64,000 nucleotides of DNA from Acetobacter sp. CAG:977. GTDB taxonomy: Bacteria; Pseudomonadota; Alphaproteobacteria; CAAGCB01; CAG-977. The stretch covers positions 564,588-628,587 of the forward strand of contig HF994935.1 in the NCBI GenBank assembly GCA_000434295.1, in the 5' to 3' direction. Under the pieces are notes generated by a model that was not told the origin of the DNA, searched no databases, and worked only from the letters and a program-made list of their open reading frames with translations. Positions 1 through 64,000 of this stretch are shown in pieces (position 1 is the first letter of the stretch; the number at the start of each line of letters is the position of its first letter). The translations under genes were made by a program, and so were the position numbers.

Positions 1-453
1 CGTGCACAACCGCATTTCGATCCCGACGAACTTTTTAAACTTAATCCCCGCGTTTTGCATGAAATGCCTTTGGATGAAGTGAACAGCCGTTTAAAGGAAA
101 AAGGAAAACCGGAAATTTCACCGGCATTCTGGCATGCCGTGTCTCCGAACGTTACAAAAATAGATGATGTGGCGGATTGGCAGGACATCTGTTCTGCGGG
201 GCATATTTTTGACATACCCGAAGCTGATCGCGAATTTTGCCGTTTTGCCGCGGCGAGATTTCCGGCAGGTTCCGTTAAAGAAGATACATTTTCCGAATGG
301 ACTGCGGCATTGAAAGCCGAAACGGGGCGCAAAGGCAAAGATTTGTTCCATCCGCTTCGTCTGGCATTGACGGGACGCGAACAGGGGCCGGAATTAAAGA
401 CGTTGTTGCCCGTACTGGGGCGCGAAGAAATTTTAAAACGATTGCAGGGATAA
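1..453 (+). CDS. gltX: Glutamyl-tRNA synthetase, C-terminal anticodon-binding portion (5' end lies outside the window)
   Basis: Frame 1 is open from base 1; C-terminal motif resembles GluRS tail (..HPLRLALTGREQGPEL..); immediately upstream of cysS as in many bacteria. Confidence 0.55.
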   Translation, partial: RAQPHFDPDELFKLNPRVLHEMPLDEVNSRLKEKGKPEISPAFWHAVSPNVTKIDDVADWQDICSAGHIFDIPEADREFCRFAAARFPAGSVKEDTFSEWTAALKAETGRKGKDLFHPLRLALTGREQGPELKTLLPVLGREEILKRLQG

Positions 454-457
454 AAAA

Positions 458-1834
458 ATGGCATTGACCGTATTCAATACGCTGTCTCGCAGAAAAGAAG
501 AATTTGTTCCGTTGGACGCCAATCACGTCAGGATGTATGTTTGCGGTCCGACGGTTTATGATCGCGCTCATATCGGCAATGCGCGTCCGATAATTGTTTT
601 CGATACGCTGTACCGCTTGTTGAAGCTGATGTATCCGAAGGTTACATACGTGCGCAACATTACGGATGTGGACGATAAAATCATTAAACGTTCAAAAGAA
701 AGCGGCGAACCGATTTCTTCGGTTACGGAACGGACTTCCCGTCTGTTTCATGAAGACATAGCGGAATTGAATGCATTGCCTCCGGATGTAGAGCCTCGTG
801 CAACGGGACATATTCCGGAAATGATAGATCTGGTTAAACGTTTGGTGGATCGCGGCTATGCGTACGAAGCGCAGGGGCATGTTTTGTTTTCCGTGTCCAA
901 GATGCCGTCTTACGGTCGTTTGTCGGGGCGATCGATGGATGAAATGATCGCCGGAGCCCGTGTTGAGGTTGCTCCGTATAAAAAAGATCCTGCGGATTTC
1001 GTGCTGTGGAAGCCTTCCGTTGACGATCAGCCGGGCTGGGACAGTCCGTGGGGCTTCGGTCGCCCGGGCTGGCATTTGGAATGTTCGGCGATGAGCAGCA
1101 AATATTTGGGGGAAACGTTTGATATTCACGGCGGCGGTCAAGATTTGATTTTTCCGCATCATGAAAACGAAATCGCCCAGTCATGCTGTGCGTTCGGACA
1201 CGATTTTTATGCGAAATACTGGATACATAACGGCCATTTGATGGTTAACGGCGAAAAGATGTCCAAGTCTCTCGGGAACTTTTTTACGATTCGTGAGATT
1301 TTGGATAAAGTCCCCGGCGAAGCGGTACGCCTTTATATGATGTCCACGCATTATCATCAGCCGTTGAACTGGACGGACGAAGGATTGAAGCAGTCGAAGC
1401 AGGCGATGGATCGTATATATACGGCATTGCGCAACACGGCGCCTGCGGATCTTCAGGATGCGGAGCCGGCTTCCGAAGTCGTTTCCGCCTTGCAGGACGA
1501 TTTAAATACGCCGAAAGCCATAGCTTATTTGCATTATCTGGTTTCCGAGATGAACAAAGCTCCGACGGCGAAAGAGGCAGAATCTTATAAACGTCGTCTG
1601 ATTGCTTCGGGGCGTTTGATGGGGCTTTTGTATAAAACGCCCGAGGAATGGTTCAAAGGAAGCTTGTCGGAAGAGGGATTAAGCGAAGAAGCCATTGAAG
1701 CGCTGATTGAAAAGCGTGCCGTTGCGCGCAAGGCGAAAGATTTTGCGACGGCAGACGCGGTTCGCAAAGAATTGTCCGACAACGGCATATTGATAGAAGA
1801 CACGCCGACGGGGACGCAATGGAAGCGCGCCTGA
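458..1834 (+). CDS. cysS: Cysteinyl-tRNA synthetase
   Basis: CGPTVYD..HIGNARP (HIGH-like), KMSKSLGN (KMSKS), zinc-binding C..HHENE region; 458 aa. Confidence 0.93.
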
Positions 1835-1954
1835 TCCAATAAGCAATGTGATACAAAGCGTGTTATAAAAACGACACATATTTGTAACTATCGCTTTTGG
1901 GATAAAACGTGTATTCTATAATAAGCAGGGTGGATTTTATCCGGTGAGGCAAAA

Positions 1955-2590
1955 ATGAATACCGAATATAAGAAGATTTTGCGTTGTTTGGCTTTTGGCG
2001 CGTTGGCAGTGGCGACGGGCAGTTTTGAAGCTCGGTCTCAGTCGTTGCCGTCCAACCCGTGGGCGGCTCAACAGCAGCCCGTTCAACAGCAACAGTATCC
2101 GCAACAATATCAACAGCCTGTTTATCAGCAACAACAGCCGACGGTGGTTTATCAGCAGGTCGTTATGCCGGGTCAGGGGACGCCGGTTTATTACGGCTCT
2201 CAGCCCTATCAGCCGACGTATGAAGGCGGGGCAAATAATGTTTGGAACACAAAAATGCCTGAATTTACGGGCGAATTAACTACTTGGGGCAAAGATTACG
2301 GACAGCGTGCGACGGCGCCGGAAGTCAATATGCATAATATTTTGTCGATTACACGTCATCTGCGCGCGATGGGATATGACATTCCGTCTGGATTTGAGGA
2401 AAAATTCAAAAAGGCTCCCAAAGCCGTTAAAAAGCGGATTATGGCTTCTTTGGCGACGATCGAGCGCGGCAGTCGCAAAAATCCCGTCTACAAAGGCGCA
2501 AATTTCCTGATGGATCAGTTTGAAAAGGAAACCGGATTGTCCTTTGATAACCTTTTGGGCAATTCTTTGGATCTTCTTTCGGCGAAGTAA
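1955..2590 (+). CDS. Secreted hypothetical protein with Gln/Pro-rich low-complexity segment; C-terminal domain paralogous to next gene
   Basis: N-terminal signal peptide (LAFGALAVATGSFEA), QQQP/YQQ repeats, C-terminal ~110 aa alignable by eye to C-terminus of 2698..3276 product. Confidence 0.55.
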   Translation: MNTEYKKILRCLAFGALAVATGSFEARSQSLPSNPWAAQQQPVQQQQYPQQYQQPVYQQQQPTVVYQQVVMPGQGTPVYYGSQPYQPTYEGGANNVWNTKMPEFTGELTTWGKDYGQRATAPEVNMHNILSITRHLRAMGYDIPSGFEEKFKKAPKAVKKRIMASLATIERGSRKNPVYKGANFLMDQFEKETGLSFDNLLGNSLDLLSAK

Positions 2591-2606
2591 TTTTTTTAAT
2601 TTCAAG

Positions 2607-2643
2607 CGCCGCTTGCAAAATGCAGGCGGCGTTTTCTTTTTTT
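2607..2643 (+). terminator. Rho-independent terminator (GC hairpin cgccgc/gcggcg + T-run)
   Basis: Perfect 6-bp GC stem with 13-nt loop followed by ttttcttttttt; lies downstream of 1955..2590 and inside the longest ORF 2620..3276, arguing for the later start at 2698. Confidence 0.6.
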
Positions 2644-2697
2644 GTCGCCAACGCCGTAAAGTTGGGCTATTGTGAAATAAGTAAAAAATTTCAGAGG

Positions 2698-3276
2698 ATG
2701 CCGAAAATGATAAAATTAAAAACAACAGTGTGCCTCGTTTTAGCGTTAATCTTTTTTGTTACGGAAGCACAATCGGCGCCTCAGCTTTCAATATCAGATC
2801 GGGCGGCGTATCTGGTTAAGAAGAATAAGAAAAAACAAGAACTTGAAAAAAATGCTCTCAAGACGGGGCAAAAGGTTGATCAGCTGGGCAATTTATCAAT
2901 AGAAGACTTTTTGATGCTGAAGCCTGTTCCCGAAGGTTTGGACGTTTCTGCATCGGCGAATATGGCAAACGAAAGCAATGTTTATCAATCGATGTCAACG
3001 GATGAGGCTGTTGCCGCAGTTCACATGATGCGTACGCAAGGTATTGAAATGCCGAAGGATCTGGAAAAGAAAATGAAAAAAGATCCTAAAAATGCATCGA
3101 AATTGATGCAGGATGCGCTGAAAAACATTAAACCGCTGGATATCAAAACGACACAAGATGTTGCGAAATACCGCCGAGACGCCATCCGTAAGGCTGAAGA
3201 TGCGACGGGCATAGATTTTCGCCTTTTGCTTGAAAAACAAGCAAAGCAGATGTATAACGAAGACTTTCAACAATAA
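2698..3276 (+). CDS. Secreted hypothetical protein (paralog of upstream gene)
   Basis: Start moved to MPKMIKLK.. (signal peptide VCLVLALIFFVTEAQSA); shared C-terminal motifs (..IEMPKDLEKKMKKDPK.. vs ..YDIPSGFEEKFKKAPK..). Confidence 0.5.
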   Translation: MPKMIKLKTTVCLVLALIFFVTEAQSAPQLSISDRAAYLVKKNKKKQELEKNALKTGQKVDQLGNLSIEDFLMLKPVPEGLDVSASANMANESNVYQSMSTDEAVAAVHMMRTQGIEMPKDLEKKMKKDPKNASKLMQDALKNIKPLDIKTTQDVAKYRRDAIRKAEDATGIDFRLLLEKQAKQMYNEDFQQ

Positions 3277-3291
3277 GAACGGATATAAAAC

Positions 3292-4026
3292 GTGACAACC
3301 GATCTGCAAGAAGAGGATTTTTCCCCTGCTTTTATCCTTGTCCGCCCTCAGCTGGCGGAAAATATAGGTTCAGCCGCCCGCGCCATGATGAATTGTGCTT
3401 TGACGGATATGCGTTTGGTGGATCCCGATGACGATCATTTATGTTCCAGAGCATTGGCGACGGCTTCGGGCGCCGATGAAATTTTGCATAATGCCAAAGT
3501 GTTCAAGACAGTCCCGGAGGCAATCAAAGATTTGCATAAAGTTTATGCGACGACGGGACGTTCTCGCGATATGATCAAACCTGTCTTTACGGCAGAGGGG
3601 ATGGCAAAAGATATCCGTTCGGTGAACGCAAAATGCGGTATTTTATTCGGTCCCGAACGGACGGGACTTGAAAACGACGATGTGGCTTTGGCCGATGCCA
3701 TCGTGAATATTCCGCTAAATCCGAAACATTGTTCTTTGAACTTGGCTCAGGCGGTTTTGCTGGCAGGATATGAGCTGTTTAAAACAAACGATACAACGGA
3801 AAGCGAACGTTTGGTCATGCCGAATACCGAACCTGCAAACAAAGACGAAATCGAACATTTTATGGAACATTTAGAAACGGAGTTGGAATATGCGGGGTAC
3901 TTCAGAATCCCTGAAAAAAAACCGCGAATGATGCGGAATCTGAGAAATATTTTTGCCCGTACTTTGTTGACGTCGCAGGAAATTCGGACTTTGCACGGCG
4001 TGTTGGCAGATTTGACGCGGAAATAG
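3292..4026 (+). CDS. trmJ: SpoU/TrmH-class RNA 2'-O-methyltransferase, TrmJ/LasT-like
   Basis: 244 aa; SPOUT motifs (ILFGPERTGL, NIPLNP..SLNLAQAV). Confidence 0.65.
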   Translation: MTTDLQEEDFSPAFILVRPQLAENIGSAARAMMNCALTDMRLVDPDDDHLCSRALATASGADEILHNAKVFKTVPEAIKDLHKVYATTGRSRDMIKPVFTAEGMAKDIRSVNAKCGILFGPERTGLENDDVALADAIVNIPLNPKHCSLNLAQAVLLAGYELFKTNDTTESERLVMPNTEPANKDEIEHFMEHLETELEYAGYFRIPEKKPRMMRNLRNIFARTLLTSQEIRTLHGVLADLTRK

Positions 4027-4029
4027 CGG

Positions 4030-5760
4030 ATGACGGTTAAACGTTTTTTTCTTCTTTGCCTGTTGGCTTTGTTCGGCGTTTGGATATGCCGCCCCTTTTG
4101 CGTGAACGAAGAAATTTTGTTTTCTTTTGACGCAAAGGTTTCGGCTAAAACGAAATTTGATGTTTTGGCTTTCGGAAAAAACGTCAGAGAGTTTGAAGCA
4201 AGCCGCAGCCTTGATCCCGATACGGCGTTTCGGACGATTTCTTATGTCGTGCCCGTACGCAAACTGACGGGAATTAATCTTTCAATAACGGGCAATGATA
4301 CTGATTTTGAAATAAAAAATGTGGTTTTGGACGGAAAAAACAAGCTGATTTTCCCGTCAAAAGATATCCGTGTTTTTTTTGAAAATATCGCCTCATATTC
4401 CGAGAACGGCGCGACGATATCAGGTCAAGCGAACAAAAATGCCGTCTTGCTGTTTTTCTTGAATAAAACGCAAAAAGGCAAAATTCATTTTGTTTTTCCT
4501 GCTTTTTTCACGTTGTCCGTTCTGTGGTTTCTGTTTTTTGACAGACTGCTTTCTTTTCTTTTAAGAAAGTTTCCGAAAATCAGTGAAACGCTTAAAAGCC
4601 ATCCGTATAAATCAGACTACGTGTTTTTGGCGATATTTTTTGCTTTTTTGATTTATCCTGTTTCGGATATAGATTTTTCATCGTCGGTCAGCCGTGAAAA
4701 CCGACGGCTGGCTCCTGCGGCGAAAATATTTTTAAACGGGCGGATAAACGTTTCTTTCGGTCGTCAGTTTGACGAATGGTTTAAAGACAGATTCGCCGGA
4801 AGAAATAAAATCATTGACCTGTATAATTCGTTTCAAAATACGTTCAATAAGCATTTTGAACGCCACGGCGTAATTATCGGCAAAAACGGTTGGATGTTTC
4901 ACGGGCGGCTTTCTAATTTCAAAGGGACGGATGCCTTTTCCGAAGCGGAATTACAAAAGATAAAAGATAATTTGATTCGCTTGCAGAATTTTTGCGACAA
5001 ACACGGAATAAAACTTTATATAGCCGTTTCTCCCTATAAACATCACATCTATCCAGAGTTCTATCCCGAAGAGGTTAAACGTCCAAACGATGTTGACCGA
5101 GAAGACAGATTGGAACAATTTTTGATTCGCGAGCTTCCCGATACGAAATTTGTTTATTTCAAGAAAGCTTTGTTGGACGAAAAAGAAAAAAGCAAAGACT
5201 GGCTTTATTTTAAGACGGATCATCATTGGACGGACAAAGGCGCATATACGGGGTATCGCGCTTTGATGGAGCTGATTGAAAAAGATTTTCCGTCCGTTAA
5301 GCCCGTGTCTCTTTCTGAATATGTGCGTACTACGGGGCGCAAAGTTCGCGCCGAATGCGACAGAAACTTTAATGAAGGGACGCAATATTTGTCATTGGCG
5401 TATCATGACGAAAGTCTTTTTGATTTGGATTATGTTTTTTATGACCATAAGCATTTGTCCGATTTGAAGATTGACGATCAGTGTAAAGCGCAAAGTTTTG
5501 CCCGTAATGACAAGGCGGCACCGTATAAAGTATTTTATATTACAGATTCTCAAGGCGAGAATTTTATGGAATTTTTGGGGCACACATTTAGAGACATTCA
5601 AAAACGGCGCTATAATGCAGAAATCAAAGAACGTCGGAAAAATGAAAATATTTATATGCCGTTTTATGAAAACGACATTCTGAAATACCGTCCCGATATT
5701 TTGATTTTGCAAGTTTACGACGCGTATGTACCGTCTTTGAAATCTTTGTACGAGGATTGA
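4030..5760 (+). CDS. AlgJ/AlgX-like SGNH-fold 'DHHW' protein with N-terminal membrane anchor (polysaccharide O-acyltransferase partner)
   Basis: Signature KTDHHWT motif, N-terminal TM helix, 576 aa; adjacent MBOAT gene. Confidence 0.6.
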   Translation: MTVKRFFLLCLLALFGVWICRPFCVNEEILFSFDAKVSAKTKFDVLAFGKNVREFEASRSLDPDTAFRTISYVVPVRKLTGINLSITGNDTDFEIKNVVLDGKNKLIFPSKDIRVFFENIASYSENGATISGQANKNAVLLFFLNKTQKGKIHFVFPAFFTLSVLWFLFFDRLLSFLLRKFPKISETLKSHPYKSDYVFLAIFFAFLIYPVSDIDFSSSVSRENRRLAPAAKIFLNGRINVSFGRQFDEWFKDRFAGRNKIIDLYNSFQNTFNKHFERHGVIIGKNGWMFHGRLSNFKGTDAFSEAELQKIKDNLIRLQNFCDKHGIKLYIAVSPYKHHIYPEFYPEEVKRPNDVDREDRLEQFLIRELPDTKFVYFKKALLDEKEKSKDWLYFKTDHHWTDKGAYTGYRALMELIEKDFPSVKPVSLSEYVRTTGRKVRAECDRNFNEGTQYLSLAYHDESLFDLDYVFYDHKHLSDLKIDDQCKAQSFARNDKAAPYKVFYITDSQGENFMEFLGHTFRDIQKRRYNAEIKERRKNENIYMPFYENDILKYRPDILILQVYDAYVPSLKSLYED

Positions 5761-5762
5761 TA

Positions 5763-7169
5763 ATGTTATTCAGTTCGCTGACGTTTTTGCATGTTTTTCT
5801 GCCGTCTGTTCTGGCGTTGTACTTTTTATCGCCGGTTCGGATGCGCAATTATGTTTTGCTGGTTGCCAGCATTATATTTTATGCTTGGGGCGAACCTCTT
5901 TATCTGGCAATGATGTTGTTCACCGTTATTGTCAATTATGTCGGTGCGTTGCTGATTGAAAAATCTCAGACTTCCGTTTTAAAGAAAACAGCTCTGTTCG
6001 GCACGATTTCGGTCGATTTGGGATTTTTGTTTTATTTTAAATATTTTAATTTCTTTCTTGAAAATCTGAACAAAATTGACTTTTTTGATTTTCCGTTCAT
6101 TGAAGTCATTATGCCGATAGGCATTTCATTTTATACGTTTCAGGCGCTTTCCTATCTGATTGACGTTTATCGGGGCGAAGTTGCAGCCCAGCATAATTTT
6201 TATAAGCTGGCTCTTTATATTTCATTGTTCCCTCAGCTGGTTGCGGGACCGATCGTTAAATATTATGACGTGTACGAAGAAATCAATTCCCGTAAGGAAA
6301 CTTTTGAACGTTTTATGTACGGCATTCGTCGCTTTGTGATGGGGTTGGCAAAAAAAGTACTGTTAGCCGATACGTTGGGTGCCGCCGTCGATACCATATA
6401 TGCTTTGCCTGTTTCTGAAATTTCGGTTTCTGCCGCATGGTTGGGCGCGATTGCGTATGCTCTTCAGCTTTACTTTGATTTTTCGGGATATTCCGATATG
6501 GCTATCGGATTGGGGCATATGTTCGGATTTAAGTTTTTGGAAAACTTTAATTATCCTTATTTGTCCAGATCTGTTTCCGAATTTTGGCGCCGATGGCATA
6601 TTTCGTTATCAACATGGTTCAAACAATATCTTTATATTCCTTTGGGGGGCAACCGCATATCCAAAGGGCGGACGTATATTAACCTGTTTATTGTTTTCCT
6701 GGTAACGGGATTTTGGCACGGGGCAAGCTGGTCTTTCATTATATGGGGGATGTGGAACGGCGTTTTGGTTTGTGCCGAACGTTTTTTCGGATTAAATAAA
6801 GATCCGTGCGGCAAATTAAGCTCTTTTTTAAGGCTGTGTTATGCCAATTTTGTGTTTTTGGCGGGTTGGGTTCTCTTTCGTTCGGATACCCTTACATACG
6901 CGTTTGATTATTTAAAGGTTATGTTCGGCATAATGCAAACAAGTCCTGATAATAACGGTGCTTTGTTCTATGCGGATAATTTGTTTACAGCGGCATTTGT
7001 CGTGGGAATACCGACGGCAATGGGCGCATTTGCAAAGATATGGGATTGGGCGTTAAAAACAAAGTTCAGAAATATGCTGTTTAACGTATGGTTGTTATTC
7101 CTGTACGGATTGACGTTTTTGTCTTTGGCAGGCTCAACATACAATCCGTTTATTTATTTCCGTTTTTAA
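5763..7169 (+). CDS. Membrane-bound O-acyltransferase (MBOAT; AlgI/DltB/PatA-like)
   Basis: Multi-pass hydrophobic protein with conserved MBOAT His region (..WRRWHISLS.., ..FWHGASW..); start taken at ATG 5763 just after upstream stop. Confidence 0.75.
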   Translation: MLFSSLTFLHVFLPSVLALYFLSPVRMRNYVLLVASIIFYAWGEPLYLAMMLFTVIVNYVGALLIEKSQTSVLKKTALFGTISVDLGFLFYFKYFNFFLENLNKIDFFDFPFIEVIMPIGISFYTFQALSYLIDVYRGEVAAQHNFYKLALYISLFPQLVAGPIVKYYDVYEEINSRKETFERFMYGIRRFVMGLAKKVLLADTLGAAVDTIYALPVSEISVSAAWLGAIAYALQLYFDFSGYSDMAIGLGHMFGFKFLENFNYPYLSRSVSEFWRRWHISLSTWFKQYLYIPLGGNRISKGRTYINLFIVFLVTGFWHGASWSFIIWGMWNGVLVCAERFFGLNKDPCGKLSSFLRLCYANFVFLAGWVLFRSDTLTYAFDYLKVMFGIMQTSPDNNGALFYADNLFTAAFVVGIPTAMGAFAKIWDWALKTKFRNMLFNVWLLFLYGLTFLSLAGSTYNPFIYFRF

Positions 7170-7969
7170 CGGCGTTTTTTAGTTTTTTTCCTTTTTGTTT
7201 TTGAGGCGGCTTTTTTCTTGGGTGTTGCCAGATAGCTTGTTTTTTTCTTTTTCGGAGCTTTGGACGCGCAAACGGTTTCTCCGTTTTCCAAAGACACCAT
7301 TTCTTCTCCGTACGGGCAGGTAAAGCAACCGCCGTCGGCTTTTCTGTACGGAGCGTTTTTGGGGCACGCCCGGCAAGCCCATTTCCCCGAAGCGTCTTTT
7401 TCAACATAAGGGCATAAAAAGTCGTTTGTCGCGGCTAATTTTTTGCAGGTTGCGATCTGTCTGGCGGCACTGTCGTCGTTCGGATAAGAAGTCTCACAAA
7501 CGTTTTTCAGCTTTACTTTGTTTTGAAAGGTTTCTTCTTTCGGGGGCGGAGGCAGTAAAGTCTTGTAATTTGCGCTGAGGCGTTTTGCGATAAGGGCGGC
7601 TTGTTCGTCGGAAACTTTTTCGCCGTCCGGTTTTCGTGCACTACCGTCGGTTACGGGATAATTGCTCAGGCACATGGGATAGCCGTCTTTTTTGACGATC
7701 AGCGTGCCTTCCGGACACAGGAAACAGCCTGCTTTGTCTTTGATGTCGTCAATCATATAGACGGATTTTCCGCGGCAAGACAGGCAAGCGCCGTATTTTT
7801 TTCCGGGATATTCGTGTTTTTTTCCCGTTTCGCACTTTTCCCTGCGCCGGTACAGAAAATTATAAATGACGGGTGCCGATACTTTCGGTACATACGAATA
7901 AGAATAAGCAGAAGCCTGATTTTCAATCAGAGCGGAAAAGCAAAAAACGGCAAGAATCAGCAACTTCAT
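7166..7969 (-). CDS. Cys-rich secreted protein with polybasic C-terminal tail
   Basis: Signal peptide, ~20 Cys in CxxC/CP pairs, C-terminus KKKKTSYLATPKKKAASKTKRKKTKKRR; start overlaps stop of upstream Sel1 gene (ATGA). Confidence 0.5.
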   Translation of the reverse strand: MKLLILAVFCFSALIENQASAYSYSYVPKVSAPVIYNFLYRRREKCETGKKHEYPGKKYGACLSCRGKSVYMIDDIKDKAGCFLCPEGTLIVKKDGYPMCLSNYPVTDGSARKPDGEKVSDEQAALIAKRLSANYKTLLPPPPKEETFQNKVKLKNVCETSYPNDDSAARQIATCKKLAATNDFLCPYVEKDASGKWACRACPKNAPYRKADGGCFTCPYGEEMVSLENGETVCASKAPKKKKTSYLATPKKKAASKTKRKKTKKRR

Positions 7970-9171
7970 TCTTTATCCTCCCGTTTTTCCTGCCACGGAA
8001 GATTCAAATCGCAAACGCCGGTCATTTCCGCGCCCAGACAAGCATTTTTATAGACGCTGATTTTAATAACGGCTTTTTGATGTAAGGCTCTGTTCAACAG
8101 GCGTTTGTTTTCTGGTGTTGTATAAAGAGTGATGCCGCAAGCCTCAAAAACCTGATCTCTTCCGTCCGTTCCTTGAGAAGAAACGCCGTCTCTGACATCA
8201 AAGGAACGGTAATAGTCGGGATGGAAAATTTTAACGGCATAAGTTTGAATTTTAGGATTTTTTCTTCCCGTGCCGAATAACAGTTCTTTGGGAGAGCAGT
8301 CTTCGGGTATGGCGATATCGCGAACCGATGTTTTTCCGACGGAAGGTTTTGAATTGCCGATAAAATCGTTCCAATCGTTCAAAGCTTCGTTTAATTGAGC
8401 TTGTTCCAAGATTTCTTTAGCGGCGGTTCTGTTTTTTTTGACGCCGTGTCCGTAAAACAGGCGCAAGGCTTTGATGAATTTATTGTCGCACTTTTTAAGC
8501 CAGTAAGAAGTATCTTTTGCGCTCGGTCGCATACCGATGCCGTAATAAGACATTTCGACCAAAGCGCATTGAGCGTCTTTGCTGGGTTTTTTAACGTCAT
8601 GAGCGGCGCGGCGCAACCATCTTAAAGCGCGTTCGGCGTTTGCGGGAACGCCTTTCCCTTCCAGATAGAGCCGTCCCAGTCTGTATTCCGCGACGGAATT
8701 TCCGGCTTTTGCGCCTTTTTGGTAAAAATCGAAAGCTTTGTCAAATTCGTTGCGCCTGTAATACAAACGTCCCAGTTCGTTGTGGCAAAAGAAGTTGTTT
8801 TCTTTGTCGGCACATTTTTGATACCACTTGACGCCTTCGTCAAAGTCTTCCTTGACGCCGTATCGTCCCGAAACGTAAGCAAATCCCAGCATGGAACAGG
8901 CACGCAAATATTCTGCGTTGCACAGCCTGACCAATTCGGGCAAAGCGGCATCCGTTTTTTTGGCGTAAAGGTCGGCTTCGGCTTTTCTGAAATCTTTTTT
9001 TTGTTGTTCTTCCGCTTTGATTTGTTCGGGAGTTTTTTTCTTAACTTTTTTTACCGGCTTTTTTTTTGCTTTTTTATACCTTCGCGTTGCGGCATAGGAC
9101 GGCTGAAAATTGCTGATGACGGCGCTGTCAAACAAGAATAATCCCAGAAAAACGCAAAGCCATAATCGCAT
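7966..9171 (-). CDS. Sel1/TPR-like repeat protein, secreted, with Lys-rich N-terminal segment
   Basis: Signal peptide; repeated ..G.GV..D...A..W..KAA..G. Sel1-like units (LGRLYLEGKGVPANAERALRWLRRAA etc.). Confidence 0.65.
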   Translation of the reverse strand: MRLWLCVFLGLFLFDSAVISNFQPSYAATRRYKKAKKKPVKKVKKKTPEQIKAEEQQKKDFRKAEADLYAKKTDAALPELVRLCNAEYLRACSMLGFAYVSGRYGVKEDFDEGVKWYQKCADKENNFFCHNELGRLYYRRNEFDKAFDFYQKGAKAGNSVAEYRLGRLYLEGKGVPANAERALRWLRRAAHDVKKPSKDAQCALVEMSYYGIGMRPSAKDTSYWLKKCDNKFIKALRLFYGHGVKKNRTAAKEILEQAQLNEALNDWNDFIGNSKPSVGKTSVRDIAIPEDCSPKELLFGTGRKNPKIQTYAVKIFHPDYYRSFDVRDGVSSQGTDGRDQVFEACGITLYTTPENKRLLNRALHQKAVIKISVYKNACLGAEMTGVCDLNLPWQEKREDKE

Positions 9172-9306
9172 CGTCCGACCTCTTTTTTTAATTTTATCAG
9201 ATTATACAAAATACTCGGAGACGCCTACAGTTTTTTTCAATCGGTTGACAGGAAAATCCAAAAGCTTTCTAATTATATAAAAGGTTGAACAAAGAAAGGG
9301 ACAAAG

Positions 9307-9831
9307 ATGAAAAAATATATAGCTCTGTTAGCCGGTATTTGCGTTCTTTCATCCTGCGCTTCGGCGCCGAAACCCGAACCTGCTTCTGCAAAATGCCCCC
9401 CTCCCGTCAAAAGGGAAGCAAAGTTCATTCCCGAACAATATGCTCCGTATGCGGGGCAGGGGACGGCAAAAATCAACGGACGCCTGTGCGTTAAAGATAC
9501 GGCGGGCAAAAAGAAATGTTTGGCAAATCAGCTGATCGTTGCGAACCCCGTTACGGATTATTCCACGGAATGGTTTGAACGCCATTGGTCAAAGGGCGTT
9601 TTTTTGGAACCGCCTCTGCCCGAAGCGCGCAAACACACCCGCACGGTCAAGACGGATGCTCAGGGGTATTTCAGTTTTACGGACTTAAAGCCCGGTTCTT
9701 ATTATGTCGGCGCGGTTGTCTGCCCGCCGTGCATCAAAGGCAAACAACCTTATAAGTACCAGCGTCTGGGTGCCAAAGTAACCATGAAAAAGTCGGTTAA
9801 AGCAGATTTAAAGCCGCTTTATACGCCTTAA
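9307..9831 (+). CDS. Lipoprotein, carboxypeptidase-regulatory-like beta-sandwich domain
   Basis: Lipobox LSSCAS; GYFSFTDLKPGSYYVGAVV motif; RBS AAGGGAC upstream. Confidence 0.5.
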   Translation: MKKYIALLAGICVLSSCASAPKPEPASAKCPPPVKREAKFIPEQYAPYAGQGTAKINGRLCVKDTAGKKKCLANQLIVANPVTDYSTEWFERHWSKGVFLEPPLPEARKHTRTVKTDAQGYFSFTDLKPGSYYVGAVVCPPCIKGKQPYKYQRLGAKVTMKKSVKADLKPLYTP

Positions 9832-9851
9832 AATACAGTATAAACAAACAA

Positions 9852-9882
9852 GGCGCCGTTTTTAAAAGACGGCGCTTTTTTT
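9852..9882 (+). terminator. Rho-independent terminator
   Basis: ggcgccgt..acggcgc hairpin + 7 T. Confidence 0.6.
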
Positions 9883-9944
9883 CGTTGGTAAAACCAACAG
9901 GAACAGGTATCCTGTAAGCCTTTGAAAAATAAAAGGAGGTTGTT

Positions 9945-11363
9945 TTGTCGTCTGCCCGCGAAAATATTTCAATGACCGAACCCGTCCGCAGGCTGTTTTG
10001 GAAGTACGTCCTTCCGACATTGGCGGCTGTTGTCATAAACGGGTTGTACGTTATGGTTGACGGTATTTTTATCGGCAGGTATATCGGGACGAACGGTTTG
10101 GCGGCAATTAACCTGATTTGGCCGTTGTTCGGCGTTCTTTTGGGGTTGGGCGGGATGATCGGCACGGCGGGTGCCGCATTGTGCTTGATTGAGAAAGGCA
10201 GGGGCGACTTTGAAAAAGCGCGCCGCTATGTCGGGAACAGCATCATTTTGCTGGTCGTGTCGGGCATATTTGTTTATTTCTTTTTGCATTATACCGCTTT
10301 GCCCGTGCTTAACCTGCAGATAAAAGACGCTCCGGACGTCCTTGCCAAAGGCATGGAATATGTTTCCGTGTTGCAGGTCGCCGGAGTTTTTACGGTATCG
10401 GCGACGGCTTTTCCTTTGTTAATTCGCAACGACGACCATCCGAATTTGGCTACAAAGCTGATGCTGGCAGGGGCGGTTTCCAATATTGTCGGAGACTGGT
10501 TGTTGGTTGCTCATTTAGAGTGGGGGATGAAAGGTGCTGCATTGGCAACGGTCGGGGCTCAAGGCGTTATTTCCTTGATTTCCTTAGGACATTTCTTTTC
10601 GCGCAGAGCGAACCTGCGCCTGAAACTTAACGATTTAAGGTTTTCTTTGCAAGCGACCGTAAAGACGTCCGTTTTGGGCTTTTCCAGCTTTTTTATGTAC
10701 GTTTATTTCAGTTTTTTGGGAGCCCTTTACAACTATGTTTTTGACAAATACGGCGGATCGGTTTCCGTCGCCGCTTATGCGTTGGTTGGGTATTATTCGG
10801 GACTGTATTATATGTTTTCCGAAGGGTTGTCTGCGGGTATTCAACCCATTGTCAGCTATAATTACGGCGCGGGAAAATATTATAACGTCAGGCGCGTGTT
10901 GCATATGGCGTTAAAAGTCGTGTTCATAAGTGCGGCCGTTTTTATGGCATTTATTTATATCTTTCCGGATTTTTGCATCGATTTGGTAAATTCTAAAGAT
11001 CCCGAACTGCATAAAGCATCCTTGACGGGGCTTCGTTTGCATTTGCTGACATGTTATTTGGAAGCGTTTATTTTGGTCGGCACGGTTTATTTTCAATCGG
11101 TGGACAATGCAAAGACGGCGACGGCGGTTTCATGCGTGAATTTGTTTATTCAGGTTCCGTTCGTTTTGTTGTTACCGTTAAAATGGGGGACAGAAGGGAT
11201 TTGGTTGGCGTATCCCGTTGCGAACGTTCCGCTGGCGTTGTTTGTTTTTATTGCGCTGACAAAGGACTTGCGCCGAAAGACAAAGCGTTTGAAAAAGAAA
11301 CATAAAGAAAAACTTTATGACCGGCTTTGCAAGCGCGACATGCTGAACGTGCAGCCGCAATAA
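9945..11363 (+). CDS. MATE family multidrug/oligosaccharide efflux transporter
   Basis: 472 aa, 12 predicted TM helices, MATE-like pattern; TTG start in track, in-frame ATG ~27 nt downstream is an alternative. Confidence 0.75.
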   Translation: MSSARENISMTEPVRRLFWKYVLPTLAAVVINGLYVMVDGIFIGRYIGTNGLAAINLIWPLFGVLLGLGGMIGTAGAALCLIEKGRGDFEKARRYVGNSIILLVVSGIFVYFFLHYTALPVLNLQIKDAPDVLAKGMEYVSVLQVAGVFTVSATAFPLLIRNDDHPNLATKLMLAGAVSNIVGDWLLVAHLEWGMKGAALATVGAQGVISLISLGHFFSRRANLRLKLNDLRFSLQATVKTSVLGFSSFFMYVYFSFLGALYNYVFDKYGGSVSVAAYALVGYYSGLYYMFSEGLSAGIQPIVSYNYGAGKYYNVRRVLHMALKVVFISAAVFMAFIYIFPDFCIDLVNSKDPELHKASLTGLRLHLLTCYLEAFILVGTVYFQSVDNAKTATAVSCVNLFIQVPFVLLLPLKWGTEGIWLAYPVANVPLALFVFIALTKDLRRKTKRLKKKHKEKLYDRLCKRDMLNVQPQ

Positions 11364-11866
11364 TTTTGGGCATACATCTTTGTTTCTTTGACGATTTGTT
11401 GGCGTTTTTGTTCCAATCCGCCTTTTCGCCAATTCGTATCGTCATAAACGATGCCGAATTCGTCGGCAGCGGTTTTTGCCGCTAAATTAACTTGTTCCAG
11501 ATTTTTATATCTGGACACGCCCAGAACCGAGGTCAGCGTGTCAAAACCGTTTTTTGCGGCATAATCAGCGGCGCGGCGCAAACGCATCAGGAAACAGGCG
11601 GAACATCTTTTCCCGCGTTCGGGTTCGTTTTCCAACCCTTTGACGGCATTCAACCATTCTTGCGGATTGTATTCCAAAGAAATGAAGGGAACGCCCAAAG
11701 AATTGCAAAATTTTTCGTTTTCTTCTTTTCTTTTAAGATATTCCTGCAACGGATGGATGTTCGGGTTATAGAACAGGACGGCGAAGTCTTTTTTTTCTTC
11801 GGCGAACTTTTGTATTACGGCGCACGAACAAGGGGCGCAACAGGAAAGAAGCAGAATTTTTGACAT
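11315..11866 (-). CDS. queH: Epoxyqueuosine reductase QueH (DUF208)
   Basis: N-terminal LLLSCCAPCS motif characteristic of QueH; start trimmed to MSKILLL; 3' end converges on and overlaps the MATE gene by ~49 bp. Confidence 0.7.
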   Translation of the reverse strand: MSKILLLSCCAPCSCAVIQKFAEEKKDFAVLFYNPNIHPLQEYLKRKEENEKFCNSLGVPFISLEYNPQEWLNAVKGLENEPERGKRCSACFLMRLRRAADYAAKNGFDTLTSVLGVSRYKNLEQVNLAAKTAADEFGIVYDDTNWRKGGLEQKRQQIVKETKMYAQNYCGCTFSMSRLQSRS

Positions 11867-11930
11867 GGTTTTATTCAAACAAAAACGGCTCTGAAAAATC
11901 AAAGCCGTTTTATGGAAATGAAAAGTCAGC

Positions 11931-12125
11931 TTACTTTTTAGCGGCGGCTTTTTTAGCCGGAGCTTTTTTAGCGGGCTTTTCTTCGCACGCGCACTTGCAT
12001 TCGCCTTCTTTGCCGCCTTCCTGAACTTCGGCTTCCAGCCAGCAGTCGATTTCGACGCCTTCAGGGCAACCGTTGTTCAGCCAAATAAAGTAGGCTGCTT
12101 CGCGGACTTTATCTTCGTTTGACAT
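11931..12125 (-). CDS. Small DUF2934-like protein (acidic N-terminus, Cys cluster, KKAPAKKAAAKK tail)
   Basis: 64 aa ORF, good coding look, lysine/alanine-rich tail. Confidence 0.4.
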   Translation of the reverse strand: MSNEDKVREAAYFIWLNNGCPEGVEIDCWLEAEVQEGGKEGECKCACEEKPAKKAPAKKAAAKK

Positions 12126-12270
12126 TCAATTTTCTCCCAAAAGAATATTTAATTCGTTGTTGCAGAGCTGTTTTTCTTCTCACGCACTTTATACTTTAGC
12201 GGTTTTTATGGAAAATTCAATTTTTTTTCGCGCAAGGCTCCGTAAAAAAGAAGGAGTAAAGCCTTTTTAT

Positions 12271-12990
12271 TTAAAAGTGAGCTCTTCGTCTGTATCGTTC
12301 GGGGCGTATGTTTTTGGGCGGCAAGGGGTATTTTTTTAAATGTTTTTGCCGTTTCGGATCAGGGATATTGCCTTTAAGAACGATGAACTTTGAAACGGCC
12401 GTTTTATAGTCGGGTAACAATTTTTGTAAAACTTGCCAACGTTCGGTAACCTGCTGTTCGGGGAAATATCTGGATCGTTTTTTCAGTCTGGGCAGCACCG
12501 TTTCGGGGGGCGCGTCAATGAAACGCATTTCGACAAAGTAGCCTTCGTTGATGATGTTGCGGTATAAATCCAAATGTTTCGGATTGGCGTTGCTGTGTTC
12601 GAACAAGACGGGAAATTTTTTGTTGACGGCTCTGTCGAGCAGGTTGTATCCGATCCATCTGGCGGGCAGTTCCCAACGTTCAAAAGCTTTTTTGGGGTCG
12701 CGGGCAAAGTCTTTTTTGTATTCGTCCAGCGATTCCATGATTTCGTCAAAGCCGATATAAAGCAAGTCCGGATGCTTGCGCCGGATTTTTTTGGAACGGA
12801 ACGTTTTCCCGGAAGCCGGCAATCCCGACAGGTTAATCAGGACGGGGCGTTTTTCCGAATGCAGGAAACGGGTCTTTTTTTCGAACAGATTTTCGACTTC
12901 TTTTCGGATTTTATCAGCGTCGCACCCTTCGGGAAGCAAGCTTTCCAAAGACGTTCCGTTCGGGAAAATTCCGCCGGTAACCGAGGCCAT
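12271..12990 (-). CDS. P-loop kinase, zeta-toxin / AAA_33-like
   Basis: Walker A SGLPASGKT at ~res 55, 239 aa, basic C-terminus; no recognisable partner antitoxin. Confidence 0.45.
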   Translation of the reverse strand: MASVTGGIFPNGTSLESLLPEGCDADKIRKEVENLFEKKTRFLHSEKRPVLINLSGLPASGKTFRSKKIRRKHPDLLYIGFDEIMESLDEYKKDFARDPKKAFERWELPARWIGYNLLDRAVNKKFPVLFEHSNANPKHLDLYRNIINEGYFVEMRFIDAPPETVLPRLKKRSRYFPEQQVTERWQVLQKLLPDYKTAVSKFIVLKGNIPDPKRQKHLKKYPLPPKNIRPERYRRRAHF

Positions 12991-13154
12991 CCGTTTTATC
13001 CTTTCCTTAAGGGGAGCGCGCAGTTTTTTCTTGAAAAATTTTTAACCGATTTTTTTTGGCTCGGCAATGTCTTTTAAATCATTTATGACTGGAAAAGGGC
13101 GGAACGATTGTGTATTTTTAGCATATCGAAAACTTAATTGCGGGAAGCAGTCCA

Positions 13155-15269
13155 ATGGGTCAGGAACGAAAAATAAAGCCGAAAAAAACGCCCGTCGTTT
13201 CGGGCAGCGACGTCAAAAATCTCAGCAAGCGCGGGTGGGTTTTGCGCGAACGCAAAAATCATCCGATGGATTATTCGTCCAGTTCTCCGATTACGATAGA
13301 AGCCGTTTCACCCGAGATCGATGCGGGACGCTACGCCGTCAAGCGCGAAGTCGGCGATACGATGGACGTCTATGCCAATATTTTTAAAGACGGCCATGAC
13401 TTGCTCAAAGCAGTCGTTATGTGCCGCAGGGCTGATTCTCAGGACTGGTGGGAAGTTCCCATGGTCGAACTGAATCCCGGCTTGTCGCGTTGGGGCGGAA
13501 CGCTTTATTTTAACGAAAACACCCGTTATATCTACACGATAGAGGCTTGGGTTGACGAATACGGGACATGGCTGGACGGGACGACAAAAAAACGTAATGC
13601 CGGACAAAACGTTGTTTTGGAATTGGTCGAAGGGGCAAATATCGTCCGCAAGGCTTTGGAACGTTTAGAAAGTATGACTGATGTGCGCGATCCCGCGGCA
13701 CAAAAGACGGATGCCGAATTGCTCAGAGACGTGTTGACCCGCTTTGATGCTTCCGAAGACGAATACGAATGTGCGAACCTTTTGATGTCCGAAGCCGTCG
13801 TGGCGGCGATGGACCGTTGGCCGGACAGGGAAAAGTCGTGCCGTTACGATCGCGAACTGGAAGTTTGGGTTGATCGCGAACGGGCTCGTTTCGGGGCTTG
13901 GTACGAGATGGACGCCCGTTCTCAGGGCAGTGTTCCCGGCGTTCACGGCACGTTCAAAGACTGTGAAGCGCGTCTTCCCGAAATTAAAGAAATGGGCTTT
14001 GACGTCGTTTATCTGATGCCGATTCATCCTATCGGCTATACTCACAGAAAAGGCAAAAACAACTCGTTGGTTGCCGAACCCGGAGATGTCGGCAGCCCGT
14101 ACGCCGTCGGCAGTAGCGAGGGCGGACACCGTTCCGTGCATCCTCAGTTGGGCACGATGGACGATTTCCGTTCTTTTGTACGCCGTGCACGCGAATTGGA
14201 AATGGAAGTCGCTTTGGATTTTGCCATTCAATGTTCTCCCGACCATCCGTGGATCAAGGAACATCCGGAATGGTTTGATTTCCGTCCCGACGGCACGATT
14301 AAATACGCGGAAAACCCGCCGAAGAAATATCAGGACATCGTGAACGTCGATTTTTATTGTGCGCAATCAGAATCGTTGTGGAAAGAACTGCGCGATACGT
14401 TTTTGTTTTGGGCAGACGAAGGAATACGCATTTTCCGCGTAGACAACCCGCATACGAAATCCGTTCCGTTTTGGGAATGGGTTATCCGCGAAGTCCAAAC
14501 AAAATATCCCGACACGATCTTTTTGGCAGAGGCGTTTACAAAACCGCCGATGATGAAGATGTTGGCAAAAGTCGGTTTTTCACAGTCGTACACTTACTTT
14601 ACCTGGCGCGAAAGCCGTGCGGATTTGGAAGCATACATGACCGAACTGACTCAGTCGGACATGAAAGAATACATGCGTCCGAATTTGTTTCCGACGACGC
14701 CGGATATTATGCCGTTTTATTTGCACGATGCTTCCAGAGCGTCGTTTATCATCCGTTTTATTTTAGCTGCGACGCTTTCTCCGTCGTACGGGATGCTGAA
14801 CGGTTACGAATTGTGCGAGAACGAAGGATTGTGGGGCAAAGAGGAATTTGATCATTCCGAAAAATACGAAATCAAAGTCCGCGATTGGAACAAAGAAGGC
14901 AACATCAAAGACCTGATTGCCAAGATTAACTGGATCCGCGGCGAGAATCGGGCTTTGCAACTATACGAAAACCTTCGTTTTTACGGTTCCGAAAATCCGA
15001 ACATCATGTTTTACGGCAAGATGACGGACGATCGTTCAAACATGATCTTTACGGCGATCAGTCTTGACCCGCATCAGGGGCAATCCGGCAGGATTTGGTT
15101 CCCGTCCGAAGATATGGGAGTGCCTCCCGGCGGTCGTTTTTGGGTTGAAGAGCTGTTAAGCGGTCGCCAATATGAAGTTCGCGGTTCGGAAATGTGGGTC
15201 AATCTGTATCCTGCGGGCAACCAAGCCGAGATATATCGCATTACGCCGATTGACCGCTTCGGGTATTAA
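13155..15269 (+). CDS. glgE: Alpha-1,4-glucan:maltose-1-phosphate maltosyltransferase
   Basis: 704 aa; N-terminal DAGRYAVKREVGD (GlgE N-domain), GH13 catalytic core (FRVDNPH, ..LAEAFT..). Confidence 0.8.
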   Translation: MGQERKIKPKKTPVVSGSDVKNLSKRGWVLRERKNHPMDYSSSSPITIEAVSPEIDAGRYAVKREVGDTMDVYANIFKDGHDLLKAVVMCRRADSQDWWEVPMVELNPGLSRWGGTLYFNENTRYIYTIEAWVDEYGTWLDGTTKKRNAGQNVVLELVEGANIVRKALERLESMTDVRDPAAQKTDAELLRDVLTRFDASEDEYECANLLMSEAVVAAMDRWPDREKSCRYDRELEVWVDRERARFGAWYEMDARSQGSVPGVHGTFKDCEARLPEIKEMGFDVVYLMPIHPIGYTHRKGKNNSLVAEPGDVGSPYAVGSSEGGHRSVHPQLGTMDDFRSFVRRARELEMEVALDFAIQCSPDHPWIKEHPEWFDFRPDGTIKYAENPPKKYQDIVNVDFYCAQSESLWKELRDTFLFWADEGIRIFRVDNPHTKSVPFWEWVIREVQTKYPDTIFLAEAFTKPPMMKMLAKVGFSQSYTYFTWRESRADLEAYMTELTQSDMKEYMRPNLFPTTPDIMPFYLHDASRASFIIRFILAATLSPSYGMLNGYELCENEGLWGKEEFDHSEKYEIKVRDWNKEGNIKDLIAKINWIRGENRALQLYENLRFYGSENPNIMFYGKMTDDRSNMIFTAISLDPHQGQSGRIWFPSEDMGVPPGGRFWVEELLSGRQYEVRGSEMWVNLYPAGNQAEIYRITPIDRFGY

Positions 15270-15382
15270 GAAGGTACGGCGCACTAAAAAGTGATGAAAC
15301 ACACAAAAAACAGTTTCTTATTTTTAACGGGTGCGCCATACTATGAAATCTTTAGTTCCGACGAACGTTTGAGGGAAAGCTG

Positions 15383-16975
15383 ATGGTATCAGGTTTGAAA
15401 GCGGGAGAGATTATCCTTGTAGATTCGGACAAACTCTCCAAGTTGTTTGAAAGCGAGCTTTTTAAGGAAGCCTTATGCTCGCATATGCCCCATTTTTTAC
15501 CGTCGAAAAGATGGTACGGAGCAAAAGATGATGTTATCAATTCCGTAATGATTGAAAACGTATTTTCGCTGAATGATGAGGAAGATACGTTCTTTTTGAT
15601 TGTGCGCGTGTCGTTGCAGGAAGCGGAGAAACAGTTTTATTCTATTCCCGTTCGTTTGGCGTGGGAGGACGGCGCAAAGAAGATTTTTGAAGCCCAGCCT
15701 CAGTCGGTGATTGCGACGGTATGTTACGGGACAAAGCTCGGCATTGTTTATGATGCGGTCGGATCGAAAGATTTTGCGACGGCGATTTTGTCTTTGATGT
15801 GCAAAGATTCCGAAACGGATGTCGGTGACGGAGCTTTTTTGGCGGCTTCGGCGACAAAGGCGGGTAAAGAACTGATTAAATCGGTAGAGGGCGCGTCTCA
15901 AAAGCTGTTGGGCGTTGAACAAAGCAACAGCTCGATTGTCGTTGGCAAAAAGATAATATTAAAGATGTATCGTCGCGTTGCCGTGGGCAATCATCCCGAA
16001 ATTGCGACGACGAGCTTTTTAACCGAAGAAGCCGGATTTAAAAACACGCCGGCGTACTTGGGCGACATTGAATTGAAGTTGAAGGCCGGTCGTCCGATGG
16101 CATTGGGCATTTTGCAGGCGTTCGTACCGAATCAGGGCGACGGTTGGAACTATACGATGGATTACCTGAAGAAGTTTTTTGCCGATGCTTTGGATAAAAA
16201 GGCGGGGGGAGACTATCACGCTGATTATTTAAAGATGGTGGAAACTTTGGGCAAGCGCACGGCGGAAATGCATAAGGCTTTTGCCAAAGGTAAGGACGCC
16301 GTTTTTGCGCCCGTTCCCGTGGAAGCGGGAGATTTGGAATCCTGGACGGAACAGGTTTTGGCTCAGGCGGAAAAAACGTACGGCGTTATGAAGAACGGCT
16401 TGGGCAACCTGAGCGGCGAAATAAAGGAAAATACGGAAAACCTTTTAGCTCATTGGTCCGTTTTAACCGACAGGATTAAAGCGCTTGTTCCCGAAAACGT
16501 CAAAGCGATGAAGACGCGTTTTCACGGCGACTATCATTTGGGACAGGTTGTTGTCGCGGACAAAGACTTTTATATTCTGGATTTTGAAGGGGAGCCGTTG
16601 CGCCCTCTGATGGAACGGCAAATCAAACACACGGTGTTGAAAGACGTGGCGGGCATGGTTCGTTCGTTTGATTATGCGGCGTTCGGAGCCGTATTGATGT
16701 TTGTCGTTCCGGAACACCGGGCGATTATCACGCCGCTGGTTTCGGATTGGCAGGAACGTGCGACATCGGCATTTTTGAAGGGGTATTTCGACAATATGCA
16801 AGGATGTCCGTCTTTGCCGGATAATAAACAGACGACACAGGATATCCTGGACTTGTTTGTTTTGGAAAAAGCGCTGTACGAAGTTATATATGAAGTGGCA
16901 AACCGTCCCGATTGGGTGGCTATTCCTTTAAACGGTATGCTGAGATTGATAGACCTTAACGGAGAACGCAAGTAA
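15383..16975 (+). CDS. mak: Maltokinase (maltose 1-kinase), stand-alone, with ~80 aa N-terminal extension
   Basis: Aminoglycoside-phosphotransferase-like [11 protein letters not shown] and DFEGEP motifs; position between glgE and glgB. Confidence 0.65.
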
Positions 16976-19185
16976 TGAAAAACTATTTGGATCAAGGAAT
17001 TGTCGAGGCTCTGGTATCTTCGGGTTACGGAGACCCGTTCTCCATATTGGGGATGCATCGCGGAGACGTTGACGGTGCGCTGTTAATCAGGACGTTTCAG
17101 CCTCAGGCTCAAAACGTCTACATATTGGAATACGACACAGGCAAAGTTATTGCTCAGATGGAAAAAATCCACAGTGCGGGACTGTTTCAATACGAGTTTG
17201 GCGAAGACGTCAAAGACTTTTTTAAATACCGTTTGCGCATAGATTTGTGGAACGGCGGTTCGTATGATACGGAAGACGCCTACCGTTTCGGTCCCGTTTT
17301 GGGGGATATGGATATTTATTTCTTGTCCGAAGGGACGCATCTTGACGAATATCACCGTTTGGGGGCGCATCCGATTGTTTTGGACGGCGTTTCCGGTGTC
17401 AGTTTTGCGGTATGGGCGCCGAATGCGCGCCGCGTCAGCGTTGTCGGCACGTTTAACGAATGGGACGGTCGCCGCCATTTGATGCGTCCGCGCGGGTCTT
17501 CCGGCGTTTGGGAGTTGTTTATTCCGCATATTGCCGCAGGCGTTATGTATAAATACGAATTAATGGGACCCGAAGGAAATCTGTTGCCCTTGAAAGCCGA
17601 TCCGTTTGCATTTTATGCGGAAAAACGCCCGTCAACGGCTTCGGTCGTGTACGATCTTGATAAGTATGAATGGAAAACAAAGGGCTGGGAAAAGAAACGC
17701 GGCGCCGTTAACGATATGGGGGCTCCGATTTCGATTTATGAAGTCCATTTAGGGTCTTGGCGCCGCAATCCCGACGAAGGGATGCGTTATTTGACGTATA
17801 AGGAAATGGCAAAAGAGCTTGTCGATTACGTCAAAGACATGGGCTTTACGCACGTTGAATTTTTGCCGGTCAGCGAACATCCGTTTGACGGGTCTTGGGG
17901 GTATCAGACGACGGGGCTTTATGCGCCGACCAGCCGTTTCGGCACGCCCGATGAATTCCGTGAATTGGTAGACGCTTTGCACGGTGCGGGCATCGGCGTT
18001 TTGATTGACTGGGTTCCCGGACATTTCCCCAAGGATTCTTTCGGATTAGCCAATTTTGACGGTACGGCGCTGTATGAACATGCCGATCCGCGCCGCGGCG
18101 AACATAAAGATTGGGGAACGAAGATTTACAATTACGGACGCCGCGAAGTCAATAACTTCTTGGTTTCCAATGCGTTGTTCTGGAACAAGGAATATCAAAT
18201 CGACGGATTGCGCGTTGATGCGGTTGCTTCGATGCTGTATTTGGATTACAGCCGCAAGCCGGGAGAGTGGATACCCAATGAATTCGGCGGACACGAAGAT
18301 TTGGAAGCCGTTGCCTTCCTGCGCCGCGTAAACGAGCTTGTCTATGAAAACGCGCCCGGTGCGGCGACGTTTGCCGAAGAATCGACGGCATGGCCGATGG
18401 TTTCCCGTCCGACATACATGGGCGGCTTGGGCTTCGGTTATAAGTGGAACATGGGCTGGATGCACGATACGTTGGAATATATGAGCAAAGATCCGATCTA
18501 TCGCCGCTACCACCACAACAAAATGACGTTCGGCATGATTTATGCCTTTAACGAAAACTTTGTTTTGCCGTTGTCTCACGACGAAGTCGTTCACGGCAAA
18601 GGGTCTTTGTTGAACAAGATGTCGGGCGACCGTTGGCAGAAATTTGCAAACCTTCGCGCGTACTACGGCTTTATGTACGGACATCCCGGCAAGAAACTGT
18701 TGTTTATGGGCAACGAATTTGCCCAAGACCGCGAATGGGATTGCGACAGCTCTTTGGGGTGGCATTTGTTGAACGATCCGATGCACAGAGGCGTTCAAAA
18801 TGCGGTGCGCGATCTGAACAAAGTTTATCGGGAAACGCCTGCGCTGTATCAGCACGATTTTGATTCGTCGGGTTTTGAATGGATTGACGCGGATAATGCG
18901 GACGAAAGCGTGTTCAGCTTTATTCGCCGCGGCGACAATCCGAACGATTTCGCCGTTGTGATCAGCAACTTTACGCCGGTTCCGCGCGAAAACTTCCGCG
19001 TCGGCGTACCGCACGGGGGCAAGTATGTTGAAATATTCAACTCGGATGCGGAAATTTACGGCGGCAGCGGCATGGGCAATCCGAACGGAGTGGAAGCTTC
19101 GGAAGAAGGGTGGAACTTCCGTCCGAATTCGATTTTTGTTACGTTGCCGCCTTTGGCGACAATTATATTGGTGCCGCAGGGCTAA
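16975..19185 (+). CDS. glgB: 1,4-alpha-glucan branching enzyme
   Basis: 736 aa GH13_9; [22 protein letters not shown], ..FMGNEFAQ.. motifs. Confidence 0.92.
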
Positions 19186-19209
19186 AGCTGAATTCGGAGT
19201 TTTGCCCTG

Positions 19210-21546
19210 ATGAATACCGGTATGCGCGTTTTCCCCGGCAAGCCTTATCCTTTGGGGGCGACATGGGACGGACGCGGCGTTAATTTTGCGTTGTTTTCGG
19301 CAAATGCCGAAAAAGTTTTGTTGTGCTTGTTTGATCCGACGGGGACGCGCGAAGTCCAAAGGATAGCGCTTCCCGAACGGACGGACGAAGTTTGGCACGT
19401 TTATTTGCCGAACGTAGAGCCCGGTCAATTGTACGGCTATCGCGTTTTCGGACCGTATGATCCAGAACGCGGCCACCGTTTTAATCATAACAAGCTGTTG
19501 TTGGATCCGTACGCCAAAGCCATCACGGATAATCTGAGCTTTCAAGAAACGATGCTGGGGTTTCGTTTCGGCAGCCCTAAGGCGGATATGTCTTTTGACC
19601 GCAGAGACAGTGCTCCGTTTGTTCCGAAGTGTATCGTTGTGGACGATTCTTTTTATTGGAACGGAGATAAAATCCCGCAAACGCCTTGGAACGAAACAGT
19701 CATTTATGAGACGCACTTAAAAGGTTTTACGTTTAAAAATCCCGAAATCGAAGAGCATATCCGCGGAACGTTTGCCGGTATGGCGGCTCCTGAGGCGGTC
19801 AATTACTTAAAAGGTCTGGGGATTACGTCCGTTGAACTGTTGCCGATACAGGCTTTTTTTTCGGGCAAGCATTTAAAAGACGGAGGTTTGTCGAATTACT
19901 GGGGCTATGATCCGCTTTGTTATTTTGCGCCTCAGCCGTCATACATGGCGGGACGAAATATTTCCGAAGTCAAAGATATGGTTCGCGTATTCCATGATGC
20001 CGGTATCGAAGTCCTGATGGACGTCGTTTATAACCATACGGGCGAAGGCAATCAAATGGGACCGACTTTGTGTTTCCGCGGCATTGACAATGCGGTTTAT
20101 TATCGTCTGCAGTCGTCAAATCCGAGATATTATGATGACACGACGGGATGCGGTGCTTCGTTTAACGTTGAACATCCCCGAGTTACTCAGCTGGTTATGG
20201 ATTCGCTGCGCTACTGGGTCGAAAATATGCATATAGACGGTTTCCGTTTCGATTTGGCTCCGACTTTGGCCAGAACGGCAAAGGGCTTTACGCAAAATGC
20301 GGGCTTTTTGACGGCTGTTCAGCAGGATCCCGTCTTGCAACGTGTCAAAATGATTGCAGAGCCTTGGGATATCGGTCTTGGCGGATATCAGTTGGGGGCT
20401 TTTCCGCCGGGGTGGGCGGAATGGAACGACCGTTTCCGCGATACCGTCCGTTTGTTTTGGAAAGGCGATAAGGGACAGATCGGTAATATGGCTTCCCGAC
20501 TGACGGGATCCAGCGAAACTTTTAACTATCGCGGTCGCCGCCCGTGGACCAGTATCAATTTTGTTACGGCTCATGACGGATTTACGTTGCGCGACGTCGT
20601 CAGTTATAACGAAAAACACAACATGGCGAACGGAGAAAATAACCGCGACGGTACCGATAATAACCGCAGCTGGAACAGCGGAGTGGAAGGAGAAACTTCG
20701 GATCCCGCCGTTTTAAGTTTGCGCCGGCGCCGAATGCGGGGCATGATGGCGACGCTTTTATTGTCTTTGGGGACACCGATGATGGTGGCCGGCGACGAAT
20801 TTTGCCGCACGCAAAAGGGCAATAACAACGCTTACTGTCAGGACAGTCCGATCAGCTGGCTGAATTGGGGCGATATCACGGAACAGGATGCGGCATTTCG
20901 GGATTTTGTAAAGTTTTTGCTGAAGCTGCGTTCGGAACATTGGGTGTTTCGCCGCAAGAGGTATTATTCGGGCAAAAAATCGTCCGAAACGGAAATCAAA
21001 GACATTACTTGGATGACGCCCGAAGGCTTGGAAATGTCGTCTTCGGATTGGGATAAACCGTATGCGCAAAGTTTGTCGGCTTTGTTGTCGGGTGCGCTGA
21101 ATGCCAGCTTTTGCAATGATGAAGGCTTGTTTTCGTCGGACAATCACTTTTTTATGATTTTAAACGCCTATGACGAAGAAATCGAATGGACGTTGCCCGA
21201 ACTGAAAAAGCAAATGCCGTGGCGGCTGATTTTGGATACGTCTCGGGATAATTCCATCGTGCAAGGCGAAAATTTCGAAGCAGGCAGCCTTTATAATGTT
21301 CCGGCATGGTCGTTTTTGCTGTTTGACACGCCCGTTTCCGAAGAGGAAAAAGCCGAATTGCATGCGAAACAGGGCGCGACGGGGATTTTGGGTAACTTTA
21401 ACCAAAAAGCTTTGGCCGGACGTTTGGTCGCGACGCCGGAAGATCTGGACAGGCTTGACTTTTTAATGTACGGACCGATGGGACCCGTCGCGACGCCGGA
21501 CGATTTCGACGACGATACGGACGAAGGTTTCACCAAACTGATTTAA
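19210..21546 (+). CDS. glgX: Glycogen debranching enzyme (isoamylase-type)
   Basis: 778 aa; YNHTGEGN, DGFRFDLA, EPWDIG motifs. Confidence 0.85.
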   Translation: MNTGMRVFPGKPYPLGATWDGRGVNFALFSANAEKVLLCLFDPTGTREVQRIALPERTDEVWHVYLPNVEPGQLYGYRVFGPYDPERGHRFNHNKLLLDPYAKAITDNLSFQETMLGFRFGSPKADMSFDRRDSAPFVPKCIVVDDSFYWNGDKIPQTPWNETVIYETHLKGFTFKNPEIEEHIRGTFAGMAAPEAVNYLKGLGITSVELLPIQAFFSGKHLKDGGLSNYWGYDPLCYFAPQPSYMAGRNISEVKDMVRVFHDAGIEVLMDVVYNHTGEGNQMGPTLCFRGIDNAVYYRLQSSNPRYYDDTTGCGASFNVEHPRVTQLVMDSLRYWVENMHIDGFRFDLAPTLARTAKGFTQNAGFLTAVQQDPVLQRVKMIAEPWDIGLGGYQLGAFPPGWAEWNDRFRDTVRLFWKGDKGQIGNMASRLTGSSETFNYRGRRPWTSINFVTAHDGFTLRDVVSYNEKHNMANGENNRDGTDNNRSWNSGVEGETSDPAVLSLRRRRMRGMMATLLLSLGTPMMVAGDEFCRTQKGNNNAYCQDSPISWLNWGDITEQDAAFRDFVKFLLKLRSEHWVFRRKRYYSGKKSSETEIKDITWMTPEGLEMSSSDWDKPYAQSLSALLSGALNASFCNDEGLFSSDNHFFMILNAYDEEIEWTLPELKKQMPWRLILDTSRDNSIVQGENFEAGSLYNVPAWSFLLFDTPVSEEEKAELHAKQGATGILGNFNQKALAGRLVATPEDLDRLDFLMYGPMGPVATPDDFDDDTDEGFTKLI

Positions 21547-21562
21547 TGCAAAGGGGAAAACA

Positions 21563-23767
21563 GTGTCTTTGAGCTATTCTGAAATGTTGGATCAATTGGC
21601 TGATTTGACGGGCATTTTGCCGGAATACGAAGCAGATGCCGGAATATTTAAGACAAATGAAGCAACAAAACGCGCTTTGCTGAAAGCGATGGGATTACCT
21701 GCCGATACGGAACAGCAAGCCGAACACAGCCTGACCCTTATGCTGAACCGTCCTTATGAACGGGCGTTGCCGGCGGTTTCCGTCGTGCATTGCGAAGACG
21801 GGGAAATCCGTATTCCCTTGAGCATTGCCGCTCATGATTCTCCCGTTATGTTGCATTGGTCGGTAAAAATGGAAAACGGTCATGTCTACGGCGGCGTTGC
21901 ATCCGTTGATAATATGCCTGTGTCGCAAACGCGGGAAATCAACGGCCGCATGATGGAACGCCGAGAGTTTTCTTTGCCTGTCCCGCAAGAATGGGGCTAC
22001 CATTGTGTTGCTGTGCAAGCCGACGGATTGCCCGAAAACGGCAGAGAAATGACATTGGTCGTCGCGCCGCAGAAATGCTATATGCCCGATTTCATCACCG
22101 ATCAATACCGTCCTTGGGGATTTCCCTTACAGCTTTATTCCCTGCGTTCGGAAAAGAACTGGGGCATCGGCGATTTTTCAGATTTGAAACAAACCGTTTA
22201 TATGTCGGCTGAATTCGGAGCAGGCATCGTCGGCATTAACCCGATTAACACGTTGTTTGCCACAAAACCCGAAACGGCCAGCCCGTATTATTCTTCAAGC
22301 AGGTTGTTTTTAAATCCGCTTTACATTGACGTTGACGCCGTTCCCGAAGCGGCTCAATGCGATGCATTGAAAAAATACAAAGCATCAAAAGACTTCAAAG
22401 AAAAATTAAAACAAGCCCGTGATTCCGATTTGGTTGATTATACGTTGGTCAGCGAAATCAAGAATAAAGCGCTGGAACTTCTTTATGCCGATTTTATTAA
22501 GAATAATGTCGAAGTCGAACATCCGACAGAACGCGGCAGGGCTTTGATGGAGTTCTGCCAAGCGGGCGGCAAAGATTTAAAGAATATGGCAATTTATCAG
22601 GCGTTAGCCGAATACTTTGCCGCAAAAGGCGTTTTAGGCGGGTTCCGTTCGTGGGGCGATGATTATTCTCATCCCGATAATAAGGCAGTTTCAGCCTTTG
22701 CCGAAAAAAATGCCGACCGCGTCGGATATTTTATGTATCAGCAGTGGATCGCGGATGAACAGTTTAAATCTGCCGCCAAAGCGTGCGACGAAGCGGGGTT
22801 AAGCATCGGTCTTTATCAGGATTTGGCGGTCGGCGTTGCGTGCGAAAGCACGGAAACATGGAGCGCACAAAATTTGTTCCCGCCTGAAATCAGTGTCGGT
22901 TCTCCTCCGGATATTTTCAATCCGAACGGTCAGGAATGGGGGGTTGCTCCGATGCTTCCCGCCGCTATGACGGGCGAAGCATATGCGTCGTATCGCAAGA
23001 TTTTGGTCGCTAATATGCAAAACGCGGGCGCCGTCCGCATCGACCACGTCATGGGATTGGCTCGATTGTTTTGGATTCCGAAGACGGCTCCGGGCGCGTA
23101 TGTTGCCTATCCGTTTAAGGATTTGGTCGGCATTGTTGCCTTGGAAAGCCACCGCAATCGCTGTTTGGTCGTCGGAGAGGACTTGGGCGTTGTTCCCAGC
23201 TTTTTCCGAGAAGCATTGGAGCAGGCCGGCATTTTGTCGTTCAGAGTCTTCCGTTATGAACGAAATCAAGACGGAAGCTATATTCCGCCCGAACACTATC
23301 CGAAGCTGGCTTTGGTTGCGGCAGGAACGCACGATATGCCGACGCTTCCCGGTTTTTGGATGGGCAGCGATGTCGAAATCGCCCATGATTTGGGCATATA
23401 CCAAGATTCGGCAAAAATGATGGAAGCGTATGCCGCAAGGACGTTGGAACGCCGTGCGATTATAGAGGCTTTGTCTCGTGTCGGGCGTTGGTTTATGTCT
23501 CCCGAACGTTTTGAAGAAGAACTGTACGGGCGTGAATTGCCGAAAAAGATGGTAGAGTATGTTTATCGATATCTGGCATCAACTCCCAGCCGCCTGTTCT
23601 TGCCGCAGTTGGAAGATATTTTGGAACAAACGGCACAAATGAATGTTCCTGGAACCAGTACGGAATATCCGAACTGGCGCCATAAGCTGTCAAAGACGAT
23701 AGAGGAACTAAGAACGGATGAACGTATGCAAAGGATATGTGCGGTTTTAAGGGAAACGCGCTCTTAA
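21563..23767 (+). CDS. malQ: 4-alpha-glucanotransferase (amylomaltase)
   Basis: 734 aa GH77; RIDHVMGL, ..VVGEDLGVVP.. motifs; 17-nt gap after glgX. Confidence 0.85.
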   Translation: MSLSYSEMLDQLADLTGILPEYEADAGIFKTNEATKRALLKAMGLPADTEQQAEHSLTLMLNRPYERALPAVSVVHCEDGEIRIPLSIAAHDSPVMLHWSVKMENGHVYGGVASVDNMPVSQTREINGRMMERREFSLPVPQEWGYHCVAVQADGLPENGREMTLVVAPQKCYMPDFITDQYRPWGFPLQLYSLRSEKNWGIGDFSDLKQTVYMSAEFGAGIVGINPINTLFATKPETASPYYSSSRLFLNPLYIDVDAVPEAAQCDALKKYKASKDFKEKLKQARDSDLVDYTLVSEIKNKALELLYADFIKNNVEVEHPTERGRALMEFCQAGGKDLKNMAIYQALAEYFAAKGVLGGFRSWGDDYSHPDNKAVSAFAEKNADRVGYFMYQQWIADEQFKSAAKACDEAGLSIGLYQDLAVGVACESTETWSAQNLFPPEISVGSPPDIFNPNGQEWGVAPMLPAAMTGEAYASYRKILVANMQNAGAVRIDHVMGLARLFWIPKTAPGAYVAYPFKDLVGIVALESHRNRCLVVGEDLGVVPSFFREALEQAGILSFRVFRYERNQDGSYIPPEHYPKLALVAAGTHDMPTLPGFWMGSDVEIAHDLGIYQDSAKMMEAYAARTLERRAIIEALSRVGRWFMSPERFEEELYGRELPKKMVEYVYRYLASTPSRLFLPQLEDILEQTAQMNVPGTSTEYPNWRHKLSKTIEELRTDERMQRICAVLRETRS

Positions 23768-23773
23768 AGGAAC

Positions 23774-23810
23774 GAAAAAAACGCCGAAGAAAAATTCTTC
23801 GGCGTTTTTT
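23774..23810. terminator. Bidirectional rho-independent terminator between malQ and sodB
   Basis: A-run, cgccgaag..cttcggcg hairpin, T-run. Confidence 0.65.
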
Positions 23811-23820
23811 AGTATACGGA

Positions 23821-24426
23821 TTAAACGTTTTCGACGTATCTGGCGGCAATAAAGTTCCAATTTGCCAGATTATCCAGAAAAGCCTGAGCAAAATCGGGGC
23901 GACGGTTCTGGTAATCCAGATAATAAGCGTGTTCCCAGACGTCCAAGGTCATCAAAGCGATTTGTCCGTGAGCAATCGGAGTATCGGCATTTGAAGTTTT
24001 TGTAATTTTCAGTTCCCCGTTTTCCAAAACCAGCCAAGCCCATCCGCTGCCGAATTGAGAGATTGCGGCGGCTTTAAATTCTTCTTTAAATTTTTCTTCG
24101 CTGCCGAAAGTTTTGACGACGGCATTTTTAAAGGAACCTTCGGGCAAAGCACCGCCGCCGTTCGGGGTCAGACAGCTCCAAAAGAACGTGTGGTTCCATG
24201 TTTGAGCAGCATTGTTAAAGATTCCCGCTTTTGAAGCATCGCCGGCGGTTGCACGGATAATGTCTTCCAAGCTTTTTGCGGATAAATCGGTGTCTTTGAT
24301 CAGGTTGTTTAAGTTTGTAACGTATGTGCGATGGTGCTTTCCGTGGTGAAATTCCAGCGTACGGGCGGACATATAGGGTTCAAGGGCGTCGCCGCCGAAC
24401 GGCAGGTTAGGCAATTCAAAAGCCAT
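23821..24426 (-). CDS. sodB: Fe/Mn superoxide dismutase
   Basis: HHGKHHRTYVTNLN and DVWEHAYY signatures; 201 aa. Confidence 0.93.
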   Translation of the reverse strand: MAFELPNLPFGGDALEPYMSARTLEFHHGKHHRTYVTNLNNLIKDTDLSAKSLEDIIRATAGDASKAGIFNNAAQTWNHTFFWSCLTPNGGGALPEGSFKNAVVKTFGSEEKFKEEFKAAAISQFGSGWAWLVLENGELKITKTSNADTPIAHGQIALMTLDVWEHAYYLDYQNRRPDFAQAFLDNLANWNFIAARYVENV

Positions 24427-24498
24427 ATCAGGTACTCCTTAAGGTTATTTTCCTTTAGAAATTATTTCCTTTTTAAGGCTGAAAGTAAATATATCTTT

Positions 24499-25590
24499 TC
24501 AGTCAATGTACGCGGCGGCGCGGAAGCCCGACCGTACGGCGCCTTCAATGGTGCAGGGCAGCCCCGTGTCGGTCGAATCGCCGGCCAAAAAGACTTGATC
24601 GGAGCCGATGTTTGCGGGCGGACGCAAAGCGTTGACGACTTTGCTTTGGTGCAAAGTTGCCCGTTTTGACGCGATAAAACGGTAAGGGGGCAGTCGGTGT
24701 CCTTCCGACAAAGCGCCTTGTATGTCGTGCCATACGGTTCCCGCGATGGTTTCGGGGCGCCGTTTTTTCAGCAAATCGTCCGCGGCGCTGATCGTGACCG
24801 ACAAGATGCCGTTTTGTTTAAAAGCCCAATGCCCGACAGAATGCGTCAGTCCGATAAAAAACCTGTTTTCGGGCAGTTGTGAATCAGTTTTGTAATGAAT
24901 GCCGACAATCGTGTTGCAAGGCTGTTCCGCCGCGCCGACGACCAGTCGGCTCAGATTTTCGGAGGGCAGGGCAAGGATGACTTTGTCTTTTTCGGGAATG
25001 ATTTTATCTTCGTCGGCAAAGCAAAGCATATTTTCGCGTATTCGAACCAGCTTTTTATGAAAAAGGAACGCAACGCCCCGCCGTTTTAATTCGTTTTCTA
25101 CGGGGTCGATAATGCAAGCTTTTAAAGACGGCACCGCCAAATACGCTTGTCCGTTCTTTTTGCCCAAGCATTTAAGCCCCGTTTTCATCAGCATCCGAAA
25201 ATCGACCTGACCGTACGGCGTATTCATGACGGATTCCGCAAACAGAGGATAGAGTTCTTTTATGTGTCCGAAAAAAGACAAGGGACGTCGCGGGTCAACG
25301 CAAAAAGTTTCTTTTGTTTTGGCATTAAAGAATAAAAAATCGTGTTCAACGGGGACAAGCGGCGTTGACGTGGGGCATTTTTCCAACATATCCAACAACG
25401 CCGTGTTAGATCCCAACATCAAATGCGTTCCGGCATCAATAACGCAACCCAACCGTTCGTCATAAAAAGAATGACACCGTCCTCCCGAACGGTCGGAAGC
25501 GTCATAGACAACGACTGGAATATGTCTTTGGCTCAGCGCAAAAGCGGCAGACAATCCGGCGATACCCGCTCCGACAATATGAACCGTCAT
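24499..25590 (-). CDS. hpnE: Squalene-associated FAD-dependent desaturase / hydroxysqualene dehydroxylase
   Basis: N-terminal Rossmann VHIVGAGIAGLSAA; amine-oxidase fold; downstream of two squalene-synthase-family genes. Confidence 0.7.
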   Translation of the reverse strand: MTVHIVGAGIAGLSAAFALSQRHIPVVVYDASDRSGGRCHSFYDERLGCVIDAGTHLMLGSNTALLDMLEKCPTSTPLVPVEHDFLFFNAKTKETFCVDPRRPLSFFGHIKELYPLFAESVMNTPYGQVDFRMLMKTGLKCLGKKNGQAYLAVPSLKACIIDPVENELKRRGVAFLFHKKLVRIRENMLCFADEDKIIPEKDKVILALPSENLSRLVVGAAEQPCNTIVGIHYKTDSQLPENRFFIGLTHSVGHWAFKQNGILSVTISAADDLLKKRRPETIAGTVWHDIQGALSEGHRLPPYRFIASKRATLHQSKVVNALRPPANIGSDQVFLAGDSTDTGLPCTIEGAVRSGFRAAAYID

Positions 25591-25593
25591 TTT

Positions 25594-26475
25594 TTATTTT
25601 CCGAACAAACAAATCCGCACGGCCGTTGCCGCCATCCATAATTTTGACGGTTTCGGACGGGGGGCAATGACATCCCATCCCCGTTTTTGCATCATATCGA
25701 AAATCTTTTGATAAACTTTCATCATGATGACGGCGGGTTTCATTTGTTTTGCGTTTAATTTTTCCAAAGCTTCCCGCGCTTGGGCAAAACGTAACAAAGC
25801 TTTTTCCGCCAAAGCCTGCCTGGCGATTTTTAAATTCGGATGATTTAAAATTTCAGACAACGGCGTATTGTCCGTAATGACGATGCCTGCTTTGTTCAGA
25901 CATTCTTCAGGCATATACAGGCGTCCCAGTTCCATGTCTTCGCCCATGTCGCGCAGGATATTCGTTATTTGCAACGCTTCGCCCAAAGAAACGGCAAAAC
26001 GTTGAGCCGTTTCCGAAAAATCGCCGAAAATGCATACGGACAACATACCGACGGCTCCCGCGACGCGACGGCAGTATAATTCCAGCTCGCTCATCGTCGG
26101 AGCACGCATCCCGTCGGGAATATCCATTTCCATGCCGTCAATTAACGCCGTAAATTCGTTTTCGGGCAGGTTGAATTTTTTTACGGGGTCTTTTAAAGCC
26201 AAGGCAACGTCGGACAAAGGCGTTTCATTCGCGTAGATCCGTTTTATGTCCTCTCTCCAAACGGACAAAGCTTTTTTCTTGGCTTCCAACGGAGCCGGTT
26301 CGTCCGCAATATCGTCGATTTCCCGACAAAAGGCATACACCGCGAACATGGCATCACGTTTTTCTTTTCCCAACAAACGCATCGCGGGATAAAAAGAGCT
26401 GCCCGAACGTTTAACGATTTCTTCGACCCGTTGTTTTATTCGTTCGGCGTTTTCAGATCCGATTTTTTCAGACAT
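25594..26475 (-). CDS. hpnD: Squalene/phytoene-synthase family enzyme, presqualene diphosphate synthase
   Basis: SQS_PSY motifs (..YAFCREIDDIADE.., ..LGEALQITNILRD..); start trimmed to MSEKIG (ATG 26475, RBS AAGGAAG) because the longest ORF overlaps hpnC by 187 bp. Confidence 0.7.
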   Translation of the reverse strand: MSEKIGSENAERIKQRVEEIVKRSGSSFYPAMRLLGKEKRDAMFAVYAFCREIDDIADEPAPLEAKKKALSVWREDIKRIYANETPLSDVALALKDPVKKFNLPENEFTALIDGMEMDIPDGMRAPTMSELELYCRRVAGAVGMLSVCIFGDFSETAQRFAVSLGEALQITNILRDMGEDMELGRLYMPEECLNKAGIVITDNTPLSEILNHPNLKIARQALAEKALLRFAQAREALEKLNAKQMKPAVIMMKVYQKIFDMMQKRGWDVIAPRPKPSKLWMAATAVRICLFGK

Positions 26476-27317
26476 TCTATTTTCTTCCTTCTTAATCCGC
26501 CGATGATGCCGCAAGCCGAAGCAAAAATCCAATCGCTTTTTGCCAATTCGACTTTTCGTTTCAAAATATCTTTCTTTTTCAGTTTCTTCAGCAGACGTTG
26601 CGCCAAACGGAAAATGACGCACACTTCCATTCTCAATCCGCGATTGACGATGACCAAAGGCAGAGAAGACCCTTCGATCAGCAATCCTTCAATGCCTGCG
26701 GTAACGCGGTTAAAGACGCGTTGCATGGCGGCGCAGGTCGTTTTGTCGTCCAAGGCTTCGTATTTTAATTCTTCGGCTTTGAACCAGTCTTTGGGAATGT
26801 AGACTCTGGAACGGTTTTGATAATCTTCCTTGCAATCTTGCAGATGATTGTTCATTTGCAAAGCGGCGCACAAAGCATCCGAAGGCCAATACGCCGTCGG
26901 ATTTTCGCCGTGCAAATCCAACATGAAACGTCCGACGCTGCCCGCCGAATTGCGGCAATAAGCCATCACGTCTTCCCAAGTGTGATAGGTATGCCCTTTG
27001 GCGTCTTGGCGAAACGCTTTGAGCAGGTCTTTGGCGTGCTGATCCGTGATGTTGCGTTCTTTCAGGCTTTCAAAAAGCTTTTGTGCGCACAAAGTTTCAT
27101 CGTCGGCATGAGCATTTTGGGTCAGAACGGCTTCAAGAGCGTCAAGCTTTTCCAGTTTTTCCGCCGCCGAAACGCCGTAAGCATCGGCAATATCGTCCGC
27201 CGTTCTGGCAAAATCGTAAAAAGCAAAGATATGCGGTCTTAATTCCGAAGGAATCAGAAAAGAACCGACGGGGAAATTTTCCTGATTTGCATTTTTTGTT
27301 CGTTTGATTTCAGCCAT
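26436..27317 (-). CDS. hpnC: Squalene/phytoene-synthase family enzyme, hydroxysqualene synthase
   Basis: SQS_PSY motifs (..[13 protein letters not shown].., ..[11 protein letters not shown]..); 293 aa. Confidence 0.7.
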
Positions 27318-28662
27318 TGATACCTGCCGTTTTTTTCCATTCGTCCAAAGCCGTTAACGCCCGTTCGCTTTGCGCGCGTTTTCTGTCCAAGCCTTTGATT
27401 TTCTTTTTGCCTTCGGGGACGGGCGGGGGAGGCATTAAACCGAAATTGATGTTCATCGGTTGGAACAAGTCAGGCTGATCCGCCGCCGTAATGTGCTTTA
27501 ACATTGCGCCCAAAGCCGTTTCTTTCGGAGGAATGACGATATCTTTTCCCAAGCTTTCCCAAGCGGCGAACAATCCTGCCATTAATCCGACGCAAGCGCT
27601 TTCGACATATCCTTCACATCCCGTTATCTGTCCCGCGAAACGCAGATTCGGGCGGGCTTTAAGCCTTAAAGTCTCGTCCAAAAGTTCGGGCGATCGGATG
27701 AACGTATTGCGATGTATGCCGCCCAGTCTGGCAAATTCGGCATTTTCCAGTCCCGGAATCATTCTGAAAACGCGTTTTTGTTCGCCGTAAGTCAGTTTTG
27801 TTTGAAATCCGACCAAGTTTAACAGCGTTCCCTGATTATTTTCTTTTCTCAGCTGGACGACGGCATAAGGGCGTTTGCCCGTGTGCGGGTCGCACAGCCC
27901 GACGGGTTTCATGGGACCGAAAGCCAAAGTTTCCCTGCCGCGTTCCGCCATCACTTCGACGGGCAGGCACCCTTCGAAATAGGGCGTGTTCTTTTCCCAT
28001 TCTTTAAAGGCAACTTTTTCACCGCTCAGCAAAGCGTCAATAAAGGCGTTATATTGATCTTCATCCAACGGACAATTGATGTAGTCATCTCCGTTTCCTT
28101 TGTCGTATCTGGACTGTTTCCATGCTTTTGACATATCAACGGACTCGGCTTCGACGATGGGGGCGATGGCGTCAAAGAAGTGCAAAGAGTCGGAATTTGT
28201 AAGTTTTTGAATGTCGGATGCCAGATTTTGCGTCGTCAAAGGTCCCGTAGCAATAATCGACAGTCCGTCGTTTTCCGAAGGAAGGTTTAAAATTTCTTCC
28301 GTGACGAAAGTAATCAGGGGATTTGATTTTAACTGTTCTTCGACGGCTTTTGAAAAGGCGGTTCTGTCAACTGCCAAAGCGCCGCCCGCAGGGACTTTTG
28401 TTTTATCGGCGCTCGCCAGAATCAGAGAACCGCACCGGCGCATTTCTTCGTGCATTAAGCCGACGGCATTATGGCAAGCGTCATCCGAACGCAAAGAATT
28501 TGAACAAACCAGCTCTGCCGGCAAGCCTGTTTTATGGGCAGGCGTGGTTTGGCGCGGCCTCATTTCTTTTAAGACGACGGGGACGCCTGCTTTTGCTATT
28601 TGCCAAGCGGCTTCGCTACCGGCCAGTCCGGCGCCGATTACGGTAACGGGGCGTAAGCTCAT
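27310..28662 (-). CDS. trmFO: Methylenetetrahydrofolate--tRNA-(uracil54-C5)-methyltransferase
   Basis: [19 protein letters not shown] motif, GidA-like length (450 aa); start overlaps hpnC start region by 8 bp. Confidence 0.88.
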
Positions 28663-28767
28663 AGGGAAAAAACTCCTTTTTTTGTCTTTTGCTCTTCGGA
28701 CATATCGTATATCTTAAAATATACCTTTTACCAAAGACGTTAATAACACTTTTTTACGGATTGCGCC

Positions 28768-29229
28768 ATGGAAGCGAATTTTACGAATATTTTAATTGCG
28801 GTTATCGCCGTTTTTTGTTTGTTTACGTATGTTATCCCTTACATTCGCCGTTTAATGCGCGGTTCGGGCGTTATTTATATTGATCCGAAGGATTTGGAAC
28901 AAAAGATTGCGTCAAAGACGGATCTTTTGATGATAGACATTCGTCCGAAGGAAAATTTTTACGATATGTTCGGACATATAGACAACGCGATTAACCTGCC
29001 GTTTGAACAGTTTATGCTGAGATTGAACGAAACGGCGGACAGGCTGGCAGGGTTCAAGGAAACGCCGATCGTGATTATCGGGTTACGTGATGAAAACAAA
29101 GTCTTTTTGGCGTATCAGGCGTTACGTTCAAAGGGGTTCACAGACGTTGCCATACTGAATTACGGGTTGTCGCAATGGATACGGAAAGGGTTGCCGACGG
29201 TTGAAAGAAATGCTCATAAACCGGATTAA
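28768..29229 (+). CDS. Membrane-anchored single-domain rhodanese (sulfurtransferase-like)
   Basis: N-terminal TM helix; rhodanese fold pattern (LLMIDIRPKENF...AINLPF..). No active-site Cys after the TM helix, so probably non-catalytic. Confidence 0.6.
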   Translation: MEANFTNILIAVIAVFCLFTYVIPYIRRLMRGSGVIYIDPKDLEQKIASKTDLLMIDIRPKENFYDMFGHIDNAINLPFEQFMLRLNETADRLAGFKETPIVIIGLRDENKVFLAYQALRSKGFTDVAILNYGLSQWIRKGLPTVERNAHKPD

Positions 29230-31681
29230 GAAACATTTATTACCCATTGTTTTAACGACATTTTTTGTGTCTGTGGCAATCGCGGCGGTCGAACCGAACG
29301 CCGTGATCGTCTATTTTCTGCCCGTGCAGGATACCGCTTCCGTCGATTCGCCTCATGCGTCAAAATACGTCCCGACCAAAACAGGCGTCGTCATCGCAAA
29401 AACGACTGACAATCTGCCCGAAAAAAGCAAAATCGACGAAAAACACGGCATTAAAACGCCCGTCGGCGTTTCTTTGTACGATAAGGGCGAAACGCCGTTG
29501 GCAACGGCTCAGGAAAACGTGCTTGCTCCCGTCAAGGTCATGATTTTGCCGCCCGAAGACTTGGTTAAAAAAGATCGCAAAGCCGTTAAAGGAACTCCCG
29601 ACAGCGTCGTTCCGTTACCGATCCGCATTTTCCCTTTGCTCGACTTGAAAAAGGAAGTCGAAACCGTCGAACAAAAGGAAGAAGACAAGCCTTTGTTCCC
29701 CGAAGCCGTCAAGGTTGCCGCCAAAGAAAAAGACGACGACGGCGATCCCCGTCCGTATCTTGAATCGGAATGGCCGGCTTGGATTTTCCGCCAGCTCAAG
29801 ACGTGCGAAGGGTCTCAAAAGGCCTTTGTCCTGGCGACTCTGTATCGCATGATGGGCGATAAAAAGCCGTTGGGAAAAACAGATTGCGAAATAAAGCGCG
29901 AAGTCGCGAAATTCCTTCAAAAATGCTATCCGTGGCCTGCCGACTACTATACGCCGGACAAGTTTGATTATCCGCCCGAAAACATTCAAATCGTCCGTAT
30001 GGCTATTGAAGTCTTGTCTTCGCGTTTCGAAGGAACAAAGTTTTGTCCGCTGGATTTGACTCACATTAATTTCGAAAAGAACGATTTTATCCGCACGCAT
30101 TTTGACGAAGCCGATTTTTCGTATTCCAATTTTAACGAAGCATCTTTTCTGAACGCCCAAATGCAAAACTCGATTTTTCAAAAAGCGGAAATGGATAATG
30201 TTTTAATTCAGGAAAGCTCTTTTGAAAAAGCCTATATGAAAGGCGTTCGCATGCGTTTCGGACACATTATCGATTCCGATGTCAGCATGGCGTTTTTCCA
30301 ACAGGCGGATTTGACGAATACACAATTCAGACGTTCCAAAGCCGTTTTGTCAGATTTTTCTCAGGCAAAGCTGGCAAACACCGCGTGGGAAGACGTTGAA
30401 GGCGTTCAAATTGATTTCAGCGATTCCGATTTAACCAAAGCCGTTTTTAACAACGTTCTGTTTGAAAAAATGGAAGCCAACGGCACCGATTTTTCGAATC
30501 TGGTTTGCCGTGATTGCCAGCTTCAAGGGGCGGAAGCGCAGGATGCTTGGTTTTATCAGGGGCAATTCAATACGGTTTCTTTTAAAAATGCGGATTTGTC
30601 GGGCGCCAATTTTTCAAAAACCGTTTTCGAACCGCCGATTGTTTTAAGCGGAGTGAAAATTTACGACACGGATTTTAAAGGTGCGGATATTCGCTTCTTT
30701 GAAGGATTGACGGCGGAACAGCTTCGCCTGACGCTTATTGATGCCGACACGCAGTTGCCCAAACCGCCCGAAGACTTTGAATCGGCGTCTTATGATGTTG
30801 ATATTTTCCGCGACACGTATGAAGAAAAAGGCGAAATAGCCTACGGTTGCACTCAAAAAATGTGTGAAGACCGCCTGAAGGGCAGAGTGTCGAATACGAA
30901 TCTGGCATTAAGGGCGATGTCTTTTATTGATGCGCCGAATACGTCTTTTGACGAAAAAATGTGGGCGTTGTGCACGATGGGATGTATTGCCCGGTATGAT
31001 AAAAAGCTTGAACCGTCTCAAATTGATATTTTGGCGGCATTCGTGCGCCGCAATTCAAAATGGAGCTCGGAAGACTTGTTTAAGCCGTACACACCGCTTA
31101 AACCCGAAGTTCAAACGGCTTTGTTTATTTTGACGGATCCAGCGGCGGGAATATATCCGTCGTATGACATTGATCTGTCCGGAACCGACTTGCGCGGGGC
31201 TGATTTGTCAAATTCGGATTTGCGTGCCTTTACGTTCAGAGGGGCAAATCTGAGCGGAGCCAATTTGTCGGGTTCAATTGTTGACGATGCGTTCAACCGT
31301 TTTGACCGTGCCGTTGTCGACCAGTTTACGGTTTTGCCAAAAAATGTCAGCCGTTTCATGCCTTATCAGCTGCCCGAAGAACTTGTTTGGCCGCGTTGGT
31401 GGAAACCGGGTACGGTCAGGGTGATCAAAGATACGGTCAATTTATGGTACCCGATTACCGAAACGATACCGTTCTCGGATGATTTTATCGTTCGTCCGAT
31501 AGGATTAAGCGCTTCGAACGAAACGAAAGATCAAAAAGCCGCAGAGCCGGCTCAAACAACGGAAAAAGCTTCGGCTGAAACAAAAGAAGGCGCAAAAACC
31601 GAATCAAAAGGGGAAAAATCAGAACCGCAACAAGGAACGAAAGAAAAGGATAATAAGGAAGGGGAAGGGAAAAATGAATAA
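29201..31681 (+). CDS. Large membrane-anchored pentapeptide-repeat protein (826 aa) with Pro-rich linker and K/E-rich tail
   Basis: TM helix then two blocks of A(D/N)LxG-type pentapeptide repeats (ADLTNTQFRRSKAVLSDFSQAKLANTAW.., GTDLRGADLSNSDLRAFTFRGANLSGANLSG); overlaps rhodanese stop by 29 nt. Confidence 0.7.
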   Translation: MKEMLINRIKKHLLPIVLTTFFVSVAIAAVEPNAVIVYFLPVQDTASVDSPHASKYVPTKTGVVIAKTTDNLPEKSKIDEKHGIKTPVGVSLYDKGETPLATAQENVLAPVKVMILPPEDLVKKDRKAVKGTPDSVVPLPIRIFPLLDLKKEVETVEQKEEDKPLFPEAVKVAAKEKDDDGDPRPYLESEWPAWIFRQLKTCEGSQKAFVLATLYRMMGDKKPLGKTDCEIKREVAKFLQKCYPWPADYYTPDKFDYPPENIQIVRMAIEVLSSRFEGTKFCPLDLTHINFEKNDFIRTHFDEADFSYSNFNEASFLNAQMQNSIFQKAEMDNVLIQESSFEKAYMKGVRMRFGHIIDSDVSMAFFQQADLTNTQFRRSKAVLSDFSQAKLANTAWEDVEGVQIDFSDSDLTKAVFNNVLFEKMEANGTDFSNLVCRDCQLQGAEAQDAWFYQGQFNTVSFKNADLSGANFSKTVFEPPIVLSGVKIYDTDFKGADIRFFEGLTAEQLRLTLIDADTQLPKPPEDFESASYDVDIFRDTYEEKGEIAYGCTQKMCEDRLKGRVSNTNLALRAMSFIDAPNTSFDEKMWALCTMGCIARYDKKLEPSQIDILAAFVRRNSKWSSEDLFKPYTPLKPEVQTALFILTDPAAGIYPSYDIDLSGTDLRGADLSNSDLRAFTFRGANLSGANLSGSIVDDAFNRFDRAVVDQFTVLPKNVSRFMPYQLPEELVWPRWWKPGTVRVIKDTVNLWYPITETIPFSDDFIVRPIGLSASNETKDQKAAEPAQTTEKASAETKEGAKTESKGEKSEPQQGTKEKDNKEGEGKNE

Positions 31682-49989: not shown

Positions 49990-50928
49990 ATGAACGCATA
50001 TTTTCGTATTGCTGCCTGCATTTTTTTCGCTTCCGCTTTTTCCGCGTCCGATGCGGCGGCGCAACCCGTCGTCGTGACCGAAGCGGAAACCGTAGCTTTA
50101 AGCTCTGCGACGCCCCGAACGGCGACCGAAACGATGCAGGATTTTATCCGTTCCGAAGAATCCCGCGTTTGTTCCGAACTTAAAAAGTTCGCTCGTCAGA
50201 CGATATTGAAAGACCCCGCCGTTTTAAGCGCGTCTGAAGAACGTGATACATCGGATATGATGGAAGCAGCGGATAAATACGCACGCATTTTGGCAAAAGA
50301 CTTTGATGCCGAATATCTGTTTTATTATCCGAATACGCGCTTTTTTGTCAGAGTGGGGGATAAGAATTATCGCGGCAGAATGAGGATTCCAGCGGAATTG
50401 TCGGAAACGTCTTCTTCTTGTTTTTGGGAACGCCTGCCTTCGGATGACGTTGTGTACAGCGTTCTTTTAAAGCTAAAGGGAGAAAAGTCAGGCTACATAA
50501 AAATATCCAAAGCATTGCCCCGAATGGTCGGTAATTTGCCCGATACGCTCTTCGGTTTCGGAAAAGTCAGAGTTTATACGGCTCTGGATAAAATAGGTCT
50601 TAACAAAATGGCGTGGTTTAAAATGCGCCGCCGCGAAGCAAACCCGACGGTCGGAGCCGGATGGTGCACGGCGGAAAATTTAGCCTTTTTAAGCTCAATC
50701 GGATCAGGAAGAAAACTTGAACCCAAAACGCAAAAGAAAATTCTGTCTTTAATCGATTTAAATCAGGATTTTTCTTACGAAGAATTAAATCTGACGGGAG
50801 GGACGTTCCCCGTCGTCGGCATTGACGGACAACGTTTGGGGGCGATTGTTTATACGATAACGCCCGAAGAAACGGTTATTCCGAAGCTTGAAAGCAAAAC
50901 ACCGAACGAAACGGATGCGAAAAAATAA
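49990..50928 (+). CDS. Secreted hypothetical protein
   Basis: Signal peptide (IFFASAFSASDAAAQ); 22-nt gap after valS; followed by terminator 50934..50958. Confidence 0.45.
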   Translation: MNAYFRIAACIFFASAFSASDAAAQPVVVTEAETVALSSATPRTATETMQDFIRSEESRVCSELKKFARQTILKDPAVLSASEERDTSDMMEAADKYARILAKDFDAEYLFYYPNTRFFVRVGDKNYRGRMRIPAELSETSSSCFWERLPSDDVVYSVLLKLKGEKSGYIKISKALPRMVGNLPDTLFGFGKVRVYTALDKIGLNKMAWFKMRRREANPTVGAGWCTAENLAFLSSIGSGRKLEPKTQKKILSLIDLNQDFSYEELNLTGGTFPVVGIDGQRLGAIVYTITPEETVIPKLESKTPNETDAKK

Positions 50929-51007
50929 AAAAAGGGGAAATCTTCCCCTTTTTATTTTGCCGGAATCACCTTATTTATTTTTATATAAACTCAGAAAAAG
51001 GAAGAAA

Positions 51008-51985
51008 ATGTTTAAGCGTATCGGTCTGTTTTTAGTTTTAAACTTTGTGGTGTTGATAACGATTTCCGTTTTGGTTCGGTTGTTGGGCGTTGACCGCTGG
51101 CTGACGGCGAACGGGATTGATTATGCTCAATTGATGGCGTTTTCGGCGGTTTGCGGCTTTACGGGTTCGTTTATTTCTTTGATGATGTCGAAAAGTATTG
51201 CCAAAATGACGACGGGGGCATCCGTTATTTCGTCTCCGCGAAATGAAACAGAGGCTTGGCTGCTTTCGACGGTTCGTGATTTGTCGGACAGAGCAGGGTT
51301 AAAAATGCCCGAAGTCGCGATTTATGAAGGGACGCCGAATGCTTTTGCGACGGGAGCCTTTAAAGACGATGCGCTTGTTGCGGTTTCCACGGGATTGATG
51401 CAGGGGATGACGCGCCCTCAGATACGAGCCGTTTTGGCTCATGAGGTTTCTCATATTCGCAACGGCGACATGGTAACGATGACGTTATTGCAGGGCGTTT
51501 TGAATACGTTTGTGTTCTTTTTTGCCAGAGTAGCCGCATTGTTTTTGCAAAACCGCGGCAGTTCGGACGGAGAACGGCGTATCGGCGGTTTCAGCTATTA
51601 TGTTGTTGTTCCCGTTTTTGAGATTTTGTTCGGTATTTTGGCAAGTATTCTGTCATGTGCTTTTTCAAGACATAGAGAATATCGTGCTGATGCGGGCGCG
51701 GCAGAGCTGACGGGACGCCCCGAAGATATGATTGACGCGTTGAGGGCACTCGGACGCATGGAATCCGAACCGTTGCCCTCTGAAATGAAAGCGTTCGGAA
51801 TTACGGATTTACCGTCATTTTCGGAATTGTTTTCGACGCATCCGCCTTTGTCATCCCGTATAGAGGCGTTGAGCGGACTTTCTTCGGGAAAAACGGAATC
51901 TTCCGTCGAGCGGGGAGAACGTCGTCGTTCCACCGGAGGATTATTCGGAGAAGTTAATTCGGACGATCATTCTCCATGGTCATAA
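51008..51985 (+). CDS. htpX: M48 zinc protease HtpX
   Basis: HEVSHIRNGD zinc site, 4 TM helices; start trimmed to MFKRIGL (ATG 51008). Confidence 0.85.
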   Translation: MFKRIGLFLVLNFVVLITISVLVRLLGVDRWLTANGIDYAQLMAFSAVCGFTGSFISLMMSKSIAKMTTGASVISSPRNETEAWLLSTVRDLSDRAGLKMPEVAIYEGTPNAFATGAFKDDALVAVSTGLMQGMTRPQIRAVLAHEVSHIRNGDMVTMTLLQGVLNTFVFFFARVAALFLQNRGSSDGERRIGGFSYYVVVPVFEILFGILASILSCAFSRHREYRADAGAAELTGRPEDMIDALRALGRMESEPLPSEMKAFGITDLPSFSELFSTHPPLSSRIEALSGLSSGKTESSVERGERRRSTGGLFGEVNSDDHSPWS

Positions 51986-52020
51986 ACAATGAATTTCATA
52001 AATGAAAAGCCTCCGAAAAG

Positions 52021-52045
52021 GAGGCTTTTTTATTGCTCTTTATGA
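52021..52045 (+). terminator. Terminator agcctcc-gaaaa-ggaggct + T-run (copy 1 of a repeated element)
   Basis: Perfect 7-bp stem; shares 17-nt upstream identity with copy at 52742. Confidence 0.65.
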
Positions 52046-52157
52046 AATGATTAAGTAAATTAAAACGGAAATGCAGGCATACGTTGCTCTATTAAAACAC
52101 CATTTAAAACAAAGCTTATCAGACGAGCTGTATAAATAATGAATAACGGAGTTTGAA

Positions 52158-52730
52158 ATGAAGAAATTCTTGTTTTTTGCCCTATTTCTTTTAAGCGGTT
52201 GCGGCACCCTTCTTCATGGAGAACAGCAGAAAATTTTTATCGACAGCCAACCGTCCGGCGTAAAAATATATCACAATGGAAAACTTGTAGGAACAACGCC
52301 GTGCGATATCATGTTGGAACGAGGACGCTATTCAACACGTCTGTTGGCAAAGTCCGAAGGGTATCATAACCAGTTTATTTCTTTGGACAGCACGGTAAGT
52401 TCGGGCGGGATTCTTGATATAGTTTCTGCTGTTGCTTCGATTTCCGGAACAACCGGAATTACAACGGATATAGCGAATGAATCTTTTTGGGAATATATGC
52501 CGAATCAATTTTATATTGATATGGTAAAAATCGGAGAAAACAAAAAAACGACCAAGTTAGCCATGTTTATTACAAAGAATTACGATAAATTGCAGACGGA
52601 AGCCGTTTCGGAAGAGGGGGAAACACTTGATGCTCTGTCGGCATTGACGAAAATGTCGGTGTCCGAGCTTGTTCCGATTATCAGAAGCACGACTTATCCG
52701 TCAGAACTGGTTAAATATCTTGAACCGTAA
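52158..52730 (+). CDS. Lipoprotein, hypothetical
   Basis: Lipobox LLSGCGT, 190 aa. Confidence 0.5.
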   Translation: MKKFLFFALFLLSGCGTLLHGEQQKIFIDSQPSGVKIYHNGKLVGTTPCDIMLERGRYSTRLLAKSEGYHNQFISLDSTVSSGGILDIVSAVASISGTTGITTDIANESFWEYMPNQFYIDMVKIGENKKTTKLAMFITKNYDKLQTEAVSEEGETLDALSALTKMSVSELVPIIRSTTYPSELVKYLEP

Positions 52731-52747
52731 AAGATGAAAAGCCTCCG

Positions 52748-52773
52748 AAAGGAGGCTTTTTTTTATCTCATGC
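52748..52773. terminator. Bidirectional terminator agcctcc-gaaa-ggaggct (copy 2)
   Basis: Same hairpin as 52021; T-run 8 nt. Confidence 0.65.
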
Positions 52774-53458
52774 TTTTAATAACGTTGTCCAAAGTCGTAA
52801 ACATTTCTTTGAACATTTCAGGGGTCAGCTTTCCCGTATTTACGTTATAACGAGAGCTGTGATAGCTGTCGACAAGCTTAACGGGACGCCCTTTGAACGT
52901 CAGGTCGTGAACGGCGGCATGCGCAAATTTAAAAGCGCTTTTCTTTTCTCCGAACGCTGATAACACAGCACCGTGAGACACCGTTCCGAGTGCCAAGACG
53001 GCTTTTAAATTCGGCATAGAGTTAATTTCCGACTTTAAAAAACGGTTACAAGTATTTGTTTCAGAACCAGTTACTTTGTTTTCGGGCGGTACGCAACGTA
53101 CGGCATTCGTCAGCCTAGCATTCGTCAATACAACGCCGTCGTCGGGGCTTGCTTTATATTCGCCCGTCGCATATCCGAATTCAATCAGCATGCCGTACAA
53201 AAGGTTTCCCGCAAAGTCGCCCGTAAAAGGACGCCCCGTCCTGTTGGCTCCTTTTAATCCCGGAGCCAGTCCGACAATCAGCAATTCGGCATTTAAGTTG
53301 CCGAAAGAAGGGACGGTGGCATTCCAAAACGACGGATAAAGAGCTCTGTTTTTATCAAGAAAAGCCGCCAGCCTCGGGCATAAGCGGCAATTCTTGTCAG
53401 GAGAAAGCGGTAAATCAGGGGACATAATCAGAATTTTCTTCATCCGGTGTTGCGTCAT
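52763..53458 (-). CDS. Uracil-DNA glycosylase, family 4
   Basis: CRLCPRL.., LLIVGLAPGLKGANRTGRPFTGD motif; 231 aa. Confidence 0.72.
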   Translation of the reverse strand: MTQHRMKKILIMSPDLPLSPDKNCRLCPRLAAFLDKNRALYPSFWNATVPSFGNLNAELLIVGLAPGLKGANRTGRPFTGDFAGNLLYGMLIEFGYATGEYKASPDDGVVLTNARLTNAVRCVPPENKVTGSETNTCNRFLKSEINSMPNLKAVLALGTVSHGAVLSAFGEKKSAFKFAHAAVHDLTFKGRPVKLVDSYHSSRYNVNTGKLTPEMFKEMFTTLDNVIKSMR

Positions 53459-54095
53459 ACAAAGCGCTTTGAGCTTTCAAAACAGCGGGATCAAGCTTTG
53501 CACTTTGCGGCGAACGCGAAATATTCGGAGCCAAATCGGACAAATCCGTATAGTGGTCAGCCTGACGGCGCAGTTCGTCGGCGACCATCGGCGGCTGAGA
53601 CTGAACCGTGCTGACGACGGTAACGCGAACGCCTTTGCGTTGGACGGCTTCGACCAAGCTTCTAAAGTCGCCGTCGCCCGAAAATAAAATGGCGTGGTCT
53701 ATGTTTTCTGCCATTTCCATCAAATCGACAGCCAATTCGATATCCATATTTCCTTTGATTTTTCTGCGTCCCAGAGCGTCGGTAAATTCTTTTGTCGGCT
53801 TTGTAACCATCGTATATCCGTTATAATCCAGCCAATCAACCAACGGACGGATCGGCGAATATTCCTGATCTTCGACCAGAGCGGTATAGTAAAAGGCGCG
53901 GATTAAACGTCCTTTTGTGGAAAAAAAGTCCAAAAGCTTTTTATAGTCAATGTCGAACCCCAACGCCCGTGCGGCGGCATAAAGGTTTGAACCGTCAATA
54001 AACAAAGCGATTTTTTCGCCGGCATAACAACGCATAAAATTATTCCTTTCAATATGTTGTTTATATAAGTATAACGAAATACAGGATAACGGCAA
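53415..54095 (-). CDS. NYN-domain (LabA/DUF88-like) protein
   Basis: IALFIDGSNLYAAARALGFDIDYKKLL.. typical NYN N-terminus; overlaps UDG start by 44 nt. Confidence 0.6.
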   Translation of the reverse strand: MPLSCISLYLYKQHIERNNFMRCYAGEKIALFIDGSNLYAAARALGFDIDYKKLLDFFSTKGRLIRAFYYTALVEDQEYSPIRPLVDWLDYNGYTMVTKPTKEFTDALGRRKIKGNMDIELAVDLMEMAENIDHAILFSGDGDFRSLVEAVQRKGVRVTVVSTVQSQPPMVADELRRQADHYTDLSDLAPNISRSPQSAKLDPAVLKAQSALYDATPDEENSDYVP

Positions 54096-54112
54096 AAAAG
54101 GAAAAATCCAAG

Positions 54113-54601
54113 ATGATTCTTATCGGCACGGGCGGCAATTTGGACAGTTCATTCGGAACGGTGTATCGAACGCTGGACAAAGCATTTGAGCTTTTGGAAC
54201 AACGGGGGTGTTTGATTGAGAAGTGTTCGGGGTGGTATAAAACGGCACCCGTTCCGATTTCGTCTCAGCCTTGGTATCATAATCGCGTTTTTTCGATCAA
54301 AACGGAACAACGCCCGCAAGAGCTTATAAAGACGTTGCTTGGCGTTGAAGCCGATCTCGGTCGCGTCAGGACGGTTAAAAACGCCGCAAGAGTCCTTGAT
54401 TTGGATTTGTTGGCGTATAATGAAGAAATTATAAACGAACCGCCCGAAACGATAGTTCCTCATCCGCGGATGCATTTGCGGGCATTTGTGCTGTACCCGA
54501 TGTCCGAGATTGCGCCGGATTGGATACATCCCGTTTTAAAACAAAGCATTTCAGAATTAATTCGCCTTTTACCCGCGGATCAGGAAATAATAAAAGAATA
54601 G
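54113..54601 (+). CDS. folK: 2-amino-4-hydroxy-6-hydroxymethyldihydropteridine pyrophosphokinase
   Basis: 162 aa; ILIGTGGNL.., ..VLDLDLL.. HPPK motifs. Confidence 0.8.
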   Translation: MILIGTGGNLDSSFGTVYRTLDKAFELLEQRGCLIEKCSGWYKTAPVPISSQPWYHNRVFSIKTEQRPQELIKTLLGVEADLGRVRTVKNAARVLDLDLLAYNEEIINEPPETIVPHPRMHLRAFVLYPMSEIAPDWIHPVLKQSISELIRLLPADQEIIKE

Positions 54602-54683
54602 GCTTGCAATTTCGACAAAAAAAGCAGATATATGCAATATGCCCTAAGGCTGAATCTGTTTATTTTTATCGAGAGAAAAAGAC

Positions 54684-55055
54684 ATGGCACGCGTTACCGT
54701 AGAAGATTGCGTTTTAAAAGTACCCAACCGTTTTGAATTGGTTTTAATGGCTGCCCAGAGGGCGAAAGATATCAGCGCCGGGGCACCTTTGACGGTTGAT
54801 CGCGACCGCGATAAAAATCCCGTTGTCGCTTTGCGTGAAATCGCGGAAGAAACGATCAATCTGGATAATTTGGAAAATTCGCTGATTTCCGGAATGCAAA
54901 AGTTCGTCAAACCCGAAGAAACGGCTTCCGAACAAAACGAAATCAAAGAAGCCGAAGCCGAATTGGCCGCTTTGAACGAACAATTTGCGTATGTGAACGA
55001 TGCTCAGCAGGAAGTCGCTGCCGCCGGTTCTTTCGAGGTTTCCGAAGAACCCTGA
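54684..55055 (+). CDS. rpoZ: DNA-directed RNA polymerase subunit omega
   Basis: [24 protein letters not shown] signature. Confidence 0.85.
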
Positions 55056-55079
55056 CCTTTTTAGAAAAAGGCGGCAAAG

Positions 55080-57239
55080 ATGCTCCGACAGTTTGAATTG
55101 GTCGAACGGGTCCGTTCTTATGACCCCGATGTTGACGAAGAAGGTCTGGATCGGGCATACGTCTTTGCCGTCAAAATGCACGGGTCTCAGAAGCGCGCTT
55201 CGGGAGACCCGTACTTTTCCCATCCTGTCGAAGTCGCGGGTATCCTGACGGAATATAAGCTTGATTATGCTTCCATCGTTACGGCTTTGTTGCACGACAC
55301 GATTGAAGATACCGCCGCAACCTATGAAGATATCAAAGACCTCTTCGGCGAGGAAATTGCCAAGCTGGTTGAAGGCGTTACGAAATTAAGCAAGCTTCAG
55401 CTTCAGTCCGACCAAACGAAGCAGGCGGAAAATTTCCGCAAGCTTTTGTTGGCGATGTCGGATGACATTCGCGTTTTGCTGGTCAAGCTGGCAGACCGTC
55501 TTCATAATATGCGGACGCTTCACTTTTTCAAAAATCCCGAAAAGCGCCGCCGCATCGCGACGGAAACAATGGAAATCTATGCGCCTCTGGCCGAGCGCAT
55601 CGGCATGCAGGAAATGAAAAACGAGCTGGAAGAACTGGCTTTTAAAGAACTGCATCCTGAAGCCTATGAATCCATCAAAGCCCGTTTGTCTTTTTTGCGC
55701 GAGCAGGGTGGGGATTTAGTTTCCCGCATTATTAAAGCCCTTTACGACGATTTGAAGGATTCTGGTATTCAGGTCGAAATCACGGGGCGCGAAAAAACCC
55801 CTTATTCCATTTGGCGCAAAATGCAGCGTCAGAACGCCACGTTTGAACAGCTGTCCGATATTATAGCTTTCCGCATCATTGTGCCGACGGTTGCCGACTG
55901 TTACCATGTGTTGGGGATAATCCATACGAAATATCCCATGGTTCCCGGGCGCTATAAAGACTACATTTCCACGCCGAAGCCGAACGGATACAAATCTTTG
56001 CATACGGGCGTCATAGGTCCTGAAAAGCACCGTATCGAGATACAAATCAGAACAAAGGAAATGCACGAGATTGCCGAAATCGGCGTTGCGGCGCATTGGC
56101 GTTATAAACAAGGGGATTACAAAACGGACGGTCGCCAGTTCCGTTGGATGCGCGAACTGTTGGACATTATGGAACAGGCGGATAATCCCGAAGAATTTTT
56201 GGAACACACGAAACTGGAAATGTATCAGGATCAGGTGTTCTGTTTTTCTCCGAAAGGGGACTTGATTACGCTGCCCAAAAACGCTACGCCCGTTGATTTT
56301 GCGTATGCGGTTCATTCAGGGGTGGGAAACCGTTGCGTCGGAGCTAAGATTAACGGCAAGATCCGGCCGTTAAGGACGATTTTAAATAACGGCGACCAAG
56401 TGGAAATTTTAACGTCCAAGACGCAAAATCCGTCTCCGGAATGGGAACGTTTTGTCGTAACGGGCAAAGCCAGAGCTGCAGTACGCCGTTTTGTACGTGC
56501 TCAAAAGCGCGAACAATATCTTGAAGCCGGTCGTCAGATTTTACAGCGCGCTTATAAAAACGAAGGATATGAATATACGGACAAGAGCTTGGAAAACGTT
56601 TTGTCGAATTTCAAGCAAACGGAAGTCGAAGATTTAATTGCGGCGGTCGGAGAAGGGTTGATACAGGCTTCCGATGTTGTTGACGCCGTTTTTCCGGGAC
56701 ACAAGTCTCGTTTTGTGCGCGTTGTTGATGCGATTAAGCGTTCGGCAAAGAAAATCAGCGACAAAGTCCCCGATCATAAAAAACACGATAATATGCCGAT
56801 TAACGGTTTAATTCCGGGATTGGCTGTCAATTTTGCAAAATGCTGCCATCCCTTGCCCGGTGACAGGATTGTAGGGATTGTAACGACGGGAAAGGGCGTT
56901 ACCGTTCATACGATAGACTGTGTGACGTTGGAAAAATATTCTGCTGAACCGGAACGTTGGCTGGATATTTCGTGGAATGAAGACGTCGTTTCGGAAGAAA
57001 GCCATGTTTCCAGAATTCGCTTGGTTTTGGTAAATCAGCCCGGCAGTCTCGGGACACTTTCGACGGTTATTGCAAAGAATCACGGCAATATCAGCAATCT
57101 GAAGATACTGAGCCGAACTGCGGGATTTTTTGAGCTAACCGTGGATATAGAAGTCCGTGACGTCCGCCATTTAAATGATATCATGGCAGCATTAAGGGCG
57201 TGTCCCGGCATCAGTTCGGTTCGCCGTTCACAGGATTAA
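55080..57239 (+). CDS. spoT: Bifunctional (p)ppGpp synthetase/hydrolase (Rsh/SpoT)
   Basis: HD domain ([17 protein letters not shown]), synthetase (..YKSLHT.., RTKEMH), TGS, ACT; 719 aa. Confidence 0.92.
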
Positions 57240-57241
57240 AG

Positions 57242-57661
57242 ATGATTATCGGCATCGGGACGGATTTAGTGGACATACGTCGGATTGAACGCGTTTTGGA
57301 GCGTTCGGGCGAAGCGTTTTGCCGCAGGATCTACACAAAAAATGAACGGGCTTTGTGCGATGCGAGAGGGGCAAAGTCGGCAAAAAAACGGGCTTCGGCT
57401 TATGCGATGAGGTTTGCGGCGAAGGAAGCGTGTTCCAAAGCTTTGGGAACGGGACTTTCCAAAGGAGTCTTCTGGCGTGATATGGAAAATTCCCATCTGG
57501 CGGGAGGACGACCGATATTAACGTTGACGGGCGGTGCTTTAAAACGATTAAATGAATTGACGCCGGCGGGAAAACGTGCCGCGATTCATGTTTCAATGAC
57601 GGATGAATATCCGATGGCGCAGGCTGTTGTGATTTTAAGCGCGGAAGACATATCCGAATAA
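57242..57661 (+). CDS. acpS: Holo-[acyl-carrier-protein] synthase
   Basis: [16 protein letters not shown]; start trimmed from overlapping longer ORF. Confidence 0.8.
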
Positions 57662-57684
57662 ATTCTGAAAGAGGACTCTGAGAA

Positions 57685-58416
57685 ATGGAAGAAAAATCCG
57701 GTTTTTGGGATACGGTAAAGACGTTGTTTTATGCGGCGTTGATCGCTTTATTTGTCAGAACGGTTTTTGTTGAACCGTTCAGCATTCCGTCAGGGTCAAT
57801 GATTCCGTCTTTGTTGGTTGGAGATTATCTGTTTGTTTCAAAGATGTCTTACGGATACAGCAGACATTCTTTACCGTTAAGCATGCCTTTGATCAAAGGT
57901 CGGATTTTTTATGAAGAACCGAAACAGGGCGACGTTATCGTCTTTAAGCTTCCTTCGGATAATCGTACGGATTATATCAAACGTCTGATCGGCATGCCCG
58001 GCGATAAAATTCAAGTCAAACAGGGGCGGCTGTACATTAACGGCAAACAAATAGAACGTATTGCGGACAAAGATTTCGTAATGCGCGACGAACGCGGAAA
58101 AGCCATGCGTTTCGACCGCTATATCGAAGTTTTGCCGAACGGCGTCCGCCATCCGATTATTGAAATGTCGGACGAAGGGCCTTTTGATAATACGGAAGAA
58201 TTTACGGTACCCGAAGGTCATTTCTTTATGATGGGGGACAACAGAGACAATTCGCTGGACAGCCGATCGGTCAAGGTCGGATTTGTTCCCGCCGTAAATC
58301 TTGTCGGCAGGGCGAAATTTTTGTTTTTCTCGAACGACGGAACGGCTCGCTGGTGGGAAATATGGAAATGGCCGATGGCGGTGCGCTGGTCTCGCTTGTT
58401 TAACGGGATTCATTAA
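57685..58416 (+). CDS. lepB: Signal peptidase I
   Basis: SGSMIPSL (Ser box), KRLIGMPGD (Lys box), GDNRDNSLDSR. Confidence 0.92.
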   Translation: MEEKSGFWDTVKTLFYAALIALFVRTVFVEPFSIPSGSMIPSLLVGDYLFVSKMSYGYSRHSLPLSMPLIKGRIFYEEPKQGDVIVFKLPSDNRTDYIKRLIGMPGDKIQVKQGRLYINGKQIERIADKDFVMRDERGKAMRFDRYIEVLPNGVRHPIIEMSDEGPFDNTEEFTVPEGHFFMMGDNRDNSLDSRSVKVGFVPAVNLVGRAKFLFFSNDGTARWWEIWKWPMAVRWSRLFNGIH

Positions 58417-58418
58417 TC

Positions 58419-59120
58419 ATGATATTCGGCAAAGATTACAAAGAACTCTATGCTCCGTTAAAATATTCGTTTAAAGACGAGCGTCTTTTAAAGCAAGCCG
58501 TAACGCTGGGGTTCGGAAATTACTTTATCGGATATGAGCGTTTGGAATTTCTGGGCGACCGCGTCTTAGGGCTGATTGTTGCGGATATGCTGTTTCATGC
58601 GTATCCCAAGGAAGCCGAAGGCGATTTGGCAAAACGCCACTCTGAATTGGTCAAGGCGGAAACTTTGGCTGTCGTTGCCGAAGAATTGAAATTGGGCGAT
58701 TATTTTATTTTTCCCAAAAGCGAAAAGAATTCCGTGGACAAACATTCCAAGACGTTGCTTTCCGACGTTTGCGAAGCCGTGATTGCGGCGTTGTATTTGG
58801 ACGGGGGATTTGAAACGGCAAAAGAGTTCGTGGAACGTTTTTGGACGCCCTTGATGAAGGAAAGCAAAAAGCCTCCCGTTGATGCTAAAACGGCTTTGCA
58901 GGAATGGGCTCAGGGACGCAAGCTGCCTTTGCCCGAATACAAGGTTTTAAGCATCAGCGGTCCCGACCACGACCCTGTTTTTGTTATGGAAGTAACGGTT
59001 AAGGGGTATCCTCCCGCAACGGCAGAAGGCAGCTCCAAGCGCGAAGCGGGGCGTGCGGCGGCGGAAGCGGGGCGTGCGGCGGCGGCGGCTTTGTTAAAGG
59101 CGGTACATTTCGATGGCTGA
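58419..59120 (+). CDS. rnc: Ribonuclease III (contains 21-bp in-frame tandem duplication near 3' end)
   Basis: ERLEFLGD RNase III signature, dsRBD; C-terminal EAGRAAA x2. Confidence 0.92.
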   Translation: MIFGKDYKELYAPLKYSFKDERLLKQAVTLGFGNYFIGYERLEFLGDRVLGLIVADMLFHAYPKEAEGDLAKRHSELVKAETLAVVAEELKLGDYFIFPKSEKNSVDKHSKTLLSDVCEAVIAALYLDGGFETAKEFVERFWTPLMKESKKPPVDAKTALQEWAQGRKLPLPEYKVLSISGPDHDPVFVMEVTVKGYPPATAEGSSKREAGRAAAEAGRAAAAALLKAVHFDG

Positions 59121-60009
59121 GACGAAATGCGGCTTTGCAACGTTGCTGGGGGCACCGAACGCGGGAAAATCGACGTTGGTCAATTATATGGTCGGCGCAA
59201 AAGTGTCGATTGTTTCGCCGAAAGTGCAAACGACGCGTTCAAGAGTTCGCGGAATCTTTGTTAAAGACAACTGTGAAATTGTTCTGGTGGATACGCCGGG
59301 GATATTCAAGCCCCGACGTCGGCTGGATCGGGCTATGGTTGCGTCGGCTTGGAGCGAAGCGGAATTTTGCGATGTCAGACTTTTGGTCGTTGATGCGAAA
59401 CGGGGGCTGGACGACGACACGCGTTCCATTGTCCGTTCTTTGCAAAAGAACAAAGAAAAAGCGTCTTTGGTTTTAAACAAAGTCGATTTGGTTAAAGGGG
59501 AACGGCTCTTGAAATTGTCGCGAGAGCTGAACGAATTATATTCTTTTGATGCAACCTTTATGGTTTCCGCGTTAAGCGGAGACGGCATCAATGATTTGGA
59601 AAAATATTTGATTTCCAAAATGCCCGAAGGTCCTTTTATGTTTCCCGAAGATCAGGTTTCCGATTTGCCGAACCGCTTGTTGGCAGCGGAAATCACGCGA
59701 GAAAAGCTTTATTTGAATTTGCGCGACGAATTGCCGTACGCTTTGACGGTCGAAACGGAAATGTGGAAAGACAATCCGGACGGCAGTTCAAGGATAGAAC
59801 AAACGATTTATGTCGAAAAAGACAATCAGCGCCGCATTATTTTAGGCAAGGGCGGCTCTATGATAAAAAAGATAGGTTCTCAGTCCCGCCAAGAACTGGA
59901 AGAACTGTTTGAAAGCCGCATACATTTATTTTTATTTGTCAAAGTCCGCGAAAAATGGGGCGACGATCCTGCTAGATATCGGGATTGGGGGCTTGATTTT
60001 AATGCCTGA
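59113..60009 (+). CDS. era: GTPase Era
   Basis: GAPNAGKST, DTPG, NKVD G-motifs, KH domain. Confidence 0.92.
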   Translation: MAETKCGFATLLGAPNAGKSTLVNYMVGAKVSIVSPKVQTTRSRVRGIFVKDNCEIVLVDTPGIFKPRRRLDRAMVASAWSEAEFCDVRLLVVDAKRGLDDDTRSIVRSLQKNKEKASLVLNKVDLVKGERLLKLSRELNELYSFDATFMVSALSGDGINDLEKYLISKMPEGPFMFPEDQVSDLPNRLLAAEITREKLYLNLRDELPYALTVETEMWKDNPDGSSRIEQTIYVEKDNQRRIILGKGGSMIKKIGSQSRQELEELFESRIHLFLFVKVREKWGDDPARYRDWGLDFNA

Positions 60010-60742
60010 GTGGGCGGATACGGGGATAGTCCTGTCTGTTAAGCGGTACGGGGAAAACGATGCCGTTGTTTCTTTTTTGACTTCTGCGCACGGCAGACAT
60101 TCCGGATTGTGCAAAGGGGCGTTTGGCAAACGTCAGGCAGGAACGTTTCAGCAAGGTAATCTTGTAAAGTTGCGTTGGAAAGCCCGTTTGGAAGAACATT
60201 TGGGGACGGTTTTTGCCGAATTGGCAGAGGCTTATGCCGTTCGCGTCATGAATGATTCGCACAGATTGACGGCGTTGTCTTGTTTGTGCGCGATGTCGGA
60301 TTTGTTGCCGGAACGGGAAGATCTGTCGGGATTTTTTGAAAAAACGCTGGAACAGATTGTGCTGTTGCCGTTTGACGGTTTTGAAGAACGCTATGTCCGA
60401 TGGGAATTGGATTTGCTGGCTTTATCAGGCTTCGGGATGGATTTGACGCACTGCGCGTTAAGCGGAACGACGGAAAATTTGGCTTATGTTTCTCCGAAAT
60501 CCGGACGGGCAGTCAATGCGGCGGCGGCCGAACCTTGGAAAGACCGTCTTCTGCCTTTGCCCGAATTTTTAACAGTCCCTGCCATGGCGCCGAAAAATCT
60601 TCAAGAGATGAAAGATGCGTTTTCTTTAACGGGTTTTTTTCTTGAAAATTACCTTTCAAAAACGCTAGACTGCCGTATTCCTTCTGTCAGGGCGCGTTTT
60701 GTCGCGGCCGTATGCAACGGCGGCGAAGGAGATAAGATTTAA
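60002..60742 (+). CDS. recO: DNA repair protein RecO
   Basis: N-terminal OB fold ([13 protein letters not shown]); start trimmed to ATG 60002 overlapping era stop by 8 nt. Confidence 0.78.
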
Positions 60743-60753
60743 AGGCTGACAAA

Positions 60754-64000: not shown

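Follow-up and report, generated by a model that had tools for sequence, protein, structure and literature searches.

Several described families resemble parts of the locus reported here. Structurally characterised Sel1-like-repeat (SLR) proteins include HcpB and HcpC of Helicobacter (PDB 1klx, 1ouv), whose family has closely spaced, disulfide-bridged cysteines in each repeat, and, from host-associated bacteria, EsiB/c5321 (4bwr), LpnE (6deh) and the Sel1 proteins of Oxalobacter formigenes (6ok3, 6ork, 6onw, 6ur7), all of which consist of repeats only, with neither a C-terminal domain nor a coupled cysteine-rich partner. COA7 (PDB 7mqz) is a metazoan, heme-binding SLR protein of the mitochondrial intermembrane space that also bears disulfides and has no partner gene, and AlgK and MotX serve in the periplasm as SLR scaffolds for partner proteins. 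C-x2-C-P-x-G repeats in beta-hairpin-rich cysteine modules are typical of the TNFR, ephrin-receptor-like and NCD3G repeats (PF07699, PF07562, PF23091). Polycationic, K/A/P-rich tails that bind heparan sulfate are known from the mycobacterial proteins HBHA and Hlp (PMC3293801, PMC2409343).

The two genes studied here form a conserved, lineage-specific operon of uncultured gut Alphaproteobacteria, represented in the window (the whole 64,000-nucleotide stretch that was analysed) by Acetobacter sp. CAG:977 from the human gut (Table 1). The first-pass annotation had held that a Sel1 scaffold paired with a cysteine-rich partner is not a described module, and indeed the pair could be matched to neither a described family nor a described module; searches of the literature on cysteine- or lysine-rich Sel1 proteins, RF32 and CAG-977 found nothing on it. 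A phage or defence origin was rejected, as the PADLOC anti-phage models gave zero matches for either protein and the only phage-related match was a generic Sel1 PHROG of unknown function.

Table 1. Features of the two-gene locus, with positions in the window.
Feature	Position	Strand	Basis
Gene 1, 401-aa SLR protein, predicted to be exported (CCZ22943.1, exact match)	7966..9171	-	ORF, Pfam, orthologs
Signal-peptide-like N-terminus of gene 1 (aa 1-28, ...PSYAA/T)	9088..9171	-	read from sequence
Lys-rich disordered segment of gene 1 (aa 29-59), 13 K+R	8995..9087	-	composition, pLDDT
Sel1-like helical repeat region (aa 61-270), conserved Cys 84/92, 120/129, 202/228	8362..8991	-	
C-terminal beta-rich domain of gene 1 (aa 284-393; Cys 292, 345, 378, 387)	7993..8322	-	AF2, conservation
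Short acidic C-terminal tail of gene 1 (QEKREDKE)	7969..7992	-	acidic in orthologs
Gene 2, Cys-rich protein of 267 aa, predicted to be exported (CCZ22942.1, 'unknown' in its annotation)	7166..7969	-	ORF, 49 homologs
Signal-peptide-like N-terminus of gene 2 (aa 1-21, ...NQASA/YSYSY)	7907..7969	-	sequence, alignment
Cys module 1 (aa 22-112; C46, C62-x2-C65, C82-x2-C85-P-x-G, C100)	7634..7906	-	AF2, hhalign
Linker with two helices (aa 113-183; C158, C175)	7421..7633	-	AF2 helices 121-130, 166-181
Cys module 2 (aa 184-236; NDFLCPYV, C199-x2-C202-P, C215-F-x-C218-P-Y-G-E-E, C234-A-S)	7262..7420	-	alignment
Polybasic disordered tail (aa 237-267; 17 K+R of 31, zero acidic)	7169..7261	-	pLDDT <50
ATGA stop/start overlap of gene 1 and gene 2 (translational coupling)	7966..7969	-	sequence; kept across loci
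Shine-Dalgarno-like GGGAGGA for gene 2, within the end of gene 1	7976..7982	-	6 nt before ATG
Candidate extended -10 promoter element TGTATAAT of the operon	9201..9208	-	30 nt upstream of ATG

The product of gene 1 is an SLR protein: it matches the Pfam Sel1 model (PF08238) at E=1.2e-20, its 73.6 bits exceeding the cutoff of 30.7, and has an alpha/alpha repeat solenoid fold. About 43 full-length orthologs (50-99% identity), all confined to gut Alphaproteobacteria, are followed by a sharp fall to generic Sel1 matches. Identity to HcpB and HcpC is about 21%, which implies no orthology; close conserved cysteine pairs occur in only two of the repeats (C84/C92, C120/C129), not in each one as in the Hcp family, and the protein adds to the repeat-only Hcp architecture a C-terminal beta domain, a Lys-rich N-terminal segment, an acidic tail (median net charge -4 across orthologs) and an obligate downstream partner. 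Likeness to EsiB, LpnE and the Oxalobacter proteins is limited to profile positions 53-215, and that to COA7 exists at the level of the fold only. AlgK and MotX are weak matches: the protein scored 27.1 bits with the AlgK equivalog of NCBIfam (cutoff 700), has no lipobox, and reached 18.9 bits with that of MotX (cutoff 330). The C-terminal domain (four strands, a helix and two strands; AF2 strands at 310-389) is highly conserved and has no Pfam or PDB sequence match and no homologs beyond the family. The mature protein carries 10 cysteines, nine invariant and one nearly so, which had been overlooked in the first-pass annotation. That annotation had assigned signal peptides to both proteins, and the N-termini do resemble cleavable ones in the sequence and the orthologs; in those of gene 1, an uncharged hydrophobic run (median 13 residues, range 9-19) precedes an AxA-like motif. 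The Lys-rich segment reported behind it is present as quoted (KKAKKKPVKKVKKKTPEQIKAEEQQKK, aa 33-59) and is variable among orthologs, with a median of 7 K+R and absence from two (P0057, P0069); residues 20-42 have pLDDT <50 in the AF2 model.

Gene 2 is a genuine coding sequence, as it has 49 homologs at 43-96% identity. In a profile search of 1.84 billion representatives its family amounted to only five clusters, and is therefore confined to the clade; the search for distant homologs recovered just family members, fragments and a fusion, and all members come from gut and rumen MAGs. The protein had been credited with about 20 cysteines; it has 15, one in the signal peptide and 14 in the mature part, and all 14 are invariant across an alignment of 26 homologs, including C158 and C175 of the linker. 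A conserved A-Y-x-Y-S-Y-x-P-K motif stands immediately after the signal-peptide-like segment, whose hydrophobic run has a median of 11 residues in the family. The first cysteine module is modelled as beta-rich with pLDDT >90, the second is the most conserved block of the family, and the two align to each other (hhalign probability 90%, E=1.6e-6). No Pfam family passed its cutoff, and one homolog has a precomputed PF07562/NCD3G tag. With the TNFR, ephrin-receptor-like and NCD3G repeats the protein has in common the repeated C-x2-C-P-x-G motif and cysteine modules rich in beta-hairpins. Matches below threshold recur in the 26 aligned sequences (NCD3G in all 26, Ephrin_rec_like in nine, TNFR_ELAPOR1 in six); since all scores are under gathering and the PDB holds no TNFR or ephrin-receptor structural match, the protein was not assigned to these families. 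The duplicated cysteine module and the C-terminal domain of gene 1 are two domains without detectable relatives.

The polybasic C-terminus of gene 2 is present as previously quoted (KKKKTSYLATPKKKAASKTKRKKTKKRR). The tail is conserved in composition throughout the family, with medians of 29.5 aa, 43% K+R and a net charge of +11.5; its length varies from 5 to 49 aa in the 26-sequence alignment and up to about 60 aa in the locus ORFs. When 64 non-overlapping ORFs of the window are compared, the two highest net charges of any 25-residue segment, +13 and +12, lie in these two proteins, which exceeds what chance would give. The basic tail is missing in two orthologs (L030, P0049), and because a few orthologs lack either this tail or the basic N-terminal segment of gene 1, neither is indispensable. 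HBHA and Hlp share with the gene 2 protein a disordered K/A/P-rich polycationic C-terminus on an extracytoplasmic or surface protein, and A/P-rich stretches occur in many ortholog tails; this resemblance is one of composition only, without homology, and the folded domains differ.

The overlap of the Sel1 stop codon with the next start codon (ATGA) was borne out, and an overlap of -4 or -1 is retained in 26/26 loci in which both ORFs were parsed, as well as in the three loci reached by starting from Sel1 orthologs. A same-strand Sel1 ortholog lies directly upstream of the Cys-rich gene in all 33 related loci, which include 27 species-level gut or rumen Alphaproteobacteria MAGs, so that the adjacency on which the first-pass annotation had made its proposal depend was found throughout. 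These data support translational coupling of the two genes and their joint inheritance wherever one of them is found. In one MAG (Horse_feces366; P0130, locus L032, contig JAKSVT010000027.1) both proteins are fused on a single contig; the fusion begins with a canonical signal peptide and keeps from gene 2 only the second cysteine module. The candidate -10 element TGTATAAT is conserved in the two closest relatives (L007 and L008) and was not called by a consensus promoter scan because no -35 element matches.

Our preferred reading, to which we give a probability of about 0.45, is that of an extracytoplasmic two-protein complex tethered to an anionic polymer by polycationic disordered segments. 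Translational coupling would yield both products in a fixed ratio; both would be exported via Sec signal peptides and would then function jointly, as a single complex, beyond the cytoplasm. Protein 1 would be an Hcp-like Sel1-repeat scaffold, probably stabilised by disulfides, with its family-specific C-terminal beta domain, and would most likely bind or chaperone protein 2, which would itself be a rigid protein of two duplicated six-cysteine modules. The C-terminal tail of protein 2 and the N-terminal segment of protein 1 would then tether the complex electrostatically to an anionic polymer, which could belong to the envelope (LPS, peptidoglycan, anionic lipids) or come from the gut environment. 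The earlier suggestion that the tails bind LPS, DNA or polyphosphate is reasonable on grounds of charge only; of these, polyphosphate and DNA would be unexpected partners for proteins that leave the cytoplasm through Sec. In E. coli, lysines close to the cleavage site disfavour export by Sec, and protein 1 has lysines within 2-4 residues of its predicted site, which speaks against this reading. So do the few orthologs without the basic tail or N-terminal segment, the high overall synteny of the clade, and the fact that the fusion is seen on one MAG contig only. Gut Alphaproteobacteria of the CAG-977 type, like their relatives, are widespread in human, ruminant and horse hosts but uncultured, and their envelope and host interface is almost uncharted. 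Strictly conserved pairs of presumably exported proteins that are specific to this clade are few, and the operon encodes one of them. An envelope tether would represent a new kind of electrostatic component based on disordered tails; a surface or host-binding complex would offer a handle on colonisation by the lineage, or on its detection and enrichment. For now the gain is modest: a new pair of protein families, well delimited, rather than the solution of an open question.

The restriction of the family to gut and rumen MAGs would also suit a secreted adhesin or effector directed at host or mucus, in which protein 2 leaves the cell and binds sulfated or sialylated host glycans through eukaryote-like cysteine repeats of the TNFR/ephrin-receptor type and an HBHA-like Lys/Ala/Pro tail, with the Sel1 protein as its chaperone or co-adhesin. 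The recurrent similarity to NCD3G, Ephrin_rec_like and TNFR_ELAPOR1, the K/A/P-rich tails of several orthologs (as in HBHA and Hlp; PMC3293801, PMC2409343), and the fact that the nearest solved SLR proteins (HcpC, LpnE, EsiB, the Oxalobacter SLRs) are host-interaction factors all point this way. However, those Pfam matches stay below gathering scores and find no structural counterpart in the PDB, nothing suggests how protein 2 would cross the outer membrane, and the locus is core, syntenic and flanked by housekeeping genes, unlike typical variable effectors, so that we consider an adhesin unlikely. We regard with similar doubt the further proposal that the fold of protein 2 is new and rich in disulfides, with CxxCPxG repeats of eukaryote-like type, and that its dedicated Sel1 partner delivers or presents it at the cell surface, where the HBHA-like polycationic tail would bind host mucin or heparan-sulfate glycans; the pair would then be a clade-defining colonisation factor of a prevalent, uncultured lineage of Alphaproteobacteria from human and animal guts. 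The same cysteines might instead bind zinc or another metal in a zinc-ribbon or treble-clef-like manner, which would make protein 2 a metal-binding or thiol-redox protein. C62-x2-C65-x16-C82-x2-C85 and C199-x2-C202-x12-C215-x2-C218 show classical Cys4 spacing, the weakly oxidising envelope of a gut anaerobe makes such a role plausible, and weak matches exist to zf-Tbcl_FmdE (19.4 bits, with the cutoff at 23.2; 7/26 members), zf-Di19 and a PHD finger in the PDB (E=0.27), but every zinc-finger match is below threshold, the stronger recurrent matches are to disulfide-bonded extracellular modules, and export by a signal peptide together with 14 = 6+2+6 invariant cysteines suits an all-disulfide scheme equally well; we therefore judge metal binding to be rather improbable.

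A LapB-like arrangement, with the Sel1 N-terminus as an uncleaved anchor, cytoplasmic repeats and a CxxC metal-binding partner, has a precedent in the TPR plus rubredoxin of LapB and could draw on the positive-inside rule, which would place the Lys-rich flank and the repeats in the cytoplasm: in the window's Sel1 protein the net charge after the hydrophobic segment is far above that before it, and weak PDB sequence matches to LapB TPRs were found (E about 0.002-0.004). It is made very unlikely by hydrophobic runs that are short and followed by AxA motifs, by the canonical signal peptide of protein 2, which has no positive flank, and by that of the fusion protein, as well as by the 10 conserved cysteines of the Sel1 protein; the NCBIfam scan returned no LapB model, and the C-terminal domain of gene 1 contains no CxxC. 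We also hold it highly improbable that protein 2 is a cationic toxin akin to bacteriocins and the Sel1-repeat protein its periplasmic immunity partner, comparable to the T6SS immunity proteins PA5086-5088 of Tle5/PldB. Any SLR protein would show the degree of similarity seen to PA5086, neither the gene order nor the fusion in one genome fits toxin/antitoxin logic, and the vertically inherited core locus, whose synteny is conserved in every species, has no mobility or secretion-system genes nearby, no adjacent phospholipase effector or T6SS genes and no PADLOC match. Finally, the two proteins could be functionally unrelated exported proteins that adjoin only through region-wide synteny. A SpoU methylase gene, QueH and a lipoprotein gene are likewise conserved neighbours, and because synteny in the clade is high overall, the adjacency of the pair is weaker evidence than it appears. 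Yet the pair stays overlapped while its neighbours change (MBOAT/AlgX insertion, OEP genes, RmuC, a restriction-modification pair), a fusion exists, both families share the same restricted distribution, and the distance correlation between the two proteins exceeds that with neighbours; we therefore judge this reading, too, highly improbable. The tethered complex remains our preferred reading.

Two further readings were derived from neighbouring genes. A response regulator and a histidine kinase adjoin the fusion gene and prompted a comparison with ExoR-like periplasmic regulators of ChvG/ChvI-type two-component systems; this was rejected because neither the window nor any other locus has this regulator/kinase pair. 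The MBOAT gene (ORF 5757..7169, plus strand) converges on the Cys-rich gene with a 4-bp overlap, as had been reported; the overlapping letters, TTAA at 7166-7169, are shared between the stop codons of both genes. A link between it and the pair did not hold up, because MBOAT and AlgX-like genes are restricted to the window and to L007 and L008, its two closest relatives (2/33 related loci), and the convergent neighbour in most other loci is the SpoU methylase gene, which in the window lies beyond them. The MBOAT and AlgX-like genes are thus a recent insertion between the pair and the SpoU methylase gene, and not partners of the pair; with the AlgK score far below its cutoff, this also led us to reject an O-acetylation module of the alginate or PatA/B type in which the Sel1 protein would play the part of AlgK. 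That no terminator separates the Cys-rich and MBOAT genes is true, trivially so because there is zero intergenic space. A weak 5-bp hairpin (CCGTT-TTT-AACGG, 7160-7172) spans both stop codons.

Gene 1, encoding a Sel1-repeat protein (Pfam Sel1, E=1.2e-20), and gene 2, encoding a Cys-rich protein over which no Pfam or NCBIfam model passed threshold, are real and belong together. On the reverse strand gene 1 ends in ...GAT AAA GAA TGA and the other frame reads ATG AAG TTG; the ATGA at 7969-7966, recognized in the first-pass annotation, is therefore common to both genes, as gene 1 stop and gene 2 start, and a Shine-Dalgarno motif (GGGAGGA) lies 6 nt upstream of the gene 2 ATG. The 4-bp overlap of gene 2 with the MBOAT gene was also read correctly there, TTAA being common to both stop codons, and the two basic segments that it quoted (the C-terminal tail of protein 2 and the Lys-rich N-terminal segment of protein 1) were found in the window proteins, where their net charges of +13 and +12 per 25 residues are the top two among 64 non-overlapping ORFs. 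Its count of about 20 cysteines was too high: protein 2 has 15, of which 14 are mature; protein 1 is also cysteine-bearing (10 mature). By exact look-up in Acetobacter sp. CAG:977, protein 1 is CCZ22943.1 and protein 2 is CCZ22942.1 ('unknown').

Features of the window and of protein 1 (first three rows from the ORF list of the window)
Feature	Position	Strand	Remarks
Gene 1 ORF, 401 aa	7966..9171	-	
Gene 2 ORF, 267 aa	7166..7969	-	
MBOAT ORF	5757..7169	+	
AlgX/DHHW-like SGNH protein (576 aa) and MBOAT/DltB-like acyltransferase (470 aa)	4030-7169	+	4-bp overlap
Lipoprotein, 174 aa	9307-9831	+	lipobox LSSC; divergent from operon
DUF2934 protein, 64 aa	11931-12125	-	CxCxC stretch; K/A/P-rich tail EEKPAKKAPAKKAAAKK
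Contiguous alpha-glucan cluster	13155-23767	+	GlgE, maltokinase-like, GlgB, CBM48/alpha-amylase debranching-type, MalQ
Squalene/phytoene synthase adjoining flavin amine-oxidase-type gene, then Fe/Mn superoxide dismutase	24499-26622, 23821-24426	-	
Pentapeptide-repeat protein, 826 aa	29201-31681	+	first of second coupled pair involving Sel1
Exported Sel1 protein, 348 aa	31674-32720	+	no cysteines; 8-bp overlap with 826-aa pentapeptide-repeat gene
Protein 1, N-terminus			signal-peptide-like
Protein 1, Lys-rich disordered segment	aa 29-59		variable among orthologs; missing in two
Protein 1, Sel1 helical repeats	aa 48-270		pLDDT mostly >90
Protein 1, linker after Sel1 repeats			disordered
Protein 1, C-terminal domain	strands 310-389		conserved, beta-rich; one helix
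Protein 1, short acidic tail			median net charge -4

Homologs of gene 2 (n=49) share 43-96% identity, and about 43 full-length orthologs of gene 1 share 50-99%, after which the match list falls abruptly to generic Sel1 proteins. In a GTDB scan with one genome per species, 27 species-level genomes carry gene 2, every one from an uncultured alphaproteobacterium of human gut, rumen or horse faeces. A profile run against 1.84 billion cluster representatives recovered five clusters only (family members, fragments and one fusion). The proposed pairing holds throughout: when all retrieved loci were searched with the window proteins by tblastn, gene 2 was immediately preceded by a gene 1 ortholog on its own strand in 33/33, and the overlap is -4 (ATGA) or -1 (TGATG/TAATG) in each of the 26 loci with both ORFs parsed. 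In the reciprocal direction, each of three gene 1 orthologs examined is followed by a gene that encodes 285-292 aa without Pfam matches and overlaps it by 4 bp. The pair is a well-delimited, clade-specific operon in a core chromosomal region, with housekeeping genes on its flanks. One alphaproteobacterial pair with the usual neighbours (CAVCSV010000004.1) is deposited as Limosilactobacillus gorillae, probably a mislabelled or contaminated bin.

The AlgX/DHHW-like and MBOAT genes, which look like a candidate glycan O-acylation module, are inserted between gene 2 and the SpoU methylase gene only in the window and its two closest relatives (L007, L008); elsewhere gene 2 mostly faces the convergent SpoU gene directly, and in one subclade it faces OEP genes. 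The convergent neighbours thus differ, and the MBOAT overlap is therefore incidental. In one relative, a restriction-modification pair (MT-A70 methyltransferase and BglII-type endonuclease, L034:721-2018) is inserted near an intact gene pair, so the flanks are plastic. The lipoprotein gene, whose product has weak prealbumin/CarboxypepD_reg-like matches and hits phrog_14789 at E=3.6e-18, adjoins the pair or lies within ~2.5 kb in ~20 related loci; the region between it and the operon holds an invariant block, AATTAGAAAACTTTT, and TTGACA on the lipoprotein strand.

Protein 1 belongs to the Sel1-like repeat (SLR) superfamily. Its conserved pairs C84-x7-C92 and C120-x8-C129 lie directly ahead of the xxLGxxY motif, as do the Cys pairs of the Helicobacter cysteine-rich proteins (Hcps). 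Within-repeat disulfides are an unusual trait common to Hcps and COA7 (PMC8892353). The second exported Sel1 protein of the window has no cysteines, which are therefore specific to the protein 1 family. Membership of the Hcp, AlgK, MotX or LapB families was rejected, because defining features tested for each were absent. Nothing described matched protein 2 or the C-terminal domain of protein 1, and no literature on the pair was found; we class it as an SLR scaffold to which a novel partner is coupled.

Mature protein 2 begins with a conserved A|YxYSYxPK, and all 14 mature cysteines are invariant in a 26-homolog alignment, along with other blocks (e.g., NDFLCPYV and CF(T/N)CPYGEE). Its AF2 model (mean pLDDT 82.6, pTM 0.48) has confident beta-rich modules at aa 24-112 and 185-234, two helices in between and a tail disordered from aa 243. 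When one half of the family alignment is set against the other with hhalign (probability 90%, E=1.6e-6; C-x2-C-P...C-F-x-C-P-x-G...C), the modules prove to be duplicates of each other, and the 14 cysteines are thus 6+2+6. Weak recurrent Pfam similarities (NCD3G in 26/26 members, Ephrin_rec_like in 9/26, TNFR_ELAPOR1 in 6/26) point to a possible likeness to Cys-rich repeats of eukaryotic extracellular proteins. What is conserved in the tail is its composition rather than its sequence (median 29.5 residues, 43% K+R, net +11.5); it is often A/P-rich and nearly missing in a few orthologs.

In a natural fusion, P0130 (503 aa, L032:6837-8348), known from one contig of a horse-faeces MAG, a complete gene 1 ortholog runs on into Cys module 2 and the basic tail, all behind one signal peptide, which supports a shared compartment and function of the two products. 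A response regulator of the OmpR type and a histidine kinase are encoded next (L032:8444-10822) and were found near the pair at this locus only.

Signals for coupled translation, strict co-inheritance of the genes, their restriction to one clade and the SLR fold are established, as are conserved even-numbered cysteines and disordered polycationic segments; the mechanism that we propose is a composite, to which we give a probability of about 0.45. Both proteins would be Sec-exported, since their families have hydrophobic runs (medians of 13 and 11 residues in proteins 1 and 2) with AxA motifs; a much less likely rival topology is LapB-like and cytoplasmic. The cysteines would pair as disulfides, or, less probably, the modules of protein 2 might bind zinc. 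The grooves of SLR and TPR proteins bind peptides and proteins, so the scaffold of protein 1 may bind protein 2, with the fusion supporting a common compartment and function; that the pair is a toxin and its immunity protein is improbable.

Another improbable rival is that the adjacency is mere synteny. Pairwise divergences of proteins 1 and 2 correlate at r=0.93 (25 non-redundant loci), and the partial r of 0.71 given the SpoU neighbour exceeds that of the other gene pairs tested, which is supportive, not independent, evidence for the pair. In the composite mechanism, the cationic tails would tether the protein 1-protein 2 complex to an anionic polymer. For proteins of the periplasm, envelope components would be the default candidates; the Lys-rich tails of the mycobacterial proteins HBHA and Hlp (PMC3293801, PMC2409343) suggest, by analogy, sulfated glycans of the host as a more novel possibility. 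The operon merits structural or biochemical study, though it is not highly surprising.

The 64-aa DUF2934 protein is another small protein of this genome with an HBHA/H1-like tail. Elsewhere in the window, the squalene/phytoene synthase and flavin amine-oxidase-type genes suggest hopanoid or carotenoid-type isoprenoid synthesis, and the Fe/Mn superoxide dismutase gene is notable in a presumed gut anaerobe.
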